The notes beneath the pieces were generated by a model, which was not told the origin of the DNA, made no database searches, and saw only the letters and a program-made list of their open reading frames with translations. Positions 1-64,000 of a DNA stretch of 64,000 nt are shown in pieces. Source of the stretch: a phage. The number at the start of each line of letters is the position of its first letter. Within the stretch, counting starts at the first letter, position 1. A program made the translations under genes and the position numbers. The DNA lies in the sequence record PV805638.1; one strand, written 5' to 3'.

Positions 1-87
1 TGACTGGGGCTACACCCTTACACTCAACCATCCCCCCCGGTATGTTGACCCTGTAGCCACTACCCTACCCCACCTTACACGTTACAC

Positions 88-100
88 GTTGCTCCGCAAC
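88..100 (+). promoter_or_regulatory. vRNAP-type hairpin early promoter candidate (5-bp stem, 3-nt loop; top strand GTTGC-TCC-GCAAC)
   Basis: Perfect 5-bp inverted repeat with 3-nt loop; template-strand reading GCGGAGC puts G at loop centre and G three positions into the stem, as I recall for N4 vRNAP promoters; 44 nt upstream of first ORF; same core at 767 and 5108. Confidence 0.55.
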
Positions 101-143
101 CTATGGACATGTCGTCCTATCATCAACTATTGGAGCTATCATC

Positions 144-467
144 ATGACTACTACCGCTACTGTACGTATGACCGCAGGAACTCTGCTGGGTACTGTTAAC
201 TCTGCTGCTACTACTGTTGCAGATTCATTCGGTGCTGCTACTAAAGCAGTTGGTATGCTTAATTCTTACGTAGCTACTATGGCAAAGAAACAAGCCATTC
301 GTACTAAATTAGAAATGCATACTTTCGAAAACAAATTAGCTGAAGAAACAGCTATGAACGAGACTATGCGTAAGAAAAGTATCGAAGAATTCTGCAAAGA
401 CCCAGAAAACGCTCGTATCTACAACGCAGAATATTCAAGAATAATTGACATCCTGTCTAAAGACTAA
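144..467 (+). CDS. hypothetical early protein
   Basis: ORF 107 aa, GGAG RBS upstream, first gene after hairpin promoter. Confidence 0.6.
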   Translation: MTTTATVRMTAGTLLGTVNSAATTVADSFGAATKAVGMLNSYVATMAKKQAIRTKLEMHTFENKLAEETAMNETMRKKSIEEFCKDPENARIYNAEYSRIIDILSKD

Positions 468-470
468 ATC

Positions 471-497
471 AATAGGAGGCTCTTCGAGCCTCCTATT
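471..497 (+). other. perfect 12-bp stem / 3-nt loop hairpin (AATAGGAGGCTC-TTC-GAGCCTCCTATT), no U-tract
   Basis: Perfect inverted repeat read directly, immediately after stop of ORF 144..467; not followed by T-run so not a classical intrinsic terminator. Confidence 0.5.
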
Positions 498-556
498 AAG
501 GGCATTAGATAGATAGATAGTCAGTTCTGTATAAAAAGATAGGAGAGATACCTACT

Positions 557-703
557 ATGAGCAAACTAAAAAACGCATTCATGCTGATTGTCAGTGTCCT
601 TGCACTTGTTGCTATGGTTTCCGTATACATTGGAAAACCTCTGGTAAACACTGACTATGGTCATGGTCAGAAAGTAAAATCCATCCTGCTAATGGATAAG
701 TAA
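557..703 (+). CDS. small hydrophobic protein (48 aa, one predicted TM helix)
   Basis: ATG with AGGAGAG RBS 8 nt upstream; hydrophobic core LIVSVLALVAMVSVYI; below the ORF-track length cutoff. Confidence 0.4.
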   Translation: MSKLKNAFMLIVSVLALVAMVSVYIGKPLVNTDYGHGQKVKSILLMDK

Positions 704-766
704 AATGTCCTTGAATCTAAATCACCGTAAGAAACTCTGGATATCTTACATACCCTAAAAGACAAC

Positions 767-779
767 GACGCTCCGCGTC
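767..779 (+). promoter_or_regulatory. vRNAP-type hairpin early promoter candidate (GACGC-TCC-GCGTC)
   Basis: Same GCTCCGC core and 5-bp/3-nt geometry as 88..100; upstream of ORF 888..1271. Confidence 0.55.
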
Positions 780-887
780 TTATGGATGATGTAAATGCAT
801 CCACTAATCATTGAAATTTTATCCTTTTGTTTGGGTGTTCTCACCGACGAGTTCACCCGTCAATCACATAAATCTGGAGAGTACAAA

Positions 888-1271
888 ATGTCTATTCAAA
901 AATTCACTTTCGGTCAATCTAACGCTGCTGCTACTTCTACTGCTAAAACTGATAAACCAAAAGCTCAGTTCTGGCTGAACATTGGTTATGTAGCTAATGA
1001 AGGCTCTGATGATGAGAAATTCATCTCGCTGCCTACTGGTATTCCACTGGATACTCAGGAACCACTGCCAACTAACAGCAGCAATGCTGACTTCCGTGCT
1101 ATGCGTTGTGCACAGAACGATTTGTTAGAACAGTTAATCGAATATGCTCAGAACCTGAAACCAGGTGAAGAAGGCATCATTAACCTGCAAGTTCAACTTC
1201 GTCGTGTGAAAGCAGAGGCTGCTGACATCCCAGCAGACGAGAATAAATATGCTCGTAAACTGACTTTCTAA
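888..1271 (+). CDS. hypothetical early protein (127 aa; ORF track begins at 795 but the RBS-supported ATG is 888)
   Basis: GGAGAG RBS 7 nt before ATG 888; followed by intrinsic terminator. Confidence 0.55.
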
Positions 1272-1281
1272 TCAACCACTG

Positions 1282-1309
1282 GACTCCCTTCGGGGAGTCT
1301 TTTATTTTT
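1282..1309 (+). terminator. rho-independent terminator
   Basis: GGACTCCC-TTCG-GGGAGTC hairpin followed by TTTTATTTTT. Confidence 0.7.
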
Positions 1310-1414
1310 AACTCAGCGATAAACTAAGTTTAACTTTTAGGGGCTTTTCGACGAAGAGTCACTAAAACTTAAACGTAAACAGAAGCAGATAACTTAGAGT
1401 AAGGAGTAATCAAG

Positions 1415-1714
1415 ATGCGTACACTATGTAACCGTTATAATCCAACCGGACTGATTAACATCATGGCCTTATATGGTAGCAAAATGACTTATGGTGCTCG
1501 TTGGCAAGTGTCTGTAGAAGACAAGAATGGCAAATGTCATGACCACTACTTCGTAGCTAAGCCTACTCGTAAACAAATCCGTAAACTTCACAAAGTACGT
1601 AAGCATTACTTACTAAGTAAATGCTACGAATGTGGCAAAAGGATAGAACTAGGTAAAGAATTTACTTTTGATGATCTCAACTATGCTCACAATAACTGCT
1701 TAGGAACTAAATAA
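1415..1714 (+). CDS. hypothetical protein with Cys/His pairs (possible zinc-binding)
   Basis: ORF 99 aa; CHDH ... CYECGKR ... HNNC pattern. Confidence 0.5.
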   Translation: MRTLCNRYNPTGLINIMALYGSKMTYGARWQVSVEDKNGKCHDHYFVAKPTRKQIRKLHKVRKHYLLSKCYECGKRIELGKEFTFDDLNYAHNNCLGTK

Positions 1715-1715
1715 A

Positions 1716-2120
1716 ATGACTACTCATAAAATTGTAAAAAGCTGGACTACTGAAGCTGGTTTATCTGCTGTAATCCTGCTAGTAAATGATGGTTCTCACC
1801 ATTGTGGTTACGTAGCATTGCCTGCTGATTTAGCAGACAAAGACTTTATTAATTATGATCCAGAAGAATCCATTTCTGTTCATGGTGGTGTTACCTATCA
1901 AGATGCACTTCCTCAATTAGAGGATAAAATCGCTATCGGTTTTGATTGTGCTCATCACGGTGACCTCATGAAATGCCCTGAGAAGTACAAAGGTACTCCT
2001 CTGGAAGGACTGCGCATGTATTCAGAAGGTGTATGGCGAGATGAGCAATATTGCACCAATGAGTGTGAGTCTATGGCTAAACAACTAATGGCAATGTTGC
2101 CTAAACAACTAGAAGGATAA
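1716..2120 (+). CDS. hypothetical protein
   Basis: ORF 134 aa, start adjacent to stop of previous gene. Confidence 0.5.
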   Translation: MTTHKIVKSWTTEAGLSAVILLVNDGSHHCGYVALPADLADKDFINYDPEESISVHGGVTYQDALPQLEDKIAIGFDCAHHGDLMKCPEKYKGTPLEGLRMYSEGVWRDEQYCTNECESMAKQLMAMLPKQLEG

Positions 2121-2124
2121 TGCT

Positions 2125-2277
2125 ATGAAGCTACTAGCAGAGATTCTGTGTATTTTATTAATGATACTGCTGGTAGCTGCATTTCCGTGGCTATTAGCCG
2201 TAGGCATTATTATTGGTATGCTCGTAGCCGGAGCGAGTGATGCTCGTGGCAGAGATGAGCCAGGTGGAGATGTGTAA
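2125..2277 (+). CDS. small membrane protein (50 aa)
   Basis: ATG 2125; strongly hydrophobic LLAEILCILLMILLVAAFPWLLAVGIIIGMLVA; below ORF-track cutoff. Confidence 0.4.
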   Translation: MKLLAEILCILLMILLVAAFPWLLAVGIIIGMLVAGASDARGRDEPGGDV

Positions 2278-2606
2278 ACACTGCCAGAAGAGTATGTACG
2301 GGGGAACCAGTGATATTCACTAACATTGAGGATGCCATTGAAGAATGTATCTTCCGTAGATATCACACTGGAGTACAGAAACGACACTATGGTGTTGTGC
2401 AACTCAATGGCTATCAAATGGCTGTAAGAATTGTACGTAACAATAAACCTTTTAACTTTATGTGGAGTACTAAACATGCGTAAGTCATTAATCATGGGAA
2501 CCAAAGCTGACGTACAAAAGATGAAAGAGCGTCTGGCTGCTAAGCAACAGGCATCTGAATCAGTACGTAAGATTGTTACCTTCAATCATCCGTGCATCAA
2601 ATAGTA

Positions 2607-2645
2607 AGGAGTCCTCCAATAGGAGGCTCCTATTTTTTATTTTTG
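2607..2645 (+). terminator. rho-independent terminator
   Basis: GGAG(T)CCTCC-AATA-GGAGGCTCC hairpin with one bulge followed by TATTTTTTATTTTT. Confidence 0.65.
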
Positions 2646-2681
2646 AATAGTTAAATATGTATTTAAATAGGAGAAAGAACC

Positions 2682-2990
2682 TTGAATGAAATAGTATGCA
2701 TACTTCCACACTTAGCTAAAGTAGCTGATAGGAATATACGGATACATTTACCCTTCCCATTAAGTAACCCATTCACTCGTAATGAAAGAACCACAGTAGA
2801 GGATATAGAGGTAGCTTATGAAGCTTACCTTCGTAATCGTCTTATTAGTGGTGACAAATTAATTACAGCAGAGATGGAAAGGATTGCTGGCTTTGTCACA
2901 GATAGTACAAAGAAACCTGTTGGTTTAATTGGTACTGAATCTGATGTTAACGTTATTCGTAAAATATTAATGGAGGCATTAAGCCAATGA
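2682..2990 (+). CDS. hypothetical protein (TTG start)
   Basis: ORF 102 aa; AGGAGA RBS upstream; stop overlaps next ATG (ATGATG). Confidence 0.5.
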   Translation: MNEIVCILPHLAKVADRNIRIHLPFPLSNPFTRNERTTVEDIEVAYEAYLRNRLISGDKLITAEMERIAGFVTDSTKKPVGLIGTESDVNVIRKILMEALSQ

Positions 2991-3208
2991 TGTACTCAAA
3001 CGATTATGGTATATGCCCAGTCTGTAAGAAAGGACGTGGAGTTGCCAATCATAAGCGTTGTAGTCGTATATTGCAGAAGCAACGGAACCAGGAAGAATGG
3101 GCTAAGGTGCTGGAAAATCAGCATAAAGAAGAGAATCAACAGATGGCTGTTAGGGCATCTACTCAACGTATTCGCCGTATTAACTATATACAGGGGTATC
3201 AGAAATGA
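2987..3208 (+). CDS. hypothetical protein with CPVCKK motif
   Basis: ORF 73 aa; coupled ATGA junctions on both sides. Confidence 0.5.
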   Translation: MMYSNDYGICPVCKKGRGVANHKRCSRILQKQRNQEEWAKVLENQHKEENQQMAVRASTQRIRRINYIQGYQK

Positions 3209-3564
3209 AACTGATTGTAGCTGGTGGACGTGACTTCACTGACACCAATCGTATGATTATTGAATTACAAAAGCTAGTGGAATCTGGTGAAATAATTGAT
3301 TCACCTGAACTTGTATGTGGTATGGCTAGAGGAGCAGACATTACAGCATACAATCTCTGGAAAGGAGCAGGAATGATAATACATGAATTTCCTGCTGACT
3401 GGGACAGACTAGGTAAGCGTGCAGGTTATGTACGTAATACCGAAATGGCTAATTTCGCAGATACTCTTGTAGCATTCTGGGATGGTAAGTCAAAAGGAAC
3501 CAAGCACATGATTGATACCATGACCCGGTTCAATAATAAGAAAGTAATAGTGGTGAGGTACTAA
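3205..3564 (+). CDS. DUF2493 (SLOG-family, DprA/LOG-like Rossmann) protein
   Basis: VAGGRDF ... GMARGAD ... EFPADWDRLGKRAGYVRN ... FWDGKSKGT matches the DUF2493 pattern from memory. Confidence 0.6.
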   Translation: MKLIVAGGRDFTDTNRMIIELQKLVESGEIIDSPELVCGMARGADITAYNLWKGAGMIIHEFPADWDRLGKRAGYVRNTEMANFADTLVAFWDGKSKGTKHMIDTMTRFNNKKVIVVRY

Positions 3565-3822
3565 GTGATTATTACATTCCCTGCAACTAAATCATTTAAC
3601 TATATGGGACAAACTATTGAAGTCCCATTATGGGTTAAATATGTAGCCTTATTACCTCGACCACAGAAGAGTAAAAATGCCTCACTAATTGGATTTAGTA
3701 GAAAGCCTAAGCTGACTGAAAACTGTATTTGGAAGTCCAGTGGCAGACAAGAGGAAATTGGTTTTTGTGACTACGTACCTCAACCGAATACAGTATATCT
3801 AACCCTGGAGAAAGTAGAGTGA
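3565..3822 (+). CDS. hypothetical protein (GTG start)
   Basis: ORF 85 aa, GTG immediately after previous stop. Confidence 0.45.
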   Translation: MIITFPATKSFNYMGQTIEVPLWVKYVALLPRPQKSKNASLIGFSRKPKLTENCIWKSSGRQEEIGFCDYVPQPNTVYLTLEKVE

Positions 3823-4133
3823 ATAACATTGTAGTAGTACATGATAATACATTTACTGATGTCGATAAGATGATGCGTAATATTGATTACGTATCTCAGA
3901 CTAGTAAAGCATTCAACGAAGAGTTCACTATCTATTGTGAACCAGAATCACCACTGGTTTCTGTATTAAAAGAAGCAGGTCTACCCTTCTCTACAGAGAA
4001 CTTCCCGGAGGAGCCAGAGTATATGATTACATTCATATATGACTTACATGATGGCTCTCCTGCCAGTGAACTAGCTATGAACCAGTGGAGTAGTAAACGT
4101 CCTGTATATGCTTTCCAGGTACTCAAACCATGA
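3819..4133 (+). CDS. hypothetical protein (GTG start)
   Basis: ORF 104 aa, GTGA overlap with upstream stop. Confidence 0.45.
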   Translation: MNNIVVVHDNTFTDVDKMMRNIDYVSQTSKAFNEEFTIYCEPESPLVSVLKEAGLPFSTENFPEEPEYMITFIYDLHDGSPASELAMNQWSSKRPVYAFQVLKP

Positions 4134-4372
4134 TCTATGAAGAATATTATGTATTCAAAAAGGGAGATGATTTTATAGCTATGCCTGATAATTACAGGGG
4201 TTGGCATACAACTCCTGTATTAAAGGAAGCATTTTCCGTACCTAACCTGGAAGAGGTTAATAAAGTAATGAACGGGGTAATGCTAACAAGAGGTATGGCT
4301 TACAAAATAGACGCATTAGAAGGAGCTTCCGTATGCAAAGTAACTACATCCATTGAGGTAGTTAAACCGTGA
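4130..4372 (+). CDS. hypothetical protein
   Basis: ORF 80 aa, ATGA overlap. Confidence 0.45.
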   Translation: MIYEEYYVFKKGDDFIAMPDNYRGWHTTPVLKEAFSVPNLEEVNKVMNGVMLTRGMAYKIDALEGASVCKVTTSIEVVKP

Positions 4373-4749
4373 AAACTATCTCATTAGGTGATAACACCAA
4401 TGCTTTGATGGGTGTATCCGCACGTCCAATTACCATTGTTAATAAACATCACGGTAAATCCGGTGAGTATATTGGGCGTGGCTCACCGTTAGGCAATCCA
4501 TTCGTCATTGGTAAACATGGAACCAGAGAGCAAGTAATTGCTAAGTATAAGGTCTGGCTACAAGAACAGATTGATAAAGGCAATCCAGTTGTACTGGATG
4601 AACTCAATCGTCTTGGTAATAAAGCCATTGATGAAAAAGGTCTGGCCTTACAGTGCTTCTGTTATCCAAAACCATGTCATGGTGAGGTTATTAAAGAGAA
4701 GCTAGTAAAGGCTATGTATAACTACTTTGTAGAAAATCCAAAAGGGTAA
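4369..4749 (+). CDS. DUF4326-family protein
   Basis: GRGSPLGNPF ... LQCFCYPKPCHGEVI matches the DUF4326 signature from memory. Confidence 0.6.
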   Translation: MKTISLGDNTNALMGVSARPITIVNKHHGKSGEYIGRGSPLGNPFVIGKHGTREQVIAKYKVWLQEQIDKGNPVVLDELNRLGNKAIDEKGLALQCFCYPKPCHGEVIKEKLVKAMYNYFVENPKG

Positions 4750-4752
4750 CTA

Positions 4753-5103
4753 ATGAAAGAGATATTCGTATTTACTACCAACATATTAGGTCAACATACC
4801 AATGCTGCTGCCAAGTTAGCTTATAAGAAGCATGGTGCTCGCTGGGGTATGGCCTACGGTCATTATGGTAATAGCTTTGCCATTCCAGTAAGGGATGGCA
4901 ATGGTAACCGAATTAAAGAGGGTGCTATCTATGGCTTCGTTGAAGGCTTTATTTCCTATGCATCTACTAATCCACAGTGGGATTTCAAAGTAATGGGAGA
5001 TGACTTTCTGGACCCATACCTGTTCAATAATGTTACTGGCAATGTACTGTTACCAGAAGCATGGCGTAAACACTTAGGTGATGCTTACAACTACTGGTCA
5101 TAA
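4753..5103 (+). CDS. hypothetical protein (possible Rossmann-like fold)
   Basis: ORF 116 aa; FVFTTN...G...AA motif; family not recognised. Confidence 0.5.
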   Translation: MKEIFVFTTNILGQHTNAAAKLAYKKHGARWGMAYGHYGNSFAIPVRDGNGNRIKEGAIYGFVEGFISYASTNPQWDFKVMGDDFLDPYLFNNVTGNVLLPEAWRKHLGDAYNYWS

Positions 5104-5107
5104 GAAG

Positions 5108-5120
5108 GGTGCTCCGCACC
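5108..5120 (+). promoter_or_regulatory. vRNAP-type hairpin early promoter candidate (GGTGC-TCC-GCACC)
   Basis: Third copy of the GCTCCGC 5-bp/3-nt hairpin, just after the stop of ORF 4753..5103. Confidence 0.5.
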
Positions 5121-5135
5121 TTAAGGAAGTAATCA

Positions 5136-5365
5136 TGGCAGTATCCATTCAGGAAATCATTGTTAAGAGGCACAAGAGAAAATGGGAAAGCTATTACAAG
5201 CTAAAAGAAGTAATTAATGCTGCTTACCTTAGTAAAACAGGTCATGCCAAGATTGAGCTAAATAGTGCATGGCCTTGGAGACATAACATCTATACAGATA
5301 ATCTAATCCTGTTCTATAGCTATGGAAATGAGCATAAGGGTAGCTGTCTAGTTGTAATAATGTGA
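5136..5365 (+). CDS. hypothetical protein (76 aa)
   Basis: ATG 5136 with AAGGAAG RBS downstream of hairpin 5108..5120; ORF-track start 5078 lies inside the previous gene. Confidence 0.45.
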
Positions 5366-5387
5366 TTAACTAATTGGAGAATATGCG

Positions 5388-6206
5388 ATGTACTCATCTA
5401 TCGAACATCAGAAGCAGCTTGAAGTCCTATTCAATAAAAATCAATTACTGCCTCGCATGAGGAAGGAATTCGAGGACTCCAAAGAAATTGACTTTAAGGC
5501 ATTCGCTGCCTATTTAGAAATTGATTATAAGCTGCTCATTGATGCAATGGTGCAGATTGCCCTACATAAACGTGCTGACATCCAGACTATGATTGGCTCT
5601 CTTATGAGTCACTCAGATGATGCTCAGTATATCGCTGACTGTCTGTATAAGATGGCAGAGAATGACTGCTTCAACTATGACCCTACCATCGACAAGTTCG
5701 GTGTTATCTATGAGATTAGTGAAGATGTCCAGATGGAACTGGAAGCATTCCAGTATCCGTTACCTATCGTAAGTGCTCCTAATCCTGTCAGATCTAACAG
5801 GGATACTGGTTACTACCAGACTAGGGGAAGCATTATCCTCAAAAAGAACCATCATGAGATGGATGTCTGCCTTGATCACATCAACCGTATGAACAATCAA
5901 CGCCTCTGTATTAACTGGGATGTTGCTAACTATGTAAAAGATTCTCGTCCTAACATGGATAAACCCAAAGAGGGTGAAACCCGTCAGGAATATGAGAAAC
6001 GTGTTAAAGCCTTTGAGAAGTACAGTCGTACTGCTAAGGAAGTAATGGAGTTAGTGACTCAAGAAGGGAATAACTTCTCACTAGGCCACAAATACGACAA
6101 ACGTGGGCGTACCTACGCTCAGGGCTATCACATTAACTATCAGGGAACCAGCTACAACAAAGCTGTTCTGGAGTTCGCTGATAAGGAGCTGGTAAACGAT
6201 GATTAA
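5388..6206 (+). CDS. phage RNA polymerase II small subunit (T7-like RNAP N-terminal half, N4 RNAP1-like)
   Basis: 272 aa; YDKRGRTYAQG resembles the T7-RNAP D-x-x-GR motif; immediately upstream of a gene carrying motifs A/B/C. Confidence 0.6.
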   Translation: MYSSIEHQKQLEVLFNKNQLLPRMRKEFEDSKEIDFKAFAAYLEIDYKLLIDAMVQIALHKRADIQTMIGSLMSHSDDAQYIADCLYKMAENDCFNYDPTIDKFGVIYEISEDVQMELEAFQYPLPIVSAPNPVRSNRDTGYYQTRGSIILKKNHHEMDVCLDHINRMNNQRLCINWDVANYVKDSRPNMDKPKEGETRQEYEKRVKAFEKYSRTAKEVMELVTQEGNNFSLGHKYDKRGRTYAQGYHINYQGTSYNKAVLEFADKELVNDD

Positions 6207-6359
6207 TAATCGTGCAGTAGAAGACTTCTATGCTCATAGAGAGTTGGTACTGAAACGTATCAATGAAGCAATGAAACGTGAAGCAGAAGCTAAAGCTAAA
6301 CGTAACCGTAAATAAATCCAAATGCGAGCCAAGTGGCTCAAGACGCTAAGGAATACAAA

Positions 6360-6791
6360 ATGCAACTGTTAACTGCCCGTGAATACCTGAAAGTAGATAT
6401 CGCTAACAACTATGGCTTAGACAAGAAGACATGGGATGAGCGTATTAGCTGGTTCGATGAGAATGAAGCTAACCTGCTTAATCTGGTAGATGAAGCTGAA
6501 GAATCTGCATTGTTCTATGCTGGTGTAAACGCATGGAAAGATATGAAAGCCGGTAAGCCTATCGGTTATGCTGTAGCTCTGGATGCTACATCATCCGGCT
6601 TACAGCTACTGGCTTGCCTGACTGGTGACCGTTCTGCTGCTGAACTGTGTAACGTAGTTAACTACATGGGGGAGAATGGTAAGCCATTACGTCGTGATGC
6701 TTATACAGTTATCTATCACAAGATGCTGGACATCCTTGGTGAAGCATCTCGTATTAAACGTAGTGATACTAAGCAGGCCGTTAACCTATAA
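6360..6791 (+). CDS. phage RNA polymerase II large subunit (RNAP2), 5' exon / N-terminal fragment
   Basis: DATSSGLQLLACLTGD resembles T7 RNAP motif A (DGSCSGIQH); ORF stops inside the motif-B region (SDTKQAVNL*). Confidence 0.6.
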   Translation: MQLLTAREYLKVDIANNYGLDKKTWDERISWFDENEANLLNLVDEAEESALFYAGVNAWKDMKAGKPIGYAVALDATSSGLQLLACLTGDRSAAELCNVVNYMGENGKPLRRDAYTVIYHKMLDILGEASRIKRSDTKQAVNL

Positions 6792-7596
6792 GTCATGGCG
6801 GCCTTTAAACCGGGTGAACTCATGGAACATCCCTAGTGGACAATCATGAGCCAAGTTGGTAACGTAGAAAGCTCAATAAGGAGCATTCTATGTCAGAATT
6901 CAAAACGTGCAGTCGATGTAAAGAATTACTTCCTATCGAAGTATTCCCAGAGACTAAAAAAGCAATCACAGGACTCAAGACTAATTACGAGAATCGTTGC
7001 AGACCTTGCAAGGCTGCTGCTGCTCGTGAATGGCGTAAAAATAATCCCGGTTACACTGGAACTGGGATTCTTAAGGCAATACCGGAAGAGCATCGTAAAT
7101 GGTATTCAGCAGTCTCACTTAGACTGAGAGATGCAAAGAGCAGATGTAAAAAGCTCGGTAAGCCTATGCCTGATTGCACAGTAGAGTACTTATTTGAAAT
7201 CCTTAAATCACAGGAATTCAAATGTGCTTTAACTGGTGCAACCTTAGTAATTGAGTCGGGACATCCCTTGTGTCTATCATTAGACCAGATAGAGCCAAGC
7301 AAGGGATATAGTATTGATAATGTTCAATGGTTAGCTTGGTGTGTAAACCGAGCAAAGGGTGACCTTTCTACCAATGACTTTATTGATATGTGTGATGCTG
7401 TTTTGAATAACCAAAAGGTGCAGAGACTATCGAAAAGCAGCGTAAGCTGAACTTAGTAGAGTAGGCCCAAGTGGGTCGAAGCGCCCGGCTAGACTAATAG
7501 TCTAGATGATATAGTCCGAACTCACTGGTAACAGTGAGATGCAGGTAAAGCTGCTGGGGAAGATTAACGACCTTCCTTGAACATAATGTATGACTG
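6790..7596 (+). mobile_element. putative group I intron (about 0.8 kb) with HNH homing endonuclease ORF, interrupting RNAP2
   Basis: RNAP2 homology stops at 6791 and resumes at about 7590 in motif B; no RBS before the 3' part; GNRA-capped hairpin 7521..7538 and other hairpins; boundaries are approximate (+/-10 nt). Confidence 0.45.
6890..7450 (+). CDS. HNH homing endonuclease
   Basis: 186 aa; strong AAGGAG RBS; N-terminal Cys cluster and SLDQIEPSKGYSIDNVQWLAWCVNRAKGD HNH-type motif. Confidence 0.7.
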   Translation: MSEFKTCSRCKELLPIEVFPETKKAITGLKTNYENRCRPCKAAAAREWRKNNPGYTGTGILKAIPEEHRKWYSAVSLRLRDAKSRCKKLGKPMPDCTVEYLFEILKSQEFKCALTGATLVIESGHPLCLSLDQIEPSKGYSIDNVQWLAWCVNRAKGDLSTNDFIDMCDAVLNNQKVQRLSKSSVS

Positions 7597-8384
7597 CATT
7601 CTATGGTTCAGAAGCCAAGCCTAAAGAAGTATTCGGTGAAGGTATTCGTCTCAAGACTTTTGAGAATGTAATGGAAACAGTTGCTAGTGGACCTTGGGCA
7701 CTGAACAAGTTCTTACTGCAATGTGGTAACCCGGATGCTAGCCGTTACGTATGGGTACTGCCTGACAATTTCCATGCTGTCATTAAGGTCATGGTTCCAG
7801 AGGTACAGACCGTTAACTTCTTAGGTAAGCCATTCGACATCACTCGTATGGTTCAGGGTACTGAAGATAAGACTCGTATGCTCTCTGCTAACATCACCCA
7901 CTCTATTGATGGAATGGTGGTACGTGAGATGCTGCGTCGCTGTAACTTCGACATGAACCAGGTGAACTATATTAAGTCCCTCTGTGAAGGGACCAGTGAG
8001 TATATGCTGGGTACTAGCGAAAACTACGACATGGTTAGTCAACTGTGGCATAACTATGAGAAATCAGGATTCCTGTCTACCCGTATCTTTGATTATCTGG
8101 ATTCTGACTCAATTAAACTGGTTGATACAGATGTAATCATGGCTATGCTTAATACCATGCCTAAGAAACCATTCCCTGTAATGACCGTACATGACTGCTT
8201 CCGTTGTCATCCTAACTATGGCAATGACTTGCGTCGTCAGTACAATCAGATTCTGTCTGACATTGCTAAGAGTGACCTACTGGGCTTCATCCTGTCTCAG
8301 GTACTGGGGCAAGAGTTCTCTGCTGGTAAGCTGGATGACAGCCTCTGGCAGGACATCCTTGAAACGGATTATGCATTAAGTTAA
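7590..8384 (+). CDS. phage RNA polymerase II large subunit (RNAP2), 3' exon / C-terminal fragment
   Basis: AFYGSEAKPKE resembles T7 motif B (LAYGSKEFG); TVHDCFRCHP resembles motif C (HDSFGT); exon 1 + exon 2 is about 410 aa. Confidence 0.6.
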   Translation: MTAFYGSEAKPKEVFGEGIRLKTFENVMETVASGPWALNKFLLQCGNPDASRYVWVLPDNFHAVIKVMVPEVQTVNFLGKPFDITRMVQGTEDKTRMLSANITHSIDGMVVREMLRRCNFDMNQVNYIKSLCEGTSEYMLGTSENYDMVSQLWHNYEKSGFLSTRIFDYLDSDSIKLVDTDVIMAMLNTMPKKPFPVMTVHDCFRCHPNYGNDLRRQYNQILSDIAKSDLLGFILSQVLGQEFSAGKLDDSLWQDILETDYALS

Positions 8385-8392
8385 TAAACTGG

Positions 8393-8427
8393 CCTCATAC
8401 CTTCGGGTATGGGGCTTTTATTTTTTG
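8393..8427 (+). terminator. rho-independent terminator
   Basis: 10-bp GC-rich hairpin followed by TTTTATTTTTT. Confidence 0.7.
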
Positions 8428-8443
8428 CTTGGAGGTAGTCAAC

Positions 8444-8626
8444 ATGACAGACATCTATGATGTTATTACTAAAACCGTACTGATAGTTTTATCTGCTATT
8501 GTGGTATTCACTATAGCCAATATTCATAAAACCAAGTTTTCCTATTGCTACTATGGGGCATATTCTGCCGGATGTTTTGTATTAGCCGGTTGGATAGCTT
8601 ACTGGATTTACCGCATCAACAACTAG
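8444..8626 (+). CDS. small membrane protein
   Basis: GGAGG RBS before ATG 8444; two hydrophobic segments. Confidence 0.5.
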   Translation: MTDIYDVITKTVLIVLSAIVVFTIANIHKTKFSYCYYGAYSAGCFVLAGWIAYWIYRINN

Positions 8627-8655
8627 CCACCCTCATGGGTGGCTTTCTTTTTTAT
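8626..8655 (+). terminator. rho-independent terminator
   Basis: AGCCACCC-TCAT-GGGTGGCT hairpin followed by TTTCTTTTTT. Confidence 0.65.
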
Positions 8656-8700
8656 CAGCCTTCATAATGATTAGGCATATTTACTCAAGAGGATACATGT

Positions 8701-9522
8701 ATGCCAACCCTAAAGATTGCGTTTAATAAAACTACCAACGTTGCTATCGTGCTTGATTCAGATGGTAGTGTTCCAGATGGTTTTGCGGAAGTAGGTACTT
8801 TTGTACATCCTGATGCCACTTACCCTGATAGCTTAGTTATCTATCACGGTGTACGTGACCTGTTGTATAAACGTTCTGCTGAAGACCCTGCTGAAGAAGG
8901 TTTCTGGCCTAACAACATCGTGGATATGCAGTCAATCACTATTACCCCACAACTGACTATTGCTACCGAACTGCCTAATGAAGTCTCTGCCAACGAAGGT
9001 GAAGATATTAACTGGCATGTTGATGTAGCAGGCGGTAAAACACCTTTTACCTATAAGTGGCAATACAAAGCAGATACTGATGGTGCAGTATTCACTGATA
9101 TTGATTCTAGTGATAACGCATCTGCTGCTACTGCAACATTGACCCTTAATGGCGTAACCGCTGCTTCTGCTGGTACTTATAAAGTGATTGTTACTGATGC
9201 TAATGGAACCACGGTGGAAGATACCTCACTGCTGGTTGTAAGCTACCCCGAAGCAAGCTCACTGGTAGCTACTCCTGATTCACTGGAACTGTCTGTTGCT
9301 GACGATGCCACTGATGGTAAGACTGTAACCATTACTGCTTTGCCTGTAGGAGCATCTGTTGGTACTTTATCTATCAAAACTGCTCCAGATTCTGCCCGTG
9401 CTACAGCTACCATTTCTGATAACGTACTGACAGTTAAACCTGTGGCAGAAGGTGAAGCTACTTCTGTAGTAGTTACCAACGGTACTGTCGATGTAACCAT
9501 CGCTATTACTGTTGCAGCATAA
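8701..9522 (+). CDS. Ig-like domain protein (tandem Ig/BIG-like repeats)
   Basis: 273 aa, Thr/Ala/Val-rich beta-strand pattern; two repeats ending in GTYKV-like / ATSVVVTNG motifs typical of Ig-like folds. Confidence 0.55.
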   Translation: MPTLKIAFNKTTNVAIVLDSDGSVPDGFAEVGTFVHPDATYPDSLVIYHGVRDLLYKRSAEDPAEEGFWPNNIVDMQSITITPQLTIATELPNEVSANEGEDINWHVDVAGGKTPFTYKWQYKADTDGAVFTDIDSSDNASAATATLTLNGVTAASAGTYKVIVTDANGTTVEDTSLLVVSYPEASSLVATPDSLELSVADDATDGKTVTITALPVGASVGTLSIKTAPDSARATATISDNVLTVKPVAEGEATSVVVTNGTVDVTIAITVAA

Positions 9523-9572
9523 GGGTATCCCTTATTTGGGGTTATAAACCCTGAAAGGAATCCCTCTAGTTT

Positions 9573-9602
9573 GACCTCCCTATTAAAGGGAGGTCTTTTT
9601 TT
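9573..9602 (+). terminator. rho-independent terminator
   Basis: 9-bp hairpin GACCTCCCT-ATTAA-AGGGAGGTC followed by TTTTTTT. Confidence 0.7.
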
Positions 9603-9627
9603 GACTTAAACAAACCGGAGCCAGGAA

Positions 9628-9816
9628 ATGTATAAAGAGATTGCATTCTTCTCGTTCTTGCTAGGTGGGTTAATTGGTGCAGGAATTGTAGCTATTTCTA
9701 ATAACTACTTTGGTTCTACTCCAAACTCTGTAACACAAACCCTCAAGCATGAATGTGAATTGAATATCCCTCGCAACCAAAACTGTGTAATGCAGTTCGT
9801 ACCGGAGAAGAAATGA
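9628..9816 (+). CDS. small membrane protein
   Basis: 62 aa, N-terminal TM helix. Confidence 0.45.
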   Translation: MYKEIAFFSFLLGGLIGAGIVAISNNYFGSTPNSVTQTLKHECELNIPRNQNCVMQFVPEKK

Positions 9817-9998
9817 AACTTACTCTGTCCCAAGCAATTTTCCTTCGCATGGTTCAAGGTGGTTCTGCCACCAACAACCGTAATAACAAAACCGCACAGT
9901 CTCTTAAGAAGCTGGGCTTAGTACAGTTCAATGCTGGTCTTGGGTGGTCATTAACCCCTACCGGCGTACTTCAACTCAACGAATTAAAAGGTAACTAA
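9813..9998 (+). CDS. hypothetical protein
   Basis: 61 aa, ATGA-coupled. Confidence 0.4.
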   Translation: MKLTLSQAIFLRMVQGGSATNNRNNKTAQSLKKLGLVQFNAGLGWSLTPTGVLQLNELKGN

Positions 9999-10325
9999 AT
10001 GAAAACTTTAATTGCTGTTGTTCTTGTAGCTCTATCAGTTCTGTCATTCGGTGCTCAGGCATCTAGTCGTGCAACCTTATTGGAAGCTGCTGCTGATTAC
10101 AAAGCCAATAATGCAAACTTTGTGAACCAGGGTTACTTCATGGGCATGGTTACTATGGGTGTGGAAGCAGGAAAGAATTGTGTACCTGACGGTATAAAAT
10201 TAGGGCACATTTTTGACAGAGTGGCCTCTATTATTCTGTATGACCGAAAGGTTAATGCAGTAAAAGTACCATCAGACATGGTTCTGTTAGCGATTAATAC
10301 AGCCTATCCCTGCGTTAAATCTTAA
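9999..10325 (+). CDS. secreted/periplasmic protein (signal peptide, likely cleavage after AQA)
   Basis: N-terminal MKTLIAVVLVALSVLSFGAQA signal-peptide pattern; 2 Cys in mature part. Confidence 0.5.
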   Translation: MKTLIAVVLVALSVLSFGAQASSRATLLEAAADYKANNANFVNQGYFMGMVTMGVEAGKNCVPDGIKLGHIFDRVASIILYDRKVNAVKVPSDMVLLAINTAYPCVKS

Positions 10326-10359
10326 TTAGTAATTCCATTAACTTTAGGAGAGTAAGTAA

Positions 10360-11412
10360 ATGGCGAGCATTGACTCCTTGACTGTATGTAATACACGTCA
10401 AGCCCGTAACTTTATTATCCGTGCCTTGCAAGCAGGTAACGTACCGTTCCTGACTTCATCACCGGGTATGGGTAAGTCTGCAATTATTCGTTCTATTGCA
10501 GAAGAATTTGGTATGAAGCTGATTGACCATCGTTTGTCTACTTCTGCCCCGGAAGACTTATCTGGTCTACCATTCCGTAATGGTGACCGTGCAGAGTTTA
10601 TCCCTTTCGCTGACTTATTCCCTATCGAGGGTGACGAAGTACCAGAAGGTTATAATGGCTGGCTCCTGTTCCTTGATGAGTTCAACTCAGCTAAAAAGGA
10701 AGTAGTAGCTGCTGCATACAAACTGATTCTAGACCGTATGACCGGACAGAAAAAACTTCACCCTAATGTGATGATTATCTGTGCCGGTAACAAAGCCACT
10801 GACCGAGCCATAGTTAACCCGCTGGGTACTGCAATGCAGTCCCGTGTTGTCCACTTCGAAATGGAACTCGACTTCGACATCTTTGTTGAAGACGTAATGA
10901 TTCCTCAAGAATGGGATGAGCGTCTGGTTGCATTCTTACATGCTAACCCTGGTTATCTGCATGACTTCGACCCTGCCCACAAGAACAAAACATTCTGTTG
11001 CCCTCGTACCTGGGACTTTGTTAACAAAGACCTCAAGAACCGACCAGAAGGTGCTTTGCCTGATGAAGATTCTATCTACTATGCTGGACACGTTACTGCC
11101 GGTAAAGCTACAGAGTTTGTTCAGTTCACTCAGGTATACAATCGTATGATTACGATTGAGAAGGTAGTCAAAGACCCATTAGGCTGTGCACTACCGGAAG
11201 ATAATAACCTGTGTTGGGCTACTGTTAACCATCTGGCTAACAAAACTACTGAAGATAACTTCGCTGATGTTCTTCAGTACATTGAACGCTTTAAAACGTT
11301 CACCCATAAGATTCTGTACTTCCGTACAGTAGGCAAAGCATTACCAGAAATTCAGGCTACCCCTGAATGGCGTAAGGCTGCTGCCAATATCTCTCGTTAC
11401 ATTCACGGATAA
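10360..11412 (+). CDS. MoxR-like AAA+ ATPase
   Basis: Walker A SPGMGKS, Walker B LLFLDEFN, MoxR-type sensor region; AGGAGA RBS. Confidence 0.7.
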   Translation: MASIDSLTVCNTRQARNFIIRALQAGNVPFLTSSPGMGKSAIIRSIAEEFGMKLIDHRLSTSAPEDLSGLPFRNGDRAEFIPFADLFPIEGDEVPEGYNGWLLFLDEFNSAKKEVVAAAYKLILDRMTGQKKLHPNVMIICAGNKATDRAIVNPLGTAMQSRVVHFEMELDFDIFVEDVMIPQEWDERLVAFLHANPGYLHDFDPAHKNKTFCCPRTWDFVNKDLKNRPEGALPDEDSIYYAGHVTAGKATEFVQFTQVYNRMITIEKVVKDPLGCALPEDNNLCWATVNHLANKTTEDNFADVLQYIERFKTFTHKILYFRTVGKALPEIQATPEWRKAAANISRYIHG

Positions 11413-11419
11413 TCACAAC

Positions 11420-12595
11420 ATGAACCAGATACCTCAGCACACACTTAGTGATGAACAACTCATGCGTGAGTATGACCGTATTCAGGCCCAAGCCTTCCTA
11501 GGCAAGTCTGCTGCGTTTTTTGGTTCATTGCTGTGTAGTCTTAAGTTCTCATGGAAACGTGAGGGTTGTCCCACTGCATGTACCGATGGGATAGAACTCC
11601 ATTTCAACCCTGACTTCTTTATCTGGATGTGCCCTGATGCAAGAGAAACAGTGCTAATGCACGAACTCTGGCATGTGGCATATCTGCATGGCATCCGTTG
11701 TGGAAGCCGTGACCCGGAAGTCTGGAACCAGGCATGTGACCACTTCATTAACCTTCAGTTAGAAGAAGATGGTTACAAGTTCACTGGTATCGACGAAGGT
11801 ATTTGCAAAGACCCTCAATATAAAGGATGGGTCGAAGAAGACATCTACGATGACCTGATGAAGAACCCTCAGAAAAGGCAGAAGCCGTCGGGGGGAGCTG
11901 GAGCAAGTCTTGCTGGCGACATGAAAGCCCCCTCTTCGGGGCAGTCCCAGGGTGCTGTTGTCAACAACGTAGTGCGTGCAATGCAAAGCCAGAAGATGGC
12001 TGGTGGAACAATGCCCGGTAAAGGTGCTGGTCGTATGGAAGAGGTTATTACCCAATTCCTTAAACCAGTAGTTCCATGGCAGGAAGTTCTGATGAACTTC
12101 TTTACCGACATTGATGACACACATTATACGTGGGCCAGACCTAACCGTCGCTTCACTGACGTCTATCTACCTTCTCTGGAAGATGATGAAGGACGCTTAC
12201 GACACTTAGCCTACTTTGAGGATGTATCCGGTTCTATTAGTAGTGCTGACTCTCTGCGTTTTAACTCAGAGGTTGCCTACGTTAAGAGCCAGTTCAATCC
12301 TAAGAAGATGACCCTAATTACCTTCGACGATATTATCCAAGAAGAAATAGACATCACTGAAGAAGATACTTTTGAAGAGATTAAGATTACTGGTCGTGGT
12401 GGTACAAACCTTGAACCAGTGCGCGAATGGATTATTAAGAATAAACCAACCGCTGCAATCATATTCTCCGATATGTATGTTCGTCCAATGGAAGAATTAC
12501 CATTTGATATCCCTATCATCTGGTGTGTTCTGAATAATCCTAATGCTACCGTACCTTTCGGGGAGGTAGTTCATATCCCTAAAGGAATGAAATAA
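11420..12595 (+). CDS. vWA-domain protein with N-terminal putative metallopeptidase (HExxH) domain (DUF2201-like)
   Basis: MHELWH HExxH motif; DVSGSISS MIDAS-like DxSxS; directly downstream of the MoxR ATPase. Confidence 0.6.
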   Translation: MNQIPQHTLSDEQLMREYDRIQAQAFLGKSAAFFGSLLCSLKFSWKREGCPTACTDGIELHFNPDFFIWMCPDARETVLMHELWHVAYLHGIRCGSRDPEVWNQACDHFINLQLEEDGYKFTGIDEGICKDPQYKGWVEEDIYDDLMKNPQKRQKPSGGAGASLAGDMKAPSSGQSQGAVVNNVVRAMQSQKMAGGTMPGKGAGRMEEVITQFLKPVVPWQEVLMNFFTDIDDTHYTWARPNRRFTDVYLPSLEDDEGRLRHLAYFEDVSGSISSADSLRFNSEVAYVKSQFNPKKMTLITFDDIIQEEIDITEEDTFEEIKITGRGGTNLEPVREWIIKNKPTAAIIFSDMYVRPMEELPFDIPIIWCVLNNPNATVPFGEVVHIPKGMK

Positions 12596-13101
12596 TGATT
12601 GTTAATGGTAATTCTCTATACCGTTCATCTCAATTGCTGGATGTCCCAGACCGTAAAGTATCCGAGCATGGTGTAAGCTATGGATTAGGTGAAGCTGGTT
12701 ATGATATTCGTATCAAACAAGACATTACCTTCTATCGCTTATTTGGATTGATTCCAATGGTGAAAATCGCTGATGGAAAACAAGTATCACGCCACTTCGG
12801 TAAGTTTGCATTGGCTTCAGCAATTGAGAAATTCAACATGTCCCCGTCCTGTGTAGCTATCGTTCACGATAAGTCCACATGGGCAAGACGTGCATTATCT
12901 GTGTTCAATACCGTAATAGAACCAGGATGGAAAGGGTATCTTACCCTCGAACTGGTCTATCATGGTCGTAAGAAACTGCATATCCCGGCTGGTGCTGGGA
13001 TAGCTCAAGTATTATTTCATCTGGTTCAAGAGCCTGCTAACTACAATGGCAAGTATCAGAACCAGGAAAACAAACCAGTTGCTGCAAGAAGCAGCAAATA
13101 A
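12595..13101 (+). CDS. dCTP deaminase / dUTPase-superfamily protein
   Basis: DPGWKGYLTLELVYHG ... IPAGAGIAQVLF ... YNGKYQNQ resembles dCTP deaminase conserved blocks. Confidence 0.65.
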   Translation: MIVNGNSLYRSSQLLDVPDRKVSEHGVSYGLGEAGYDIRIKQDITFYRLFGLIPMVKIADGKQVSRHFGKFALASAIEKFNMSPSCVAIVHDKSTWARRALSVFNTVIEPGWKGYLTLELVYHGRKKLHIPAGAGIAQVLFHLVQEPANYNGKYQNQENKPVAARSSK

Positions 13102-13110
13102 GGAAACAAC

Positions 13111-13311
13111 ATGTCAGTATTTCAAGTATCTCCTGTTGACAGTACCCAACGTAAAACTATTGTTGCAACTAACGTAGTAGATGTAGATGAAACCCCGACT
13201 GGTGCTGTAATTCATCTGATTGATGGACGAACTGTAACTGTAAAAGAAAGCTATCGTTCAGTACGTGGATATGTTCGTAAAGCTTTGACTGCTGACTCTG
13301 ACGCAGAGTAA
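13111..13311 (+). CDS. hypothetical protein
   Basis: 66 aa, AAGGAAA RBS. Confidence 0.45.
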   Translation: MSVFQVSPVDSTQRKTIVATNVVDVDETPTGAVIHLIDGRTVTVKESYRSVRGYVRKALTADSDAE

Positions 13312-13384
13312 GTAGCTGCCTAAATAGCCCAACTATGTTGGGCTATTTGTGAAGAAACTATCTCAACCTCACATAGGAACCATC

Positions 13385-13645
13385 ATGGAATCTTTAGCAG
13401 CAATCCTCGTTCTGTTATTTGCACTTGCTGTATACCTTATCCCTACTATTATTGCTTTTGCACGAGGCCATGCCTCTAAGTGGGGCATTGGTGTACTCAA
13501 TATCGTATTAGGCTGGTCTTTAGTCTTCTGGGTAGTAGCACTGATTTGGTCACTGTCTAATAAAGAACAGTCTCAGACTACAATCGTTAACGTTGGTAGT
13601 GGTAACCAGTACAACGTGTCTCAAACGAGCCTGTCTGATAAGTAA
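13385..13645 (+). CDS. membrane protein (2 TM)
   Basis: ATG 13385 with AGGAA RBS; ORF-track start 13349 falls in the upstream hairpin. Confidence 0.5.
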   Translation: MESLAAILVLLFALAVYLIPTIIAFARGHASKWGIGVLNIVLGWSLVFWVVALIWSLSNKEQSQTTIVNVGSGNQYNVSQTSLSDK

Positions 13646-13720
13646 CTAACCTAAGCATCATTGTATAGTGGTGCTTGTGGAAGTTACTTCCAGCTCATTA
13701 CTTATCCATCTCCTAATCCA

Positions 13721-13746
13721 AGCCCACCTAACCCGTGGGCTTTTTT
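13721..13746 (+). terminator. rho-independent terminator
   Basis: AGCCCAC...GTGGGCT hairpin followed by TTTTTT. Confidence 0.65.
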
Positions 13747-13762
13747 AATTACAGGTACTCTT

Positions 13763-14143
13763 ATGTCAAACAGACAAAATGGTAAGTCTATCTTATATGG
13801 ACTGGACTTAAGTAAACTGGAACAAACTGCAATGCTTACTTTAGGTATACATGACCAAGTAGAAGTGAATGGAATTGGTCCTGATGTTTGTGCAGCAATG
13901 CAAGCTGCTATTCAGAAAGGATGGACTAGTAGATCATTTAATGTTTTCCCATACATCCCTCCTGAACCTCATCTGAAATCTAAGGTAGACAGAATCATAG
14001 ATAAGTTCTGGCTTAGCCCATGCGGGGATGACATGCATCTTTACCTGGCTCAAATACAAAAGAATCCGCGTACTAAAGATGTGTTCAAAGGCAAAAGCAC
14101 TACCCACCATTACCCTTGGTATAGAAGAGGTAGTAAATACTAA
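13763..14143 (+). CDS. hypothetical protein
   Basis: 126 aa from the first ATG after the terminator; the ORF-track start 13661 reads through the terminator. Confidence 0.45.
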   Translation: MSNRQNGKSILYGLDLSKLEQTAMLTLGIHDQVEVNGIGPDVCAAMQAAIQKGWTSRSFNVFPYIPPEPHLKSKVDRIIDKFWLSPCGDDMHLYLAQIQKNPRTKDVFKGKSTTHHYPWYRRGSKY

Positions 14144-14586
14144 TGCGTATCCCATTCCTAAGAAAAAGGGAACGAAATCCTGTTCTTTATAATAAAGGTA
14201 TAGAGGATGAGTACGAACTCAACCGTAAAGCCCGTTCCTACGCAACAAAATTATTCATGGGGACTAGCAACCCTAATAGATTACTGGACTTTGTTTTCGA
14301 ACAAGTCTTTATCATATACAGCTTAGCTATGTCTGCTGGTTCACAAGAAGTAAGTGATAAGGCAAGATATGCTCTCTGTATGCTCCGGAAAGAGTATGAA
14401 GCCATCATGTATGAAGACTTGTACTCCTTTAAGAAAGAAACCGCTGTAGCGTGTTCTGTGGCTCTTACTGAAGGTATAGCAGTATTACAAGAACTACCCC
14501 GTAGTGAGTTTAAGCTGGTATATGTCCAGGCCAGGAGAATTACAGAAAACCGAAGTGGTATTACCAACTATCTAAGGTCATTCTAA
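14143..14586 (+). CDS. hypothetical protein
   Basis: 147 aa, TAATG coupling. Confidence 0.5.
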   Translation: MRIPFLRKRERNPVLYNKGIEDEYELNRKARSYATKLFMGTSNPNRLLDFVFEQVFIIYSLAMSAGSQEVSDKARYALCMLRKEYEAIMYEDLYSFKKETAVACSVALTEGIAVLQELPRSEFKLVYVQARRITENRSGITNYLRSF

Positions 14587-15530
14587 TGATTAAGGCAACT
14601 GTCATTGCAGATTCCGTTCATCATGTAACGGGTACTCGTATTACTACCTTTGAATTGGTTTATCCTCGATTCATTCACAGTGAGTTTATGACCCACCGTG
14701 TATTCAACCGAAATGCTTCAAGTAGTCGTGCTATCCCTACTTCTAAGTTTATTGAACAGGTTCGTAATGAACCAGTGATGCCAAGTCACTGGGGCAAGAA
14801 CCAGAAAGGTATGCAGGCATTTGAAGAATTGTCTGAAGACCAACGTAGTGATGCAACCTTTATCTGGGAACAGGCTGCATCCAGTGCTGCTACCTATGCA
14901 GAAATGCTTCGTCGTGGACAAGTACATAAGCAGATTGTTAACCGTATTCTGGAACCATTCACACATATTCGTGTAGTGGTAACTTCAACTAGCTGGGCTA
15001 ACTTCTATGGATTGCGTGACCATGAAGATGCTCAACCAGAGATTCGTGAATTAGCTCAAGCAATGCGTAAGGCTCATAATGAAAGTGTTCCATCTAAGCT
15101 GTCCCAAGGTGTGTGGCATCTGCCTTATATTCGCAAGATTGATTGTATTAACGCTTACGATCATTGCAAATATCAACGAGTTACTTGTGATAAACCAAGT
15201 GATGAAGAAGTTATAGGCTTACTGCTTAAAGTCTCTGCTGCTCGTTGTGCTCGTGCCTCCTATAACAACTTTGAAGGCAAGCCATCTACTATTAGTGATG
15301 ACCTTGCTCTCTTTGCTAAGTTGGTAGAGAAACAACCAATTCATGCATCACCTACTGAGCATCAAGCTACCCCGATGGACTTCAGTACCAAGTTTGTTAA
15401 CAACCAGAACCCATTAACCTGGGAACAGGGTGTTACTTCAATGGACCGTGAAGGTAAGCTGTATTCTGGTAACCTGTTAGATTTCATCCAATTCCGTAAA
15501 CTAATCCCCGGAGAAACAATTACAGAATGA
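14586..15530 (+). CDS. putative FAD-dependent thymidylate synthase (ThyX-like)
   Basis: THRVFNRNASSSRAIP resembles the ThyX RHR-x7-S motif; sits next to a dCTP deaminase. Confidence 0.5.
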   Translation: MIKATVIADSVHHVTGTRITTFELVYPRFIHSEFMTHRVFNRNASSSRAIPTSKFIEQVRNEPVMPSHWGKNQKGMQAFEELSEDQRSDATFIWEQAASSAATYAEMLRRGQVHKQIVNRILEPFTHIRVVVTSTSWANFYGLRDHEDAQPEIRELAQAMRKAHNESVPSKLSQGVWHLPYIRKIDCINAYDHCKYQRVTCDKPSDEEVIGLLLKVSAARCARASYNNFEGKPSTISDDLALFAKLVEKQPIHASPTEHQATPMDFSTKFVNNQNPLTWEQGVTSMDREGKLYSGNLLDFIQFRKLIPGETITE

Positions 15531-15763
15531 AACGCTTAGCTATCCAAGCAATGATTGTAAGTATCATCCTGGTTCTGGAATTTGTATTTGCACTACATGG
15601 TGCACAGAGCCTGGAAGAGATGTTTTTCGTAGTAGCTCGTTTCTCTGCGTGTGTTCTTGGCTTATGGTGTGTGTATTACTATGCACGCGACTATGTAGCT
15701 ATCAAGGAACATGATGATGCTAAGGAACGTCTACGACAATTCGTAGAAGAGAATCGTAAGTAA
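15527..15763 (+). CDS. membrane protein
   Basis: 78 aa, two hydrophobic helices, ATGA coupling. Confidence 0.5.
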   Translation: MKRLAIQAMIVSIILVLEFVFALHGAQSLEEMFFVVARFSACVLGLWCVYYYARDYVAIKEHDDAKERLRQFVEENRK

Positions 15764-15768
15764 ACCTA

Positions 15769-15795
15769 AGACCTCCTCCGGGAGGTCTTTTTTTG
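15769..15795 (+). terminator. rho-independent terminator
   Basis: AGACCTCC-TCCG-GGAGGTCT hairpin followed by TTTTTTT. Confidence 0.7.
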
Positions 15796-15822
15796 GTTTC
15801 ACTTACTGTCCCAGGAGGACTT

Positions 15823-16047
15823 ATGGCTAGTTGGTATGCAACTATGTTGGAGAAAGATTCCAATGGACTATACAGGGAATCCGTCGGTAGTTTTAAAAAC
15901 ATCTGTATAGATGGGCGTTTATGCACGATTAACGCAGTAGATATTGCAGAAGAAACCCTGTCTAAAGAATCAGGATATGCAGGGTTTAAGCTGGAAAAAC
16001 TTAATAAAGCCTGGAATTACAGAAATCCTTTTATTTATAAAAAATAA
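15823..16047 (+). CDS. hypothetical protein
   Basis: AGGAGG RBS before ATG 15823. Confidence 0.45.
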   Translation: MASWYATMLEKDSNGLYRESVGSFKNICIDGRLCTINAVDIAEETLSKESGYAGFKLEKLNKAWNYRNPFIYKK

Positions 16048-16056
16048 GGAAACAAT

Positions 16057-16269
16057 ATGCCTGCTAAATACCGTATCAAAGACACACCTTTAATGTGTGA
16101 GGGTGAGAAGGGTGACATTGTATATGCCTGTATCCAGGATGATTTCAATGCTGCTCTGATGTTAACCCAAATGACAAACACACTGCATGTATCAGTAACA
16201 CTGGACCCTACCGGTGACTATCCATGCTTCCCTATCCCTGCTCATAACCTGGAGCAAATCCATGATTAA
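16057..16269 (+). CDS. hypothetical protein
   Basis: 70 aa, AAGGAAA RBS. Confidence 0.45.
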   Translation: MPAKYRIKDTPLMCEGEKGDIVYACIQDDFNAALMLTQMTNTLHVSVTLDPTGDYPCFPIPAHNLEQIHD

Positions 16270-16570
16270 TCCTGAAGTTATTCATAGTAAAACTGGTAAA
16301 GCTGTTCCACTTAGCGATATTGCAGTTACCGGTGATATTGCTGCTTGTCCAGCTAATATCGCTTCCCTGTGTATGTGCATTGCTGCACTGGCAGAGGAAC
16401 GTAAATTATGGCTGGAACCAAGCAAAGAAATGGTACTGGCTGGTATGTCTGAACTGAATGCACTTCTGAAAGAAATGTATGACGAGAATGGTCAATTAGT
16501 TGAACCAACTGATGACCAAATTTCAGACGCTGTAGTATTTGTCCTTCAAGCAATGGCAAGTAAACGTTAA
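16262..16570 (+). CDS. hypothetical protein
   Basis: ATGATTAA overlap with previous stop. Confidence 0.45.
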   Translation: MINPEVIHSKTGKAVPLSDIAVTGDIAACPANIASLCMCIAALAEERKLWLEPSKEMVLAGMSELNALLKEMYDENGQLVEPTDDQISDAVVFVLQAMASKR

Positions 16571-16610
16571 TAAATATTAAGAAGCAACATTTAATCTGGA
16601 GAGTAAATAA

Positions 16611-19175
16611 ATGTTAGTCGCAGATTCCAATCAATCAGCCACTTCAGCGACACTGGGTGGCAAAGAAGCAATCGCCTTTGGCATCTCTGATGACCCGGCA
16701 TTCTTTCACGTATTAAGTACTTCCTTATATAACAACCCTACACTGGCAGTAGTCCGTGAGACTATCTGTAATAGTTGGGATGCTCATATTGAAGCAGGTA
16801 AGACTGATACTCCTATCCGTATCACTATTGATACTGACAATTTTATTACCTTCCGTGACTTCGGTAACGGGATACCAGATGAACTCATTGGTTCCATTTA
16901 TGGCGTCTATGGTGCATCTACCAAGAAGTCCAACAGTAGTGTTACTGGTGGCTTTGGCCTGGGATGTAAATCCCCATTCGCTTATACAGATAGCTTCCAG
17001 GTTACTTCATGGAACCAGGGAAAGATGTCGGTATATAACGTAGCTAAGGCTGCAATTGAGAATGATGGTAAACCGGGTATTGTTCCTATCGTTACTGGTA
17101 TTCCTACTAAGGAATCTGGTCTGGAAGTTAAATTCCAGCTAGGTAAACATGATGTGAATACCTTTGTGCATTACATCACGTCAATTGTATTTAACGGTGA
17201 AATTAAGGCTGAGCTTAGTCTTCCCAAACTTGTTCGTGAAGAAACGGGTAATAGTATTCAGCAGGGTAACTATACTCTACTGAATACACTAGGTATGTCA
17301 TTTGAACCTGGTTCATATGATATGTCTGATAGATGGTATCAAGGATATATGAGTAGCAGTAACATCTTTGTTCGCTACGGTAACGTAATGTACCCAATAG
17401 TATCTAGCCCGGCTAGTGAAGAAGCTGTAGGTCTTATTCTCAACTTCATGAATATCATTGGAGCTGATAATTTAGTAGTTCAGGCTGCACCAAATACACT
17501 AGCGATTGCTCCTAGTCGTGAAACTCTGTCTAACCAGAAGTTAACCGACGACGGCATTACTGCTCTATGTGTAGACTTAGTAGACCGTATGGAGAAAGAG
17601 ATTAAGGCTAAGATTCCTGAAGCTATTAAGCAGATTGAAGAATATGCCTCCCAATCTTCTACTCGTTACTGGGAATATCCATCTTTCTTGGGTGCTGTTA
17701 CATACAGAACTGTTCAACGCTATATGTCCTCTAGCTTGTGGGCTAAGCAACGTAAGCATCATATTAAGCACTGGCGTAATCTATCCAATAAGGCATTACT
17801 AGCTCGCCCTGAATATGCAGGTCTTAAGAGAATGTATGGTAAGGCTATGCGTGCTCTTAAGGATACCCGTAAAGATAGTACCAACCATTCTTTCCAGGAT
17901 TTGGTATATCGACATCTGCACTTACCTCAGCTTGCTGCTTTAAAAGCTACTGGTGTTAAGTGGTCTGGTTACATAATGAACCAGGGTAACAGTGTTGGCC
18001 TGGTAAAAGGTAAACTTACTGACTACTTTAAGATGGGCTATAACTCCCACCTAGGTATCGGTATATTCACTACCAAGAACGTTGTAGTTACCCGACGTTT
18101 CTCTGACTGTGCAGACTCTTTCTCATACTTCCCAGAGTACAACCGAGGTGACCTGGAGCGTACAGCTTTTGTTCACGTCGTTGGTCCTAAGAAGGGAGAA
18201 GCAGAAAAAGCTGTAGCTAAGTTCACTGCTATGGGTTATCGGGTAATTGACCTTACTCAATATAATGAGTGGGACAAGCCAACTAACTTCCGCAGGGAAC
18301 AAGCTAAGTTAGCTGCCGAGAAGCGTGCTAAGACAATAGCTGCCAATAAAACCAAAGTAAGCGGTAAAACTAATGCACTGGTTTCATTGAATGCAGTACT
18401 TGGTACTACTCTTGTACGAGATAAAAGTGGTGATTTGGTAACTAAACCGGTCATTGACAAGGCTTTTGCTGACCCAGCACGCCATGAGAAGTATGGTTTC
18501 GTCGAAGTAGAACAGCCTAAGTACTACGTACCAGCCAGTCAGGTTGTTTCTGGTAGACCAGAAACTGCCAAGATTGGAACCATGTGGAAATGGTATGAAC
18601 TGTCTGATGAGATGAAAGCAGGAACTGTTGTCTGTCGTAATCAAATCGAAGTTAACAAAGCCAAACGTCGTGGGGCTATTCACATTGACGATATTCGTCT
18701 TAATGAATTGATGTCTGTTATTACCAGCAAGGGATTCAAGAAGTACGCCACTGAACAACGTAATGGTGTTCTTGAGTATCTTGATTTAAATGACAAAGAG
18801 TACTGTGAAATCCTCGATATTCTTGGACTAACATTCAAACCATTACAGAGTCTGGTTCTTAAACCAGAGTATGAATGGGCATGTAACTTCCTAAGAAATC
18901 ATTCAAGTAACAAAGATAAACTGGTTGAGATGGGCCTCATTAAGTCAGTAGATGACTTGGAACCATATGTAAAGATGGTTAATCCTCGTATGCATAAGCA
19001 TTTCAAAGTACTTAACGAGTACAAAGGGTTATTTAGATATAGCTGGAATGATAATGACATCCTGCAAAGCCTGGATTTGAGTAGATTAATCAAACATCTC
19101 AAGAAAAATCCGGAGGATATTCCTGGATTTAAGTCCCTCTACCGTAATCGTCTAAATAAACTGAAAGGTAACTAA
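16611..19175 (+). CDS. rIIA: rIIA-like protein (N-terminal GHKL/Bergerat ATPase fold)
   Basis: 854 aa; N-box ETICNSWDA, G1 DFGNGI, G2 TGGFGLG; size and position as in N4-like phages. Confidence 0.65.
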   Translation: MLVADSNQSATSATLGGKEAIAFGISDDPAFFHVLSTSLYNNPTLAVVRETICNSWDAHIEAGKTDTPIRITIDTDNFITFRDFGNGIPDELIGSIYGVYGASTKKSNSSVTGGFGLGCKSPFAYTDSFQVTSWNQGKMSVYNVAKAAIENDGKPGIVPIVTGIPTKESGLEVKFQLGKHDVNTFVHYITSIVFNGEIKAELSLPKLVREETGNSIQQGNYTLLNTLGMSFEPGSYDMSDRWYQGYMSSSNIFVRYGNVMYPIVSSPASEEAVGLILNFMNIIGADNLVVQAAPNTLAIAPSRETLSNQKLTDDGITALCVDLVDRMEKEIKAKIPEAIKQIEEYASQSSTRYWEYPSFLGAVTYRTVQRYMSSSLWAKQRKHHIKHWRNLSNKALLARPEYAGLKRMYGKAMRALKDTRKDSTNHSFQDLVYRHLHLPQLAALKATGVKWSGYIMNQGNSVGLVKGKLTDYFKMGYNSHLGIGIFTTKNVVVTRRFSDCADSFSYFPEYNRGDLERTAFVHVVGPKKGEAEKAVAKFTAMGYRVIDLTQYNEWDKPTNFRREQAKLAAEKRAKTIAANKTKVSGKTNALVSLNAVLGTTLVRDKSGDLVTKPVIDKAFADPARHEKYGFVEVEQPKYYVPASQVVSGRPETAKIGTMWKWYELSDEMKAGTVVCRNQIEVNKAKRRGAIHIDDIRLNELMSVITSKGFKKYATEQRNGVLEYLDLNDKEYCEILDILGLTFKPLQSLVLKPEYEWACNFLRNHSSNKDKLVEMGLIKSVDDLEPYVKMVNPRMHKHFKVLNEYKGLFRYSWNDNDILQSLDLSRLIKHLKKNPEDIPGFKSLYRNRLNKLKGN

Positions 19176-19179
19176 TCTG

Positions 19180-21231
19180 ATGAAAATCGAACTGATTTCT
19201 ATCATCGCACTGGCAGTTGACAGTCGTAACCTTACACTGTGGAAGCCAGATGGCTCTACGGTTGTATACCCTCAGAGCGACCCACGGGTTGCTCGTATTG
19301 TATCTGAAGCACAGACTAAAGGTCTGGGCACTACCCAGGATCAAATAGAAGTAAACATTGCACCAGAAGTAGAACTTCGTACTGAATACCTGGAAGCAGA
19401 GAAAAACACCAACGGATTCGTTCGTTTCTTTAAGGTAGCTAAAGCTAAACTCAAAGAGTTCTTCGAAGATGGTACGGGTGTTTCACCAGCCCGTATCGTC
19501 TCAGATATTAAGCTAGGTAATCCTACTAAGACGCTGGTGTCTAAAGCTATGGATACCTACCTGGCTATTCAGGCTAATGAACCAGAAGTAACAGTAGCAG
19601 ATGGTTACTACGACAAACGTGACAATCTGATGTGGGTTACTGGTTGGGATAAAGACCATAACCATCTTGCACTGGTTCGTTTTATTAACGACGTACTTTG
19701 TTGGAGTCATAAGCATACTGATCATATTCTTGCACAGGAGTGGCCTATTGCAATTCGTGCAGTATCCGATGATGAAATGGGTGAGTTTGCTAAACAAGCC
19801 CAATACATCAAAGGTGTACACATTGTATTTACCAACCGTGGGGAAACACCACTGCCTTATGTGGAAGTGGTTAAAACTACGAACCAGGATAAGCTGGCTG
19901 CTGCTTCAGAGAAGCTGGCTGCATTAGGTGCTATCAGTACCGATGATGCTAACTTCCATACTGATGTGAAGGAAGACGAGGTGGTTGTTGCTGTTACCAA
20001 TAGTGGGGTTATCCCTGGAGTTGAGAACCTGCAACGTCATCTACGTCAGTCTGCCAAGCTGAAAGACTATAAGGGCTTTACCAAGTTCCTTGAGCGTCTG
20101 GCTCCGGTTATCAAAGACCGTCTGCACTCAGTGGAAGACCTGATGAAGTTCATGGAAACTGCTGAACTGCCTATCGCTGATGATGGCTCCATCCTGTTTC
20201 TGAAACGACTTAAGATCAAAGGCGAAGAAAATGGTAAACGTGTATTCGTTGACTGTCACTCAGGCAACATCCGTCAATGGGTAGGCTGTAAAGTACAGGT
20301 ACGAGAAGACCTGGTAGACCCTGACCGTCGTCGGGACTGCTCCAATGGCCTGCACGTAGCATCCATGAGCTACATCCGCACCTTCGGTGGTAACGTAACT
20401 ATCCTAGGTAAAGTAGCACCAGAAGATGTATTTGCTGTTCCTGAGTACAACACTAATAAGATGCGTGTAGCTGCGTATCACATTATTGCTGAACTACCGG
20501 AAGAGGAACGTTGCAACGTTAACAATGGTATCTATCTGTCTAATACAGAAGTAGGTAAGAAGTTACTTAATGATGCCATCGTTGGGAACCATAGTTCACC
20601 TACCACACTTGTTATGGTTGGCGGACATCGTGGCACTAACCTCAAATACACCAATCTATCATCTGGTTCCGTAGAACAATTCCGTACAGTTGCTAATAAA
20701 GAGGCACTGAATATGGAAGAGTCACTGAATGAAGCTTTAGCTGCTGAACCAGTGAAGGCTACTGACCTTAAACCTATTGTTAATAAGGCTCCTACCGTGA
20801 AAGAACAAATCCAGGAACTGATTAAAGAGTTCCTTAACGCAACTACTCCGGAAGATAAATTAGCTGCTGCTGACTTACTTGTGGAAATGCGAGGTAAGGC
20901 TCGTAAGCCATGGGCTGCTTTAGGTGTTGGTTCTGATGTGGTGGCTAAGATTGCTGATGTACGTACAACCTACACAGCTAAACCTATTGGCAAACCAAAA
21001 CCAGTGAAGCAAGCTAAGGTTCATCGCTCGGCTACTGCCACTAAGGTAGCACCGTCAGGTAAACACGCTGATAACCTGCGTAGCATCCTGAACGATACGT
21101 CCTACTCTGACTATCAGAAAGGTCATGCTCTGCAAGACTATAAGCGTCATGCTAAGAAGTCATTCACTGCAATGGGACTGACAGAAGAAGAAGCTAAGTT
21201 GGCTACCAAGCTGGTCAAGGCCGTTAAGTAA
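19180..21231 (+). CDS. rIIB: rIIB-like protein
   Basis: 683 aa, immediately downstream of rIIA (synteny only). Confidence 0.5.
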   Translation: MKIELISIIALAVDSRNLTLWKPDGSTVVYPQSDPRVARIVSEAQTKGLGTTQDQIEVNIAPEVELRTEYLEAEKNTNGFVRFFKVAKAKLKEFFEDGTGVSPARIVSDIKLGNPTKTLVSKAMDTYLAIQANEPEVTVADGYYDKRDNLMWVTGWDKDHNHLALVRFINDVLCWSHKHTDHILAQEWPIAIRAVSDDEMGEFAKQAQYIKGVHIVFTNRGETPLPYVEVVKTTNQDKLAAASEKLAALGAISTDDANFHTDVKEDEVVVAVTNSGVIPGVENLQRHLRQSAKLKDYKGFTKFLERLAPVIKDRLHSVEDLMKFMETAELPIADDGSILFLKRLKIKGEENGKRVFVDCHSGNIRQWVGCKVQVREDLVDPDRRRDCSNGLHVASMSYIRTFGGNVTILGKVAPEDVFAVPEYNTNKMRVAAYHIIAELPEEERCNVNNGIYLSNTEVGKKLLNDAIVGNHSSPTTLVMVGGHRGTNLKYTNLSSGSVEQFRTVANKEALNMEESLNEALAAEPVKATDLKPIVNKAPTVKEQIQELIKEFLNATTPEDKLAAADLLVEMRGKARKPWAALGVGSDVVAKIADVRTTYTAKPIGKPKPVKQAKVHRSATATKVAPSGKHADNLRSILNDTSYSDYQKGHALQDYKRHAKKSFTAMGLTEEEAKLATKLVKAVK

Positions 21232-21246
21232 TAGCCTGTTCAAATG

Positions 21247-21270
21247 CCCTCACTTATAATAAAGTGAGGG
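21247..21270 (+). terminator. terminator-like hairpin (weak U-tract)
   Basis: 8-bp stem CCCTCACT/AGTGAGGG with 8-nt loop, after rIIB. Confidence 0.4.
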
Positions 21271-21293
21271 TAAATTTGAAGAGGAAATGTACT

Positions 21294-21689
21294 ATGAGTT
21301 CTGTATACAGAGTTAATCGCAAAGCAACTGATGAAGACATCATTCGTATGAATGCTGTTGGTCTGTCCCTCGCAACTATCGCTAAGACGTTAGGGGTTCA
21401 CCCCACTACGGTTACTCTGCGATTGCGTTCTTTAAACATTGAACCTGCCGACACACGTCGGACGTTCATGGAGAATGTACTCCGTCCATTACCAACCCAT
21501 GTGGTAGATTGGCTATCAGAGCAAGTTGGTCCTGCTTATGAGATTCGTTCATATGTAAGGGACTTGATTCTGGAGGCATATAATAATCGCCACCTTAACC
21601 AAGAGAGTGAGCATGACAAGTTCATCCGTTTGTACGCTGGAAAACACACGGCAATGGTTTCTAAAAGCCGTACCGAATCCGACGAGTAA
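21294..21689 (+). CDS. putative helix-turn-helix DNA-binding protein
   Basis: AAGAGGAAA RBS; MNAVGLSLATIAKTLGVHPTTV HTH-like segment. Confidence 0.5.
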   Translation: MSSVYRVNRKATDEDIIRMNAVGLSLATIAKTLGVHPTTVTLRLRSLNIEPADTRRTFMENVLRPLPTHVVDWLSEQVGPAYEIRSYVRDLILEAYNNRHLNQESEHDKFIRLYAGKHTAMVSKSRTESDE

Positions 21690-22065
21690 GAATATTAGTA
21701 CCCAGATTGGTTGCCATCTGGAAGAAGTAGCAGAAATGCTAAACGCTATTACCAGTAAAACACCAGAGCGTGCCTCACAGATCGAGGCACTACGTGCAGC
21801 AATTGACCATGTGGGTAATCTGCTTAAAAAAGATAACAATATTGTTATCAAAGACTCAGTAGAACTACTGGACTCACTGGCAGATCAGATCGTTACAGCA
21901 ACTGGCGTCGGTACTTTCCTTGGGATGAATGTCCCTGGAGCATTGGCTGAGGTCAATCGCTCAAACTATTCCAAGTTCGAAGATGGAGAACCTATCTTCA
22001 ACGAGAACAAGAAAGTCATGAAGGGGAAAGATTATACTCCCCCGGATTTAACACCTTACATCTAA
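21607..22065 (+). CDS. MazG-like nucleoside triphosphate pyrophosphohydrolase (start uncertain)
   Basis: HLEEVAEML, ELLDSLADQIV, NRSNYSKF blocks; the only in-frame ATGs are 21607 (83-nt overlap with upstream gene) or 21736. Confidence 0.5.
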   Translation: MSMTSSSVCTLENTRQWFLKAVPNPTSKNISTQIGCHLEEVAEMLNAITSKTPERASQIEALRAAIDHVGNLLKKDNNIVIKDSVELLDSLADQIVTATGVGTFLGMNVPGALAEVNRSNYSKFEDGEPIFNENKKVMKGKDYTPPDLTPYI

Positions 22066-22086
22066 CCCTCTACGGAGGGTTTTTTA
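22065..22086 (+). terminator. rho-independent terminator
   Basis: ACCCTC-TACG-GAGGGT followed by TTTTTT. Confidence 0.65.
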
Positions 22087-22098
22087 CTGGAGATTTAA

Positions 22099-23408
22099 AT
22101 GTTTTCCAAACCTACCAAAGCCCCATTGAACCAGGGGCAAGAAGCGGTTGCGAAGGAGTTCTTCGACTTCCTGCTCGACCCTAATGCCACAGAGTTCGGA
22201 ATCAGTGGACCTGGGGGGACTGGTAAGACATTCCTGATGTCGCACCTAATTGATGACACTATGCCTGCGTATATGGAAACCTGTTCTCTGATGGGAACCA
22301 AGCCTCTGTATAACGAAGTTGTCATGACTGCGACCACGAACAAAGCTGCTGAAGTTCTGGCTCAAGCTACTGGGCGTCCAACGTCTACCTATCACTCCTT
22401 CCAGGGACTGATTGTTAAGAATGACTTTAAGACTGGTGAGGCTAATGTCGTACCGTCTAAGTCATTCTCTATTAAGAAGAACAAAATCATCTTCGTAGAC
22501 GAAGCATCCATGATTGACCGTCAGTTACTTAGGTATGCTCGTGAAGGTACTCACCAGTGCAAACTGGTATTCGTAGGCGATGCTTCTCAGCTTCTACCTG
22601 TTAAAGAGAGTAAGTCTCCAGTGTACGCAGGTAATATCCCAACACACTATCTGACTGAACAGATGCGTACCGATTCACCAGACTCAAAGCGTTGCATCAG
22701 CAATTGCGTGATACGGTGGAAGGTAAGACAGGCTTCCTGCCTATTAAATGTATTCCAGGCATTATTGACTGGGTGCAAGGGGAAGAGATGGAGAAACTGG
22801 TTCTCAGTCACTTCACTCAGCCTACCAATAGCCGTATTGTTGCTTACACCAATGACCAGGTTATTAATTACAATAACTACATTCGTGAAGCTAATGGCTA
22901 CGTAGGTGAATACTCCATTGGTGAACAACTAGTTTCTAACTCAGCTGTTCGCTTGGGCGGGGAAGACCGTCTGTCTATTGAGCAGGACGTAAAACTCATC
23001 GACCAGGATAGTAGTACTCGAATGATTAAGGTTACAGGTGACCTGGAACTGGAAGTCCGTGATAGTACTCTAGACCTTGGTTATGGTGGTATTGTTAGTG
23101 AAGTACCAATTCCTACCGACCCAGACTACTTCAACCGTTTGGTTAAGTGGTTAGGTAAAGAGAAGAACTGGGAACCTTACTTCCGTCTTAAAGAAACTAT
23201 TCCAGACCTGCGTGCTACTCATGCATGTACTGTTCATAAATCACAAGGCTCTACTTACGACACAATCTTCATTGATGCAGATGACCTCTCAAGCTGTCGC
23301 CAACCTGATATGGTTGCCCGTCTGCTTTACGTCGCTGTGTCTCGTGCCCGTAAGCGAGTAGTGTTCTATGGCAATCTTGCCAGTAAGTACGGTGGCCTAA
23401 CTTTCTAA
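22099..23408 (+). CDS. Dda/RecD-like SF1 DNA helicase, split between two reading frames (-1 shift near 22685..22695)
   Basis: Walker A GPGGTGKT and Walker B FVDEASM in frame 1 (to about 22690); helicase C-terminal motif VHKSQGSTYD...VAVSRAR in ORF 22692..23408. Confidence 0.6.
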
Positions 23409-23418
23409 GGGAGGGTAT

Positions 23419-23949
23419 ATGCCTCAGATTGGTTCAGCGACTATTGGTCAGGTTGCCAATAGCAGTGAGATAGTCAAACACCTGTTCTTAGCAGAACTGG
23501 TTCGTCTTGATGGTGTGTTAAATGGCATTATTGATAAGAATGATCGTATCAATGGCGTAGACGTATCGGCTGGATTCCTTCACCAAGGGGAGTTCTATCA
23601 GCGTTCCAATGCTACCAGACCCCCAACCTACGGTGAGCGATTAACGCTTAATCCAGAACTTTGGCCTGCAATGGACAAGTATCTGAAAGCCTCCAGTCGT
23701 CTGATTATGGAAGTACACCTTGTGAACCAGACTGTATATCGACTGGTTCGTGGTTGTATGTCCTATCAGGATGTACGTGATGCTCTACCTGAATGTCTGG
23801 TAGCACAAGACCAGACTGGTCAGTACAAAGGACTACCACGTACTCGTGAAGCAGCATGGACTCTTGCTGGTGATGCTATGGCAATCAAACAGTATGAGAA
23901 GATTCTTCCTTCTATTGAGTACTATGCAGCTTCACATCTGATCTTCTAA
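23419..23949 (+). CDS. hypothetical protein
   Basis: 176 aa, GGAGGG RBS. Confidence 0.5.
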   Translation: MPQIGSATIGQVANSSEIVKHLFLAELVRLDGVLNGIIDKNDRINGVDVSAGFLHQGEFYQRSNATRPPTYGERLTLNPELWPAMDKYLKASSRLIMEVHLVNQTVYRLVRGCMSYQDVRDALPECLVAQDQTGQYKGLPRTREAAWTLAGDAMAIKQYEKILPSIEYYAASHLIF

Positions 23950-23958
23950 GGTAAAGCT

Positions 23959-26538
23959 ATGCGTTACATCACCTCTCAGGATACTGGCAAGTATCCTATT
24001 GCTATCCTCGGTCATCAAATCCGAAGGGAGGAGATGATTAAAACCTACCTGCTGCCTTATGACCTAAGCATGGAAGATTTCATCTTCCTTGAACTTCATT
24101 CTGCCCCAGGCAAAAAGAAGACCCCTGCAAGGGAGATTAAGGAGTTCATTCAGCAGGAACTGCAACAAGTACTGGATGATGCAGAGACTCAATACATTAT
24201 CTGTACCGATTCTGACTACTTTAAAATACTGACTAAGGAAGCTAAAGCAGAAGCTAACCTCGGCTATGTTTGTGATTCGGTATGGGGTAAGCAGAAGGTT
24301 ATCTATACACCCAGCTACAGACAGGTCTTCTACGACCCACCTGTAGTAAAGGCCAAGATTGCTCAGGGTATGGATGCATTACTTAACCACATCCGGGGAC
24401 AGTATGCTGAACCAGGGCAGGGAATAATTGAGTTTGAAGCCTACCCAGATACACCCGAAAAGATTAAAGCCTGGTTGGACCAGTTGCTTGAGATGAATAA
24501 GCCTCTGGCTATAGACATCGAATCGTTCGGTTTAAAGCACTATAACGCAGGTATAGGAACGATTACGTTCTGTTGGAGTAAGACACAAGGCATAGCCTTT
24601 AATGTGGACTATGAGCCGATTAAGGGGGCTACTGAAGCTCCTTATGGGCGTATTAACAGGAACGATGTTGTTCGTAACCTGTTACGTGAGTTCTTCATTA
24701 AGTACACTCAACGGCAGATGTATCACAACATTAGCTATGACGTGTACATACTTATCTATCAGTTATTCATGGATAACCTGATTGATACAGAAGGCTTACT
24801 ACATGGCATGGAAATCATGCTGCGTAATTGGGACTGTACTAAGTTAATCACCTACCTGGCTACTAACAGTTGCGCCGGTAATCACCTTAGTCTGAAAGAA
24901 CAGGCTCAGGAATATGCTGGTAACTATGCTCAGGACGATATTAAAGACATACGTCTTATTCCTAATGAGCAACTGTTACGCTACAACCTCATTGATGGTT
25001 TATGTACGTGGTACACCTACGAGAAGCACTGGGATACTCTCATTGCTGATGACCAACTGGATGTTTACAACAACATCTTTAAACCAGCCTGTGAAGACAT
25101 TATTCAGATGCAGTTAACCGGTATGCCCATGAACATGGAAACCGTTAACCAAGTGGCTGAAGAGATGGAAACTGACAGGAACCAGGCTTTGAAAACTATT
25201 CGTGAATCTAAGCTCATGAAGAATTTCACCCTGATGCTGCGTCAGGAATGGGTAGATGATAAGAATGCTAAGCTTAAGAAGAAGCAGGTAACACTGGCCG
25301 ATTGTGACATTGAGTTTAATCCTAACTCCGGTCCTCAATTACAGAAGCTGTTATTTGATTATATTGGCTTACCGGTTCTTGGTCTTACTAAGAGCAAGCA
25401 ACCTGCTACTGACGGTGACACTATTAAAGCACTGCGTACACATACGCAGAGTGAAGATGTTAAGGAACTGCTCAATGCACTTATCGACTATAAACTTGTG
25501 GATAAGATTATCACTAGTTTTATACCAGCTTTCAGGAATGCCCAACCGGGGCCGGATGGCTGGCACTATCTGTTCGGAAACCTCAATCTGGGAGGCACAG
25601 TCTCCGGCAGGTTATCGGCTTCAGAGCCAAATCTACAAACAATTCCATCCGGCTCTAAATATGCCAAGAAGATTAAGAAATGCTTCGAAGCCCCTCCTGG
25701 CTGGATATTTTGCGGTTTGGACTTCGCCTCGCTGGAAGACAGAATATCTGCATTGACTACTAAAGATCCTCAGAAACTTAAGGTGTATACCGATGGTTAC
25801 GATGGTCATAGTCTTCGTGCGTATGCTTACTTTGGCGAGCAGATGCCAGATATAGTAGACACAGTTGAGTCAATCAATTCTATTCAGACGAAGTACAAGC
25901 ACTTGCGCAGCGATTCTAAAGCCCCAACATTCTTGCTTACCTATGGTGGCACGTATATGGGCTTGATGAAAAACTGTGGCTTCTCAGAAGAGAAAGCTAA
26001 AACAACAGAGAAACGTTATCACGACCTCTATGTAGTTAGTGATATGTGGGTTCAGTCTAAGCTAGACGAAGCTGCTAAGACTGGTTATGTAACTGCTGCA
26101 TTTGGTTTGAGAGTGCGTACTCCTTTACTGGCTCAGGTTTTACGTGGGACATGTAAGACTCCATATGAAGCAGAAGCTGAAGGTAGAACTGCTGGTAATG
26201 CTTTAGGGCAAAGCTGGTGTCTACTGAATAACCGTGCTGGTTCAGAGTTTATGCGTAAAGTCAGAGCCAGTGAGTTCAGATTAGATATACGTCCTAGTAT
26301 TCACATTCATGATGCCCAGTACTTCATGATTCGTGACAATATGGATACCTTGCAATTCACGAACAAGCATTTGGTGGAAGCCGTTAACTGGCAAGACCAT
26401 CCTGATATTGCTCATCCAGAAGTTGGTTTGGGTGGGGAACTATCCTTGTTCTACCCAACGTGGGCTAACGAGATTGAGATTCCAAATCACGCTACCCCAG
26501 AAGAAGTTCATCAAATAATTCAAAAGGCATTCGCATGA
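23959..26538 (+). CDS. family A DNA polymerase with 3'-5' exonuclease domain
   Basis: 859 aa; exo motif DIESFG; RSDSKAPTFLLTYGGTYMGL (motif B-like) and IHIHDAQY (motif C-like). Confidence 0.75.
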   Translation: MRYITSQDTGKYPIAILGHQIRREEMIKTYLLPYDLSMEDFIFLELHSAPGKKKTPAREIKEFIQQELQQVLDDAETQYIICTDSDYFKILTKEAKAEANLGYVCDSVWGKQKVIYTPSYRQVFYDPPVVKAKIAQGMDALLNHIRGQYAEPGQGIIEFEAYPDTPEKIKAWLDQLLEMNKPLAIDIESFGLKHYNAGIGTITFCWSKTQGIAFNVDYEPIKGATEAPYGRINRNDVVRNLLREFFIKYTQRQMYHNISYDVYILIYQLFMDNLIDTEGLLHGMEIMLRNWDCTKLITYLATNSCAGNHLSLKEQAQEYAGNYAQDDIKDIRLIPNEQLLRYNLIDGLCTWYTYEKHWDTLIADDQLDVYNNIFKPACEDIIQMQLTGMPMNMETVNQVAEEMETDRNQALKTIRESKLMKNFTLMLRQEWVDDKNAKLKKKQVTLADCDIEFNPNSGPQLQKLLFDYIGLPVLGLTKSKQPATDGDTIKALRTHTQSEDVKELLNALIDYKLVDKIITSFIPAFRNAQPGPDGWHYLFGNLNLGGTVSGRLSASEPNLQTIPSGSKYAKKIKKCFEAPPGWIFCGLDFASLEDRISALTTKDPQKLKVYTDGYDGHSLRAYAYFGEQMPDIVDTVESINSIQTKYKHLRSDSKAPTFLLTYGGTYMGLMKNCGFSEEKAKTTEKRYHDLYVVSDMWVQSKLDEAAKTGYVTAAFGLRVRTPLLAQVLRGTCKTPYEAEAEGRTAGNALGQSWCLLNNRAGSEFMRKVRASEFRLDIRPSIHIHDAQYFMIRDNMDTLQFTNKHLVEAVNWQDHPDIAHPEVGLGGELSLFYPTWANEIEIPNHATPEEVHQIIQKAFA

Positions 26539-26840
26539 CTAAAAGTACTAAAGAAACCGTCGTCAAAAAATATCATTGGATGGTGGCAGCACAGGTAATC
26601 TTCCAGCTTCCTAAAGCCGATGATGGTTCCCTACTTACCATGAACACAATGCTGCTCACTGACGAACCTCATGTGACTTATAAAGATTTGGCCCGTGTCA
26701 ATCACTCCCTGAAGATTAGTCTGGACCAGCGTTTCGACACCTCAGTTGACCTGAAAGACATTGTTTATCTGTCTATTAACAATCTGGGTCTGATGTCTGA
26801 ACCAGAGTTCCAGGCAAACATGATTCCCAAGGGGGAATAA
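26535..26840 (+). CDS. hypothetical protein
   Basis: 101 aa, ATGA coupling. Confidence 0.45.
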   Translation: MTKSTKETVVKKYHWMVAAQVIFQLPKADDGSLLTMNTMLLTDEPHVTYKDLARVNHSLKISLDQRFDTSVDLKDIVYLSINNLGLMSEPEFQANMIPKGE

Positions 26841-27124
26841 TGACTAAGCTCTCCGGTGGTCTTAATAACTACTATGTAGTTTTAATTAAAAATCCCCAAC
26901 GGAAAGAGCAAGAGCCATATCAAGCAGAGTGTGAGGATATTATCCAAGCACTGGGCATGACCTTCGATGAAGGTTGTGCCTTTAAAGCTCTATGGCGAAA
27001 TGCTGCTGCCCGTATGGGTAATGGTAAACCAGGTAACTCTTCGGTGTACGACTCAGAGAAGATTGTGCATTATGCCAATCGAATATTGAAAAAGGCTTAC
27101 AATGAAAGTAACCAACAACCATGA
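26840..27124 (+). CDS. hypothetical protein
   Basis: 94 aa. Confidence 0.45.
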   Translation: MTKLSGGLNNYYVVLIKNPQRKEQEPYQAECEDIIQALGMTFDEGCAFKALWRNAAARMGNGKPGNSSVYDSEKIVHYANRILKKAYNESNQQP

Positions 27125-28082
27125 TGTCTCACTAGCTCTGGCTGTATGGCTATTGCATGATGAGTATGATTATGTAGACAATCCTAAGTACCTGTCTGCT
27201 ACTACATTGCTTAAGCCTATTAAGCAAATCGTCATGAAGCATCGTGTAGATTTCAGTGACCAGTCCATTGATGTTATGGATTTTGTTTCCACATCAATGG
27301 GTACTGGCTTACATGATTCTATCGAGAAAGCCTGGAAGCTGGGTCATAAGACTGCATTGAAGAAGCTGGGTTATCCTCAGCGAGTAATTGATGCAGTAGT
27401 CATTAACCCAACCAAAGAAGACTTTGCTGCTAACCCTGACCTTATCCCAATCTACATTGAACAACGTGGAACCAAGCAGGTTAAGGGATGGACTATTGGT
27501 GGTAAATTCGACATCGTAACAGAAGGTCTGTTGCAAGACTTCAAGTCTACCTCAACCTATTCCTGGGTTGCTGGTTCCCGTGATGATGAACACAAGATGC
27601 AAGGCAGCTTGTACCGTTGGATTCACAACGACATCATTACTGAGGATGTAATTCGTATTAACTACATCTTCACCGACTTCATGAAACACATGGCTAACAG
27701 CAATCCGAACTATCCTGCTAATCGTATTATGCATAAGGATATTCCGTTACTGTCTGTCGAGAAGACTGAGCGTTGGGTGGAAGAGAAGATTCACTTAATC
27801 GAAAAGTACTGGGATGCACCTGAAGAGGAAATCCCTGAATGTACTGACGAGGAGTTGTGGCGAACAGAGCCACAGTTCAAATACTTCTCTGATGCTTCTA
27901 AGGTAGATGTACCTGGAGCCAGAAGTACCAAAAACTTTGGCGATATGGCATCTGCCCGTATCTTCATGACTGAAAAAGGTGGCAAGGGTGCTATCAAGGT
28001 TGTGGAGGGGCAGGTTAAACGCTGTTTATATTGCCCTGTCGCATCCATTTGCAAACAAAAAGAGAGATATTTCCCATCATGA
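27102..28082 (+). CDS. PD-(D/E)XK nuclease (Cas4/RecB-like, C-terminal Cys cluster)
   Basis: GKFDIV ... QDFK nuclease core and C-terminal CLYCPVASIC. Confidence 0.5.
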   Translation: MKVTNNHDVSLALAVWLLHDEYDYVDNPKYLSATTLLKPIKQIVMKHRVDFSDQSIDVMDFVSTSMGTGLHDSIEKAWKLGHKTALKKLGYPQRVIDAVVINPTKEDFAANPDLIPIYIEQRGTKQVKGWTIGGKFDIVTEGLLQDFKSTSTYSWVAGSRDDEHKMQGSLYRWIHNDIITEDVIRINYIFTDFMKHMANSNPNYPANRIMHKDIPLLSVEKTERWVEEKIHLIEKYWDAPEEEIPECTDEELWRTEPQFKYFSDASKVDVPGARSTKNFGDMASARIFMTEKGGKGAIKVVEGQVKRCLYCPVASICKQKERYFPS

Positions 28083-30232
28083 GTATTGACCTTACCGGAG
28101 TAGTGCATCATCAGGCGATTGAAGAAATCGTAGATGTGCTCTGCAATAAAACCCAGAATAACGACCGGGGATTCTTCCGTGTCGAAGTAGCCTACTTCTT
28201 GGCTAAAATGGCATCCTGCATGGGTGCAACCATCGTAACTAAAGACCGTGGTGACCTGCCGGTAAACATCTACGCTATGGCGTTGGCTACATCTGGTTTC
28301 GGTAAAGGTCACTCGGTAAATATCATTGAAGACGGGTTCATGACTGGCTTCCGTAAACGTTTTATGGAAGACACCATGCCCGTCATTGCAAATGACCGTT
28401 TATGGAAGATTGCTAACGAACGTGCTGCTCGTCAGGGTACGGACCAGAATGATGAGTTCGATAAAGTTGAGGCAGAGTATAAGCGTGCTGGGGCATTCCC
28501 ATTCACATTCGACTCTGGTACAGCACCTGCTGTAAAACAGCTTCGTCACAAGCTGCTTATGGCTGGTTGTGGTGCTATTAACTTACAAATTGATGAGATT
28601 GGTTCCAACCTCATTGCCAACGTTGAAGTTCTTAACCTGTTCCTTGAGTTGTATGACCAGGGGAAAGTAAAACAGAAGTTAACCAAGAACACTGCTGAAA
28701 GTATTCGTGGTGAAGAACTGGATGGTAAAACTCCTGCTAACCTGCTGCTGTTCGGTACTCCGAGTAAGCTGCTGGATGGTGGTCAGACCGAAGACCAGTT
28801 CTATGATTTCCTCGATACAGGGTATGCACGTCGTTGTCTATTTGCCATTGGGCACTTAGATAAACGAGCACATGCAACGATGACTCCGGAAGAAATCTAC
28901 CATAACCTGATTAAGCAGGATAACGTTCAGTCTCTTGGTAAGTGGGCCAACCACTTCCATAGTCTGGCTGACCCAAACCTGTTTGGCTTTAAGATGATTG
29001 TGGAAGATGCAGTGGGTATTGCTCTGATTGCTTACAAAATTGATTGTGAGAAACAAGCAGAGGCTATGGCTGACCACGAAGAAATTCGTAAGGCTGAAAT
29101 CTCCCATCGTTACTTCAAGGCTCTTAAACTGGCAGGTGCATTGGCGTTTGTTGACCAGAGTTCATTCATTGAGATGTCTCACCTTAAACAAGCAATCCTG
29201 CTCGTAGAAGAATCTGGGGCAGCATTCCAGGGTATTCTCAATCGTGAGAAAGCCTATGTGAAGCTGGCTAAGTACATTGCCTCCGTAGGTAAAGAGGTTA
29301 CTCATGCTGACTTGCTGGAGTCGTTACCATTCTATAAGAGTGGTAATGCAGCTCGTAATGAGATGATGACTCTTGCTACAGCATGGGGTTACAAACAGCA
29401 CATCATTATTAAGAAGACCTTCAATGAAGGTATTGAGTTCTTCCGTGGGGAGACTCTGAAAGAGACTGACACCAATGAGATGATAGTGGCATATAGTGAT
29501 AGCTTTGCTTATGACTATGTTGGTGAACGTGTACCGTTTGACCAGCTACATGTATTAACCCAAGCTCCCGGTATGCACTGGGTAAACCATCACATGAAGA
29601 ATGGGCATCGTTCTGAAGAGAACGTTATTCCAGGATTTAACATGATTGTTATTGACTGTGATGGTGGAGTACCACTGCATACGTGCCATGAACTGATGAA
29701 GGAATATAAGTTCATGACCTATACCACTAAGCGTCATACCGATGAAGAGAACCGTTTCCGTTTGATTATTCCAATGAACTATGAGTTACACCTCGACACT
29801 GAGGAATACAAAGAGTTCATGAATAACGTTATGGCTTGGCTACCATTCGAAACGGATGAGTCTGCTAACCAACGAGCTAAGAAGTGGATGTCCTGTGAGA
29901 CTGGTTCCTATCATTACAACCTTGATGCGAATCTGTTGGATGTACGTGACTTTATTCCTCGTACCAGTAAGAACGAGCAGTTCCAGAACCAGATGAAGGA
30001 AGTTCAGTCGTTGGATAATCTGGAGCGTTGGTTCGCTGGTCGTATTGCCTCCGGTAATCGTAATAATCAAATGATTAAATACGCACTGGCATTAGTAGAC
30101 AGTGGTTGGGACTTTGCTCAGGTACAGCAAGCCGTCTACTCATTCAATAAGAAACTGGCTAATCCATTACCAGATGATGAATTGAATTCAACCGTAATGG
30201 TCACCGTGGCTAAACGCTTCGCTGGCAAGTAA
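28079..30232 (+). CDS. putative DNA primase (N4-like replication module)
   Basis: about 717 aa; position between nuclease and ATPase/SSB as in N4-like phages; no motif confirmed by eye. Confidence 0.4.
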   Translation: MSIDLTGVVHHQAIEEIVDVLCNKTQNNDRGFFRVEVAYFLAKMASCMGATIVTKDRGDLPVNIYAMALATSGFGKGHSVNIIEDGFMTGFRKRFMEDTMPVIANDRLWKIANERAARQGTDQNDEFDKVEAEYKRAGAFPFTFDSGTAPAVKQLRHKLLMAGCGAINLQIDEIGSNLIANVEVLNLFLELYDQGKVKQKLTKNTAESIRGEELDGKTPANLLLFGTPSKLLDGGQTEDQFYDFLDTGYARRCLFAIGHLDKRAHATMTPEEIYHNLIKQDNVQSLGKWANHFHSLADPNLFGFKMIVEDAVGIALIAYKIDCEKQAEAMADHEEIRKAEISHRYFKALKLAGALAFVDQSSFIEMSHLKQAILLVEESGAAFQGILNREKAYVKLAKYIASVGKEVTHADLLESLPFYKSGNAARNEMMTLATAWGYKQHIIIKKTFNEGIEFFRGETLKETDTNEMIVAYSDSFAYDYVGERVPFDQLHVLTQAPGMHWVNHHMKNGHRSEENVIPGFNMIVIDCDGGVPLHTCHELMKEYKFMTYTTKRHTDEENRFRLIIPMNYELHLDTEEYKEFMNNVMAWLPFETDESANQRAKKWMSCETGSYHYNLDANLLDVRDFIPRTSKNEQFQNQMKEVQSLDNLERWFAGRIASGNRNNQMIKYALALVDSGWDFAQVQQAVYSFNKKLANPLPDDELNSTVMVTVAKRFAGK

Positions 30233-30288
30233 GTAAACAGGAGTCTTTCTTTGGTTTGAAGGACTCCTAAACTAAACGAGGAAAAATA

Positions 30289-31041
30289 ATGTCCGAAGAA
30301 ATCTCCAATGATATGAACACTCAGCTAATTCTGATTGCAGGATTCTCAGCGAGTGGTAAATCAGCATCATTGCGTAATATCCGGAACCAGGATCGCTGGT
30401 TGTATCTGAATACGGAAGCAGGTAAGCGTCTACCTTTCCGTAATAAGTTCAACACCTACAACATTGAAGACCCATATCAGATTTGGGAAGCATTTGATGT
30501 TGCATCTCCGGGTGGTGAAATGGCAGACGATGTTGATGGTATCATTATCGACTCTGCTACCTTCATGATGGACATGCTGGAATCCCAGTATGTATTGCCA
30601 TCTGCTAATACCCAGAAAGCCTGGGGAGACTTTGCACAGTTCTTTAAAATACTGCTGCAACAAAAAGTCGTTAAGTTTGGTAAGCCAGTAATCATTACTG
30701 CTCATGCCAAAGATGAACTCGATGAAGCTGCTGGTGTGATGAAAACATTCATCCCGGTTAAGGGTTCACTGAAGAACAATGGCCTTGAGGCTTACTTCTC
30801 TACAGTGGTTTATGCAGAACGCGTAGACATTAAAGAACTGGAGAAGTATGGCAACAAGATGCTTGATATTACGGAAGAAGAACGTGACTTAGGCTATAAG
30901 CACGTATTCCAGACTCGCCCAACCAAGAAGTCTGTTGGTAAACGACTTCGCTCACCAATGGGTATGTTTGATAAGTCGCAGACTTACATTGATAATGATG
31001 CCCAAAAACTCTTAGACCATCTGGCTGAATACTACGCTTAA
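30289..31041 (+). CDS. P-loop ATPase (RecA-like / Sak4-like)
   Basis: Walker A GFSASGKS; Walker B-like IIIDSATF; 250 aa. Confidence 0.5.
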   Translation: MSEEISNDMNTQLILIAGFSASGKSASLRNIRNQDRWLYLNTEAGKRLPFRNKFNTYNIEDPYQIWEAFDVASPGGEMADDVDGIIIDSATFMMDMLESQYVLPSANTQKAWGDFAQFFKILLQQKVVKFGKPVIITAHAKDELDEAAGVMKTFIPVKGSLKNNGLEAYFSTVVYAERVDIKELEKYGNKMLDITEEERDLGYKHVFQTRPTKKSVGKRLRSPMGMFDKSQTYIDNDAQKLLDHLAEYYA

Positions 31042-31081
31042 GCGTTTGCCTGGTTGTTAATCACTTATTAGGAAAAATATT

Positions 31082-31885
31082 ATGGCACTGTTCGGTAACT
31101 TGAAAGAAAAGACCAAAAACGTTGAAGCTGCAAAAGACTCCCTTGGTGGTGGTGGCTTCGGTGCAAAAGAATCCGATATCTACACTGGTACTGTAAAAGT
31201 AGCTTATGTAGGTAAAGCTGACTCTGGTGCAGACTGGATGCAGTTAATCATCGAAAACCTGAAAGGTTCTGACGGCAATGATGCTGGTGAGTTCCGTGCT
31301 CAGGTGTACTTTACTTCTGGTAATGCTAAAGGCAATAAGCCAACTTACGAGAAGAACGGTAAAGAGTACTTCTTGCCTGGTTACACTGTCATTAATGACA
31401 TGATGCTTATGGCTACTGGTTGTGAACTGCCAGATGCAGACTTCGAAGAGAAGATTGTTAAAGTCTATGACTTCGATCTGAAAGCTGAAACCAATAAGTC
31501 TGTCATGGTTCCAGTTGACCTGGTTGGTCAGACTGTTACCTTCGCTCTGGAAAAGGTTCTGGAAGCTAAGCAGGTTAAAGGTGACAACGGTTACGTTGAC
31601 TCCGGTGAAACTCGTGAAGTAAACGAGATTCAGAAAGTGTTTCATCCGGAACTGCTGGTCACAGTCGTCGAGGCTCAGGAAGCAGAGAAGGCTGAGAAAG
31701 AACTGACCCCAGAACTGGCTGTATTCTATGGAGCATGGCTGGAAAAGAACAAAGGTAAAACCCGTGATAAGACCAAGGGTTCTACTGGTGGTAATGGTAA
31801 AGGTGGCTTGCCTCCTAAACCAGGTGCAGGTGCTGGCACAGGTACTACTCCAGCTGGTGGTAAATCTCTGTTCGGTAAGCGTTAA
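31082..31885 (+). CDS. putative single-stranded DNA-binding protein
   Basis: 267 aa, Gly-rich C-terminal tail; size and position match N4 SSB as I recall it; synteny-based. Confidence 0.45.
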   Translation: MALFGNLKEKTKNVEAAKDSLGGGGFGAKESDIYTGTVKVAYVGKADSGADWMQLIIENLKGSDGNDAGEFRAQVYFTSGNAKGNKPTYEKNGKEYFLPGYTVINDMMLMATGCELPDADFEEKIVKVYDFDLKAETNKSVMVPVDLVGQTVTFALEKVLEAKQVKGDNGYVDSGETREVNEIQKVFHPELLVTVVEAQEAEKAEKELTPELAVFYGAWLEKNKGKTRDKTKGSTGGNGKGGLPPKPGAGAGTGTTPAGGKSLFGKR

Positions 31886-32439
31886 TGAAAATCCCAATTG
31901 TCGGTGCAGACATTAGTCTCCGCAATTGGGGATTAGCTCGTGGGATGCTGGACATTGAGTCCGGCGTCTTCGAGCAGGTCGAACTTAAACTGGTTCAAAC
32001 TGAAGTTGACCACAACAAACAAGTTCGAACCAACTCCAAAGATATACAAGCTGCCCATGATTTGTTTCTTGGTTGTGAAGAATGGTTACGGTCTGCTAAA
32101 GCAGTATTCGTAGAAGTACCAGTAGGCTCTCAGTCTGCTAATGGTATGAAGTCTTATGGTGTATGCGTAGGATTAATCGGTGCATTCCGCGCATTGGGTT
32201 GCCCAATCTTTGAAGTATCCCCAATTGAAAACAAACTTGCACTGGTCGGTGATAAAACCGCATCCAAAGACACGATGATTCGTGCTGCTCATGCCATCTA
32301 TCCCGAAGCCAACTGGCTCACGGATAGTAAAGGTAAACTTCTGAATAAGAACGAGCACTTAGCTGATGCAATCGGTGCAATCCACGCTGGGGTAAATCTT
32401 CCAGCTTTCCAGAATCTCATTAAATTAATAAAGGCATAA
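31885..32439 (+). CDS. RuvC-like Holliday junction resolvase
   Basis: IVGADISLRNWG N-terminal catalytic-Asp motif and HLADAIGAIHAG C-terminal motif. Confidence 0.55.
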   Translation: MKIPIVGADISLRNWGLARGMLDIESGVFEQVELKLVQTEVDHNKQVRTNSKDIQAAHDLFLGCEEWLRSAKAVFVEVPVGSQSANGMKSYGVCVGLIGAFRALGCPIFEVSPIENKLALVGDKTASKDTMIRAAHAIYPEANWLTDSKGKLLNKNEHLADAIGAIHAGVNLPAFQNLIKLIKA

Positions 32440-32440
32440 T

Positions 32441-32890
32441 ATGCAAATCGTTCTGAACCAGTCTGAAGTAGAAGCTGCTATTGAAGCTTATGTAAATGAG
32501 CAAGTTAATCTTGCCGGGGACATTAATATCCTGGTGAATGCAGATGGTACTGCCACAATCGGTATTAATGAAGAGGCCGGTCATAGTGATGACACTCCCC
32601 CCGTGGTAGAGAAGAAGACTCGTCGTTCTCGTAAGAATCCACAAGAAGCCAAACACCGTCCGGTAGAACCGGAACCGGTTGTTGAGGATGAAGCCGAAGA
32701 AGAGGTAAAGGAAGAAGAAATCCCGACCTCTACTGGTGGACCGAACGGGAGTTCTACGCCGGAACCTGAAGAAGTAGTAGCTGAACCAGAAGCACAAGAA
32801 GAAGTTGTGCAGGAGGAAGTTAAGGCAGAAGAACCAGCAGAGAAACCTGCTGCGAAGCCTTCACTGTTCGCTGGCCTAAAACGTAGTTAA
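32441..32890 (+). CDS. acidic low-complexity protein (Glu/Pro-rich C-terminus)
   Basis: 149 aa; EEEVKEEE and PEPEEVVAEPEAQEEVV tracts. Confidence 0.5.
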   Translation: MQIVLNQSEVEAAIEAYVNEQVNLAGDINILVNADGTATIGINEEAGHSDDTPPVVEKKTRRSRKNPQEAKHRPVEPEPVVEDEAEEEVKEEEIPTSTGGPNGSSTPEPEEVVAEPEAQEEVVQEEVKAEEPAEKPAAKPSLFAGLKRS

Positions 32891-33609
32891 TCTGGTAGGT
32901 GGCTCAGAAGCTGCTGCTAGGTGTGGTAGTGTTTATAGTTCTGATGCTACTACTGGTCAGGATTATAGACGTGTCGGCTCCATACATAGCTTTTATCATC
33001 ACTGTCATTATCCTGTGGAAATGCAGTGGTAAACACGGTGGTGACAAGCCGCCAGAATAACAACAACCGAACCAGTGGATTGGAATACTCTCCCCAGTCC
33101 ATTGGTTCAACCGAGGCTGATATGAACAAATTTACTATTCACTGGCTCAATGGAAAGGTTAGTTCTTTCATGGGTGGAGAACCTGTTGAAGGAAGCATTG
33201 AAAAAGAGTAGTTAATATCGTGAAGGGTTCTGTTAGAATCCTTTGAGATAGGAACTCCTATCATAACCATTCTTAACTTAATCCTGCCGTATGGCACTGA
33301 CGCTAGGGGTGGCCCCCCATCCGTCAGACAGACTATTTTAAGAATAGGTTATCACAGAAAATGTAAAGCAACATTTGGGTTAATCAATGGCCTCTCCTAT
33401 AGGGGCCATTTCTGAATCTCAGGCTATATCCCAAAGATTAGTGTCTTTGGGATAAGGCTTCAGATCCCTTATCAAACTAACGCTCATGTTGAGCACAACA
33501 TTAACCAATAATGTCGGATAGTTCGTTACGCTATTCATTCAGCATCGAGATGTTAGGTCTTACATGTAAAATAAAACATAGGGTAAAGAGGGACTCATCC
33601 TCCCTCTCC

Positions 33610-33925
33610 TATTATAATGGTCGAGGTAGCACGTAGGCATGTGTAGAAGGTCGCTACTTCTCTCGCTGGTTCGAGTCCAGATGCCGGAACCAATTCGTGA
33701 GAACTCTTATCTTGGCTACCGGGAAAGGAGTGAAAAATATTCGTAAACTACTCCCCAATTAGGTTCAACTCCTAAACCAGGGTAAGTGTTCTCACAAATT
33801 GGAAGAATTAAGACGGGTCTGGTGAAGTAGATGGGGTTCGATTCCCTCCGGTGGAGTAATCCACTAGCGTGCTTGGTGCACGAATAAGACTTAATACTGG
33901 TGGTTCGATTCCATCCCCCGTTACC
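33610..33925 (+). tRNA. tRNA-like elements: three T-arm motifs (GGTTCGAGTCC at 33668, GGTTCGATTCC at 33835 and 33902); cloverleafs not verified
   Basis: Three canonical T-stem-loop motifs in 250 bp of an ORF-free region, one followed by ...GGAACCA; I could not close standard acceptor stems by hand. Confidence 0.3.
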
Positions 33926-34335
33926 CGAAGTCGCCAGGTACTTATGGCAAACAACGAGGTAGTAACGAACTAGTCATTCGTCAAACGCCTCACCTAATTA
34001 TGAGTCAGCAAGAGCGCCTTCACTTAAACTTAAACAAAAAAGCTTAACGCAATAATTATGTAGGGGTATGTAAGGATTGCGAAGAAGGAGCCAGTTAGAG
34101 CCTGGCATGACTCTCCCATTTAGCAGTAACATAGTCCTGATTGCATAGCACTCTAAAGACAACACTGGTAAGACAGTCCAGTGGCTGCTAATGTATTGAT
34201 ATTCCCCTCGACGGGAATTTCGCTAGTGAAGGTAACACTTAAAAATCCAAACCTACGTCTTACTACTATCGGGCTATCAACCCACTAGTGATAGTAGTTT
34301 GACGGCCTGCCTCGTTGACTGCGTTAAAGTCACTA

Positions 34336-34372
34336 AGTCCCTCGGAGCCGTCACTCTGGGGGACTTTTTTAT
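34336..34372 (+). terminator. terminator-like hairpin with U-tract at end of ORF-free region
   Basis: AGTCCC...GGGGACT stem followed by TTTTTT. Confidence 0.5.
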
Positions 34373-34803
34373 TTGAGAACTACTTATTGGACGATTCATA
34401 TGATTGACCTAATCTTAACCCCGTATGCCTATGAGGTAACGGATAACCGAGGACGTAAGTCTTTGGTGTTTGCAGGTAGCGTAGCCTATAACAACGCAGT
34501 CATGTTTAAATACAAACTTAAACCGCTCTATGAGGCTAACAATGGAATTTGATGATTTAGATTTTGAAGCTATTGAAAAGGCGAACCAGGAGAAACTGGA
34601 ACAGGCTAATCGTGAAGCTGAAGAGTTGGAAAACGCTAAAGATAACAACGATTGCACTAGTGGTGGTTGCACCATTTAACAAACAGGTATATGGTAGTTT
34701 TTACCGAAAGGTACTAAACTACCCGACATGTAGTAAGGCTCATGAAGCCAAAACAAAACAAGCCCTCTTAGTGAGGGCTTTCTCATATCTGTAGGAAACT
34801 ATT

Positions 34804-35034
34804 ATGACGCAAGTATCTATTACCTCTGTTGTTCGTGAAGCCATTCTCAATAATACCGTCCGTACGTATTCATTCGATGAAATCGCAGAGAAGCTAGGAG
34901 TAACTCGTTACGTAGCTAAAAAACTCTACTTCACATTCCTATGGTTCCCTACGGAAGAAACATTACGGAAGATTAAAGAGACTGGTAAATTTCCAAGTGA
35001 AGGACGTAAGCCTAAAATGTGGAAAACACCCTAA
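34804..35034 (+). CDS. small putative HTH DNA-binding protein
   Basis: AGGAAA RBS; FDEIAEKLGVTRYVAKK HTH-like; followed by bidirectional terminator. Confidence 0.45.
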   Translation: MTQVSITSVVREAILNNTVRTYSFDEIAEKLGVTRYVAKKLYFTFLWFPTEETLRKIKETGKFPSEGRKPKMWKTP

Positions 35035-35043
35035 CTTCTAAAA

Positions 35044-35077
35044 GCAAAGCCCCTCTTTTGAGGGGCTTTCTTATTTT
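35044..35077. terminator. bidirectional intrinsic terminator between convergent gene blocks
   Basis: 9-bp hairpin AAGCCCCTC-TTTT-GAGGGGCTT flanked by A-run and T-run; between + gene end 35034 and - vRNAP stop 35076. Confidence 0.7.
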
Positions 35078-38000
35078 AGTTTACTAAGTTCATCCAAGGG
35101 TTTAGGTTGTGAGCACGAAGCCCCTGACCAAAGCCCCATGAGTAATCCAGACTACCCTTAGCAGCAATACTAAAGATGTTGTCCTGAATAGGTAAGCCAA
35201 CGTTACCAAACATGGTAGGAGTTGGAGCCAGCATCGCCATTGCTGCATGTACTGGGTTATTGCGAATCATGGACACTGCAACCTTAGCTGAACGAATCTT
35301 AAAGTTGTAGAACCACATTAAACCAACGCTTTCCATATACCCACGGAAACGGCCCGGCAGACGGTCATAGTTAATGAACTCTTCGGTTACACGTCCCAGT
35401 GCTTCTTCACGAGTCTTACCTTTACGCTGGGTCAATTCATCATAGATGATTGCTTTAGCGATAAAGTCAGAGTACTCAACCGTCTTCTGGATACCCTGGA
35501 ACAGAGCAGTATCCTTAGTGATAAGTGCATAACGACCAGCAGCACGTACAGACTTAGGTAACTTATCCGCCAGCTTTTCCATGTATTCGTGAAGTTTACC
35601 TTCAGTAATCAGGATGTCATCACGACCAATACCAGCATCTGCAATTGAAGAGAACTCACCAGCTTCTATCAGAGGCCAGATACTCATACGCTTATGGCTA
35701 TCAGTAATGGACTGAATCTCAGCCTTAAGTTTACGAATCTGGTTCGGGTTAGTAGCTGCACGTAATTCTGCTTCTGCATCTACCTGACGTAAACGAGATT
35801 TAAGGTACTGGTTAATCTCAGCAGTCTTCCGTGGAATGCTCTTAGCAATGTTCTTAACCGGTACACCACGAGCAACCATCTGGTAAAGGTTAGCCAAAAA
35901 GTTAACAACAGGTACGACTACTGACTTAACTACAATCAGAGTCTTAGCATCTTTAACTAAGTTTTGAACCAGGTTCTCACCACCCATTAAGTACTTATAG
36001 GCACGGTTACCGGCTAAACCCAGAATAGCTTTTTTAAAGGTATTAAGCGTTTCCGGGGACCAACGAGAATTACCAGACCAAGCATCACCAATCGAAGCTG
36101 CACGATAGCCAAGTGCATCATTCAGCATGTCCCGACGTACCCACAGTTCACCCTCACCAAACAGTTTTTCTGCTTTCCGTCGAGTTTCGCTGTTCATCAG
36201 CTTAAGAGCATCAGCAGTTACTGGGTCCAGTTTAGAACCAAAAAGGTTCACGTACTGGGACTTATTAGCAGCAGACATCTTAATGTCTTCCTTGTACATG
36301 CTATACAGGTTCTCAATCAGCATATCGTTGAAACGCTGAGCCTTAGCTTCTTCCACCTGACGACCACGCCATACACCAATTGCACGGGCAAGATGATTTT
36401 CACCTTCAATATGCTTCAGCATATTAGGGTTAATTGATTCCTCATAAGCAACCACATCACCTTTAGCATTATATACGGGCAATAGTGGTTCATTACCACG
36501 TTCACCACGAGCTAGTGCTTTAGCGATACGGTCTACAGAAGGCTTGTCAGTAATACGACCAGCTACCATGGAACCCATCGTAAAGCCTGTACCGAGGTCT
36601 ACACCACCAGCAGTATTACGAACGTTCTGTAGAATACCTTGTGAGAACGGAGCCTGTGCCTGTACTGGGGCAAAGTAGTAGCTACGTGCCAGACCTCGGT
36701 TAGCAGAGCTACCTTGATAAGTACTCAGACGTACATAGGACTTCTCTATCAAATCACCAAACTGGCTATCTTCAGCAACAACCAGACTAACACCCTGTTT
36801 AGTCTCACTAGGGATATACCCTTTGTACTGGTTCAGGGTTGCACGCATATTAGATTTGGCTTTAGCCATTTCATCTTTACGCTGCCCAACCAGGTAAGAA
36901 GTAGCAAAGTCCATTCCCTCAACTTCTGTCTGAGCCAGTGAAGATAACATCTCACGGTCGGACTTGTTCATTGCTTCCAGTGCATACAGGGTAATAAGTT
37001 TATCCAGTTGAGCTACATCTACAATAGAGCGAGTAGTCTTACGTTCACCTAACATACGAGAGATTGCAGTAGCATTCCGCAGCAAGTTTTTACCGACTGT
37101 GCCATTAATCATGTACTGAGCCAGTTGCTTAGATTTACGGTTAATCAGAGGCCAGTTACGACCAGCTTGTTTCTGCAAATCTGCTTCCAGCTTATTCACT
37201 TCACGGTCAACAATCTTCTGGTCAGATAGCAGGTCACGGATTTCAGCCAGAGACATGGTGTCACGCAGGACAGCTAAGTCAGTTTTACCCATACCAGTGT
37301 ACATTGCTTTCCACTCATCCTTAGTCAGCTTACGGCTGAACTTAGATGCGATAGTGGTAGGCAGGTGTTCACGGAACTGCTGACGGTCAGCCTGCACCTG
37401 TGCACGAACTGCTTTAATCAAATCGTATACAGAAGCATTACTCTTAGTACGACCGGTTAAGTCATTAACCAGGTCATGGAAAGGTTGCCATACTTTACCC
37501 TGGTTCATTGCAACCATAACGCCTTCAGCTACGTTTGCACCATTCTTCTCTGTAGCAATAGCAGCCATTAGTTGTGCAGCATGAGCAGCACCCTTAACCA
37601 ATGGATTTTTGGTATTGGCTGCAACTTCACGAGCACTTTCTAAAACACGGGTAGACAGTACATCAATAGAGTCCACCAAATACTGGTTAGCACGGTCAAT
37701 AGCATTACCACTAGGAGTAGCAACGGAATCATAGAATGACTGTGCATTAAGGCTAGTCTGCATGATTGTTTGAGCCAGTGCATCCATACCTTCCTGTACG
37801 TTGGTAGCTTTAGTGTCACCTGCTACACGAGCATTCAGGCTTGCCATTGCAGCAGTACCAATGTTAGTCAGCATTGCATCGACGGTATTCCCAGATTTCT
37901 TATCTGCTTTCATAACAGGAATGTTAGCCAGTACATTACGTACCTCTTCACTTACCATTGCCAGACCAACAAAGGTAGGCAGTATTGAAGAACGACCCTG

Positions 38001-41000
38001 CGCATCAAACTCAATATTGTTAGCACCCATGATGGTATCGAACTTCTGCTGTGCATAGTAACGGTCAGCAGGGTTAGTACTATCTGGGTCAGTCATGAAT
38101 GATTCAACAGTCAGGTTCTTAGTAACGTGTGCATAGTATTCCTGTGCACGAGAAAGAGCAGCCGGACTAATAGCAGCTTCAGTAGCGAGTGCAGCAACAA
38201 TGTTAGTAAAGAGACGCTGCTCCTGCATATTCATAGTGAAGCCATGAGCCTGAACATCACGGGTTACTTTAGTTGCGTGCTTTTTCGCATCAGAGAACTT
38301 ACCTTCACGGATTACTTGCTGTACTGGTTCTGAACCAATGTAGTTAGTAATCAGCTTATCAAATGTCTGTCCTAACTCTTCCAGACGGGTATTGTCACCA
38401 TATGCTTTGTTATGGAACAAGGTAGTATCTTTGGCTACAGCAGCCGTAGGAGCCTGTCCACGCATAACTACTGAAGAGTTAAACAGTAAGCCAGAGAACA
38501 TATCATCTGCATTAGCAGGTGCTTTCTTGCGACCAAATACCAGACGTTTGATTGCTTCATATACTGACTGAACCATGGCTTTCAGTGCAGTGGTCTTCTT
38601 CTGCTTACTAATTAATTCACGGTTAGTTAAGCCCCAAGCCATGTACTCATTCAGTGCAGCAGCTTTAGCCATTGCTGGTTCAATAAAGCCGTTAGACAAG
38701 TGACCATTAATGGTATTAAGTGCATCAGCATATGCTTCACGTACTGCCGGAGATTCATCCATAACATCCAGATTACGGAACTGGTTCATCAAGTCTTCAA
38801 TATTCTGGACTGCTTCATTAGGAGTACCCTCATAGTGAGCCAGTACAGATTCAAAAGTAGAAGCATGTACTAATTCATGAACCAGAGTCTCTAGGGAAGG
38901 GGTAACTAAGTAGATGGTTTTATCATCAAAGTTAGTCCAGCCATACGCATTACCAGCTTCGGCAGCTTCAATATCTTCCGGTGCTGGACGAGTAATGTTC
39001 TTCTCAATAGCATAGGCATCCAGTTGAGCAGGAGTACCGTAAACAACTTTGTAGTCTTTAGCAGCAAGGGATTTCTGTATCTCTTTCAATACTGCTTGCT
39101 GTTCTGGAGACATCTCTTTAGCCAGCTTGGTAATAGCAGTATTAGACAATAGACGTACACCAGACTTAAGTACACGACCAACTTGTTCCATTGCTGGCAC
39201 TTCTTTAACAGGTGCTTCTTTAGTAGGTACTTCTTTCACTGGATCTGCTTTAGCAGCACGTACTGCATCACGACGCTTATTTAATTCAGCATCAAACAGT
39301 TCGTTCAGCTTAGCTACTTGCTGGTCTACAGTCAGTCCCTCAAGAGAAATTTTACCGTTGTTCACATAAGGAGCACCTACAGCAGCCATCTGGTCAACAG
39401 TGGTCTGTACCTGGTTCATTACTTTGTGGCGAATATCCACACTTAAAGCAATGTTACGCAGGTTACGCTCAATAAGGTTAACACCTGAATTCTTAATCAT
39501 ATCAATCTTATACTGCCTGTCTCCCTCAACGCGACTGATATGAGAAAGCTGTTCAAAATCTAAAGCGGAACGGGCAATGTCATCAATTGTCTTATCTGAC
39601 AACTTATCAAAGTCTACATTCTTCAAGAACTCAGAGAAGGATTCATATACAGCCTTGATAGGATTCCCCTGCCAGGAAGTGTATACAGCCTCGTTTGCTT
39701 TACGACTTGCATCAGTGATGTCACTAATACCAATGTTCATACCATCAAAGATTTTCAGGGTATTCTTCGGAGCACCTTTCATAGTAGAAAGGGTCTGCAT
39801 CATCATGCCATCACCAGTACCGATGGTCATAAATGGAATACCTGCAACACCTGCTTGTGAAGGAGCATAGATGCTCATTGGCACACGCATACGGTCATCT
39901 AAGTTGGTAGCCAGTACTTGGTTAGCAACGTCAGTACTCTCACTGCCAGCAAGGTAGAAAGTCTGTGAGCCAGTCTCAATCATTGGAGCCAATGGAGATA
40001 ATGATTCCTGGATTTCATTCAGTTCTTTCTGTGTTAAGAAATCACCCTTCTTCCAGGTTGGGTCTTTTTCTTTTTCTGCTAGCTTAGCCTGTACTGCTTG
40101 CTGGAACATATCCTGCAATACCAGAGACTGAATCTGAGTAGCCTTCTGCAAGTTCTCAGTAGAGTACATCAGACCTTCACCAACAGTATTACGGATACCG
40201 GTACGCATTGGCTCAACGAACAAATGGAGCATGTTCTCTTGTAAGTTCTTCAGAGCATTACCGGATACGGTAAATTTCTGAGGGTCTAACTTACCAGTCA
40301 GAGCACCATCTACTTCCTTAATAAATAACTTACCTTTACGCTTAGCTGGAATCTTACCGGTCAGTGCTTCCATAGAAGTAAGGAAGGTATCCAGCATAGC
40401 CTGAGCATCTGCCTCAGACGCAGCCTCCTTACCAAACATTGCCATAGCCGGGGAAATGCTAGGGTCAGCAGCACGTGCTTGCAGAACGTCGCTGAAGCGT
40501 TCGTAGATGGTGTCAGTAATTGCACTGACCATCTTGCCAGCAATACCACGAGCACCAGAACCATAGATGGTAATGGTCAGAGGGTTCTTAGCGATACCAC
40601 GTTTCAGGTCCAGAGTACCATCTTCATTCAGGTTAAAGTCTTTAATGAACAGGTCCATTAACTTCTGGAGATGATTTATCTGGTTCATAACTGGAACGTT
40701 GTTACGGTAAGTAGTACGTAACTCATTCAGTGCTTGTTGCAGACCATTGGTAGATGCTTCATACAAGTCAACATTATCGTCGATAGAACAGTGTTCGTTC
40801 ATCGTTTTACCAGCGCGACCGAAGAACAGTCCACCTTTAGCAGTGTTCTTAATCCAGTCTGGGGTGAACTTACCACCAGTCATTAATACCATTGCGTTGA
40901 TTGGGCCGTTGGTTACACCATCAGCTTCAACGTACAGAGGGGTAGTAAAATTAGCACGGTCATCACTGTTCAGGTAACGGGCATATTCCATCAGAGCCAT

Positions 41001-44000
41001 GAGAGCTACGAAGGATTTGTTATCACCCAGGGAAGACTTCAGAATATCTACTGCATCAGTAGGTAAGTAGCCAGACTTATCAAACTCGACCATCATATCA
41101 ACAGCAGGTTTCAGATTACCTTCCAGAGCTTTGGTCAGATTTTCAGACATAGCTTCACGGGACATTTTATGTACCTTGATGCCCAATGCCTGAGCCAGAC
41201 CTAGCTGGAAGTCAGAGAACGCTTGGCTGTTTTCATTACTTAAGTCGATAGTAGAGAAGGTTGGCAAAATTGCTTCACGAACCAGCTTACTGGATTGTGG
41301 GTTATTTTTACCAAGCATCTGCATACGACCTACACGGGTCATGTTATAGCCATAGTGAATGGGAGTATCCAAACCATTCTCTTGTTCTTTTAGCTGATTA
41401 ATTAAACCGAACAAGGAATCATATGCCATAGATACTGATAAGTTCTTACCTTCCAGAGATTTGGCAGTGTTTTCATTCAGCAAATCAGGATTAAGAGAAC
41501 CAGCACCCATCAGTTCCAGAATGCCGTCACGCCCCAATGCTTCATAGAAGTTAACCATCGGCATGTGTACACGGAACTCGGTAGCCTGTTCAGCTTTCAG
41601 AGCAGCTTTCTGTTCAGGGGTATTCTTAACAGCAGGGTTACGTAACTGAGTCTGAGCCACAGAAGGAATGTCATCACCAAAGTACATTTTCTCTTCTGGT
41701 TCTAAGAGGACAGCTTCCTCAATAGCAGTAGGGAATTTGTTAATGGCATCATTGTCATCCAGTTTCTCAATAGTATACAGACCAATGGTCTTATTGGAGT
41801 CTGGGTCAATCTCAGACACATCCAGCATAGACTCTTTAACTTCACCCATCTCAATGAGGGAAGACAGAATCTCTGTAGCCATTGCCATTGGGATACCTTT
41901 TGTATAACCCAGTGGTGCATTAGGATTACGATTCAAACCCCAATAAGATTCAATCTTCTGAGCCAGTGAGTTAGTAGCTTCGACCAGAGTCTGGGCATTC
42001 TCGAACTCAGCCAGAATACCTTCTGGTAACAGAGATGCATCTACACCAGTAATAGCAGCTACGTCTTTCATGTCTTTAATGGCAGCATTCTGTGTAGCAG
42101 TCAGTCGCCATTGCAGACCAGCAAGTACAGCAGTCTCTAACAACTGGTCATTAAACTTAAAGGTGTCACCATCACGTTCAACGATATTCAGCAGTTTGCC
42201 ACCTACCCAACGGTTAGCTTCAGTACCTTCTGCAAAACGCTTACCAACGTTCTTGTTAGCAAGGAACTTAGCCAGTCGTTCAGACAAAGTAGTCTTCAGA
42301 GTTTCCCCAAAGTCCATCAAGTCTTGATAACGTTCTAACACATCACCTGTAAGAGCGTTATTTTCTTTTTGAGTGAACGCTTCAAAGCGAGCAGCAGAAG
42401 ACAGTGCTTGCTTAATATCAGCCAAAGGGGATTCTGAACCAATGGTACGGGACTTAGGTTCTTCCGGTAAGGTAAACGCCTTCAGGAACTGGTTCGGTGT
42501 CTTCTCATTGTTATAGACAGGGAACACTGTTTCCATTTCAGAAAGAGGTTTGCCACCTACTGTATAATCTGCTTTCAATTGAGCCAGTGATACTTCATCT
42601 TCCTCCGCGTTGTTAGTGTTAAGACCAGAGGTATCTACACCAACCAGAATATGTGCATTATTGGCTTCAACGAAAGACTGAACAGTATTGAATTGTTCGG
42701 CAGTCAGTTTCTGATTATCGAACAGCTGTAAGGACACAAACGGGTGTTCACTGCCTTTATAGAACATAGAGCGAATAGCACCTGTATCCAGAGACATATC
42801 ACGATAACCATCATGACCAAATACATCGGACAGGCTGATATGGTCGCCATTAGAACCAACCACAGTACCATCAGCAAACAGCCATGGACTTTCTCTATGG
42901 TCACCATACTTATTAAGAGTTTCCTGTGAAATAGTATTTTCTTTCACATAGGCATCTCTTTCAGATTCGGTAGGTTGCTCGATGGTATCCTCATTAGTGG
43001 GGGTAGCATCATCTACAACCGGGCTAGTCTTTTCAGACTTAGGTACTTTCTCTTCCTGTGCAGGTGTAACTTCTGGCTGGGAGAATGTATTACGTACATA
43101 GTTCATAAAATCATTACGTGCTTGAGAAGGAGAAGACCATACTTCCCGTGTGCTACGTAAACTAAAGATTCGACCTTCAGGAGTCATTACGTAAGGTACA
43201 TTTGTTTCACCGTACTTAAATGAAGTGAGTACATCTGACTTACCAGTAACAGTGCTTTCCCCTGGAATGACAATAGTCTTACCACCAGTAGAAGGAGCAG
43301 CACGAACACCCTCAATATCCTTACCAAGAGAAATATACTCTTTACCGTTGTAATCAAAGTACTGACCTATCTGCATATAGGTAGCTTGTTGCTTACCAGT
43401 AAACTCAGCAGTTTTCATCTCCGGGCCGTTAGGTACAGACGTACTTTCAGACTTAGGCTTAGATACTTTCTCTGGTTCTGACTTAGACTCTACAGTGTTA
43501 GGAGCAGTTTTATTGTTTACCACTGGTTTAGCTTTAGACTGTACAGTAGTGACTGGTTCCTGTGTTTTTACAGGTGTTTCATTAACCTGATTCACTGGTT
43601 CATTAGCCTGTTGAGACTGAGTGGCATTAAGACCACCTTGACGGAACTCTTTAACTACCTGGGCAGCTGGCTTGTTCAGACGTGAATCCAACGAGGTAAC
43701 TTTCACATGAGAAACATTAAGCTCCGGGTAAGCCGTAGCAAGTGCATTAGCAATATCAGCTACGGTCTTAGCTTCCAGTGCTACTTGCTGGGCAAACTTA
43801 ACAGACTTGGTATCGTAAGGATTGACACCGAGGCCAGTACGACTACGTACCCATTCACGAGTAGGTGTGAGAGCCTGATAATGAACAGACTTATTCTTAT
43901 CCGCATTCCCAGAAATCAGATGCTCATTCAACGCTCCGACCTTATTCTGCATGTGCTGGGCGAACTTCATAAAATCGCTCAGATAAGCGGAAGCCAAATC

Positions 44001-46355
44001 GAAGTTACCAGAGTTATACGCAGAACGAATGCGTTTCGCATGTTGCAACGCAGAGTACTGTCCTTCATTAGAACGAGACTCGTCGGTTTTAATCTGTTTA
44101 CTAACGATATCTTGACGACGTAAGCCCAGTTCTTCTGCTTTAGCATCATACTCACGTGCACCCTGTAATAGAGCAGCAGCTGATTGCAGGGCAGCACGTT
44201 GACGATTATTCAGTGTAATCTTACCTTCACTCGCATGCTTCAGAACCATATTCACTGAATCTGCGTCCAGTACTTCTGGGGATACATCAGCAGCCATAGC
44301 AATGTTGTTTGCTTGGGCTTGGTTAGCTTCTTCAGTAGCTTTCAGCTTACCTGCTTCAGCCTGTTCCTGAATCATAGAATGGATGGCACGGAATGCACGA
44401 AGTACTTTAGGGGTATTCTGTATGTTAGCCATCAGGCCGGAGAACTGGTCTACGATTGCAGCAGCAGGAGAACCTTGTTCCAGATTAGCCAGAGCACCTG
44501 GGTCACGGTTAATGAAGCTATCCATAGACATGATATTGTCATACATCTGGATTGCAGCTTCCATTTGAACGTTAGGGTCTTCAGCAGTATTAACCAGGTC
44601 AGCCATCTTCTGAATAGCTTCCACACGGTTAGTGGAACCAGAAACGGCTTCACGGATTACTGGGTTAGCTTGTTCCAATTCTACTGGGTCAAACTTCATT
44701 GCCTGAGTTAAGTCAGCAGCATACTGGGTAGCAGCAGCCTTCTCTTCCGGAGTGATATCCATTGCATCTACTGCTTCCTGTACGGTTGCCTGTGCTTGCT
44801 CTGCTTGAGCAGCAGCTTCCTGTGCAGCAGCATTAACCGTAGCATCAGCTACAGGGGATGCTTGTTCATTACGCTTAGCAACTTCTTCACCACGTTGAAC
44901 CAGGATGTTAGTAAGAGGAGATGCAGCTTTTGCTAATGTTTTACCAACCAGAGAAGCACCAGCCAGAGTAGTACGAAGAGCAGGACCAGCAGCAGCACCG
45001 GCAGCTTTAACGGTTGCACCAGGAGCTTGAGCAACCCCAGCACTACCGAAGCCATAGAGTGCACCAAGACCAGCTTGCTCACCGACACCTTTGAGGGTAT
45101 CTCGGGATGCATCAACATTTTCCTTGATTGCACGGTTCTGTGCGAACTGACCAAAGCCTGATTGAGTACCCTCTTCAAAAGTCTGAGCACCAAGGTTAGT
45201 AAGGGCTGCCCCAGCAGAACCAACCCTCATGGGGTTAAGTTCAAACTTAGATACTAACGGACCCATAGCAGCAGCAACTGGAGCAGTTAAGCCAGCAGCA
45301 ATGATACCTGTTTCGGATGCAGTCTGACGACGTGCTTCATCAGGAGATAAACCATCAGCAATATGTTGTTGGTAAACAGGAGACTTACTTGCCAGTTCTG
45401 GATGGGACATCTTCATGATTTCAGAAGCAGTCTGTTGGTATGCACCACCAGCTTCCATACCACCGATTGCAATAGCAGGTGCAGCAACACGACCAGTAGA
45501 CAATGCAACCTGTGCAGGACGTGAACCTAACCCAGCAGCTAAGGTAATACCCTTAACAGCTTTATCACCACCTACCATTACTTTACCGAGTGCAGATACA
45601 CCACGGATAAGAGGACCACCAGTAAAGAGGGAACCAACACCTTCACTCAGTCCATCTGAGGCAGCCATACCATTATCAAGTGTATTAGCAACAGAGTCGA
45701 AAGCATCACGACCAATGCGAGACAGGGAGGCAACCAAATCGCTCTCCCCGTTTTTAATGTCCTGTTCATAGAGTTTCTGATTCTTTTGGGCAGAAATCTG
45801 GTTCTGATTCTGAACAACTTTACGGGTAGCATTCAGTGCATCAGACTGTAGATTGTGTACGCCTTCATTCAACCAATCCATCCCGGAAGCAATGGTTGCC
45901 CCGGCATTATCATTGACCAGACCTGCGCCAAGAGCAGCAATGCCCCCAAGGGTATTAGCAACACCAAGACCAACACCAGAAAGAGTATCGCCAAATGCTT
46001 CTGCGTTAGTACGCTGCTTAGATAAGTCCTGACGTACAGCATCCGCAGCATTAGCTCGGCTATTAAGAATCTGTAGACCTTGCTCATTACCGTATTTATT
46101 AATGATTTCTAATGGGGAGGCTTGAGTGAAGTCTGCCTGAAGTGAACCTGGTTCGAATGCACCGATTCCAAGATTACCTACTCGTCCAGTCTGGAGATTG
46201 TAAGCATTCTCTGGGGTTAATCGGAAAGGGCTTTGCCCTTGTGCAGCTTGCTTCTGAGCGGTTGCAGTAGAGACATCGACTTGCTTAGCATTAGTGATGC
46301 TGTCTGCGAAACCTGCCAGACGGTCAAATGTTGACATAGCATGTTTCCTGTTCAA
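35076..46355 (-). CDS. virion-encapsidated giant RNA polymerase (vRNAP, N4 gp50-like)
   Basis: Single 3759-aa ORF; size and position at head of late block are the hallmark of N4-like phages. Confidence 0.85.
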   Translation of the reverse strand: MNRKHAMSTFDRLAGFADSITNAKQVDVSTATAQKQAAQGQSPFRLTPENAYNLQTGRVGNLGIGAFEPGSLQADFTQASPLEIINKYGNEQGLQILNSRANAADAVRQDLSKQRTNAEAFGDTLSGVGLGVANTLGGIAALGAGLVNDNAGATIASGMDWLNEGVHNLQSDALNATRKVVQNQNQISAQKNQKLYEQDIKNGESDLVASLSRIGRDAFDSVANTLDNGMAASDGLSEGVGSLFTGGPLIRGVSALGKVMVGGDKAVKGITLAAGLGSRPAQVALSTGRVAAPAIAIGGMEAGGAYQQTASEIMKMSHPELASKSPVYQQHIADGLSPDEARRQTASETGIIAAGLTAPVAAAMGPLVSKFELNPMRVGSAGAALTNLGAQTFEEGTQSGFGQFAQNRAIKENVDASRDTLKGVGEQAGLGALYGFGSAGVAQAPGATVKAAGAAAGPALRTTLAGASLVGKTLAKAASPLTNILVQRGEEVAKRNEQASPVADATVNAAAQEAAAQAEQAQATVQEAVDAMDITPEEKAAATQYAADLTQAMKFDPVELEQANPVIREAVSGSTNRVEAIQKMADLVNTAEDPNVQMEAAIQMYDNIMSMDSFINRDPGALANLEQGSPAAAIVDQFSGLMANIQNTPKVLRAFRAIHSMIQEQAEAGKLKATEEANQAQANNIAMAADVSPEVLDADSVNMVLKHASEGKITLNNRQRAALQSAAALLQGAREYDAKAEELGLRRQDIVSKQIKTDESRSNEGQYSALQHAKRIRSAYNSGNFDLASAYLSDFMKFAQHMQNKVGALNEHLISGNADKNKSVHYQALTPTREWVRSRTGLGVNPYDTKSVKFAQQVALEAKTVADIANALATAYPELNVSHVKVTSLDSRLNKPAAQVVKEFRQGGLNATQSQQANEPVNQVNETPVKTQEPVTTVQSKAKPVVNNKTAPNTVESKSEPEKVSKPKSESTSVPNGPEMKTAEFTGKQQATYMQIGQYFDYNGKEYISLGKDIEGVRAAPSTGGKTIVIPGESTVTGKSDVLTSFKYGETNVPYVMTPEGRIFSLRSTREVWSSPSQARNDFMNYVRNTFSQPEVTPAQEEKVPKSEKTSPVVDDATPTNEDTIEQPTESERDAYVKENTISQETLNKYGDHRESPWLFADGTVVGSNGDHISLSDVFGHDGYRDMSLDTGAIRSMFYKGSEHPFVSLQLFDNQKLTAEQFNTVQSFVEANNAHILVGVDTSGLNTNNAEEDEVSLAQLKADYTVGGKPLSEMETVFPVYNNEKTPNQFLKAFTLPEEPKSRTIGSESPLADIKQALSSAARFEAFTQKENNALTGDVLERYQDLMDFGETLKTTLSERLAKFLANKNVGKRFAEGTEANRWVGGKLLNIVERDGDTFKFNDQLLETAVLAGLQWRLTATQNAAIKDMKDVAAITGVDASLLPEGILAEFENAQTLVEATNSLAQKIESYWGLNRNPNAPLGYTKGIPMAMATEILSSLIEMGEVKESMLDVSEIDPDSNKTIGLYTIEKLDDNDAINKFPTAIEEAVLLEPEEKMYFGDDIPSVAQTQLRNPAVKNTPEQKAALKAEQATEFRVHMPMVNFYEALGRDGILELMGAGSLNPDLLNENTAKSLEGKNLSVSMAYDSLFGLINQLKEQENGLDTPIHYGYNMTRVGRMQMLGKNNPQSSKLVREAILPTFSTIDLSNENSQAFSDFQLGLAQALGIKVHKMSREAMSENLTKALEGNLKPAVDMMVEFDKSGYLPTDAVDILKSSLGDNKSFVALMALMEYARYLNSDDRANFTTPLYVEADGVTNGPINAMVLMTGGKFTPDWIKNTAKGGLFFGRAGKTMNEHCSIDDNVDLYEASTNGLQQALNELRTTYRNNVPVMNQINHLQKLMDLFIKDFNLNEDGTLDLKRGIAKNPLTITIYGSGARGIAGKMVSAITDTIYERFSDVLQARAADPSISPAMAMFGKEAASEADAQAMLDTFLTSMEALTGKIPAKRKGKLFIKEVDGALTGKLDPQKFTVSGNALKNLQENMLHLFVEPMRTGIRNTVGEGLMYSTENLQKATQIQSLVLQDMFQQAVQAKLAEKEKDPTWKKGDFLTQKELNEIQESLSPLAPMIETGSQTFYLAGSESTDVANQVLATNLDDRMRVPMSIYAPSQAGVAGIPFMTIGTGDGMMMQTLSTMKGAPKNTLKIFDGMNIGISDITDASRKANEAVYTSWQGNPIKAVYESFSEFLKNVDFDKLSDKTIDDIARSALDFEQLSHISRVEGDRQYKIDMIKNSGVNLIERNLRNIALSVDIRHKVMNQVQTTVDQMAAVGAPYVNNGKISLEGLTVDQQVAKLNELFDAELNKRRDAVRAAKADPVKEVPTKEAPVKEVPAMEQVGRVLKSGVRLLSNTAITKLAKEMSPEQQAVLKEIQKSLAAKDYKVVYGTPAQLDAYAIEKNITRPAPEDIEAAEAGNAYGWTNFDDKTIYLVTPSLETLVHELVHASTFESVLAHYEGTPNEAVQNIEDLMNQFRNLDVMDESPAVREAYADALNTINGHLSNGFIEPAMAKAAALNEYMAWGLTNRELISKQKKTTALKAMVQSVYEAIKRLVFGRKKAPANADDMFSGLLFNSSVVMRGQAPTAAVAKDTTLFHNKAYGDNTRLEELGQTFDKLITNYIGSEPVQQVIREGKFSDAKKHATKVTRDVQAHGFTMNMQEQRLFTNIVAALATEAAISPAALSRAQEYYAHVTKNLTVESFMTDPDSTNPADRYYAQQKFDTIMGANNIEFDAQGRSSILPTFVGLAMVSEEVRNVLANIPVMKADKKSGNTVDAMLTNIGTAAMASLNARVAGDTKATNVQEGMDALAQTIMQTSLNAQSFYDSVATPSGNAIDRANQYLVDSIDVLSTRVLESAREVAANTKNPLVKGAAHAAQLMAAIATEKNGANVAEGVMVAMNQGKVWQPFHDLVNDLTGRTKSNASVYDLIKAVRAQVQADRQQFREHLPTTIASKFSRKLTKDEWKAMYTGMGKTDLAVLRDTMSLAEIRDLLSDQKIVDREVNKLEADLQKQAGRNWPLINRKSKQLAQYMINGTVGKNLLRNATAISRMLGERKTTRSIVDVAQLDKLITLYALEAMNKSDREMLSSLAQTEVEGMDFATSYLVGQRKDEMAKAKSNMRATLNQYKGYIPSETKQGVSLVVAEDSQFGDLIEKSYVRLSTYQGSSANRGLARSYYFAPVQAQAPFSQGILQNVRNTAGGVDLGTGFTMGSMVAGRITDKPSVDRIAKALARGERGNEPLLPVYNAKGDVVAYEESINPNMLKHIEGENHLARAIGVWRGRQVEEAKAQRFNDMLIENLYSMYKEDIKMSAANKSQYVNLFGSKLDPVTADALKLMNSETRRKAEKLFGEGELWVRRDMLNDALGYRAASIGDAWSGNSRWSPETLNTFKKAILGLAGNRAYKYLMGGENLVQNLVKDAKTLIVVKSVVVPVVNFLANLYQMVARGVPVKNIAKSIPRKTAEINQYLKSRLRQVDAEAELRAATNPNQIRKLKAEIQSITDSHKRMSIWPLIEAGEFSSIADAGIGRDDILITEGKLHEYMEKLADKLPKSVRAAGRYALITKDTALFQGIQKTVEYSDFIAKAIIYDELTQRKGKTREEALGRVTEEFINYDRLPGRFRGYMESVGLMWFYNFKIRSAKVAVSMIRNNPVHAAMAMLAPTPTMFGNVGLPIQDNIFSIAAKGSLDYSWGFGQGLRAHNLNPWMNLVN

Positions 46356-46401
46356 ACTTATATCGTATATAGGTAACTTACTCTACAGTAAGCCAGTTAA
46401 A

Positions 46402-46426
46402 GAAAAAAGCCCCGTAGGGCTTTTAT
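46402..46426. terminator. symmetric intrinsic terminator (A5-GCCC-CGTA-GGGC-T5)
   Basis: Hairpin flanked by A-run and T-run, between - gene 46432..48396 and vRNAP start. Confidence 0.6.
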
Positions 46427-46431
46427 TAGTA

Positions 46432-48396
46432 TTACCGATTTTGTCTTGGTTGCATATACTCAGGCAGTCCTTGTGCCTGACGTAAGTACCGTGCAGCACG
46501 CTCTTCATCTTCCTTAGCTCGTGCCCTGTCCACACTAGCCTGTGACTGAAAACCTCTTGGAGCCAGGTTAGCTGGGTCAGCTTGTACTTGTGCCTGTGCA
46601 GCTTGGAGCATTGCAGCAGCTTTAGTAACAGCCTCCTGACGTGCAGGTAACAGAGCAGTAAGACCGGTTTGCCCGGTGTTAATCTTATTCTGGGTATTTG
46701 TCAGTGCAGCTACAGCAGCATCATATGCAGTCTGTGCTGCCTGAATATTCTGCATAGCCTGAGCACGACCTAGGTTGCGTACACTACCTTCCAGTGGCTC
46801 GCCTCGTTGTACGCCTTCAATTAACTGTTCTACCAGACGGTCATTAAGACGCATACCATTACCGGCTTCATTGGTAATGAGTGGGTTAATTGCATCAATA
46901 GCACGGCTAATATAACCTTCCGGTACACCAGTCTGTGCACGTTGCATAACAGCAGCAGCCATAGCTGGTGACATATTCCCACGCTGAGAAATATCATTCA
47001 GTCGGTTCAGTACCCAGTTACGGTCAGCACCTTTAAAATCACCTTCCAACAAACGGTTAGCAATCTCACCTACTGGGGTATTATCCGTGACAGTACCGAG
47101 GAAGTCAGTGTTAAGACTACCGGTATTATCCTGCATAGAACGAGTACCAATCATACCCTGAGCCAGGGTAGATACTGCCTGATTACCCTGATTATTCTGA
47201 ACCATAGCGAGTGGGTCAGCCCCTACCTCAGCTTGGGCAATAACAGGTTTAATCTGTTCCCAAGTCATATCCTTATAAGCACCTGGGGTAGAGTTAGGGA
47301 GTGCAGCCCATGTATCTTTAAGGTTACCGTTCTTACGGGCCTCGAAGATAGCCTTACCAATCTTATCCTGGTTCTCAGGAGAAAGGGGCTGGCTTTGCCA
47401 ATCTGAACCAAGAACTTTAGGAGCGAAGTCTAGCAGAGTAGCTTGGTTAATCTGGAATGCACCAACAGGTGAAGCACCCTGCTTCGTCTTCATACTATCC
47501 TGGTGCTTAATTACATCACCAATACTCATTTGAGTAATAGGAGTAGATGTACCAGCAAACTGGTAAGTAACATCGTAAGGGGAACCCTGACGAGTACCGG
47601 CAGTACCTGGGGCAGACGTAGCACCAACATTGTTACCGTAAACGCCCGGATATGCTCGTGCAAGCATCTCCTGCAAACGTGCCTGTGCAACCGGAGACAG
47701 ATTCTTACTATAAGATTCTGCCAGAATACGGGCATCGTCAGCATTCTCAGCACCGCGAGTAATCAGTGCCATTACACCCGTAGCAGCCTGACTATCAGCA
47801 TCATTACGTTGAGCAACACCCAAATCAAAACGATTCTGTGCCTGATTAATAGCCTGACCACCCTGACCTTGAAGACGACTCAGCATGTCCAATTGCTGGT
47901 CAGCAGGGAGTGCAGACAATGCATCACGGGTCTGACTTAATGCAGCATTAATACGGTTCTGGTCCCCCGACTGATAAGCCTCAGACAGCAAACGAATAGC
48001 AGGGGAAGCATTATCTAATGCAGTGTTAGTATCCTGTAAACGACCAAAGCGATACGCATTGTAGTCATTGGTTCCTTGCTGACCTTGTTGAGTCAGTAAT
48101 GTACCTGCTCGCTCATCCAGATTTTGGAGAGTACGTTGGTTTACCAGTGAAGGGTCAACTCCCTGAAATAATGCACCAGATGCCAAAGCATTACGGTACT
48201 CAGTAGGGTCTTGATACTGCATAGCATTCATCATGACGGCATTGCCAGCCTCCTGCTTGGCAGCGTTCTGGAAATTACCCAGTGCATCACTTAAGCCGGA
48301 GGTGGCGTTACCAATCATGCTACCAAATGTGCGAATGCTGTCACCAACTCCAGAGAAGTTAGGTGCATCAACATTTCTCCACGTTATCTGAGCCAT
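46432..48396 (-). CDS. virion structural protein (N4 gp51-like position)
   Basis: 654 aa, Gln/Ala-rich, in late structural block. Confidence 0.55.
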   Translation of the reverse strand: MAQITWRNVDAPNFSGVGDSIRTFGSMIGNATSGLSDALGNFQNAAKQEAGNAVMMNAMQYQDPTEYRNALASGALFQGVDPSLVNQRTLQNLDERAGTLLTQQGQQGTNDYNAYRFGRLQDTNTALDNASPAIRLLSEAYQSGDQNRINAALSQTRDALSALPADQQLDMLSRLQGQGGQAINQAQNRFDLGVAQRNDADSQAATGVMALITRGAENADDARILAESYSKNLSPVAQARLQEMLARAYPGVYGNNVGATSAPGTAGTRQGSPYDVTYQFAGTSTPITQMSIGDVIKHQDSMKTKQGASPVGAFQINQATLLDFAPKVLGSDWQSQPLSPENQDKIGKAIFEARKNGNLKDTWAALPNSTPGAYKDMTWEQIKPVIAQAEVGADPLAMVQNNQGNQAVSTLAQGMIGTRSMQDNTGSLNTDFLGTVTDNTPVGEIANRLLEGDFKGADRNWVLNRLNDISQRGNMSPAMAAAVMQRAQTGVPEGYISRAIDAINPLITNEAGNGMRLNDRLVEQLIEGVQRGEPLEGSVRNLGRAQAMQNIQAAQTAYDAAVAALTNTQNKINTGQTGLTALLPARQEAVTKAAAMLQAAQAQVQADPANLAPRGFQSQASVDRARAKEDEERAARYLRQAQGLPEYMQPRQNR

Positions 48397-48408
48397 GATG
48401 GTTTCCTA

Positions 48409-48873
48409 TTAACGAGTTAGTTTATTGGCTGCAATGTAAGCATCAGCCGAAGACTGGTCACGGTTTTCTGCTGTAGCACGGCTACGAGCACGGTCTTCCA
48501 GTGCAGTGTTATAAGACTTAATCTGATTATTCAAGTTAGTGTTAGTAACACTCTTAGCAAAATTCAGCTGGTCTTTGGCTAACTTGTTAGCCTGGAAACC
48601 ACTATAGATATTAGCTAAGGAACCAAGTGCACCCAGTCCTAGTTGGAAGGTAGGAATGTTCATGCCTAACTGATTAGCTGAACCAGATAAGAAAGAGGTA
48701 GGGGTAGTTAATCCTGTACCTGCATTCATACCAATAGCTGCACCCGGATTGTAGTTCATAGCTGGGGTATTAAAGTTTTGATTGTTATTAGACATCCAAG
48801 ACATAGCAGCTGGCTGTGGGGTTTGGTTGCCCGTTAAGAATGACAAATCCATGGGGATTCTCCTGTTAAACAA
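48409..48873 (-). CDS. virion structural protein
   Basis: 154 aa, late block. Confidence 0.5.
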   Translation of the reverse strand: MFNRRIPMDLSFLTGNQTPQPAAMSWMSNNNQNFNTPAMNYNPGAAIGMNAGTGLTTPTSFLSGSANQLGMNIPTFQLGLGALGSLANIYSGFQANKLAKDQLNFAKSVTNTNLNNQIKSYNTALEDRARSRATAENRDQSSADAYIAANKLTR

Positions 48874-51517
48874 GGTCAGTATTAAGAGTCATATCAGAGT
48901 AGCTGCCAACCATGTTTAAAGACATGTCAGCTATATCCGAACCAGTCATAAGAGTACGTGAGAGGAAAGAATCCAACGACTCCATTGACACAAATTGCAT
49001 AGGGTCAATTACACCCTGCCCAGCAGTACCAAACATTTCTTCATACTGCTTATTGATTGCCATCATATCAGTATTGTACTGCTGCATTACATTCTCTGCT
49101 TTCTGAATAGTAGCAGCCGTAGATGCATTAATATACTGGCTAATGCCGTTACCTACTGAACTGGTAAGCTGCATGATGTTCTGAGCATTCATCATTTCAC
49201 TGGCTAAAGTAGATAAGGATGTACCGGTAGACATAGCAGTACCAACGTTCATAGCCACCATTGAAGCAACAGCAGCAATGATAAATCCTAGCTTATCCCC
49301 AAACAGTGAAGTGGATACTTTAGTGACAATAGATATCATAATCATTGCAGCAATGGCGTTTGCTACAGCACCTACTATTACAGCAGCTAATCCAACAAAG
49401 CCAAGTGATGCACCAACTGCACCATATGCCCCAAGAATACCTGCACCACCTGCACTACCAGCACCCATAGTAAATACGGATATAACGACAGCAACTACAA
49501 CAACCACAATCTTAAAGGCAGAGGACTGATACCACTTTTTCTTAACCTTTTTATATGAGTTCATTACTAAGTAAGAGCAGGCAGTAGATAACTGAGTACT
49601 ACGAACCAGTGACATTGAGCGATAGATGTTGGTGTGCAGGGGAATAATGAATCCGCTTTCCTCTGCATCACCCATCGCCTCAGCAACATCAATATTTACT
49701 GACTTATTTTTATATACCTTGTTGCTATGATGAAGGCCCAATATCCTAAGTTTACGGTAGGTGTTATTACCATCCTGCCAAAGCAACTCATACTCCTGCA
49801 TAGAATAAAATGTAGGGGTAACTTCTAGTTTTTTGCTAGCACCAGTACGCATGTTCTTACGGGTAAGAGTTATATCCCCTGCATATCTGGCTCGAAGCTG
49901 TCCCTGTTTAGCACCAGACCACGCTTTACCTGAGTGGGTAGTTTCAAATGCGTAGTTCCAACTAATAGTCATGTCATACTTATACTGCTTACTACTGTGT
50001 ACCCTAAACTCCCGCTTAGGTATAACAGGGTATTCTGGCAGAGGTGGAGGTGTTCCAACAGTTTGACCTTCATGCCTGTCCCACCATTCCTCATATGCAT
50101 CGACTGCATCATTTGCTGCCTGATAACCTGCAATCACTGATTCTAATGTAGGGTAGGTTGGGTCAGGTGGGAATGCTTCAGTAGCCATCTGAAAGAAACG
50201 GTAGATGTATTCCTTAGCAGTATCTTCTGGAGTATTAAGAGATACACCGAATGTGCCATAGATGTATTGAATATCGCCTATGTCACCATTCTTCTTAAGC
50301 TCAGTCACTACTTTATCTAGCTTACCACCAGTAGCTTTATAGAGTGCCTTCTTACAGTATGGGTAGATTGGGTCATACTCTACCCATTGTTTATCATTCC
50401 TGATTGGGATGAATGGATAGAATCGGTTATCGGTAGCTTCGGTCTTAAACAGAGAATCGAGTGCAACGTTACCGGAGTTCTGCTTATAGATAAGCATCTT
50501 AGGTGTACCAACAGCAGTCATCTCAGTATCGGTACGAGTAGTCTGGGATGAGTACTTACGAACCAGTGTCTCTGTGGTTGTGGTTATTGTATCTGTGCGA
50601 GTAACACCACCACCTAAATCAACAACATTGGTAATTACAGTAGTACTGGATTGAACCTCACCAAACTTTCTATGAGTCATCACTCTGTCAGATACAACTA
50701 CAGTTACATCATCAGGTTTCTCAGTGTATCCTCTACGGTAAACCTTAACGTAAGAGTTCCAGTTATCCACACTTGATTCAGTAACAGTACTATCCTCATC
50801 CGGTCTACCATCAGAGTAAACAGAATGAGTCTGTACAGTCTTAGTAAGATTAGTTGTGTTAGCTGTAGTATCACTAGAGATTGTGGTCCACAGCAAGGTT
50901 GATGGTAAATCACCCTCATTGCTGTAGACAGTAGTTGGTCCTACTACCGGTGGATTGGTAGCCGGGGACTTATAGAACGTGTAATCAGCATAGAGATACA
51001 AAGCACCTGGTTCAAAGTTAGTAGGTGTGAATGTAATGGGGGAACCTCCATCTAAGGAGGTCATAGTGATTACATTAGTATCTTCATCAATGTCTACGTC
51101 GAATCGTTCCATGATTCGACTTGGGGCATTATCATAAAGATACTGATCACACCATTGCTCAAAGTCAGCAAAGCCAATCTCTGCTGCCTGAACATAGACA
51201 GATTCTCCAGCAGGTGGGGTAATTTGACCCTCTATAACAGTAGGGTCAATCTTAGCCAGTACACCTAACGAAGAACCCGCCATACCAACTTCTGAATCAT
51301 AGTGGTTCTTACTCCAGCTAGAGAACAGTCGCATACGTATACCAGGCCCCTTCAGATAACTATCAGAGATAGTGTCTGCCATAGTGAATCCTGTATCAGC
51401 AACAATCTTACCGATGACTACAGTCTTCATATAGTTTGGACGTTTGTGTATATCCCCTGCCATGTTATAGACAGAGGATGCTACGTATACTTTGGTCTTA
51501 CTACTGAATAAGCCCAT
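48866..51517 (-). CDS. large virion protein with C-terminal hydrophobic/Gly-Ala-rich segments
   Basis: 883 aa; VVVVVAVVISVFTMGAGSAGGAGILGAYGAVGASLGFVGLAAVIVGAVANAIAAMIMISIV membrane-like region. Confidence 0.55.
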   Translation of the reverse strand: MGLFSSKTKVYVASSVYNMAGDIHKRPNYMKTVVIGKIVADTGFTMADTISDSYLKGPGIRMRLFSSWSKNHYDSEVGMAGSSLGVLAKIDPTVIEGQITPPAGESVYVQAAEIGFADFEQWCDQYLYDNAPSRIMERFDVDIDEDTNVITMTSLDGGSPITFTPTNFEPGALYLYADYTFYKSPATNPPVVGPTTVYSNEGDLPSTLLWTTISSDTTANTTNLTKTVQTHSVYSDGRPDEDSTVTESSVDNWNSYVKVYRRGYTEKPDDVTVVVSDRVMTHRKFGEVQSSTTVITNVVDLGGGVTRTDTITTTTETLVRKYSSQTTRTDTEMTAVGTPKMLIYKQNSGNVALDSLFKTEATDNRFYPFIPIRNDKQWVEYDPIYPYCKKALYKATGGKLDKVVTELKKNGDIGDIQYIYGTFGVSLNTPEDTAKEYIYRFFQMATEAFPPDPTYPTLESVIAGYQAANDAVDAYEEWWDRHEGQTVGTPPPLPEYPVIPKREFRVHSSKQYKYDMTISWNYAFETTHSGKAWSGAKQGQLRARYAGDITLTRKNMRTGASKKLEVTPTFYSMQEYELLWQDGNNTYRKLRILGLHHSNKVYKNKSVNIDVAEAMGDAEESGFIIPLHTNIYRSMSLVRSTQLSTACSYLVMNSYKKVKKKWYQSSAFKIVVVVVAVVISVFTMGAGSAGGAGILGAYGAVGASLGFVGLAAVIVGAVANAIAAMIMISIVTKVSTSLFGDKLGFIIAAVASMVAMNVGTAMSTGTSLSTLASEMMNAQNIMQLTSSVGNGISQYINASTAATIQKAENVMQQYNTDMMAINKQYEEMFGTAGQGVIDPMQFVSMESLDSFLSRTLMTGSDIADMSLNMVGSYSDMTLNTDLV

Positions 51518-51518
51518 A

Positions 51519-52361
51519 TTAATTCAGCCCGTTGTTAGACTTCAGCTTGGACAAAATGGTATCAATACTTGCGTTAGTGAATCCATTAGGTGGGTTCAAG
51601 CCTTCATCAATAGTCTTCTGTGTAATCCATGCATCAGTAAACAACTTAGATGCTTTAACTTCTGCATCACGTTGGTAAGAAGTAATCTGTTGAGAGTACA
51701 ACTCTTTCTGCTTACCTACGGAACCAGTAACAGTAGCCCCATCACTTCGGGTATCAAGTGTTTGTGCACGCTGTGCCTCAGTCTGCTCAGTAATTAGTTT
51801 AAGCTGTTGAGGTAACATCTGATCAGCATTAAACAATGCAGCACAGTATGTCTCAGACTCAGTAGCAATTTTCATCTTAGTGAGGGCATATTCACTCTTA
51901 GCAGACAGTGCCTGAATCTTAGCCAGTACAAACTGTGCCTTAGAGGATGCCAATTGAACACGTGCAGTAACTGCCTGAATCTGTGCCATAGCAGCAGCCC
52001 AGTATGCCTGGTCACGACCAAGTAAGAACTGAACAGCATTACTCATGCATGATTCCATCATGGCAATATATGCCTTGGTGTATTCACCACCGGTAATACG
52101 GTTAGCTTTAAACTCAGCTTTAAGATGGTTGTGTGCGGATTCCATTAATGCATCAAACGTACCACTACCACCTACTTCACGGGTAGTAAGTGATTCGTTA
52201 GTTATTTTGCTAATATCACCAAAGATGGGAGAGTCATCCCCACCAGGGATATCCCATTCGGGACCAGACATATCAATATCAGGGAGGGTAAAGTCATCAC
52301 CCTTAGTTAACTCTTCTAGGAGTCGGTTAGCTTCTACCTCAGCAGAACAAGACATAATCAT
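51519..52361 (-). CDS. virion structural protein
   Basis: 280 aa, coiled-coil-like Ala/Gln-rich middle. Confidence 0.5.
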
Positions 52362-52431
52362 TCCTCTCGGTTCAAAAAGAAACGGCCCACGGAGTTACCC
52401 CAGTGAGCCGTGTTGAACTGTAGCTTATACG

Positions 52432-53073
52432 TTAATCGTTCAGGCTACCAGCAGCAATCTGTGCTTGAGCCAGTTGAGCCAATTCTGCTTCAGTCAGCGG
52501 AGGCAATACTTCAATGGAGAACTCACGTGCTTCTGTTGCACGGATATCTGGTAAGCCATTCTTACCTTTACGAGTCGTAATGTTGATGAACTTACGCTCT
52601 TTAAGGAACTCGTAGATACAGTACGGAATATGATAACCATTGTCGGTAACTTCACCGAATGGAACAAACTTACGCACAGTACCCATATATTCGTTAGCTA
52701 CGGTGATAATCTCACCCGGCAGGTCTTTCTTCTTAGGATCAAGGTTCTGGATACGTACACGAATCAGTCGAGTCTGTTCTGCACGAATCTTCTGACCCAG
52801 GGTCATCTTCTTAACACCAGCTTCTTGTTTTTCACCCAAAGGATTAACAGCAGCTTCTTTTACTTCTGGTTCATCTTTTGCTTGTGCAGCTTCAATCTTC
52901 TCACGGAGTTTCTCAACGGAGATGTTGTTAGAGAACTTAATATTCATCAACGTTGCACGTTGCTTAAGAACTTCAAGTTCGCTAGGCATTGCAATATCGT
53001 TAACGGTATCTTCGTTGCCCTGTACGTCCAGTTCTACGCCAGTGGTCGGTTTATCGTTAATGCTCATGTTCAT
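52432..53073 (-). CDS. head-associated protein
   Basis: 213 aa, immediately downstream of major capsid gene. Confidence 0.5.
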   Translation of the reverse strand: MNMSINDKPTTGVELDVQGNEDTVNDIAMPSELEVLKQRATLMNIKFSNNISVEKLREKIEAAQAKDEPEVKEAAVNPLGEKQEAGVKKMTLGQKIRAEQTRLIRVRIQNLDPKKKDLPGEIITVANEYMGTVRKFVPFGEVTDNGYHIPYCIYEFLKERKFINITTRKGKNGLPDIRATEAREFSIEVLPPLTEAELAQLAQAQIAAGSLND

Positions 53074-53102
53074 ATTTCCTGTGGTTCAACTAGTTTTATT
53101 AA

Positions 53103-53129
53103 GAGGGGGACACTAGTCCCCCTTATTTT
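53103..53129 (+). terminator. terminator-like hairpin with T-tract on the + side, downstream of the major capsid gene
   Basis: 7-bp stem GGGGGAC/GTCCCCC, 4-nt loop, followed on + strand by TTATTTTATTT; orientation opposite to the surrounding genes. Confidence 0.4.
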
Positions 53130-53140
53130 ATTTAGGACTA

Positions 53141-54343
53141 TTACAGAGGAGCAACAGTCTTAATCAGAGCCAGACGTTCTGGGCGTTTAACCAGGATACC
53201 GTAGTACCACTTGATGGAACTGAAGCCAGTCTCACCATACGGATCATTACGGTCAGCAGTTTCACGACCAGGCATCTTAGTCATGATGGAGAACTTAACA
53301 GACTTACCATCAGTCTGGAAGCCAATGGTAGAGAAGGAGTCATCACCAACTACCAGCATCGGGAATACGTCGTAGTGTTCCTGACCACTAACCATAGATG
53401 AACGGTAACCAGGGTTAGTAGAGACTTGAGCACCAGCACCTGCCCAATGCAGCATCTCAGGAACCTGGATAATACGGAACTTGTCGATACAACCAATCTC
53501 ACCATTCATCAGAGTACCAGCATCAGCATAGTGCTGAACCTCGACAAATGCTTTGTTACCGAACAGGTCTTTCATCGCTTTCAGTTCTGGAACCAGTTCA
53601 GAACCAACGTACATTACACGAGTACCACCAAGTACTTTGGTATCAGTAAGTTTAGAACCAGTGATGATAGTAGTCTGGGTCGGAGTACGGTTCTCAGTAA
53701 GAATCTGGTCAAGACGCATCAGGTTCTTATAAGAAACTACAGACGGGGTAAGACCTTCACCAGTGATGGTAGCATCAGAGGTAGCAGCACCTGCATACAG
53801 TACAGTACCAGCAGCAGCCAACAGGTCTTTCTGGAGAACAGCTTCAGTCAGCTGTACAGCACCGTTCATCAGTTCACGAGACAGGTGTTCTTTCAGTTGG
53901 TCATCAGAATCAAAGTCCAGGGACTCTTGGGTAAATTCATAGAAGAAACCGAACTTATGAATGGAACCTTCACGGGACAGACGAGTAAAGCCTACACGGT
54001 TAACACGACCACCGTTCTCTGTCAGCAGAGGCAGTTTAGAAGTGATGTTACCAACGTCTCGGGAAGAACCATACAGGTTACCATTAACGATGGTAGCACC
54101 ATTAGCATCAATACCCTGGTCGTTGATGTTCTTATCGTCAAGCAGTGGAACGTATTCGTACACCTTAACAGTCTTACCGTAGTTCTTCGGCATGTTAATG
54201 GTGTTAGCCAGTGGCATGAAGTACTGGTCTTTACGGGACTGAATAATAGCTTTCTTCAGCCAGTAATAGGTATTCATCTGGTCGGAACCAGAACCATCAA
54301 TGCTAGATTTCTGGCCGTCAATTGGGGCGTTATAGTTTAACAT
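53141..54343 (-). CDS. major capsid protein (N4 gp56-like)
   Basis: 400 aa; size and position match N4 MCP as I recall it; shadow ORF on opposite strand. Confidence 0.75.
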
Positions 54344-54359
54344 ATCATCTTATTCCTGT

Positions 54360-55580
54360 TTAAAGACTACCCGGTACTGGGAGTTTAGCGAAATCTTCAT
54401 CACTCATAGCGAGTGGGTTTACAATAGGTGTTGCTTTACGTGTAGCAGCCCGATTAAGGGAAGCTGCTTTAGCTTGCTCACTGTTAGCCAGAGTCTGCTT
54501 AGGTTGTGCTACACGCACTACCGGCTGAACCACTGGTTTAACTGCTTGTACCGGTTCTGGCTTAGCCACTCGGTTAAATGCCCCTTGTTGTGCAAGGAGG
54601 TTACCGACGTGGTTATAAGCCTGAATGAACGGAGTACCTACCGGAATCTGGCCTAACATCTGAAGACGGTTCACTTCGTTTGCAATGGTGTCATAAATGC
54701 CATTCTCACGTTGTTCGTGAATAGTCTGAAGTAGGCCACGATTCTGGTAAAGAGCTTCTTTACTGGCAGCATCCCATGTCGAGCCGATAACACCTAATGT
54801 AGCTTGTCCTTCTTGAGTAGACTTTAAGTCGTCAATTTCGGTTGCAAAATCTGCTTCGGTGTCGGTAACACGGTGATTGCCACCCTGGTAGTTAATTTCT
54901 TCATCTGGATTAAAGTCCAGAGGATCTGTACCAGAGTCTTTGAGCAACTTCTTAATGGCTTCAGGATTCTTTTTATCCAGGTCAATAAGGAAAGAAAGTT
55001 TATCCTCATCCATCAAACCGTTGTTCTGTAACATCAGCATTACCTTACGGTAAGGCTTTAGTTCTTGCATCTTACGAGTATAGTTAGCACCCATCTGCAT
55101 CAGGCTAATGGCCTCCTCCGGTGAACGGGGAGTAATCACTTTGCCGTTAGCTTTAAAAGGAGCCATCAACTTCTCGTAACCTTCTTTATAGTTGAAGTCA
55201 GCAGGCAGACCTTCAGACTGTTTGCCTTCTTCTTTCTGTTCCTGGCCTGGTTCAGTAGTAGAAGGTTCAGCTTTAGTAATCGGCTCGCCGTTACTATCAA
55301 CTTCTGTGTCAACAACTTTATCATCAACTTTATCAGAAGTTAAAGAATTTGCTGAATCTTCTTCGTCTGGTTCGGCTTCAGGGGAGGTTTCTTCAGTTGG
55401 TAGGTCTTCAACAGCAGGGGTGTCAACTTCTTCTTCAGGAGTCTGTACGCCGTTGGTTTCTGGGTTGTTCTGAGTGGAAGTATCTTCCTCAGCGATAATT
55501 GCTGGGGCTTCCATATTCAGAATCTCATCATCCGACATTGCGAGAATGTCGGAAGCTGTGGTTGCAGCTTCCGTAGTCAT
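54360..55580 (-). CDS. putative scaffolding protein (acidic N-terminus)
   Basis: 406 aa; Glu/Asp/Thr-rich N-terminal third; located between portal and MCP. Confidence 0.45.
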   Translation of the reverse strand: MTTEAATTASDILAMSDDEILNMEAPAIIAEEDTSTQNNPETNGVQTPEEEVDTPAVEDLPTEETSPEAEPDEEDSANSLTSDKVDDKVVDTEVDSNGEPITKAEPSTTEPGQEQKEEGKQSEGLPADFNYKEGYEKLMAPFKANGKVITPRSPEEAISLMQMGANYTRKMQELKPYRKVMLMLQNNGLMDEDKLSFLIDLDKKNPEAIKKLLKDSGTDPLDFNPDEEINYQGGNHRVTDTEADFATEIDDLKSTQEGQATLGVIGSTWDAASKEALYQNRGLLQTIHEQRENGIYDTIANEVNRLQMLGQIPVGTPFIQAYNHVGNLLAQQGAFNRVAKPEPVQAVKPVVQPVVRVAQPKQTLANSEQAKAASLNRAATRKATPIVNPLAMSDEDFAKLPVPGSL

Positions 55581-55599
55581 AGGAAATATCTCCGGTTAA

Positions 55600-55944
55600 T
55601 TATTCGTCTTCAGGTTCAGCACGAACTGCGTCGAGTTCTTCTTCTACCTGTAGAATAACGTCAGCTTCGTTTTCGCCCATACGAATGGCGAGGTCGAGCC
55701 AACGACGTAAGTGACCAGCAGCTTGAGCCATGTTCAATGCATCTGCACGGTTATTAGGTTCAAGCAGTGGGTCACCAGACTCTTGCACGTAACGTGCACA
55801 ATCTTCCGTACAGAACTGGCGAAGAATTACTTTACGGAACAATGGATTCTCTAGAAGTTTACGTACATCTTCTGCATGTGCAACTGCACCTTTAGCAGCT
55901 TCTAGTCGATGTTCCAGCCCAGCGATTGTTGATTCTTTACTCAT
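55600..55944 (-). CDS. hypothetical head protein
   Basis: 114 aa between portal and scaffold. Confidence 0.45.
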   Translation of the reverse strand: MSKESTIAGLEHRLEAAKGAVAHAEDVRKLLENPLFRKVILRQFCTEDCARYVQESGDPLLEPNNRADALNMAQAAGHLRRWLDLAIRMGENEADVILQVEEELDAVRAEPEDE

Positions 55945-55957
55945 GTGAAGGTCTGCC

Positions 55958-58228
55958 TTACAGGTTCATGCCAAGAGCCGATGCTGGGTCTTGGCTAGGG
56001 TCATAGTATTGGGAACTAAGTGAATAAGACGGGTCTTGCTGAGCAGCTAAATCCCGTTCTGGTATAGAGTTCACGTTAGTCAAAGTATTATATCCAACAG
56101 CTGCAGATATGTTGGGGGTAGTTTCCCCTTCTTTAATAGGTGTTGTCAATGCCTTAGTTATTTGAAGGTTCTGGTTTCCTTGGGATTGTGCTTTTTGTTT
56201 TTCCATATCACGAGCATGTTTAGTACCAGATTCCTGTTCCAGATAATCCAGGTCTTTAAGGTCACCACTAGAAGCAGCCTCTTTAGCTTTAGCCATATTG
56301 AGTGCAATCTTACTTTGCAACTCTTCATTCTCAAGCTGTGCTTTCTGAATTGCCAATTGCTTAAGCTGTTCTTCCATAGGGTCTGGTTGTGGTTGCCAAG
56401 TACGTAACTCATGAGCCAGGTCAGGCATACGTTTAAGCTCTGCAATCTTAGCTACGAGGGATAATGTAATAGTCTGGTCAACCGTATTACCCAATGTTTG
56501 AACCATGAAGCTCAAGTCCTGGGATTTCTGGTTATCAATTTCAGCAGTGTTAATATCAACCTCAATGTCGAAGTTACCTTTAAGATCTTCACGGTTAATC
56601 TCTACATACTGCTCGTTAGTAATACGTACTACTTCCTTCTCAGATAAGAACACAGCATTCATTGCACAAATCTTAGTACCAATGTCTGCCATACCCTTAG
56701 CTAATCGACGAAGGATTGCCATCTCACGCTTGGATGCTGCATCAAGTGCACCACGAATACCAGCAGCCACATCTCCGTATGCTGAACCAGTTACACCACC
56801 GGAGAATGCTTTAACACCAGTTAATGATTCAGCTTCCTGGTTTTGCATCTGGGTCATTATTATTGCCGACTGAGGTAACTCAGGGAACTTATGTTCCATA
56901 ATGGCTTGACTAGGATTACCCTGCATTGGGTTGTATTCATAGTCTTGCCCATCGTCATAACGACGTCGGTTTAGTGTATCCAACATCCCTTTAGGATAAC
57001 CACGCTGACCATTTGCACTTCGACCTAACAGGTCAATCATCCCACGCATAGTTGCACCAAGAATTGCTTGGTTATCCCCTAATAGTTCAGCATCAGCTTC
57101 ACCAAAGAGTTCACGTTTACGAGGCATGTAAGGAACAACTACTAAAGGTAATTTGCCGTCAGGGAATGGGTTCCTCTCCATACGAATAAGGGTAGAACCA
57201 ATCCAGGTAGCAACAATAGGTTCCAGAGAACCATCATCATTGATGTCGTAGAATCCCCAGTATTCATAAGCAACAACTTTCTTACGTAGTGCATCCTTAA
57301 ACTGAAAGTCACTAGGGGTTTTACTTTCATGGTCTGGGTCAGTCATTGGGCTAGAACTTTCCCAGTCAATCTTATCTAAATTGTGGTAACGGTCTTTGTT
57401 CTTCATGAGGTCTGCTTTGCATGTCTCAAATGAGATAACTGCATACAGAGCCTTATCCAAATCACCGTTACAGCTTGGGTCAATAACTACGTTATTGGGG
57501 TTAAGCATTTCAACGGTAGGTCTGTTAACCAGTGCCTTCTCTACCTCTACTTCAGTAACCCCTGTCTGGATTGCATACGTAGCTTCTCCAGTTTCATTGA
57601 AGTAGTTAACAGCTTCCTTAATATCTTCAGGCATTGTTTCATCATACTCACGAGGATTCTCTGCCTGAAGCTGTAAAGCCTGTTGAAGAACATCTGCCTG
57701 TTCTTGGTTCTCAATTGGATACAACTGGAAGACTGGTGTTTCTGTTTTAATCTTAACGGTCTTACGTTCCCAACCAATACGAGCAATACCAGTACCGTCA
57801 TCTACGACACTGTGTACGTAATCATCTACCAGTTTTACTTTATTAAGCTGTGTACGGAATTGGTAGTTAAGAACTAATTCATTCTGACGTGCAGCTAACT
57901 CATCTTCAAAAGTAACCGGGGTTACTTTAAAGAGTTTGTTAGATGAGAGGAATGGCTCGGATAATGGAGCATATCGCCACTCTGCCTGACGGCGAACCAG
58001 TCTGGGCTGGACTTGTGATCGTCCTTTAACCTTTGGGGGTTTAGCTTTACCTTTAACTTCCATCAGGTCATTCCACTCACGAATCTGTGCCATAATCGCA
58101 TCGTGAGCAGGTTTAGCTGATTCCAAATCACCCTTCAGTAATTGGATACTTGGTTCCTTCTTCCAGTCCGTTAACTTCTCTGATTGAGCCGGGTCTGGTA
58201 AAGGCTTAAAAGTGTCTTGGTGTTCCAT
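55958..58228 (-). CDS. portal protein (N4 gp59-like)
   Basis: 756 aa; size and order (portal-scaffold-MCP). Confidence 0.65.
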
Positions 58229-58236
58229 AGTTAATC

Positions 58237-58737
58237 CTATTCAAAAAGTTTACGGTCAGCCTGAATTTGCTTACCCAACTCAATTAGTTGGTTGTCACGG
58301 AGTCTAACAGTTGCCCGGAGTTCTTCAACCAAACGTCTGCCTTCTTCAAGACTGTTGTCGAGTCTGGCTGCATGGCTTGCAAGACTTCTGCACTCAAGGG
58401 TTCCGGCTTCGGCTTGACGTTTATATACCGATGCTCGTCTTTCAGACTGTTGCATCCGGCTGTCGTAATCACTGCTAACGCGAGCAAGCTCGCTTGCGTA
58501 ATTACTCTCAGCCGTCTGCAACCGGGAAGTAAGTAACCCGACTTCATAACTATGGTTTCTTTGGAGAGCATTGTATTTGTCCTGTAGTTTTTGTGTTGCC
58601 TTCTGGTCTTCAACCTTTTGAGCATCCCATCTCTTTTGGACAGTAGACTGTCCATTGGAATTGCCCCAAAAGTAAATGGTGGCCCCGAGGACCACCACCA
58701 GAAGATAAGGCCAACCTTTAGAGATTAGCATCTTCAT
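58237..58737 (-). CDS. i-spanin (Rz-like; N-terminal TM, periplasmic coiled coil)
   Basis: N-terminal [18 protein letters not shown] then Gln/Arg/Glu-rich helical region; directly after endolysin; start taken at internal Met. Confidence 0.55.
58284..58547 (-). CDS. o-spanin (Rz1-like lipoprotein) embedded in i-spanin gene in another frame
   Basis: Lipobox-like [12 protein letters not shown] then Pro-rich periplasmic part; entirely inside the i-spanin ORF. Confidence 0.5.
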   Translation of the reverse strand: MKSGYLLPGCRRLRVITQASLLALAVITTAGCNSLKDEHRYINVKPKPEPLSAEVLQAMQPDSTTVLKKADVWLKNSGQLLDSVTTN

Positions 58738-59353
58738 TACATGCCTCCAGTGGTACATTACCGATTCGGTTAGCTACCCAACCATACGTAAAGTCTGGCA
58801 TGTTCAATGAGGTGTAGTGGTTCAATTGTTTAGCATCAAGCAACTTAATCATTACCTGACATGCTGCAACTTTGCCTCGTTTTTTCTGTAATGCTTTATA
58901 TGCATTAACAGTACCTGCACCGACTTTACCATCAACTTGTATTTTAGGGTAGTCTTTGCCATCACGGGACATTTCATTAAGGGATTGCTGCAACCACTTA
59001 GCTGGTCTGGTTACACCGGTATTAACACCAGCATCAACCAGTTTGTGTGTTACAGCAGGAGATATATCAGCGAAGGCTACGAAGTTAGGCTTAATAACGT
59101 AGTCATCAATGTATATCTCAGCAGCCATCTCTTTAGATAAACCCTTCATGGAACCATCCCAACCATACTCAGTAGCCAGAACTTCTTTATGAGACTTAGC
59201 TACTGAATGAGTAATACCATGATTAGTTTCCCCGCCTGGGTCACGAGGATTGTTTACGTATCCCCCTTCCATATAGAACACTGCCCCCAGAATAGCAGCG
59301 ATAACTCCTCCCACCGCACCCCCTTTTGCAGCAAGTTTCTGTTTAGCTTTCAT
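58718..59353 (-). CDS. endolysin, GH108 N-acetylmuramidase with N-terminal signal-anchor and C-terminal PG-binding region
   Basis: EGGYVNNPRDPGGETNHGIT matches GH108 signature; N-terminal Gly/Ala-rich hydrophobic GGAVGGVIAAILGAVFY (SAR-like). Confidence 0.7.
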   Translation of the reverse strand: MKAKQKLAAKGGAVGGVIAAILGAVFYMEGGYVNNPRDPGGETNHGITHSVAKSHKEVLATEYGWDGSMKGLSKEMAAEIYIDDYVIKPNFVAFADISPAVTHKLVDAGVNTGVTRPAKWLQQSLNEMSRDGKDYPKIQVDGKVGAGTVNAYKALQKKRGKVAACQVMIKLLDAKQLNHYTSLNMPDFTYGWVANRIGNVPLEACNEDANL

Positions 59354-59603
59354 GAGAATCTTCCTTTGGATGGAATCGTATTAGTCTACCTACAATGTTT
59401 AAGGCAAATAGTGCGATTGTAATACTGGAACCATGTGGAATATCTTCAAGGATGTGACGTGGTAGTCCCGTCAGCATTGGTTGGATAATATCTACTGTAG
59501 AAAACAGAATTACTCCAAATGCACTAATCTGAACAGATGCCCACTTCCAGGACCTCTTCCAGTTAGGAACTAGCCCTATTTTTCTTTTTAGCTTGCGAAC
59601 CAT
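59343..59603 (-). CDS. putative holin (2 TM)
   Basis: Two hydrophobic helices; immediately upstream of endolysin; ORF-track version extends to 59669. Confidence 0.5.
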   Translation of the reverse strand: MVRKLKRKIGLVPNWKRSWKWASVQISAFGVILFSTVDIIQPMLTGLPRHILEDIPHGSSITIALFALNIVGRLIRFHPKEDSHES

Positions 59604-59920
59604 GCGAATATCTCCCGTCTTGCAGCAGCCAATACACCAATGATTGCACCTGCCCCAGCCCATACCCACTTGCCAAAAATTCCAGCACCTGCAACCTTAT
59701 GTTTAATGGTGATGAACTCTTCGATGGTAGGTTCAGACTTAGTGATGCTCTCCTCTACCCGTTTAAGTCGGGTACTAAGGTCACCCATAGACTCACTTAG
59801 TTTTTTAATAGACTCTTCCATTTTCTCCCTATCCCTCGATTCACGAGTTTGGTTTTCGAAAATGTTTCTTAGTCTCTCTTCGAGTCTGGCTAGAGTTACG
59901 TTATCTGGTTCATTTCCCAT
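59588..59920 (-). CDS. membrane protein with cytoplasmic coiled coil and C-terminal TM (holin/antiholin candidate)
   Basis: 110 aa; C-terminal GAGIFGKWVWAGAGAIIGVLAAA TM. Confidence 0.45.
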   Translation of the reverse strand: MGNEPDNVTLARLEERLRNIFENQTRESRDREKMEESIKKLSESMGDLSTRLKRVEESITKSEPTIEEFITIKHKVAGAGIFGKWVWAGAGAIIGVLAAARREIFAWFAS

Positions 59921-60167
59921 AGGGATTTTCTCAGGTTAGTTAAGTCGTAATTGACTAAAACAGTCTACCTAATGACTTGTTTTTGGTACAACAAAAACCC
60001 ACCCCCCGCAACCTAGTTGGGCTGGTTAAAGCCTGAAATATGGAACAGCAGTCACCAAAACAACAAAGACCATACTTAGGGTTGAGACAATCATATGGGT
60101 GGCTATATGCGTATAATATTTTTAGGGAGCAAGTGTATACTTGCTCCCCAGAGTTATCTCAGAGTCA

Positions 60168-62702
60168 TCAGAACACATAATCCAGTTGCGTAAGCTGCTT
60201 CAACTGAATCTGCACGGTACTATCCAGAGTTACTGCCGGAACAGTTAAGCCAGAAACACCGATTGCAAAGTCCGCAATGAACCCGGTAGTAGGATTCTTT
60301 ACTATATCCGCCCCAGTACCCCCAGAACCTGTACTTGCAAACTGAGTCTGCTTAGTACCATAAGCATTCCCTGTACCCGCAATAACTAGTTGCCATACAC
60401 CCCTGCCGAGCGTACCTGGAATACTCAAGCTACCTGAACCAGCAGCCCGAAATATCTTGGTATTCTCATAGAACATACACTCTTGCAACGTGCAGGTACT
60501 TCTCTGCCCGGTACTCACAACCTGATTACCCCGGAAGCTAAAGTTAGTCTGGTCATTCAGAACGAAGTCACACAGCTTAGCCTCTTGCACCCGCACGTTC
60601 ATATCCAGAGTGTTGGCATGAGCAATCAGGGACTTAGGAATACCTTGCACCTTATATCCAACAGCACGATAACTTAAATCCAGAGAGTTGTACTGCTTCA
60701 CGGAGTTGCCAATCAGCTTAACCGTCTGTCCCCGATATACCTGGGATGCGCTAGCCCCAGCGTTAACTATAATAGCCTCGGTTGTGTTATTGACAGTCTG
60801 ACACTTAAGTACAACCGTATTGTGACTGATATCGATATCCTGGTACACCTGGTATGAGCTATCCCCTGCTCCGGTCGATATAGCTACCCCATCAAAAGCT
60901 CTAAGCTCGCAATAGTTGTTGTGAATCTTAACAAAGGGGTTCGGATACGTCGCTGCCGTAGCCTCCCCGCCGCCACCTACATCGATGCTGCGAGTATACT
61001 TTCCACCTATAAGCAGTCCGGAAGTAGCACTAGCAGGAATATCTCTGGAGCGCACATAGTTGTTGCTAACGATGAGGTTGTATGGTTCGTAGTTTGGATT
61101 CCAACCTGCCCCACATTTAGCATATATACCAACTACGCCGTGCTCAAGGCACATGTTCTCCGTGATGATTACCTGCCCACCACCGTGGAAGTCAATACAC
61201 TTACGACGACAGTTCTTAATCTGGTTTTTAGCAACAACTACGTTCCTGATTCTTCGGTTACGCGCATGCGAAATACCGTACCCAGGGTCGTAGCTATCGT
61301 TCAGAACATCATCACCATAAGGGTGTCCAATATTCTGGATATCGTTGGACTCATAGTTTAGTCTGTAGCCGGACAGTACGTAGATACCTGCACTGTAGCA
61401 ATCCTTGATGGTACAGCCCATAACCATAACACCGTCAGGTACATCCGTGTCATTCGTATAATCCGTGCTGCCGTAGGTAGTCGCAATGTTACGGATGCCG
61501 ATACCAATGCCACCAAAGTTAAAACCGGATACGTGCGAGTTCAGAATAAGGATGCCACGGCAGCCGCGTTGCACCTTGATACCATTAGCCCAGCTTCCGA
61601 TGTAACCGCCAAGGAAAGTCCCCCAGGTACTGCGCCACCCATCCAACTGATTACCCGCGTCATCATAGTTAGGGAACTGTCCAGCTACACCAGCATAAGC
61701 ACCAGACGTGTACGCACTGGAGTCAACGGAGTTATTAGGACCTGTAAACAGTGCTGTATCGTATCCGAAACGAGCCTCACCTTTCTCTGCATAACCAGTA
61801 GGCACATCTATAGCAGGGAACTTGTTAGGGCCACGCACAGTCAGCGATACAGTCACGTTCCGGCAATTTACAAGGGCAAGTCCGTCCAGCCCATGCGTAT
61901 TCACAATTATAGTGCCGTTGGAGATACGAATACCTTCCTTATTTACCAGTGCCAGACACGGACTGTAGTTACGTGTACCGTCGCTGAAGTCAGGCTCAGT
62001 AGGGTACGTAGAAGCCAATGCAGGATTTTTTCGAACTAAATATGTCTTTCCTCCTAAATCAATATCTCCAGTGGCGGCGTCGAAACATGCCTGCACTGCC
62101 AACGTATCGTCGGCAACGCCATCGCCAACCGCCCCCCATCCACGTGGATCGCCATTATCACGCCAGCGAGCCATTTGTAGTTCGGGGTATTTTGTTGCAC
62201 CTTCAGGGTCTGAAATCTGTCCTCGTAGCACCACATCCCCAACACTCACCCAAGCACCCAGACCAACACCACCAGAAGTTTTAGGGGTTGAGTCGGCAGG
62301 AACTACTTTAGGCAATACACCATCCCATCGATACTTACCATCGGTAAAGACAACCAGTTCATTCTTGGTATTAACTGTTACACCAGTATCAAATGAACCA
62401 GGTAAGGTTACATACTCTTCACGAGCAACAGCAAGTGCACCTAAGTCCACACTACCAGCAGAGTGTACTAATACCCCAGATGGACTAAGACTTGCAGCAG
62501 TAACCCCTGAACCAATGTCAGCAGGTAAGGAATAAGCACGCTGTGTCTCCTTGTCGTAGATGACTTTGTAACCACTTAGTACAGCACCCACTGAGAAGTA
62601 AACAACCTCAGATTGCTTAACTCCAAAGTGACGGGCTACTGCTTGTTTATTGGTTAAGATTCCAGTTGAACCTTTACCACCTTGAGAGAACATTTCGTTC
62701 AT
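60168..62702 (-). CDS. tailspike with pectate-lyase-like right-handed beta-helix (putative polysaccharide depolymerase)
   Basis: 844 aa; GAVGDGVADDTLAVQACFDAA resembles the pectate_lyase_3 N-cap motif; repeated G/N/I-rich beta-helix rungs. Confidence 0.65.
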   Translation of the reverse strand: MNEMFSQGGKGSTGILTNKQAVARHFGVKQSEVVYFSVGAVLSGYKVIYDKETQRAYSLPADIGSGVTAASLSPSGVLVHSAGSVDLGALAVAREEYVTLPGSFDTGVTVNTKNELVVFTDGKYRWDGVLPKVVPADSTPKTSGGVGLGAWVSVGDVVLRGQISDPEGATKYPELQMARWRDNGDPRGWGAVGDGVADDTLAVQACFDAATGDIDLGGKTYLVRKNPALASTYPTEPDFSDGTRNYSPCLALVNKEGIRISNGTIIVNTHGLDGLALVNCRNVTVSLTVRGPNKFPAIDVPTGYAEKGEARFGYDTALFTGPNNSVDSSAYTSGAYAGVAGQFPNYDDAGNQLDGWRSTWGTFLGGYIGSWANGIKVQRGCRGILILNSHVSGFNFGGIGIGIRNIATTYGSTDYTNDTDVPDGVMVMGCTIKDCYSAGIYVLSGYRLNYESNDIQNIGHPYGDDVLNDSYDPGYGISHARNRRIRNVVVAKNQIKNCRRKCIDFHGGGQVIITENMCLEHGVVGIYAKCGAGWNPNYEPYNLIVSNNYVRSRDIPASATSGLLIGGKYTRSIDVGGGGEATAATYPNPFVKIHNNYCELRAFDGVAISTGAGDSSYQVYQDIDISHNTVVLKCQTVNNTTEAIIVNAGASASQVYRGQTVKLIGNSVKQYNSLDLSYRAVGYKVQGIPKSLIAHANTLDMNVRVQEAKLCDFVLNDQTNFSFRGNQVVSTGQRSTCTLQECMFYENTKIFRAAGSGSLSIPGTLGRGVWQLVIAGTGNAYGTKQTQFASTGSGGTGADIVKNPTTGFIADFAIGVSGLTVPAVTLDSTVQIQLKQLTQLDYVF

Positions 62703-62751
62703 ATAAACCTCATTGTTTTTCTAGGTAAGCCCCCAACTACGGGGGCTTTGA

Positions 62752-64000
62752 TTAAAGCAGTGTGTATTCCACTGTAGATGGAAGGGGGACACCTACTGCT
62801 ACAGGTCTGTTTACTGTAATTACACCAGCAGAGCAAGAAGCAGTATCGTTTGCAGTAGCTGGGTCAACTACCCATGAGCGAACTCTATACGACTTAGTTG
62901 TGTCTGCATTAGGTATAGTTAATGTTCCAGAAGTGGCCCCAATAGCAACAGGAACACTTACTACCCCATTGGTAGCAGGTGTGCCTCTATTAGAACGATA
63001 GTAATTATAAGAATTGGAAGGCTTCAATATTTCCTCAATACCAGTTAATCCGGAATTTTGCACTACAACATCACTAGAACCAGTTAGGTACAACGGATTT
63101 GCCAAAGTACATGAATCAATAACAATACCCCCACCAGTATGGTTAAAAATTGCTATACCCGACCACCCACCGACAAACGTAGACTGGCCGATGTATACAG
63201 GCCCAACATGTTGGCCAGCAATGTTAATACCAATGTTATTATTGAGAGGGTTGGCATTATGCAAATTACAGTGCAAACCAGTAATCGATTTCTGTTGTTG
63301 GATTTGGTTAGCGTTTAAAGAGACTGCAAAAAATTGCTCTGTGGACTCACCATCGCCAGCTATCCATGAATCTGACAGGTTAAATCCACCGTTAACGTTA
63401 ATAATAGCCACGGCATTCTTTCGAATGTAATCCAAATCCAGATTACTCATCTGCAAGTCCAGGCAGTCATCAACATAGATGCCATAATCTACGGAAATAC
63501 ACATAGTTTCCCCATCAATAACGATGGCTTCACTACGAGATCCTGAACTCTGGTCAGGACTCCACGCATACACCCTAGGCTGGATGCGAATGCCAAACGT
63601 GTTACCCAATGTAGAATAATGATCACGGCGGAAATGGCATCCCGTGATATTGATAGAAACGTTTTGCCCCCATAGATGTAACCCCATACGGCAGCTACTA
63701 GTAGTGCAGTTACGCAACGTAGAATGCCACAACCCCTGTAGTTGCATTCCTATTTCAAACACCTCAGCACAAACACCCTGGATATCGAAACCGTAAATTT
63801 GCTGTTCTGCCTCGGCAGTGGATTCAATATCTGTACCAATCCCTATGCCAGTGCCATTCCCCTGCAAGCGGAAATTGTATAAATAACGGCCAGATATCCC
63901 GCCTCCATGCATCAAAACTAACAGACCTTTACCGAGATCAGTGTAGGTTTTAAGACACGAGTTAATACCCTCGCCTCTTAGATTAACAAATGGCTTGAGC
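62752..64000 (-). CDS. second beta-helix tail fibre/tailspike, 5'-truncated by window edge
   Basis: Frame stays open with no stop from 63915 to 64000 on the - strand; Asn/Gly/Ile-rich repeats. Confidence 0.55.
   Translation of the reverse strand, partial: LKPFVNLRGEGINSCLKTYTDLGKGLLVLMHGGGISGRYLYNFRLQGNGTGIGIGTDIESTAEAEQQIYGFDIQGVCAEVFEIGMQLQGLWHSTLRNCTTSSCRMGLHLWGQNVSINITGCHFRRDHYSTLGNTFGIRIQPRVYAWSPDQSSGSRSEAIVIDGETMCISVDYGIYVDDCLDLQMSNLDLDYIRKNAVAIINVNGGFNLSDSWIAGDGESTEQFFAVSLNANQIQQQKSITGLHCNLHNANPLNNNIGINIAGQHVGPVYIGQSTFVGGWSGIAIFNHTGGGIVIDSCTLANPLYLTGSSDVVVQNSGLTGIEEILKPSNSYNYYRSNRGTPATNGVVSVPVAIGATSGTLTIPNADTTKSYRVRSWVVDPATANDTASCSAGVITVNRPVAVGVPLPSTVEYTLL

Follow-up and report, generated by a model that had tools for sequence, protein, structure and literature searches.

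Putative N4-type early promoter hairpins at the left genome end of a G7C-like coliphage

The early promoters P1, P2 and P3 of phage N4, recognised by the virion RNA polymerase gp50, were reportedly described by Haynes and Rothman-Denes in 1985, and are said to have been treated also by Glucksmann et al. in 1992, Davydova et al. in 2007 and Gleghorn et al. in 2008. According to the published rules, an N4 promoter consists of a GC-rich heptamer centred at -11 with inverted repeats on either side, and the virion RNA polymerase (vRNAP) recognises template -11A/G, -10G, -8G and +1C (PMC4496689, 2015 review); its residues R904 and D901 contact -8G and -9C of the template stem, and transcription starts 11 nt downstream of the loop centre (PMC4496689). 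In a 2026 cryo-EM paper, the P2 template oligonucleotide carries GAAGC-GGA-GCTTC, then AAAA and the CC at which transcription starts (PMC13492108). Gyrase-dependent, supercoil-driven extrusion of the hairpins and activation by SSB have been established for N4 alone (PMC4496689). In the N4 genome, the hairpins GTTGC-TTC-GCAAC at 90, GAAGC-TCC-GCTTC at 559 and GCTGC-TCC-GCAGC at 4548 are located upstream of gp1, gp2 and gp15; transcription of gp15 and gp16, which encode RNAPII subunits, is driven by P3. Among other phages, putative promoters P1-P4 have been published for Klebsiella phage KP8 (PMC6950046, Table 1), and early hairpin promoters with nine early starts were mapped by ONT-cappable-seq in Pseudomonas phage LUZ7 (PMC9163698). 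The LUZ7 promoters resemble the sites described below in their short stem (at least 4 bp), conserved 3-nt loop, G start at a fixed distance downstream and injected vRNAP; they differ in core and spacing, with starts 13-14 nt from the hairpin centre (PMC9163698).

The window analysed here, a 64,000-nt stretch of sequence record PV805638.1, opens at G7C position 1 and, in its first 6 kb, matches phage G7C at 95% identity across 81% of the length; it represents the left end of a genome of the genus Gamaleyavirus (G7C-like, Schitoviridae). A sequence-only reading of this DNA had pointed out three perfect hairpins with an identical 7-nt core near this end, and all three were confirmed in the sequence (P1-P3; Table 1). 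They are intergenic, lie on the + strand (the early-gene strand) within the first 5.1 kb, and combine a 5-bp stem with a 3-nt loop, within the 5-7 bp stem and 3-nt loop of the published promoters; the stems stop at 5 bp, where the flanking bases are C/C, C/T and G/T. At each of the three sites, the template strand has GC-GGA-GC (in full, GTTGC-GGA-GCAAC at P1), which agrees with PMC4496689 and PMC13492108 and bears out the N4 vRNAP promoter geometry to which the same reading had compared the sites. The core places G at template position -8 and C at -9 in each case (3/3 sites), and the loops follow the published rule of a purine at -11, G at -10 and a G:C closing pair (template 5'-G-(G/A)-A-3'). 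The arrangement of N4 is repeated: three 5/3 hairpins, all on the early-gene strand at the left genome end, with the non-template core GC-TCC-GC. Window P1 is a single loop base apart from N4 P1 (TCC instead of TTC), and the outer three stem bases are GAC at P2 (GAA in N4) and GGT at P3 (GCT in N4).

Table 1. Hairpins, predicted starts, genes and other elements of the window (positions are those of the window).
Feature	Position	Strand	Remarks
P1-type vRNAP promoter hairpin (putative), GTTGC-TCC-GCAAC	88..100	+	loop centre (-11) at 94
Predicted P1 transcription start, +1 G	105	+	CTAT/GGACAT; from the N4 rule
gp1 homologue, first early gene after P1	144..467	+	65% identity to N4 gp1 (tblastn); G7C annotation
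Stem-loop after gp1, 12-bp stem, 3-nt loop	471..497	+	RNA MFE -19.3 kcal/mol, z -3.9
P2-type vRNAP promoter hairpin (putative), GACGC-TCC-GCGTC	767..779	+	loop centre 773
Predicted P2 transcription start, +1 G	784	+	TTAT/GGATGA; from the N4 rule
gp2 homologue, N4 RNAPII cofactor	795..1271	+	70% identity to N4 gp2
Terminator-like hairpin with T-run after gp2 (putative function)	1281..1300	+	MFE -14.1 kcal/mol, z -3.4
P3-type vRNAP promoter hairpin (putative), GGTGC-TCC-GCACC	5108..5120	+	loop centre 5114
Predicted P3 transcription start, +1 G	5125	+	TTAA/GGAAGT; from the N4 rule
Small ORF, 76 aa, between P3 and gp15	5135..5365	+	10-nt leader from predicted start
gp15 homologue, small subunit of N4-type RNAPII	5388..6206	+	66% identity to N4 gp15
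Virion RNA polymerase (vRNAP) gene	35076..46355	-	match to N4 vRNAP structures, E = 0

Very probably, P1-P3 are the early promoters of this G7C-like coliphage (Gamaleyavirus, Schitoviridae), whose own virion-packaged polymerase reads them, and homology supports viewing them as the counterparts of N4 P1, P2 and P3, a correct but ordinary finding. The promoter reading is based on the sequence of the sites, their non-randomness, their positional match to N4, the covariation of their stems, the G at +1, and the presence of a polymerase with the appropriate contact residues.

Taken by itself, the abundance of the core would be compatible with functionless short inverted repeats that arose by chance: when both strands of the 64-kb window were scanned, the GCTCCGC 7-mer was found three times against 2.87 expected, at least three copies occurred in 55 of 100 shuffles, and perfect 5/3 hairpins are common (122 in the window). 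The unusual feature is that all three copies lie inside hairpins, gaining three further perfect base pairs, on the + strand and within the first 5.1 kb. Compared to the three core hairpins observed, 1000 dinucleotide-preserving shuffles yielded a mean of 0.049 per window (951 windows with none, 49 with one), corresponding to a Poisson probability of approximately 2e-5 for three or more. The improbability of this joint event, the clustering on one strand at the left end, the conservation of the positions out to N4, and the covariation of the stems effectively refute a chance origin. None of the 5/3 hairpins in the window besides P1-P3 contains the GCTCCGC core, and the sole other TCC loop among them, at 52049, has an AT stem; the sequence-only reading had asked whether the motif might be common at non-promoter positions, and a window-wide scan for GC-TCC-GC hairpins found it at P1-P3 only. 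No additional vRNAP promoters were detected in the window when the loop was relaxed to T/C combinations or to any loop with GC closing pairs; the other GC-closed hairpins were rejected as promoter candidates, having unrelated loops and intragenic positions, and recurring as coding sequence in relatives.

When 31-nt segments were folded with nearest-neighbour DNA parameters, the P1-P3 hairpins came out as the predicted minimum-energy structure on either strand. The folding energies were unremarkable (-3.2 to -4.7 kcal/mol; z -0.9 to -2.2), and thermodynamic significance was dropped as an argument, these z values being no evidence either way; given such modest energies, the significance of the hairpins derives from motif, position and conservation and not from computed stability. 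A special stability of this loop has been described for N4 (PMC4496689), and standard DNA parameters may be blind to it.

The conservation of the sites was followed across related phages; five loci were obtained from an IMG/VR search with gp1, and annotated phage records were used instead. In 12 Enquatrovirinae sequences (220 kb), every GCTCCGC copy (36/36) was part of a perfect hairpin on the early-gene strand, and the outer three stem pairs covaried, with eight different triplets among the 36 copies. A formal pair count over 24 distinct sites found 100% of cells paired and covariation at three of the five pairs; the 26 double-change cells compare with 6.6 in shuffles, a number reached in 0 of 500 shuffles, and pairing fell to merely 14-46% in slid registers. 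These data also bear on the alternative that P1-P3 are duplex palindromic operators for a dimeric phage or host regulator, each site being a 5 + 5 bp inverted repeat in an intergenic position upstream of a gene. The outer stem bases vary freely as long as they remain complementary; variation that keeps the pairing indicates that a structure is preserved, and not a base-specific operator half-site. Moreover, the central TCC is asymmetric and has one orientation relative to the genes in 36/36 copies, conservation extends to one side only, up to the GG at a fixed distance, and N4 biochemistry identifies the template-strand hairpin as the form recognised by vRNAP (PMC4496689); the operator alternative is accordingly very improbable.

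The promoter reading also finds close parallels in individual relatives. The stems and loops of the G7C hairpins at 89, 1228 and 5221 are those of window P1-P3, the 31-nt P2 site of the window is identical to G7C 1222-1252, and phage KKP 3715 carries the P3 hairpin GGTGC-TCC-GCACC at 5755. The published putative P1 of Klebsiella phage KP8, ACGTTGCTCCGCAACCTATGGA, equals window positions 86-107 (PMC6950046, Table 1). A fourth hairpin occurs between gp1 and gp2 in G7C, KKP 3715, KP8 and one IMG/VR relative, and is missing from the window; the G7C version, at 503, has C instead of G as its predicted +1. GC-TCC-GC hairpins were absent from the early regions of LUZ7, Achromobacter Axy24 and Erwinia Ea9-2.

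At the sequence level, the starts predicted from the N4 rule (Table 1) each consist of G followed by GA, and are separated from the stem by four spacer bases; N4 shows the same four-base spacing and GG start, with TTAT, TTTT and TTTT at -4 to -1 in place of CTAT, TTAT and TTAA in the window. The G at +1 of P1-P3 supplies the required template C. Of 37 sites compared across relatives, 36 have G at +1 and all have G at +2. No mapping of transcript 5' ends and no in vitro transcription was found in the literature for Gamaleyavirus. The predicted P1 and P2 transcripts would open with stem-loops, GGAC-N5-GTCC and GGATG-N6-9-CATCC, with loops that vary and stems that stay unchanged all the way from N4 to this phage; their RNA folding energies are no better than those of shuffles (z +0.4 and -0.5), and the stem-loops could equally reflect constraints of initiation and coding.

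Each hairpin precedes a + strand ORF, as the sequence-only reading had stated, and the genes concerned are homologues of those that follow the N4 hairpins. P1 is followed by the ATG at 144, P2 by the gp2 start at ATG 795 or the in-frame ATG 888 (GGAGAG precedes 888, and the annotators of relatives use both), and P3 by the ATG at 5135 and then gp15. The earlier suggestion of an early transcription unit that begins inside the small-gene cluster needs one correction: such a unit is to be expected there, P3 being the counterpart of N4 P3. In contrast to N4, P2 is placed 300 nt past gp1 with an additional small ORF in between, and the 76-aa ORF is added between P3 and gp15; the latter ORF is not found in G7C or N4, and is present in one IMG/VR relative, while phage E20 has an annotated ORF at the equivalent position. 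The stem-loop behind gp1 is likely an early terminator or processing hairpin; on the + strand it has no U-tract. Sigma-70-like sites are rarer than expected in positions 1-9000 (10 vs. 24.6), consistent with a region that is not read by the host polymerase. A Pfam scan of gp1, gp2, the two small ORFs and the vRNAP insertion identified no family.

This gene context permits an evaluation of P1-P3 as intrinsic terminators, or as RNA stem-loops with a role in processing or stability, acting on the minus strand or else at the 3' end of each upstream + strand transcript. A consensus scan rated 779-767 and 5120-5108 as terminator-like on the minus strand, where each hairpin is followed by a T-rich stretch, and P3 begins only 5 nt past the gp14 stop codon. 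Yet the region contains no credible minus-strand genes, and the annotated genes of the relatives are all on the + strand; P1, 88 nt from the genome end, has no upstream unit that it could terminate. The stems are just 5 bp long, and far stronger terminator-like hairpins exist at 471-497 and 1281-1300. An invariant asymmetric core with GG 11 nt past the loop centre has no role in a terminator and is instead a promoter signature; a terminator or RNA-processing function for P1-P3 therefore appears highly improbable, if slightly less so than the operator function.

The enzyme expected to read the promoters P1-P3 is encoded on the minus strand of the same window (Table 1); codon 7 of the ORF is likely the true start. 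The predicted protein shares 66% identity with N4 vRNAP overall and 70% in the polymerase domain. The catalytic residues D559, Y678 and D951 are conserved, and so are K114, R119, W129, K268, K849, K850, D901 and R904; seven of the eight promoter-contact residues checked are counted as retained, the exception being K267 of the beta-intercalating hairpin, which is N in the window. These matches fit a cognate enzyme with the recognition element for -11, the specificity loop and the beta-intercalating hairpin.

If the phage follows the N4 pattern, the left genome end would be the first part to enter the cell, accompanied by a few vRNAP molecules. Host gyrase would then supercoil the DNA until the short inverted repeats extrude as cruciforms, and host SSB would melt the non-template hairpin while the template hairpin, 5'-NNNGC-GGA-GCNNN-3', stays intact; gyrase- and SSB-dependent extrusion at P1-P3 is suggested by the identical loop and closing pair. 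The vRNAP would bind the template hairpin by contacting specific bases, -11G and -10G in the loop and -9C and -8G in the upper stem, and, as in N4, would begin RNA synthesis from the template C located 11 nt downstream of the loop centre. The resulting + strand transcripts, predicted to begin with GGA, would lead from P1 into gp1, from P2 into gp2, and from P3 into the small ORF followed by the genes for the RNAPII subunits. A reading that emphasizes local variation is possible but rather unlikely; here the promoter set would be unfixed within the genus (three vs. four sites), P3 would have gained the 76-aa ORF, and the 5' stem-loops of the P1 and P2 transcripts could be functional, in RNA stability or in translational control of gp2.

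Identical sequences are already on record as putative promoters of a relative, Klebsiella phage KP8; in this sense the sites contain nothing new, and the result raises no new question. The annotation of the genome benefits, since it gains three defined early transcription units with probable 5' ends. Across genera, the sites provide a clean natural covariation set, in which the outer three pairs are free and the inner GC-NNN-GC is fixed. The hairpin-promoter system, defined in N4 by biochemistry and structure, appears to be carried essentially unchanged in the G7C-like coliphages, in its core, spacing, start nucleotide, gene positions and polymerase contact residues.

The first 6 kb of the window align with Escherichia phage vB_EcoP_G7C at 95% identity over 81% of their length, beginning at G7C position 1, and match approximately 85 further records of N4-like coliphages; the window therefore represents the left end of a Gamaleyavirus genome (Schitoviridae, Enquatrovirinae). 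Three perfect hairpins with a common 7-nt core, GCTCCGC, had been proposed as N4-type promoters in a sequence-only reading, and all three were recovered with exactly the sequences reported there; we name them P1, P2, and P3 after their N4 counterparts. The heptamer occurs three times against 2.87 expected on both strands of the 64-kb window; its copy number alone is at chance level, and its context is the non-random part. All three copies are flanked by three more complementary pairs, giving stems of exactly 5 bp, and all are intergenic, on the plus strand, and within the first 5.1 kb. In 1000 dinucleotide-preserving shuffles, hairpins with this core averaged 0.049 per window with a maximum of one, and the shuffle mean yields P ~2e-5 for three in one window; none of the 119 other perfect hairpins of the window with a 5-bp stem and 3-nt loop carries the core. 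DNA folding gives unexceptional stabilities (z -0.9 to -2.2), which thus provide no evidence either way.

Features of the window, with corresponding hairpins of N4 and other relatives
Feature	Location	Strand	Sequence or basis
P1-type hairpin	88-100	+	GTTGC-TCC-GCAAC, read directly from sequence
P2-type hairpin	767-779	+	GACGC-TCC-GCGTC, read directly from sequence
P3-type hairpin	5108-5120	+	GGTGC-TCC-GCACC, read directly from sequence
gp1 homologue	144-467		tblastn, 65% identity to N4 gp1
gp2 homologue	795/888-1271		tblastn, 70% identity to N4 gp2
gp14 homologue	4753-5103		tblastn, 47% identity to N4 gp14
gp15 homologue	5388-6206		tblastn, 66% identity to N4 gp15
vRNAP ORF (virion RNA polymerase)	35076-46355	-	3759 codons; N4 vRNAP structures matched, E = 0; 66% identity overall
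vRNAP insertion region	42501-43442	-	residues ~972-1285 of the ORF
N4 P1 hairpin	N4 genome 90		GTTGC-TTC-GCAAC, before gp1
N4 P2 hairpin	N4 genome 559		GAAGC-TCC-GCTTC, before gp2
N4 P3 hairpin	N4 genome 4548		GCTGC-TCC-GCAGC, before gp15
Fourth hairpin, G7C (L001)	503-515		
Fourth hairpin, KKP 3715 (L009)	944-956		
Fourth hairpin, relative's locus L005	10752-10764		

The three N4 hairpins are the characterised early promoters of that phage, conserved from -17 to +1 with a GC-rich heptamer centred at -11 between inverted repeats; the N4 vRNAP recognises template -11A/G, -10G, -8G, and +1C in a hairpin with a loop-closing G:C pair and a sheared -10G:-12A pair, and a four-base spacer works as a ruler (PMC4496689). 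The cryo-EM template oligonucleotide for P2 has the sequence ...CC-AAAA-GAAGC-GGA-GCTTC... (PMC13492108). When N4 numbering is applied to the window sites, GCTCCGC occupies -14 to -8 and the stem ends at -5, followed by the spacers CTAT (P1), TTAT (P2), and TTAA (P3); the predicted +1 at 105, 784, and 5125 is a G followed by GA at every site, and therefore provides the required template C. At the sequence level, these positions coincide with the starts that the earlier reading had predicted. The G7C genome has identical hairpin sequences, and window positions 86-107 correspond letter for letter to the putative P1 of Klebsiella phage KP8 (PMC6950046).

The window was compared with early regions from eleven other Enquatrovirinae (G7C, N4, KKP 3715, E20, Bp4, UE-S5a, EC1-UPM, Klebsiella phage JZBo1, and three IMG/VR contigs). 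With the 7-mer core as the sole search criterion, 220 kb (both strands) yielded 36 copies of GCTCCGC; each of them sits in a perfect 5-bp hairpin on the strand of the early genes, and eight different outer stem triplets occur. When pairs were counted across the 24 distinct sites, pairing reached 100% of cells; the inner two pairs never change and each of the outer three covaries, with 26 double-change cells vs. 6.6 in shuffles (0 of 500 as high), and slid registers pair only 14-46%. A G occupies the predicted +1 at 36 of the 37 sites and +2 at every one of them. Chance is excluded as the origin of the hairpins by this covariation beyond shuffles, by the shuffle probability, and by the placement of every core in a hairpin. 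In N4, contacted bases are conserved and the remaining stem bases need pairing only (PMC4496689); judged from the aligned sequences, the conserved core and covarying outer pairs match this rule. Duplex operators are argued against by half-sites that covary freely and by an asymmetric core found in one orientation only. The core is missing from the more distant Schitoviridae Achromobacter Axy24, Erwinia Ea9-2, and Pseudomonas LUZ7, consistent with diverged specificities; LUZ7 has its own, experimentally mapped hairpin promoters (PMC9163698). In some relatives, the interval from gp1 to gp2 contains a fourth GC-TCC-GC hairpin, which the window lacks, and four putative promoters have been published for KP8. 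In G7C, the predicted +1 of the fourth hairpin is C, not G; this hairpin is therefore possibly inactive, or its start lies 1 nt further downstream.

The N4 mechanism is the best explanation of the three hairpins. The left genome end would enter the cell together with the vRNAP; supercoiling would presumably extrude the hairpins, host SSB would remove the non-template hairpin, and the vRNAP would bind the template hairpin and initiate with GTP at a predicted start 11 nt downstream of the loop centre. P1 would serve gp1, P2 gp2, and P3 the RNAPII genes, preceded by a small ORF. The earlier suggestion that the third site begins a transcription unit inside the small-gene cluster holds, and corresponds simply to the P3 arrangement of N4. 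A terminator-like scan flags two of the sites on the minus strand, as terminators or RNA elements might be, but this reading is argued against by the lack of minus-strand genes there, the short stems, the absence of anything upstream of P1, and a GG at fixed distance that serves no purpose in termination.

Aligned to N4 gp50, the window vRNAP keeps K114, R119, and W129 of the -11 recognition element, D901 and R904 of the specificity loop, the promoter-contact residues K849, K850, and K268, and the catalytic residues D559, Y678, and D951; K267, replaced by N, is the only one changed among the promoter-contact residues compared. Relative to N4 gp50, the window enzyme carries an insertion of ~260 aa in the flexible-linker region of gp50, after the N-terminal domain and ahead of the polymerase domain; the latter spans residues ~1255-2360 of the ORF. 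Only 30 phage records contain this insertion; every one is from a phage of Escherichia or Shigella, and those whose classification was looked at are Gamaleyavirus; its full length is common to the window and G7C only, the other records sharing the C-terminal two-thirds, and no Pfam family matches it.

Strong plus-strand stem-loops follow gp1 (471-497; 12-bp stem, 3-nt loop, -19.3 kcal/mol, no U-tract on the plus strand) and gp2 (1281-1300; 8-bp stem, with a U-tract); both probably terminate early transcripts or stabilise their 3' ends, and probably delimit the P1 and P2 units. Within positions 1-9000, sigma-70-like matches are depleted (10 vs. 24.6 +/- 5.0 in shuffles) and terminator-like hairpins enriched (15 vs. 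5.1 +/- 2.1). The start of gp2 is ambiguous: ATG 795 (+) has no Shine-Dalgarno sequence and lies 11 nt beyond the start predicted for P2, whereas the in-frame ATG 888 is preceded by GGAGAG; G7C and N4 are annotated with the long form, Bp4 and EC1-UPM with the short form, and the additional 31 residues of the long form can be aligned with N4 protein sequence. Between P3 and gp15 lies a 76-aa ORF (5135-5365, +), its ATG just 10 nt beyond the start predicted for P3 (GGAAGTAATC-ATG); it has a counterpart in IMG/VR contig UViG_3300045988_012650 (78% identity), phage E20 has an annotated ORF in the same position, and no Pfam match to it was found. G7C and N4, in contrast, lack this ORF, and P3 leads straight to gp15.

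The predicted P1 and P2 transcripts would begin with 5' stem-loops, GGAC-ATGTC-GTCC (105-117, +) and GGATG-ATGTAAATG-CATCC (784-802, +), whose stems are invariant from N4 to the window phage and whose loops vary in sequence and length; their energies are not better than those of shuffles, and coding constraint is an alternative for the P2 element, since the candidate gp2 ATG 795 lies inside it. The left-terminal 140 nt of non-coding sequence (1-143), which include seven consecutive C (32-38) and, directly upstream of P1, repeats of TTACAC(G), are more conserved between N4 and the window than the adjoining gp1 coding sequence, possibly in connection with the genome terminus or with packaging. 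The terminal repeat of G7C contains P1 and gp1 and recurs at the right end (locus L004); the counterpart region falls outside the window. The promoter system itself holds nothing substantially new: the three sites are counterparts of textbook promoters, and the departures from the known system are minor local differences.

Follow-up and report, generated by a model that had tools for sequence, protein, structure and literature searches.

The 64-kb window, that is, the whole 64,000-nucleotide stretch of phage DNA analysed (sequence record PV805638.1), is the left end of an N4-like, G7C-related coliphage, a Gamaleyavirus. N4-like phages are common models and therapy candidates and, to our knowledge, no function is known for their early genes gp9-gp14. 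The six plus-strand open reading frames (ORFs) reported in the initial annotation were recovered with exactly the same coordinates, namely 3205-3564 (119 aa), 3565-3822 (85 aa), 3819-4133 (104 aa), 4130-4372 (80 aa), 4369-4749 (126 aa) and 4753-5103 (116 aa). The tight packing described for these genes was borne out as well, with neighbouring ORFs overlapping or abutting from start to stop: the junctions read ATGA at 3205 and 4130 and GTGA at 3819 and 4369, the TAA stop and the GTG start at 3562-3567 follow each other immediately, and 4369-4749 and 4753-5103 are separated by 3 nt. The packed run starts two genes upstream of this cluster, with 2682-2990 followed by 2987-3208.

The cluster ORFs are real genes under purifying selection and not chance ORFs. 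Pairwise Nei-Gojobori comparisons across nine Gamaleyavirus loci (dS 0.3-1.2) yielded dN/dS ratios of 0.08 for gp9, 0.18 for gp9.1, 0.23 for the SLOG gene, 0.16 for gp9.2, 0.13 for gp11, 0.25 for gp11.1 (a single pair), 0.12 for the DUF4326 gene gp12 and 0.16 for the last gene. None of the cluster proteins had a match in PADLOC, a result that says little because this library covers defence families and not anti-defence ones.

By synteny, the cluster occupies the site between the homologues of gp2 and gp15/RNAP1, in agreement with its initial assignment to the early region. Three N4-type vRNAP promoter-like hairpins flank the cluster, all on the plus strand. The first (GTTGC-TCC-GCAAC, 88-100) lies upstream of the gp1 homologue; the second (GACGC-TCC-GCGTC, 767-779) lies upstream of the gp2 homologue and is the nearest one upstream of the cluster; and the third (GGTGC-TCC-GCACC, 5108-5120), located before ORF 5135-5365 and RNAP1-B, delimits the cluster on its downstream side. 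Three copies of the 17-nt motif GCTCCGCNNYYTWWDGA are present in the 64 kb, against 0.09 expected, in all cases on the plus strand of the left 5.2 kb. The hairpin loop reads GGA on the template strand, as described for the N4 promoters, which lie in the leftmost 10% of its genome (PMC4496689). In N4, the heptamer GCTCCGC is found at 562-568, directly before gp2, and again at 4551-4557, in the gap between gp14 and gp15.

A plus-strand terminator-like hairpin with a T-run (2611-2645) is located immediately upstream of the cluster, at a position homologous to that of a terminator annotated in the SP5M record, and a second terminator-like hairpin is present at 1281-1310. Because both hairpins lie between the second promoter and the cluster, the vRNAP transcription proposed in the initial annotation is something that we infer rather than observe; the cluster transcripts could arise by terminator read-through or from a middle promoter, two routes that look the same in silico. 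A scan for sigma-70 promoters returned 10 sites, compared with 24.6 in shuffled controls, and we therefore do not claim a host-type promoter.

SLOG and DUF4326 proteins

The plus-strand gene 3205-3564 encodes a single-domain SLOG protein of the YAcAr family (formerly DUF2493), as originally proposed. The protein matches PF10686 (YAcAr) over residues 1-68 (E=2.9e-7, 30.6 bits versus a gathering cut-off of 28.2) and phrog_289 over residues 1-116 (E=1.9e-29). In an alignment of 41 sequences, G7, R9, G43, A64, W66, A73, G74 and R77 are invariant, and A6, G39, A41, D45, N78, G94, S96, G98, T99 and M102 are conserved in at least 90%; the window protein has every one of these residues, along with the family motifs A-G-G-R after strand 1, G-x-A-x-G-A-D, the R-N pair and G-x-S-x-G-T. 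A single-sequence search of the PDB gave chance-level matches only, and the SLOG profile retrieved no convincing solved relative by sequence, the sole match being a weak one to DprA (E=0.08).

The window SLOG protein has 14,505 representative relatives, the closest of which (50% clusters) is P0286, a SLOG-DUF4326 fusion with 64% identity. Among 45 long relatives, fusions to DUF4326 (8/45), NADAR (5/45), Macro (3/45) and the T4 gp30.3/AdfN family (1/45) were identified, DUF488-N3a being also among the partners, and PF02481 (DprA) was a secondary match in 10 of the 45. A further DUF4326-SLOG fusion was seen once, in the IMG/VR locus L031. In 7 of 80 diverse loci, DUF4326 was found on the same strand as SLOG and no more than 8 kb away, a ~10-fold enrichment over the ~0.7 loci expected from the DUF4326 density (1,455 places in 2.3 Gb of phage genomes) over 1.12 Mb of flanks; the seven loci are not independent, since four are N4-like, and in the other 73 DUF4326 was not found within 8 kb. 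In distant N4-like contigs, the SLOG and DUF4326 genes are adjacent to each other and adjoin RNAP1.

The plus-strand gene 4369-4749, the homologue of N4 gp12, encodes an intact DUF4326 domain, and here too the original assignment holds (PF14216, E=2.1e-22, 80 bits versus a cut-off of 25; phrog_464, E=2e-39). Our first DUF4326 homologue search returned near-identical sequences only, and a second search was therefore seeded with a divergent IMG/VR homologue to obtain a usable alignment. In the 66-sequence DUF4326 alignment, gp12 keeps all 16 invariant columns, and the YIGRG...GNP and C-x-C-x-P-x2-C-H-G motifs are present. PDB searches with the gp12 sequence and with the DUF4326 profile gave chance-level matches and no convincing solved relative. 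Among known structures, the gp12 structure model is closest to RapZ-C, with PTP/DUSP phosphatases next, and on the strength of this model the DUF4326 fold is predicted to be rhodanese/Cys-phosphatase-like and similar to RapZ-C.

The product of the plus-strand gene 2682-2990, the homologue of N4 gp9, is a degenerate paralogue of gp12, recognised by phrog_464 (E=3.7e-15) and by BLASTP against gp12 (E=1e-7). Its match to Pfam DUF4326 (E=0.021, 15.9 bits) falls under the cut-off of 25, and the alignment to the profile is confined to the central 'SNPF + helix' segment. Both YIGRG and the C-x-C-x4-C-H motif are missing and all Cys and His residues are gone; judging from these losses, gp9 appears to be a diverged, catalytically degenerate relative of DUF4326 and not a functional member.

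The macro-fold protein gp14 and the small ORFs

The last gene of the cluster (4753-5103, plus strand) was previously considered possibly Rossmann-like. Its product belongs instead to the N4 gp14/A1S_2505 family (NCBIfam NF049995, A1S_2505 family phage non-structural protein, 86.2 bits versus 45, E=1.7e-24; phrog_2072, E=1.4e-37), and modelling predicts a macro alpha/beta/alpha fold similar to that of TARG1 and DarG, with degenerate ligand loops. The gp14-family profile aligns without gaps to TARG1 over 'ITK84' and 'RIGCGLD125', at a weak E-value of 0.7. The residues to which roles are ascribed in the two reference proteins are K84 and D125 in TARG1 and K80 in DarG. A single-sequence PDB search with gp14 gave chance-level matches only, and Pfam Macro (PF01661) matched neither the window gp14 nor N4 gp14, whereas it did match T4 Tk.4 (E=2.9e-6). 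A place for T4 Tk.4, also known as AdfM, in the gp14 family was considered and rejected: hhalign covers the RIGxG segment alone, with a probability of 1.8%, and the two proteins have the fold class in common but not the sequence family. An ADP-ribosyltransferase next to the gp14-like gene of RcAqua was also discarded, because the label belongs to the gp14-like gene itself and hence provides no independent evidence.

The window gp14 has lost both Gly-rich loops that bind ADP-ribose in macro domains: the GSNxAGxHGAGAA sequence of loop 1 is replaced by TTNILGQHTNAAA, the TRIGCGLAG segment of loop 2 is deleted and IPTKD has become IPVRD, so that the putative catalytic Lys is now Arg. With such a sequence, hydrolysis of ADP-ribose should not be expected of this protein. 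The degenerate type of gp14 is found, besides the window, in G7C, E20, 24-32N, Mimir124, SP5M and KKP 3715; the canonical type is kept in N4 and Moonfish.

The remaining plus-strand genes encode small proteins. The homologue of G7C gp9.1 (2987-3208, 73 aa; phrog_6887, E=2e-42) carries a CxxC...HxxC motif in its translation, and that of G7C gp9.2 (3565-3822) matches the unannotated phrog_1972 (E=2.7e-18) and nothing in Pfam, NCBIfam or PADLOC. The homologue of G7C gp11.1 (4130-4372) had no family match in any profile library searched (Pfam, PHROG, NCBIfam, PADLOC) and, among the loci examined, is restricted to the window and G7C. The homologue of N4 gp11 (3819-4133; phrog_7827, E=2e-56) aligned by hhalign to the SLOG profile over 56 in-register N-terminal columns (probability 31%, E=5e-4), which is suggestive only; BLASTP between gp11 and SLOG and a comparison of gp11 with the macro profile found nothing. 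Jackhmmer searches across all fetched loci retrieved gp11 homologues from members of the Enquatrovirinae alone, and the family is thus too shallow to sharpen the SLOG comparison. The gp11 protein might conceivably be a degenerate SLOG-like Rossmannoid.

Gene turnover and possible functions of the cluster

The window genes for gp9, gp11, gp12 and gp14 have syntenic orthologues in N4, with 75, 71, 94 and 50% amino acid identity, respectively (for gp12, dS is 0.71 and dN 0.04). N4 is without SLOG, gp9.1, gp9.2 and gp11.1, has gp10 and gp13 instead, and encodes a canonical gp14, whereas that of the window is degenerate. The SLOG gene is likewise absent from G7C, where the indel is exact at the gene boundaries, as for a single-gene cassette; Moonfish and E20 have no gp12; and the flanking small ORFs differ from phage to phage. 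Thus, SLOG and DUF4326 cannot be obligate partners, and the genes, being gained and lost individually, do not form a fixed module, at variance with the module envisaged in the initial annotation.

Because SLOG, DUF4326 and macro domains recur elsewhere in fusions with enzymes that process ADP-ribose, the identifiable members of the early gene run 2682-5103 most likely constitute a putative counter-defence toolkit that processes NAD+/ADP-ribose derivatives made by host immunity, a reading to which we assign a probability of about 0.5. The same turnover would be expected if the block were a patchwork of early 'moron' cassettes, each independent of the others, with no common pathway and perhaps a different host target for each, and the exact SLOG indel relative to G7C, the variable flanking ORFs and the lack of DUF4326 near most SLOG loci all fit such an arrangement. 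However, SLOG fusions with DUF4326, NADAR and Macro recur in close relatives, the best match included, and the SLOG/DUF4326 adjacency recurs in distant N4-like contigs and DUF4326 is ~10-fold enriched near SLOG; we regard full independence of the genes as unlikely.

If the genes are indeed a counter-defence toolkit, the SLOG protein (3205-3564) would bind an adenine-nucleotide or ADP-ribose derivative and may cut its N-glycosidic bond between ribosyl and base in the manner of LOG-type SLOG enzymes, and gp12 would remove or transfer the ribose phosphate of the same molecule or of a breakdown product. Presumably expressed early and acting together, the two proteins would either undo a modification or destroy a signal or toxin of the host. 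Candidates for the target are ADPR signals of the Thoeris type, the products of ADP-ribosylation by DarT-type enzymes and the trigger of AVAST type III, whatever its nature. Since the window gp14 is without the binding loops, the number of supposed ADPr enzymes falls from three to two. Both gp14 and gp9 are conserved, yet lack ligand or catalytic residues, and for this reason a non-enzymatic role, as binders, regulators or decoys, is the most likely one for them. A bolder proposal, which strikes us as quite improbable, is that gp14, gp9 and perhaps gp11 are not enzymes in decay but pseudoenzymes that bind toxins or sensors of the host ADP-ribosyltransferase type and block them, or sequester ADPr signals, beside the intact SLOG and DUF4326 proteins.

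Both domains could instead serve phage nucleotide or DNA metabolism, with SLOG as a LOG/DprA-like N-glycosidase or ssDNA binder and DUF4326 as a sugar-phosphate or DNA-end phosphatase in the service of replication or repair. Relatives are annotated as 'DprA' or 'DNA repair protein', consistent with the secondary PF02481 matches; phrog_30585 and phrog_24867, which were also matched, are labelled DNA repair and NrdA-like; DUF4326 adjoins nrdA/nrdB/td in T4-like phages; and AMP phosphoribohydrolase activity is predicted for the SLOG protein ORF83 of DruSM1 (EVADES). These associations are outweighed, in our opinion, by the dispensability of the genes in sister phages that share the replication machinery, their location with early genes outside the replication (middle) block and the predominance of ADPr-processing fusion partners, which are far commoner than replication proteins. 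Moreover, the window SLOG is a bare 119-aa domain, and ORF83 is without the DprA dimerisation and RecA-binding residues (EVADES), so that a metabolic role looks rather doubtful.

The connection to nucleotide-centred conflict made in the initial annotation stands as far as the SLOG domain is concerned, through its fusions with DUF4326, NADAR and Macro and through published analyses (PMC7824862; PMC9503650); its extension to cyclic nucleotides probably does not. A module that degrades or sequesters the cyclic (oligo)nucleotides of CBASS, Pycsar or type III CRISPR would suit the early position and the known role of SLOG as a ligand sensor in nucleotide signalling (PMC9503650), but no cyclic-nucleotide phosphodiesterase or sponge family is found among the fusion partners or neighbours. 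The partners NADAR, Macro and DUF4326 speak for ADP-ribose chemistry, and ThsA, the SLOG sensor cited, recognises variant cADPR (PMC9503650). We consider this version very unlikely; nothing points to CBASS or Pycsar, and the partners direct attention to NAD+/ADP-ribose systems (Thoeris, DarTG, NADase systems, AVAST III). That the phage itself makes an ADPr-derived signal, with SLOG as the generator and DUF4326/macro as the 'off' switch of a toggle on host physiology, is highly improbable, given that Iyer, Burroughs, Aravind et al. later preferred host-signal degradation for viral SLOGs (PMC9503650), that no signature of an NAD+-consuming generator was seen and that the macro 'off' part is predicted to be inactive in the window phage.

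The cluster was originally described as functionally unassigned. In terms of experiments this is correct, yet a specific prediction has been published, an ADPr-type counter-defence function having been proposed for such genes by Aravind and colleagues. The counter-defence reading makes concrete predictions: SLOG would be a nucleotide binder or N-glycosidase, DUF4326 a phosphatase-like enzyme, and gp14 a macro protein that is canonical in N4 and inactivated in G7C-like phages. The host systems pointed to are DarTG, Thoeris, AVAST III and NADase effectors, and not CBASS or Pycsar, and natural single-gene variants, namely G7C (no SLOG), Moonfish and E20 (no DUF4326) and the two gp14 types, offer ready comparisons. 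Should the decoys be functional, pseudoenzymes would join the known anti-defence strategies, with a paired arsenal of enzymes and decoys across Gamaleyaviruses; otherwise, the block would be an ordinary case of a class already predicted computationally.

Comparison with known systems

DUF4326 resembles RapZ-C in the gp12 model, and RapZ-C binds sugar phosphate and RNA; unlike RapZ-C, DUF4326 has an invariant C-x-C-x4-C-H loop. We know of no activity for DUF4326; the rhodanese-phosphatase fold was reportedly the subject of a 2023 paper by Burroughs and Aravind.

Canonical gp14 proteins of the N4 family share with TARG1 the GAGxA loop, the T-K pair and the RIGCGL loop, and T4 Tk.4 has a corresponding PRIGAGIG segment. 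The window gp14 is predicted to be like TARG1 and DarG in fold, whereas the RIGCGLAG loop, the loop-1 glycines and the Lys are gone. Tk.4/AdfM is a phage anti-DarT macro protein (preprint 10.1101/2025.11.20.689424); this DarG-like macro protein of T4 and the NADAR protein AdfN neutralise DarTG.

Among SLOG proteins, DruSM1 ORF83 (Seuratvirus gp80-type) is reported to act against AVAST type III (preprints 10.1101/2024.04.14.589459, 10.1101/2025.06.06.658234). Its deletion cut infectivity on AVAST type III hosts, with a modest effect (preprint 10.1101/2024.04.14.589459), and its homologues include DUF4326 fusions. The absence of DprA dimerisation and RecA-binding residues mentioned above was described for ORF83 itself. 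The comparison was made via its orthologue Seurat gp80, a PF10686 protein (E=4.9e-18) bearing the residues proposed for the AMP site of ORF83 (R89, N90, T112 and D114). The window SLOG is 35% identical to gp80 over the N-terminal 69 residues (E=5e-8) and has R77, N78, T99 and H101 in the corresponding places, so that three of the four are kept and H takes the place of D114. Both are single-domain PF10686 proteins of ~120-130 aa with the GGRDF start, G-x-A-x-G-x-D, the R-N pair and the G-T motif; the window protein, unlike the ORF83 type, is without a ~20-residue insert and comes from a different phage family. ThsA is an experimentally characterised SLOG sensor, which recognises variant cADPR signals (PMC9503650).

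Finally, viral sets of SLOG, Macro, NADAR and DUF4326 proteins for ADPr processing were predicted computationally by Iyer, Burroughs, Aravind et al. (PMC7824862; PMC9503650). The window differs from these sets in that its genes are separate and lie amid uncharacterised ORFs, the macro protein is degenerate and an extra degenerate DUF4326 paralogue is present. In the predicted sets, as in the window, the domain families occur as single-domain early phage genes and as fusions in relatives.

Layout and expression of the early block

Across 2600-5400 the window matched 79 phage records, nearly all of them Escherichia or Shigella N4-like phages of the genus Gamaleyavirus, with the top identity to vB_EcoP_G7C (~95%, covering only 79% of the query). 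The gene order is that of N4 and G7C: gp1, gp2 (RNAP1-A), small ORFs, gp9, gp11, gp12, gp14, gp15 (RNAP1-B) and gp16. The six ORFs proposed in the initial annotation were all found exactly in place on the + strand, namely SLOG (3205-3564), gp9.2 (3565-3822), gp11 (3819-4133), gp11.1 (4130-4372), gp12 (4369-4749) and gp14 (4753-5103). Their junctions read ATGA, TAA-GTG, GTGA, ATGA and GTGA, plus a single 3-nt gap, and such overlapping or abutting starts and stops make translational coupling plausible. The packed run begins earlier than had been noted, at 2682, with two more overlapping genes, gp9 (2682-2990) and gp9.1 (2987-3208). In the gp9.1 homologue (73 aa), the pattern CPVC...HKRC is suggestive of a zinc ribbon of small size, and the annotation of its G7C counterpart records similarity to phiEco32 gp122.

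The domain calls for two of the ORFs were likewise borne out: the SLOG protein matched Pfam PF10686 (YAcAr SLOG, formerly DUF2493; 30.6 bits, cut-off 28.2) and gp12 matched PF14216 (DUF4326; 80 bits, cut-off 25), both strongly backed by PHROG profiles. Family searches of gp9.2, gp11 and gp11.1 against Pfam, PHROG, NCBIfam and PADLOC yielded nothing informative; gp11 gave a weak in-register profile match (probability 31%) to the N-terminal half of SLOG. Among nine Gamaleyavirus loci, dN/dS was 0.08-0.25 for all genes of the block (dS 0.3-1.2), the gp11.1 value coming from one pair only (dS 0.13), marking them as functional genes and not chance ORFs.

Three hairpins resembling N4-type promoters of vRNAP, the N4 RNA polymerase of early genes, are located at 88-100, 767-779 and 5108-5120. 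In all three a GC-rich stem of 5 bp closes on a TCC loop (GGA on the template strand), and a conserved YYTWWDGA comes next. A 17-nt motif built on these elements was found 3 times, against 0.09 expected in 64 kb, and N4 shares the heptamer GCTCCGC at two places, ahead of gp2 and in the gap from gp14 to gp15. The hairpin positions on either side, together with the gp2-to-gp15 synteny with N4 and G7C, place the block inside the early region, as initially proposed. Two classic terminator-like hairpins with T-runs, at 1281-1310 (after gp2) and 2611-2645 (before gp9), stand between the second promoter hairpin and the block, and terminators are annotated at the equivalent places in SP5M; vRNAP transcription of the block would have to read through both hairpins, as we infer. 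A perfect 12-14-bp hairpin after gp1 (469-499) has AATAGGAGGCTC in common with the hairpin at 2618-2634. Just upstream of gp9, an AT-rich ATTTAAA (2661-2667) could be a middle-promoter-like element.

Directly downstream of the third promoter hairpin and upstream of RNAP1-B lies an additional 76-aa ORF (5135-5365; dN/dS 0.55 from a single informative pair). G7C lacks it, 24-32N and E20 have it, and Mimir124 and SP5M give weaker matches; a family search found none for it. The RNAP2 gene (N4 gp16) is apparently split into an N-part (6333-6791), matching PF00940 (E 1.2e-10), and a C-part in a separate ORF (7590-8384), with a 186-aa ORF without a Pfam match (6890-7450) between them. Moonfish resembles this layout in position, having an ORF annotated as HNH endonuclease between two RNAP2 pieces, whereas G7C differs, its endonuclease lying between gp15 and gp16. 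The N4 gp4 homologue (1716-2120; phrog_2164) carries the His/Cys/Asp-rich motifs HHCGY and DCAHHGD and weakly matches a MazG-like pyrophosphatase PHROG (E 0.009); its product may be another nucleotide-acting early protein.

DUF4326 and macro-fold proteins

In an alignment of 66 DUF4326 sequences 16 residues are invariant, and gp12 carries every one of them, the motifs YIGRG, GNP and C96-x-C98-x-P-x2-C103-H104-G among them. The closest structural match to the gp12 model was RapZ-C, with PTP/DUSP phosphatases next. This fold agrees with the RapZ-C/DUF488/DUF4326 clade that Burroughs and Aravind reportedly described in 2023. Between the window and N4 (locus L003, 3605-3973), gp12 is 94% identical (dS 0.71, dN 0.04), far better conserved than RNAP1-B gp15 (66%) or gp2 (72%). 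The gene is strongly constrained yet dispensable, Moonfish and E20 being without it. The gp9 protein proved to be a diverged DUF4326 relative (phrog_464, 3.7e-15; BLASTP against gp12, 1e-7), aligning to the DUF4326 profile by its central segment only and devoid of YIGRG and of any Cys or His of the DUF4326 loop; its dN/dS of 0.08 is the lowest among the eight genes of the packed block.

The gp14 product, initially described as possibly Rossmann-like, is instead a degenerate macro domain, judging from a predicted fold and, independently, an alignment with TARG1. In NCBIfam its family is NF049995 ('A1S_2505 family phage non-structural protein'; 86 bits, cut-off 45), and it is the orthologue of N4 gp14. 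Its AlphaFold2 model, built with 39 homologues as input, is confident (pLDDT 90.1, pTM 0.84). Foldseek searches with this model returned nothing at E<=1e-3; the high-probability matches were TARG1 (probability 0.97, TM 0.58), DarG and designed hydrolases. The family profile aligns with TARG1 gap-free over 58 residues, but with E 0.7, setting 'PTK' on 'ITK84' and 'tRIGCGLag' on 'pRIGCGLD125r'. The Pfam Macro model matched neither the window gp14 nor N4 gp14, and does recognise T4 Tk.4. In the family alignment, canonical members, N4 gp14 and Moonfish gp60 included, carry FGSNxAGxHGAGAA, IPTKD and TRIGCGLAG, in place of which the window gp14 and its relatives among the Gamaleyaviruses have FTTNILGQHTNAAA and IPVRD, the nine-residue TRIGCGLAG segment being wholly missing. 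The altered segments correspond to the ADP-ribose-binding loops and catalytic lysine of TARG1/DarG-type macro domains. The window gp14 has kept the fold but very probably lost the usual ADP-ribose binding and hydrolysis, and it is still under purifying selection (dN/dS 0.16). In Rhodobacter phage RcAqua, an N4 gp14-like member of the macro family (2501-2869 of its locus) is labelled 'ADP-ribosyltransferase' in GenBank, which, given the macro-fold assignment, looks like a mis-annotation.

Gene exchange, fusions and a proposed role

The clustered genes had been regarded as a candidate module, but they form no fixed operon and vary singly among relatives. SLOG is missing from G7C and N4, and gp12 from Moonfish and E20; among the loci examined, gp11.1 was seen only in the window and G7C, and N4 and Moonfish have the canonical gp14 where the others have the degenerate form. 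With window 3195-3215 and 3555-3575 set against G7C (locus L001, 3570-3640), SLOG is a precise single-gene cassette running exactly from ATG to TAA between the conserved flanks CA(G/A)AA and GTGATTATTACATTCCC. This gene-by-gene presence and absence, with the exact SLOG indel, makes the block a cassette-exchanging accessory region rather than a fixed operon. That the genes are independent, unrelated cassettes with no common role nonetheless seems to us rather unlikely. The nearest representative of the window SLOG (64% identity) is a SLOG-DUF4326 fusion, and the domains found in a set of 45 longer relatives include DUF4326 (in 8), NADAR (in 5), Macro (in 3), DUF488-N3a (in 3) and the T4 gp30.3 (AdfN) family (in 1); such fusions show that SLOG and DUF4326 cooperate in some lineages. 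A same-strand DUF4326 lay within 8 kb of SLOG in 7 of 80 diverse IMG/VR loci (one a fusion), against ~0.7 expected from 1,455 DUF4326 sites across 2.3 Gb of phage sequence. The comparison is uneven in that the HMM used for the observed count is more sensitive than the tblastn used for the expected one, and four of the seven loci are N4-like and so not independent.

Based on the domains fused to SLOG relatives, on the folds and on precedents from experiments (the DarTG neutralisers and ORF83, a SLOG protein of phage DruSM1), we give a probability of about 0.5 to the block being an early-deployed set whose targets are NAD+/ADP-ribose-derived molecules that host immunity uses. In this reading SLOG would bind the nucleotide and possibly act on its N-glycosidic bond, gp12 would be a phosphate-processing enzyme, and gp14 and gp9, both degenerate, would have non-catalytic roles. 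Among phage proteins, NADAR and DarG-like macro types are already known to neutralise DarTG. DUF4326 homologues adjoin nrdA/nrdB/td in T4-like phages (e.g. VR26, Roth88, phiKp_12 and CIP9), a neighbourhood that probably accounts for the label 'NrdA-like' and hints that some members belong with nucleotide metabolism; for the block itself, we find a role in nucleotide or DNA metabolism quite improbable. Degradation of cyclic-oligonucleotide signals is very improbable, and signalling by the phage itself slightly more so.

Relation to known systems

Both the combination of domains and the role predicted for it have been published (PMC7824862, PMC9503650), and the kind to which the block belongs is still purely predicted. 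To this the present analysis adds that N4 gp14 and its family have a modelled macro fold, that G7C-like phages have lost the binding loops of this protein, that gp9 is a DUF4326 relative stripped of its motifs, and that the genes vary one by one; it also maps the promoter-like hairpins.

The SLOG family is very large, with 14,505 representatives (E<=1e-3) and hits in 1,099 phage records, and every family-conserved position is present in the window protein. Within the accessory helicase HelB of Vibrio phage ICP1 (MW794179.1), 88399-88701 is 45% identical to the window SLOG; by its sequence, HelB is a SLOG-helicase fusion, a kind noted in PMC9503650. Deletion of ORF83 lowered infectivity on AVAST type III hosts (preprint 10.1101/2024.04.14.589459). 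Seurat gp80, a PF10686 member taken as its stand-in, has exactly the R89/N90/T112/D114 described for ORF83. The window SLOG is 35% identical to gp80 across its first 69 residues and retains three of these four residues (R77, N78 and T99), H101 standing where the Asp would be.

Follow-up and report, generated by a model that had tools for sequence, protein, structure and literature searches.

Why is the gene for the large subunit of the middle RNA polymerase broken into two reading frames in an N4-like phage, and what lies between its halves? The DNA that raises this question is a stretch of 64,000 nucleotides (record PV805638.1; hereafter the window) whose source is a G7C-like (Gamaleyavirus, E. 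coli) N4-like phage; all features described below lie on its plus strand. The split gene is RNAP2, a homolog of N4 gp16 and a core gene of N4-like phages. An earlier reading of the letters alone (the sequence-only reading) had described a polymerase gene split by an insertion of about 0.8 kb, with motif A in an ORF at 6360..6791 and AFYGS and HDCF in a second ORF at 7590..8384 that has no ribosome-binding site, and our analysis bears out each of these points. The upstream ORF (6333/6360-6791) contains motif A (VALDATSSGLQ), matches the Pfam family RNA_pol (PF00940, E = 1.2e-10) and has at ATG 6360 the same start (MQLLTAREY) as the PhAPEC5 and N4 proteins, while the second part contains motif B (AFYGS) and motif C (HDCF). 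As the upstream ORF matches positions 1-137 of PHROG 2051 and ORF 7590-8384 matches positions 138-401 (E = 4e-108), a single 401-position family has been severed at 137/138. ATG 7590, which is motif B's conserved Met codon and exists in intron-less alleles too, has no purine-rich Shine-Dalgarno sequence in front of it.

To place the boundaries, we used the intron-less relatives PhAPEC5, E20 and G7C, which align to the window until 6783 and then again from 7589, with an overlap of 2 nt. Only U6781/...G7588/ leaves U as the last base of exon 1 and G as the last base of the intron, so intron-less homology and the U...G rule together fix the junction uniquely (U6781/...G7588/U7589). Exon 1 thus occupies 6360..6781, with U6781 as its last base, exon 2 with motifs B and C occupies 7589..8384, and the 807 nt between them (6782..7588) are absent from all three relatives. 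The sequence-only reading had offered a junction of U6789 with G7596 as an example; that junction also keeps the frame, but it is 8 nt off and is contradicted by the alignment to intron-less alleles. The insertion point falls at phase 2 of the Val codon before the motif-B Met (K-Q-A-V/M-T-A-F-Y-G-S), inside the O-helix.

Removal of the 807 nt restores a coding sequence of 1218 nt (405 aa) that is colinear with PhAPEC5 RNAP2. An alignment of the joined exons to N4 gp16, which had been suggested as a means to fix the junction, agrees with this placement: residues 1-405 match residues 1-404 of N4 RNAP2 (PDB 6dt7_B, E = 3.4e-195) and are gap-free at the junction. The predicted ligated exons read ...CAGGCCGU joined to UAUGACUGC..., the predicted junction peptide of the joined RNAP2 is QAVMTAFYGSEAK, and the RNAP2 DNA of intron-less PhAPEC5 and G7C reads GCAGTTATGACTGC. 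Directly before the insertion the window has GCC GU/U and the intron-less alleles have GCA GU/U; the C restores a pair between C6779 and G6800, which suggests, from these sequences, either selection on P1 or co-conversion. An intein is ruled out, since the RNAP2 frame runs into stops after three codons of the insertion and the insertion has a ribosome-binding site and ORF of its own.

The inserted RNA can be drawn as a complete group I core. P1 spans 6775..6804, where the end of exon 1 (AGGCCGU, 6775-6781) pairs with the internal guide at 6798-6804 and U6781·G6798 stands at the 5′ splice site; its loop (6782-6797) contains an in-frame UAA stop (6789-6791). The remaining part of the guide (GUCAUG, 6792..6797) pairs with the start of exon 2 (UAUGAC, 7589-7594) as P10. 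The 5′ strand of P3 (CCGGGUG, 6810..6816) pairs with 7482-7488, with compensatory changes in 3 of 7 pairs and 100% of cells paired. P4 (6819-6825 / 6844-6850) encloses P5 (6830-6832 / 6838-6840) within 6819..6850, and it is followed at 6851..6860 by the 5′ strands of P6 (6851-6852) and P6a (6856-6860). The 3′ strands of P6a (7410-7414) and P6 (7417-7418) lie at 7410..7418, within an ORF for a putative endonuclease that sits in the P6a loop; changes in P6a are compensatory in 4 of its 5 pairs. The 5′ strand of P7 (GACUAU, 7425..7430) pairs with AUAGUC at 7511-7516 and forms a pseudoknot with P3; P7 is invariant across homologs and agrees with the RF00028 consensus (AGACUA...AUAGUC).

The stretch from the P7 5′ strand to the P3 3′ strand holds two extra helices, P7.1 (7438-7441 / 7446-7449, loop GUAA) and P7.2 (7464-7468 / 7473-7477), which together span 7438..7477, both show compensatory changes and constitute an IA2 feature. 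Under the Michel and Westhof classification, these helices suggest type IA2 (T4 td/nrdB/sunY type) rather than IA1. The segment 7482..7516 holds the P3 3′ strand (7482-7488), P8 (7489-7494 / 7500-7505), J8/7 (7506-7510) and the P7 3′ strand (7511-7516), and in phages HN02 and JWAlpha the sequence of the P8 hairpin is wholly replaced with its pairing kept. The GNRA-capped hairpin that had been pointed out at 7521..7538 is real and is P9 (7522-7527 / 7532-7537, loop GUAA), the first of three helices at 7522..7578 that also include P9.1 (7541-7544 / 7551-7554) and P9.2 (7556-7562 / 7572-7578); compensatory pairs number 6/6 in P9 and 4/7 in P9.2. The last intron nucleotide is the terminal guanosine (omega-G, 7588), and a G directly precedes exon 2 in all nine introns found at this same site.

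Covariation supports this fold. Among the nine same-site introns, the U·G at the P1 splice site is kept in every one, exon and guide covary in 4 of 7 P1 pairs, and P10 is 100% paired, with one change on both sides (exon A with guide U, in the intron of L134). With P1 and P10 included, 98.9% of cells in this set are paired, and compensatory changes occur in 31 of 69 pairs, a count that fell to 2-5 pairs in slid controls. As the structure was modeled on the letters of the window and the ORF-deleted alignments were cut at positions chosen by hand, the share of paired cells is inflated, but the counts of compensatory pairs are unaffected. An alignment of homologs with the P3/P7 pseudoknot made explicit gave 94.5% of cells paired (subject to the same inflation) and both-sides changes in 32/62 pairs, as compared to 32-41% pairing and 4-9 such pairs in slid controls. 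None of 500 shuffles reached the observed score. The sequence-only reading had named the lack of a detectable P3-P7 core as grounds for abandoning an intron, and the core is present, complete and covarying.

In the covariance-model search that had been recommended, RF00028 matched the 3′ half of the intron with 30.2 bits (7199-7538, E = 1.6e-5), together with a second match of 17.7 bits. Both scores fall short of the gathering score of 50, and a scan of the whole window at the gathering threshold returned nothing; we attribute the low score to the 549-nt P6a loop, ORF included, which splits the match. ORF-less homologs that align across the entire core of the window intron exceed this score (AS-gz, 73.8 bits; phiAS4, 69.4 bits; PaoP5, 71.9 bits). 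A second intron of the same type was found in the window neither by the Rfam gathering scan nor by a search for the J8/7-P7 motif.

The sub-threshold score could also be what a decayed element would leave, that is, a former intron that has lost splicing, with RNAP2 a pseudogene and middle transcription reliant on something else. Doubt of this kind has been voiced for other phages, as Wittmann et al. 2014 (PMC3915230) and Chan et al. 2014 asked whether JWAlpha and JWDelta have a functional RNAP2 despite the interruption. However, RNAP2 belongs to the core genes, its two exons are undamaged and share 94% identity with functional relatives, every helix is 92.6-100% paired (on the inflated measure) in lineages whose proteins are only 43-57% identical, and the endonuclease ORF is unbroken in every copy examined. 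On this evidence we regard decay as extremely improbable.

Alternatively, the gene could exist in pieces, with a free-standing homing-endonuclease gene inserted in RNAP2 and two separately translated halves that assemble into an active enzyme. There are phage precedents in Aeh1 NrdA, split by mobE, and in gp43A/B of Aeromonas phage 25 (PMC2988022), and the RNAPII of N4 (RNAP1/RNAP2) is already a heterodimer of T7-like fragments. Amgarten et al. 2017 (PMC5418858) read an endonuclease insertion in phage ZC08 as a clue to how phage RNA polymerases became split, GenBank lists two separate RNAP2 coding sequences in JWAlpha and Burkholderia phages, and the downstream ORF of the window does open with an ATG at 7590. 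Yet that ATG, the motif-B Met without a Shine-Dalgarno sequence, lies right behind structured RNA, and the cut is inside the O-helix. Aeh1 resembles the window in that a homing-endonuclease gene breaks an essential phage enzyme gene at a conserved region, but Aeh1 has no ribozyme there and translates the two halves separately, whereas a complete, covarying group I core surrounds the ORF in the window. Such a core and the covariation of guide with exon would not be maintained by passive insertion of an endonuclease gene, and the ORF-less homologs are Rfam-validated introns. We therefore consider separately translated halves very unlikely and return to a splicing intron as the explanation of the split.

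The intron encodes a protein of 186 aa at 6890..7450, preceded by AAGGAG at 6878-6883, both as the sequence-only reading had stated. The 3′ end of this ORF is co-encoded with P6′, J6/7, P7 and P7.1, and its final 26 nt overlap P7 and P7.1. At its other end, a hairpin at 6862..6893 encloses the Shine-Dalgarno sequence and the start codon (6890-6892). This hairpin has a predicted dG of -14.6 kcal/mol (z = -6.98; as stable in 0/200 shuffles), and an equivalent hairpin that pairs the AUG is present in all 11 related introns. An Rfam match to FinP at 6859-6920 (16.1 bits, E = 4.4) is spurious and merely picks up this hairpin. In a scan for sigma-70-type promoters, none turned up close to the start of the ORF from which a transcript with a free ribosome-binding site, as in T4, could arise.

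The protein had been called an HNH endonuclease. Membership of the wider HNH superfamily stands, as the predicted fold is a His-Me finger, but the histidines of HNH enzymes are missing and the profile search that had been proposed for this protein matched no HNH model of Pfam or NCBIfam, nor any other family in either collection. A faint match to HNH_5 (E = 0.17) appeared in just one of 31 homologs, no His is invariant across these 31 sequences, and the motif reads S-L-D-Q/K, with D-Q/K for the canonical D-H. A single-sequence search of the PDB gave nothing useful, and information came solely from the PHROG match, a fold search and a profile-against-PDB search. These point to an N-terminal CxxC...CxxC zinc ribbon and a C-terminal PacI-like His-Me finger, the link to PacI by sequence being weak (E = 0.022). 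The invariant residues D132, G139-Y140, N144, N153 and K156 align with the active-site region of PacI, where Tyr replaces His, and the predicted structure has the beta-beta-alpha fold, metal-ligand Asp/Asn and omega-loop Tyr for His of the PacI-like group. From the predicted fold, the intron ORF product is a His-Me-finger nuclease of PacI-like type and not a canonical HNH enzyme. PacI itself (PDB 3ldy/3m7k), which belongs to His-Me finger group 20, is a homodimeric restriction enzyme of type II that is encoded in a chromosome and has a site of 8 bp; the window protein differs from it in being intron-encoded and in its N-terminal half.

Given the lack of an invariant histidine, of a Pfam or NCBIfam HNH match and of the canonical D-H, the ribozyme might splice around an ORF whose product has ceased to be an active endonuclease, perhaps a maturase-like or DNA-binding remnant, and the intron would by now be passed on by vertical descent alone; within the His-Me superfamily, two groups that lack His are regarded as inactive (PMC5714182). 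We consider this unlikely, as the PacI-aligned residues are invariant, the family is strongly conserved (155 homologs), and the distribution of the intron speaks for recent movement. The intron is present in 0/62 related isolates. When the window is compared to contig L130, nucleotide identity is 96% for the ribozyme, and amino-acid identity is 91% for the endonuclease but only 77% for RNAP2. In each of the nine clusters sampled from the endonuclease family, the gene is located between RNAP2-N and RNAP2-C, an exclusive association with the motif-B site of RNAP2. An IMG/VR scan with a 30-nt P7-P7.1 pattern, which was too specific, recovered JWAlpha only. This sporadic distribution and the discordance of intron and exons imply, as far as sequence comparison can, recent mobility.

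Together, the junction, the covarying fold, the Rfam-validated homologs, the restored ORF, the sporadic distribution and an intron that is closer to its relatives than the host gene make it very probable that 6782-7588 is a mobile, self-splicing IA2-type group I intron in RNAP2 of a Gamaleyavirus-like phage. We infer its splicing, the activity and cleavage site of its endonuclease and the role of the hairpin as follows. After transcription the ribozyme would fold, and the internal guide sequence (6792-6804) would pair in P1 with the end of exon 1 (U6781·G6798) and in P10 with the beginning of exon 2. Once bound in P7, an exogenous guanosine would attack 3′ of U6781, and the freed 3′-OH of exon 1 would attack after G7588, joining ...GCCGU to UAUGAC... 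in an mRNA for intact 405-aa RNAP2. The in-frame UAA three codons into the intron would halt ribosomes short of the guide sequence, and the conserved hairpin would lock the Shine-Dalgarno sequence and AUG of the endonuclease. The endonuclease most likely cuts intron-less RNAP2 near the motif-B codons in mixed infections; repair of such a cut would then copy the intron in (homing).

The same element is present at the same nucleotide position (GGCCGU/UAACC...AUG/UAUGAC) in JWAlpha (Achromobacter) and HN02 (Burkholderia), with a ribozyme 76-82% identical and an endonuclease 54-56% identical to those of the window. Interrupted RNAP2 genes are known from Achromobacter phages JWAlpha and JWDelta, from Burkholderia phages vB_BpP_HN02/04/05 and from Pseudomonas phage ZC08 (the last likened by description only), and the window phage differs from these in its genus (E. 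coli Gamaleyavirus). The sequence-only reading suspected that introns in N4-like RNA polymerase genes were undescribed, and the searchable literature agrees, as there the same interruption figures as an unexplained split: the gene appears as "divided into two parts", as "two RNAP2" (Ma 2016) or as the target of an endonuclease insertion, and no intron is named in any of these reports.

Known introns offer further parallels. Aeromonas phage 25 carries a group I intron, 25.g43B, in its DNA polymerase gene (PMC2993671), and this intron, its relatives (AS-gz, phiAS4 and Aes phages) and the intron of the Pseudomonas Pakpunavirus phages PaoP5/K5/K8 have a homologous core (66-77% nucleotide identity) and share helices P3-P9.2, including P7.1 and P7.2, with the window intron. 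Those introns are ORF-less, interrupt DNA polymerase genes and are longer in the P1/P2 region, whereas the window intron lacks P2 and carries an ORF in P6a. [quoted passage not shown] In contrast to them, the window intron interrupts an RNA polymerase gene, encodes a predicted PacI-like His-Me finger rather than a GIY-YIG (I-TevI/II) or canonical HNH (I-TevIII) enzyme, and has no late promoter that we could find within it.

A joint reading, which we offer as a tentative possibility, is that the ORF founds a family of homing endonucleases on a PacI-type His-less His-Me finger, with the invariant Tyr140 as nucleophile or activator and no Pfam model, that specializes in the motif-B codons of N4-like RNAP2 and has colonized at least two unrelated ribozyme lineages 8 nt apart. 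If this is true, then the endonuclease and not the intron would be the site-targeting unit, since two ribozyme lineages would have been colonized. The efficiency of splicing could then also govern when early transcription gives way to middle transcription, for which RNAP2 is required.

The element itself is of an ordinary mobile kind, and it accounts for the "broken" polymerase gene that earlier phage papers left unexplained. As the interruption is very probably a splicing intron, normal RNAP2 is expected, and the many Schitoviridae annotations with two RNAP2 coding sequences and a "hypothetical protein" should instead have one joined coding sequence and an intron ORF. The catalog of phage group I introns gains a single-subunit-type RNA polymerase gene, cut in the catalytic O-helix, a site in keeping with the rule that the most conserved codons are the targets of such introns. 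The ORF represents a compact, unclassified PacI-like nuclease family and a candidate enzyme, with a long conserved target probable.

The region comes from a G7C-like member of the N4-like phages (Schitoviridae, Gamaleyavirus). Window positions 5388-8500 match 62 phage records at 90-95% identity, and most of these are Gamaleyavirus isolates from Escherichia. Query coverage was at most 74% in each of these records because a segment of ~0.8 kb is missing from all of them. Downstream of the RNAP1 ORF (5388-6206; PHROG 2166, E 2e-117), the gene for RNAP2, the large subunit of the middle RNA polymerase, is divided between an ORF at 6333/6360-6791, which matches Pfam RNA_pol (PF00940) and PHROG 2051 positions 1-137, and an ORF at 7590-8384, which matches positions 138-401 of 401 (E 4e-108). 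The halves therefore represent a single RNAP2 (N4 gp16) family with a clean cut at 137/138. Between them lies a 186-aa ORF (6890-7450) with AAGGAG upstream at 6878-6883, confirming both the split gene and the ribosome-binding site (RBS) proposed in the sequence-only reading. A gene in pieces, its halves translated separately, has real phage precedents but is very unlikely here. As had also been proposed, no RBS precedes ATG 7590, and this codon is just motif B's conserved Met.

The spacer between RNAP1 and RNAP2 is itself variable. In G7C (L003 1321-1902) it contains a free-standing HNH homing-endonuclease gene (gp15.1), in E20 (L001 1312-1703) it contains two small ORFs, and in the window (6207-6359) it is ~150 nt, so that the G7C-type spacer endonuclease gene is absent and the one in the insertion is present. 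A strong intrinsic-terminator-like hairpin (8391-8416; 11 pairs and a T-run) directly follows the RNAP2 stop codon; PhAPEC5, PhAPEC7 and JWAlpha have annotated terminators at the corresponding place, behind RNAP2 or gp16.1.

In BLASTN comparisons with the RNAP2 genes of PhAPEC5, E20 and G7C, all intron-less, the window aligned up to 6783 and again from 7589, with 2 nt ("TA") of the subject shared by the two alignments; the insertion is therefore 807 nt long and could lie in three registers. A U ahead of the 5' splice site together with a G as the last intron base is obtained in a single register, in which exon 1 ends at U6781, the intron spans 6782-7588 and exon 2 starts at U7589. The joined exons (GCC GU/U AUG ACU GCA UUC UAU GG, slash at the junction) encode KQAVMTAFYGS, and the spliced CDS of 1218 nt (405 aa) is colinear with the 405-aa PhAPEC5 protein. 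In the proposed alignment to N4 RNAP2, spliced residues 1-405 matched residues 1-404 (PDB 6dt7_B; E 3.4e-195), gap-free across the junction. The example junction offered earlier, U6789/G7596, keeps the frame but is 8 nt off, given that the intron-less alignment and the U...G rule lead to U6781/G7588. Intron-less Gamaleyavirus alleles read GCA GU/U at the junction, where the window reads GCC GU/U. This A-to-C change at 6779 is synonymous and makes the P1 pair C6779-G6800; it may have been co-converted from a donor allele or selected later, and the pairing change is what an intron needs, not what a passive insertion needs.

The intron can be folded as follows. P1 pairs 6775-6781 (AGGCCGU) with 6798-6804, placing U6781·G6798 at the splice site, and P10 pairs 6792-6797 (GUCAUG), which directly precedes the P1 guide, with positions 7589-7594 of exon 2 (UAUGAC), so that both guides are contiguous and form one internal guide sequence. 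An in-frame UAA stop (6789-6791) lies in the P1 loop, three codons into the intron; all nine introns at this RNAP2 position (same-site introns) have an in-frame stop in the P1 loop within their first few codons. P2 is absent, with only UUAAA separating P1 from P3 (6810-6816/7482-7488). The core continues with P4 (6819-6825/6844-6850), P5 (6830-6832/6838-6840), P6 (6851-6852/7417-7418), P6a (6856-6860/7410-7414), whose 549-nt loop holds the ORF, and P7 (7425-7430, GACUAU/7511-7516, AUAGUC), which forms a pseudoknot with P3. These are accompanied by P7.1 (7438-7449, loop GUAA), P7.2 (7464-7477), P8 (7489-7505), J8/7 (7506-7510), P9 (7522-7537, loop GUAA), P9.1 (7541-7554), P9.2 (7556-7578) and the omega-G at 7588. 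A hairpin previously noticed at 7521-7538 is real and corresponds to P9. P7.1 and P7.2 together are the hallmark of subgroup IA (T4 td/nrdB/sunY type), and under the Michel-Westhof scheme the architecture would be IA2-type.

The suggested Rfam covariance search returned RF00028 matches at 7199-7538 (30.2 bits, E 1.6e-5) and 6746-6999 (17.7 bits), but the ORF breaks the match and both scores fall below the gathering score of 50. BLASTN with an ORF-deleted sequence, in which the P6a loop was cut out at positions we picked, identified ORF-less elements of ~240-250 nt within DNA polymerase genes, in T4-like phages of Aeromonas and in Pakpunavirus phages of Pseudomonas. The elements of Aeromonas phages AS-gz and phiAS4 and Pseudomonas phage PaoP5 (RF00028: 73.8, 69.4 and 71.9 bits, respectively) align to the window intron across the whole core; the Aeromonas one has been published as the "Intron 25.g43B" lineage (PMC2993671).

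In a six-sequence set (window, Burkholderia phage vB_BpP_HN02, Achromobacter phage JWAlpha, AS-gz, phiAS4 and PaoP5; P7 entered as a pseudoknot), 94.5% of cells were paired (shuffled mean 75.9%, slid 32-41%), 32 of 62 pairs changed on both sides (slid, 4-9), and the covariation score was 0.569 versus 0.188, with 0 of 500 shuffles reaching the observed score. Among the nine same-site introns, with P1 and P10 included, 98.9% of cells were paired and 31 of 69 pairs were compensatory (slid, 2-5); in both sets the ORF-bearing introns had their P6a loop excised at positions we picked, and the structure was the one derived from the window, a choice favouring the percentage paired but not the compensatory counts. 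P8 was excluded from the nine-intron set because MAFFT misaligned its replaced hairpins; this hairpin is swapped wholesale between same-site introns with pairing kept. The splice-site U·G pair is present in 9/9, and four P1 pairs show exon-guide covariation (for example, exon GCG AU with guide GGUCGCC in contig L138 and exon GCG GU with guide GGCCGCC in L142). In P10, both bases of one pair are replaced, U·G in the window becoming A-U in contig L134. The covarying core, including the P3/P7 pseudoknot, and the ORF-less homologues at 69.4-73.8 bits bear out the earlier proposal of a group I intron with a P3-P7 core. A gene in pieces leaves both the complete covarying ribozyme and the exon-guide covariation unexplained, and a dead intron in an RNAP2 pseudogene is contradicted by exons, helices and ORF that are all intact across deeply diverged hosts. 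On the sequence evidence of junction, fold and covariation, 6782-7588 is a bona fide group I intron.

In PaoP5 (L126 1419-1760) and ~35 other Pakpunavirus genomes the DNA polymerase gene is split by a group I intron without an ORF (RF00028, 71.9 bits in PaoP5), and the records annotate the gene as two CDSs ('part II'); the PaoP5 record also has a hypothetical ORF, probably spurious, on the opposite strand over the intron 3' end. The 14-mer AUGAUAUAGUCCGA (J8/7 and the P7 3' strand) was found in at least 120 viral contigs among the matches listed (IMG/VR, L007-L125), with two copies in several, so related group I introns may be numerous in phages and for the most part unannotated.

The window element occupies the identical nucleotide position in RNAP2 of Achromobacter phages JWAlpha and JWDelta, Burkholderia phages HN02, HN04 and HN05, metagenomic N4-like contigs L134, L138, L139, L141 and L142, and contigs L130-L133, of which L131 and L132 are Gamaleyavirus-like and ~93% identical to the window over both exons and the intron. 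It is present in 0/62 sequenced relatives in the phage collection. Between L130 and the window, the ribozyme (96% identity) and endonuclease (91%) are closer than RNAP2 (77% aa, 80% nt), which argues for lateral transfer of the intron. L130 is GCA_026132285.1, a 74.8-kb contig labelled Salmonella enterica, and it carries a second intron-like element deeper in RNAP2 exon 2 (3800-4970), with GACUAUCGAA at 3925, AUGAUAUAGUC at 4008 and an AP2/HNH_3 ORF at 4102-4746; its RNAP2-C ORF (second half) is cut down to 202 aa, and from 4778 the contig is again homologous to the window.

All nine sampled clusters of the endonuclease family lie between RNAP2-N and RNAP2-C ORFs. Contigs L137 (2369-3152) and L140 (~1864-2800) have homologous endonucleases (59% and 54% identity to the window's) in a different group I ribozyme, a second lineage unrelated to the window's that lacks P7.1 and has J8/7 GAAGAUAUAGUCU. 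Their intron site, which follows AUGACCU, is 8 nt downstream and has a matching P1 of its own (UGACCU/GGGUCA), so that two introns with homologous endonucleases take adjacent positions in the motif-B codons. On this evidence, the association with the site appears tighter for the endonuclease than for either ribozyme.

The ORF and ribozyme overlap. The near-invariant C-terminal KVQRLS of the endonuclease family is encoded by AAGGUGCAGAGACUAUCG (window 7415-7450 region), which is also P6', J6/7 and the P7 5' strand, and the stop codon lies inside P7.1. Conservation of this tail thus reflects an RNA constraint on the protein, and the tail marks nearly all 155 homologues (E ≤ 1e-5) as residents of a window-type intron. 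P6a is directly followed by a hairpin at 6862-6893 (dG -14.6 kcal/mol, z -6.98, 0/200 shuffles as stable), in which the Shine-Dalgarno sequence of the ORF is enclosed and its AUG is paired; an equivalent start-codon-pairing hairpin of different sequence is present in 11/11 related introns. A promoter scan found no promoter-like site able to start transcription inside it. A weak Rfam FinP match at 6859-6920 (16.1 bits, E 4.4) is this hairpin over the RBS, not a FinP homologue.

The 186-aa protein matches PHROG 1035 ("endonuclease VII", E 4e-32), along with several PHROGs that carry an HNH label. The proposed HMM search matched no Pfam or NCBIfam family, alone or via 31 homologues, and a single-sequence PDB search had no match, nor did any of the 155 homologues have a precomputed Pfam domain. 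In a 31-sequence alignment, C7, C10, C37 and C40 (a zinc ribbon) and S130, D132, G139, Y140, N144, Q146, W147, W150, N153, K156 and G157 are invariant; no histidine is, and the motif is S-L-D-Q/K, not D-H. The missing catalytic histidine would fit an inactive enzyme, which we consider unlikely. PacI is the textbook His-Me finger without a catalytic His and uses an omega-loop Tyr (PMC5714182, PMC3384342), and it is in this very loop that the invariant G139-Y140 lies. The label "HNH endonuclease" therefore holds for superfamily and fold but fails for motif and family, and "PacI-like putative endonuclease" is the better description.

Interruption of RNAP2 has been noted before. Chan et al. (2014; PMC4193335) repeat the doubt of Wittmann et al. 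over the function of the interrupted gene of JWAlpha and JWDelta, Ma et al. (2016; PMC4837373) state that these phages "encode two RNAP2", and Amgarten et al. (2017; PMC5418858) describe a homing endonuclease inside RNAP2 of Pseudomonas phage ZC08 and speculate from it on how split RNAPs arose. Group I introns are reported or suspected in other N4-like phage genes (td in pVa5; gp24, DNAP and gp43 in Vibrio phages). In the searchable literature, which leaves most subscription journals outside, none of the papers found describes the interruption of RNAP2 as an intron, consistent with the earlier suggestion that introns were undescribed in N4-like RNAP genes. Group I introns are a well-known kind, and the RNAP2 intron joins them: it sits inside motif B of an N4-type RNAP2 and carries a PacI-like homing-endonuclease gene, with splicing and cleavage predicted. 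It resolves a small but explicit puzzle of the N4-like phage literature, and its ORF flags an unclassified endonuclease family.

Follow-up and report, generated by a model that had tools for sequence, protein, structure and literature searches.

The gene at 8701-9522 encodes, on sequence evidence, an orthologue of N4 gp17, a capsid decoration protein of an already known kind. For the region as a whole, it is highly probable that this N4-type capsid decoration gene lies among independent accessory genes, one of which, gp17.3, is likely of the amidase-immunity type. The DNA analyzed (hereafter the window) is a stretch of 64,000 nucleotides from sequence record PV805638.1. The source phage is a G7C-like Gamaleyavirus (Schitoviridae), an N4-type coliphage, of which the window represents the left ~64 kb. 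The region examined is 96.9% identical to G7C, a phage in which no lysogeny genes are annotated. The features concerned are as follows.

8391-8426, + strand: intrinsic terminator after gp16 (RNAP II), its 11-bp stem closed by a UUCG loop and followed by a U-tract (-18.7 kcal/mol, z -5.4).
8444-8626, + strand: homologue of G7C gp16.1, a predicted membrane protein of 60 aa, starting at an ATG with a GGAGG Shine-Dalgarno sequence.
8625-8654, + strand: intrinsic terminator after gp16.1 (-16.2 kcal/mol, z -5.4); an equivalent stem-loop is annotated in G7C.
8701-9522, + strand: predicted capsid decoration protein, N4 gp17 orthologue, 273 aa, pI 4.1, no Cys.
9573-9602, + strand: intrinsic terminator after gp17 (-17.1 kcal/mol, z -3.9); an equivalent stem-loop is annotated in G7C.
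9628-9816, + strand: homologue of G7C gp17.1, 62 aa, with a predicted N-terminal transmembrane (TM) segment at aa 5-23 and two Cys in its C-terminal tail.
9813-9998, + strand: homologue of G7C gp17.2, 61 aa, basic (pI 11.2), whose start overlaps the gp17.1 stop (ATGA).
9999-10325, + strand: homologue of G7C gp17.3, a predicted Sec-exported periplasmic protein of 108 aa, all-alpha.
53141-54343, - strand: major capsid protein (MCP), gp56 homologue, 99% identical to G7C gp56.

The 8701-9522 product shares 95% identity with G7C gp17, the gene of which is annotated as 'capsid decorating protein', and 64% with N4 gp17. When compared with the PDB by phmmer, it matched the N4 chain 9e99_J (E 2.6e-105, query 1-271 / chain 1-277) and the Moo19 gp28 chain 9d7z_J (E 2.3e-83, query 1-273 / chain 1-273); the matched entries of the N4 '32 kDa protein' were 9e99, 9lbz and 9ld7. 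Furthermore, PHROG 2973, which labels gp17 homologues as 'Hoc-like head decoration', was matched with an E value of 4.7e-94. The Ig-like nature of the protein, as announced by the original prediction, was borne out both by a Pfam Ig_3/I-set match at aa 90-178 and by the full-length alignment to the three-domain N4 gp17, and the C-terminal aa 205-272 match a tail protein family at its Ig-like end. By alignment with N4 gp17, from which the domain definition was taken (PMC11768535), three Ig-like domains are predicted: DI (~1-82), DII (~83-183) and DIII (~184-273), with 67%, 65% and 63% identity to their N4 counterparts, respectively.

The N4 and window proteins (279 and 273 aa, respectively) are colinear over their full length and are encoded directly downstream of gp16 in both phages; apart from diverged residues and a few short linker indels, the window protein does not differ from those of N4 and G7C. 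The gp28 protein of Shigella phage Moo19 is likewise Ig-like, 273 aa long and homologous over its full length, and was built into the model of a T=9 schitovirus capsid, but its second Ig domain is more divergent, with a deletion at ~aa 126-140. Moo19 gp28, called Hoc-like by its authors, was entered in their virion-protein table and modelled on the capsid for its first 183 residues only (PMC11654681). The cognate MCPs of N4 and G7C are highly similar to that of the window, which matches the MCP chains 9d7z_A (E 8e-246) and 9e99_A (E 1e-244); both entries hold an MCP chain together with a gp17-homologue chain. In the G7C record, gp51, gp54 and gp67 are flagged 'confirmed presence in G7C virion', a flag that gp17 does not carry. 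From the homologues, we infer that gp17 is present on the capsid of this phage, with the gp56 homologue as its probable binding partner.

In the N4 capsid, the three Ig-like domains of gp17 lie flat on the surface, with three copies per asymmetric unit and DI placed at the quasi-3-fold axes (PMC11768535). By homology to this structure, each asymmetric unit would likewise hold three copies of the window protein, lying flat around the quasi-2-fold axes on the capsid exterior, which gives a calculated 180 copies (3 x 60) per T=9 capsid. DII would rest on an MCP P-domain, and DIII would be flexible and exposed to the solvent. The cementing role of N4 gp17 was proposed on the basis of interface analysis and of unpublished mutant data cited in the same work (PMC11768535). 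By analogy, the window protein likely cements the capsid, and an accessory role of DIII is a speculative addition.

It could also be argued that the decoration protein serves mainly for adhesion, the exposed DIII binding mucus or host-surface glycans as has been proposed for T4 Hoc. The minimal contact of DIII with the N4 capsid, together with a function termed uncertain and non-structural (PMC11768535), fits this idea, as does the lower identity of gp17 among Gamaleyaviruses (80%, against 96-97% for the backbone genes gp24 and gp25). However, the extensive contacts made by DI and DII at quasi-3-fold and quasi-2-fold sites are consistent with reinforcement (PMC11768535), and DIII is no more divergent from its N4 counterpart than the two other domains. 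A mainly adhesive role is thus considered rather doubtful. T4 Hoc resembles gp17 as an Ig-like outer capsid protein of the dispensable type; N4 gp17 differs from it in lying flat, with its N-terminal DI on the quasi-3-fold axes (PMC11768535), and T4 Hoc (3SHS) was not among the PDB sequence matches of the window protein at E <= 0.01. The two proteins are alike in type without belonging to one family.

The original prediction had placed the Ig-like protein, together with the membrane and secreted proteins encoded on either side, in an envelope-targeted module for superinfection exclusion or surface modification, outside the set of virion components. It had noted correctly that the gene lies away from the virion block: it is found on the + strand, ~44 kb from the MCP gene on the - strand, surrounded by genes that encode membrane and periplasmic proteins. 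In N4, PGN829.1 and St11Ph5, moreover, an N4 gp18-like gene annotated 'superinfection exclusion' follows right after gp17. Nevertheless, the hydropathy and signal scan of the Ig-like protein revealed neither a signal peptide nor a TM segment, and its relatives N4 gp17 and Moo19 gp28 were resolved on capsids by cryo-EM, N4 gp17 on a T=9 capsid (PMC11768535, PMC11654681). Capsid decoration, the very location that the prediction held to be incompatible with its proposal, is thus documented in homologues that are at least 64% identical. In addition, terminators divide the Ig-like gene from both of its neighbours, and the neighbouring genes vary among relatives where gp17 remains constant. The 105-nt gap at 9523-9627 contains no counterpart of the gene annotated as superinfection exclusion, which is absent from the window. 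None of the five proteins matched a known exclusion family (Sie, Imm, Cor or P22 gp17-like PF17420) in Pfam, PHROGs, NCBIfam or PADLOC. An envelope module including the Ig-like protein is therefore very improbable. Envelope targeting does hold for three of the five genes (gp16.1, gp17.1 and gp17.3), which encode predicted envelope-directed proteins, and fails for the Ig-like protein itself.

As a capsid decoration gene, gp17 occupies its customary place. In N4-like phages it normally follows the RNAP II genes (PMC6950046), and the order gp15-gp16-gp17 is common to N4, G7C, St11Ph5, PGN829.1, UE-S5b and the metagenomic relative L009. The gene content of the interval from gp16/gp17 to gp24 varies among close relatives, gp17 being retained, and the N4 genes of this interval (gp18-gp23) showed no homology to any of the small proteins of the window. 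Because terminators separate the genes, because their content varies and because gp17.2, with its winged-helix model, has neither a TM segment nor a signal peptide, it was concluded that the flanking small genes are independent accessory genes in a variable interval before the gp24 ATPase gene, and do not form a single module.

Three strong intrinsic terminators were identified, which enclose gp16.1 and gp17 only. For the one at 8391-8426, none of 200 shuffled sequences was equally stable. The original prediction had assigned a terminator to each unit; this is correct for gp16.1 and gp17, but not for the third unit, as folding against shuffles gave no terminator-like structure downstream of 10325. 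Instead, gp17.1, gp17.2 and gp17.3, linked by an ATGA overlap (9813-9816) and a TAAATG junction (9996-10001), constitute a translationally coupled trio that continues into the gp24 ATPase gene. The location of gp17 beside the RNAP II genes and between terminators would be consistent with a separately controlled expression level. A sigma-70 promoter scan returned a single weak site, inside gp16, which is fewer than in shuffled sequences. The middle promoters of N4 are short AT-rich motifs. In a limited search of the literature on transcription in N4-like phages, no mention of gp17 and its timing was found. Rfam gave no credible RNA family at 8400-10400; matches to CRISPR-DR63 and BjrC1505 (E 0.2-0.45) overlapped the terminators and were rejected. 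As a separate observation, the RNAP II gene is split by an insertion of 807 nt between 6781 and 7589, probably a group I intron, which carries an HNH ORF.

The four open reading frames of the original prediction (8444-8626, 8701-9522, 9628-9816 and 9999-10325) were all found to be real, and to this inventory has to be added 9813-9998 (gp17.2), which had been overlooked. One could suppose that the small ORFs arose by chance or are functionless remnants in decay, since they are short (60-108 aa) and since scans of the four small proteins against Pfam, NCBIfam and PADLOC yielded nothing except a weak Rap1a match. Yet all four display dN/dS values of 0.04-0.20 against relatives with an excess of third-position substitutions, match PHROG families with E values of 1e-33 to 1e-55, and possess plausible ribosome-binding sites with start/stop coupling; confident fold predictions were moreover obtained for gp17.2 and gp17.3. 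Chance or decay is scarcely credible in the face of these data, and the substitution patterns indicate that gp16.1, gp17.1, gp17.2 and gp17.3 are under purifying selection.

Two of these genes are predicted to encode small inner-membrane proteins, in line with what had been anticipated for 8444-8626 and 9628-9816. For gp16.1, a strong hydrophobic segment at aa ~8-26 is separated by a K-rich loop from a second, aromatic/hydrophobic segment at aa 36-56; the alternative TTG start at 8429 is less likely than the ATG at 8444. The protein is 97% identical to G7C gp16.1 and 60% identical to the UE-S5b and St11Ph5 homologues, and it belongs to PHROG 12530 (E 2e-36; dN/dS 0.10-0.13). gp17.1 shares 95-98% identity with its relatives and matches PHROG 7508 (dN/dS 0.04-0.08). 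The third protein, gp17.2, for which the hydropathy and signal scan gave neither a TM segment nor a signal peptide, is modelled as winged-helix-like: its AF2 model has a pLDDT of 89, and the best Foldseek matches were MarR/DtxR/CggR winged-helix domains (TM 0.66-0.77) with weak E values of 0.1-0.8. In L009, a 55% identical gp17.2 homologue is paired with a Rap1a-like gene.

The last member of the trio, gp17.3, carries a predicted signal peptide of canonical Sec type, as had been foreseen, composed of MK, a 15-residue hydrophobic core and AQA|SS, with cleavage after A21, a residue that is invariant in the family. The protein scored 19.5 bits (E 1.4e-3) on Pfam PF18602, the gathering score of which is 27.7, and PDB sequence searches, direct or with a profile, gave no match. 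The connection of gp17.3 with Tai4/Rap1a emerged only from a comparison of folds, from an exhaustive search with profiles and from hhalign. All 17 members of the gp17.3 family match PF18602 and no other family (best E 2.3e-5), and a search with the profile built on the phage family brings up proteins whose PF18602 scores are 53-67 bits; aligned to them with hhalign, this profile gave 99.6% and E 2.6e-24. The confident fold prediction is all-alpha over ~100 residues, as in the Tai4/Rap1a crystal structures. Furthermore, C61 and C105 of gp17.3 are invariant and align with the sole two invariant Cys of bona fide PF18602 members. In Tai4, a cleaved periplasmic leader precedes an all-alpha fold with a conserved Cys48-Cys108 disulfide (PMC3695027). 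Some gp17.3 homologues are already labelled 'Tai4' in GenBank. Sequence profiles and the predicted fold make gp17.3 a probable member of the Rap1a/Tai4 family, divergent and orphan.

Tai4/Rap1a (PF18602; PDB 6ije, 3zfi) and gp17.3 have in common a cleavable Sec leader, an all-alpha mature domain of ~90-100 aa, two invariant Cys in C-x-P and P-C motifs, and a G-[YF]-x-x-G motif. The bacterial proteins are, however, only 24-31% identical to gp17.3, which is encoded by a phage, with gp17.2 and the gp24 ATPase gene as neighbours and no adjacent Tae4/Ssp1 effector or T6SS genes. The annotation of G7C likewise lists no NlpC/P60-type protein and no Tae4-like effector. Within one phage genus, gp17.3 always immediately precedes the gp24 ATPase gene, and it occurs there as two very different alleles, the G7C type and the St11Ph5 type, which are 37% identical to one another, as compared with 89-97% for the flanking backbone proteins. 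Such a divergence is in keeping with a protein that follows the changes of a polymorphic antagonist. Among close relatives, gp17.3 is under purifying selection (dN/dS 0.04-0.16), so the allele divergence may date from a replacement long past instead of reflecting positive selection that still operates.

In the mechanism that we propose, the infected cell would export gp17.3 into its periplasm, where the protein may bind and block an incoming peptidoglycan amidase of the NlpC/P60 type. The target could be a Tae4/Ssp1-type T6SS effector or a similar hydrolase from another phage, and the wall of the infected cell would thereby be shielded until lysis. A putative protective function in the envelope is plausible. 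A more specific version, in which gp17.3 is an orphan T6SS immunity gene of a gut coliphage that neutralizes Tae4/Ssp1-type amidases from neighbouring Enterobacteriaceae, the alleles corresponding to different effector specificities, can be put forward only tentatively. Regarding phage-borne Tai4 or T6SS immunity genes, the papers listed by the literature search were all bacterial studies.

The Rap1a/Tai4 fold may on the other hand have been adopted for a phage-specific role outside T6SS, for instance in blocking the cell-wall hydrolase of a superinfecting phage, which would be true superinfection exclusion, or in timing lysis via a host periplasmic peptidoglycan enzyme. The orphan state of gp17.3 with respect to an annotated cognate effector, its low identity to the bacterial members and its retention immediately upstream of gp24 and next to gp17.2 in distant N4-like phages speak for this role. 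Against it, immunity to Tae4/Ssp1-type amidases is the only function of the family described in the sources consulted (PMC3695027; Pfam PF18602), and the endolysin of G7C and N4 is annotated as an N-acetylmuramidase, not as an NlpC/P60 amidase. We regard such a role as unlikely. Inhibition of the phage's own endolysin by gp17.3 was judged unlikely from the same annotation.

Concerning the Ig-like protein, the results bring nothing new to the biology of the group: it is a documented decoration protein of N4-like phages, and the odd location of its gene is a known trait of these phages. Their value for this gene lies in a corrected annotation and in the removal of a false lead. The gp17.3 gene could matter more, as it encodes a protein of a T6SS amidase-immunity family in one phage genus. 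If gp17.3 acted as a T6SS immunity protein, the infected cell would be kept alive until burst. Should it indeed guard against contact-dependent killing or against the wall hydrolases of other phages, the fitness of these phages would be tied to interbacterial warfare in the gut.

When the region 8400-10400 was used as a megablast query, 56 phage records were retrieved, nearly all of them E. coli N4-like Gamaleyavirus, and the top match was vB_EcoP_G7C, with 96.9% identity across the entire query. Alignment of the whole window to G7C placed base 1 of such a genome at the window start, and colinearity held to about 60 kb with a few insertions and replacements. The features of the locus, with gene names taken from the G7C record, are the following:

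8391-8426: strong hairpin and U-tract terminator
8444-8626: gp16.1
8625-8654: strong hairpin and U-tract terminator
8701-9522: gp17, 'capsid decorating protein'
9573-9602: strong hairpin and U-tract terminator
9628-9816: gp17.1
9813-9998: gp17.2
9999-10325: gp17.3, the Rap1a/Tai4-like gene (2944-3273 in L010, the locus of a relative; 6001-6309 in L009, a metagenomic N4-like contig)
10360-11412: gp24 ATPase, downstream of gp17.3
11420-12595: gp25, after gp24

The main object of the original prediction, the 273-aa product of gp17, is indeed Ig-like, with Pfam Ig_3/I-set matches at aa 90-178, and contains no hydrophobic segment. A sequence search of the PDB returned the N4 '32 kDa protein' over its full length (9e99, 9lbz, 9ld7; E 2.6e-105) and the 273-aa Ig-like protein of 9d7z (E 2.3e-83). 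The window protein is 95% identical to G7C gp17 and 64% to N4 gp17, the latter identity being even across the three domains (67, 65 and 63%). [quoted passage not shown] Moo19 gp28 was modelled on the capsid and is entered in the virion-protein table of the Moo19 paper (PMC11654681). The capsid partner is also encoded in the window, by an MCP gene on the - strand (53141-54343) whose product matches, with an E-value of about 1e-245, the MCP chains in the gp17-homologue PDB entries.

Furthermore, gp17 directly follows the RNAP II gene gp16 in N4, G7C, St11Ph5, PGN829.1, UE-S5b and one metagenomic relative, a position described as usual among N4-like phages in the KP8 paper. The G7C record marks gp51, gp54 and gp67 as confirmed in the virion; gp17 is not so marked. 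Since N4 gp17 and Moo19 gp28 sit on capsids, close homologues of the Ig-like protein are capsid decorations, the very finding that the original prediction had named as contradicting its non-capsid envelope factor, and this role is given up. By homology, gp17 is assigned as a protein that decorates the capsid, as in N4, and it would cement the capsid; the terminators on either side would fit an expression level controlled separately. The protein is already known and annotated.

All the ORFs named originally are present in the window, and gp17.2 had been overlooked. The four small ORFs showed a third-position excess of substitutions relative to G7C, PGN829.1 and UE-S5b (dN/dS 0.04-0.20) and each matched a PHROG family (E 1e-33 to 1e-55), which indicates that they are genuine genes. 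For gp16.1, the ATG at 8444, preceded by GGAGG, was preferred over the TTG at 8429; its product carries a strong hydrophobic segment (aa ~8-26) and, at aa 36-56, another that is aromatic/hydrophobic. The gp17.1 protein has a single N-terminal TM segment and two Cys in its tail, and both proteins are predicted to insert in the inner membrane. The gp17.3 protein bears a textbook Sec leader (AQA|SS, with A21 invariant in 17 homologues) and is predicted to be exported. A terminator scan gave 5 terminator-like sites against 1.7 expected; the three strong ones (-16 to -19 kcal/mol) were equalled in stability by 0 of 200 shuffles, and no terminator-like site was found downstream of 10325. The claim that each unit is bracketed by its own terminator therefore holds for these three terminators and fails after 10325; gp17.1, gp17.2 and gp17.3 are joined by stop/start coupling (ATGA, TAAATG), and this trio continues into gp24.

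The content of the gp17-gp24 interval differs among relatives. In N4 it holds gp18 (annotated as superinfection exclusion, P22 gp17-like), gp19 (membrane), gp20 (lipoprotein), gp21, gp22 (HNH) and gp23, and no homology was found between gp18-gp23 and the small proteins of the window. PGN829.1 and St11Ph5 have an extra gp18-like gene and an 86-aa ORF, UE-S5b only the latter. No protein of the locus matched known superinfection exclusion or defence families. Envelope targeting is retained for three of the five genes, but with a variable interval and no exclusion-family match, the neighbours of gp17 do not make up one module. The window also encodes, at 13349-13645, a homologue of G7C gp27.1, a membrane protein annotated in G7C as T4 Imm-like 'immunity to superinfection', so that a candidate exclusion gene already exists elsewhere in this phage. 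Behind this gene come about 370 bp missing from G7C, with a 160-aa ORF (13661-14143).

Other differences from G7C were observed. The free-standing HNH genes 15.1 (gp15/gp16 gap; window 6206-6381, G7C 6085-6689) and 24.1 (gp24/gp25 gap; window 11412-11429, G7C 10913-11402) are absent, and the window has an HNH-bearing insertion within gp16, so that homing-endonuclease content differs. Shorter early stretches, at about 1595-2113 and 3208-3563, are unmatched in G7C. The region 60010-62352 is without nucleotide similarity to G7C where the latter has tailspike gp63.1 (G7C 61262-63817), which looks like a swap of receptor-binding module.

The RNAP II subunit gene gp16 (6333-8384) is split by an insertion of 807 nt (6782-7588) that contains an HNH/EndoVII-like ORF (6890-7450) and occurs in none of the 56 records of related E. 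coli phages. With 6781 joined to 7589, a gp16 of 405 aa is recovered, equal in length to that of G7C; U is the last base of the 5' exon and G that of the insertion. The Rfam Intron_gpI model scored 30.2 bits (E 5.9e-5), short of the gathering threshold of 50, and the 3' part of the insertion shares 75% identity with the N4-like Achromobacter phages JWAlpha and JWDelta, at their 'endonuclease | RNA polymerase' junction. A mobile group I intron is the probable explanation; because exon 2 opens with ATG, a split RNAP II subunit stands as an alternative.

The sole Pfam match of gp17.3 was Rap1a (PF18602), below threshold. All 17 homologues matched PF18602 and essentially no other family (best E 2.3e-5). 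When the phage-family profile was run exhaustively against 1.8 billion representatives in an HMM search, only 23 proteins came back, four of which scored 53-67 bits on PF18602. When the phage profile was compared by hhalign with that of these more distant matches, a probability of 99.6% (E 2.6e-24) was obtained, a score that includes a contribution from leader sequences. The two invariant Cys of gp17.3 align with the sole invariant Cys of the bacterial proteins; in Tai4 these form the Cys48-Cys108 disulfide, and the protein is exported with its leader cleaved (PMC3695027). G7C has no annotated Tae4-like enzyme, and its annotated endolysin is a muramidase; gp17.3 is therefore considered an orphan. 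It is probably a divergent, orphan phage-encoded member of the type VI secretion (T6SS) immunity family. Some GenBank records of homologues already carry the 'Tai4' label; among the papers listed by literature searches, there was no study of gp17.3.

St11Ph5 proteins are 97% (gp24), 96% (gp25), 97% (gp17.1) and 89% (gp17.2) identical to those of the window, and only 37% for gp17.3, without detectable nucleotide similarity. This divergent form (<60% identity) occurs in 27 of 57 phage records, about half, which marks the locus as an allelic hot spot. The position immediately upstream of gp24 is kept even in a distant N4-like contig, where gp17.2-like (55%) and Rap1a-like (29%) genes directly precede gp24 (73%).

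The neighbouring gp17.2, a homologue of which accompanies the Rap1a-like gene in that distant relative too, is small and basic (pI 11.2) and has neither TM segment nor signal peptide, so it is probably cytoplasmic. Its confident model (pLDDT 89; helix, helix, beta-hairpin, helix) is similar to MarR, DtxR and CggR winged-helix domains (TM 0.66-0.77, weak E-values), and it may be a DNA-binding regulator.

The gp17.3 protein would bind a periplasmic NlpC/P60-type amidase, either a Tae4/Ssp1-type effector from nearby bacteria or a hydrolase of another phage, and thereby would shield the wall of the infected cell. Tae4 is a Salmonella weapon against gut Enterobacteriaceae, so that such protection would be useful to a gut coliphage.
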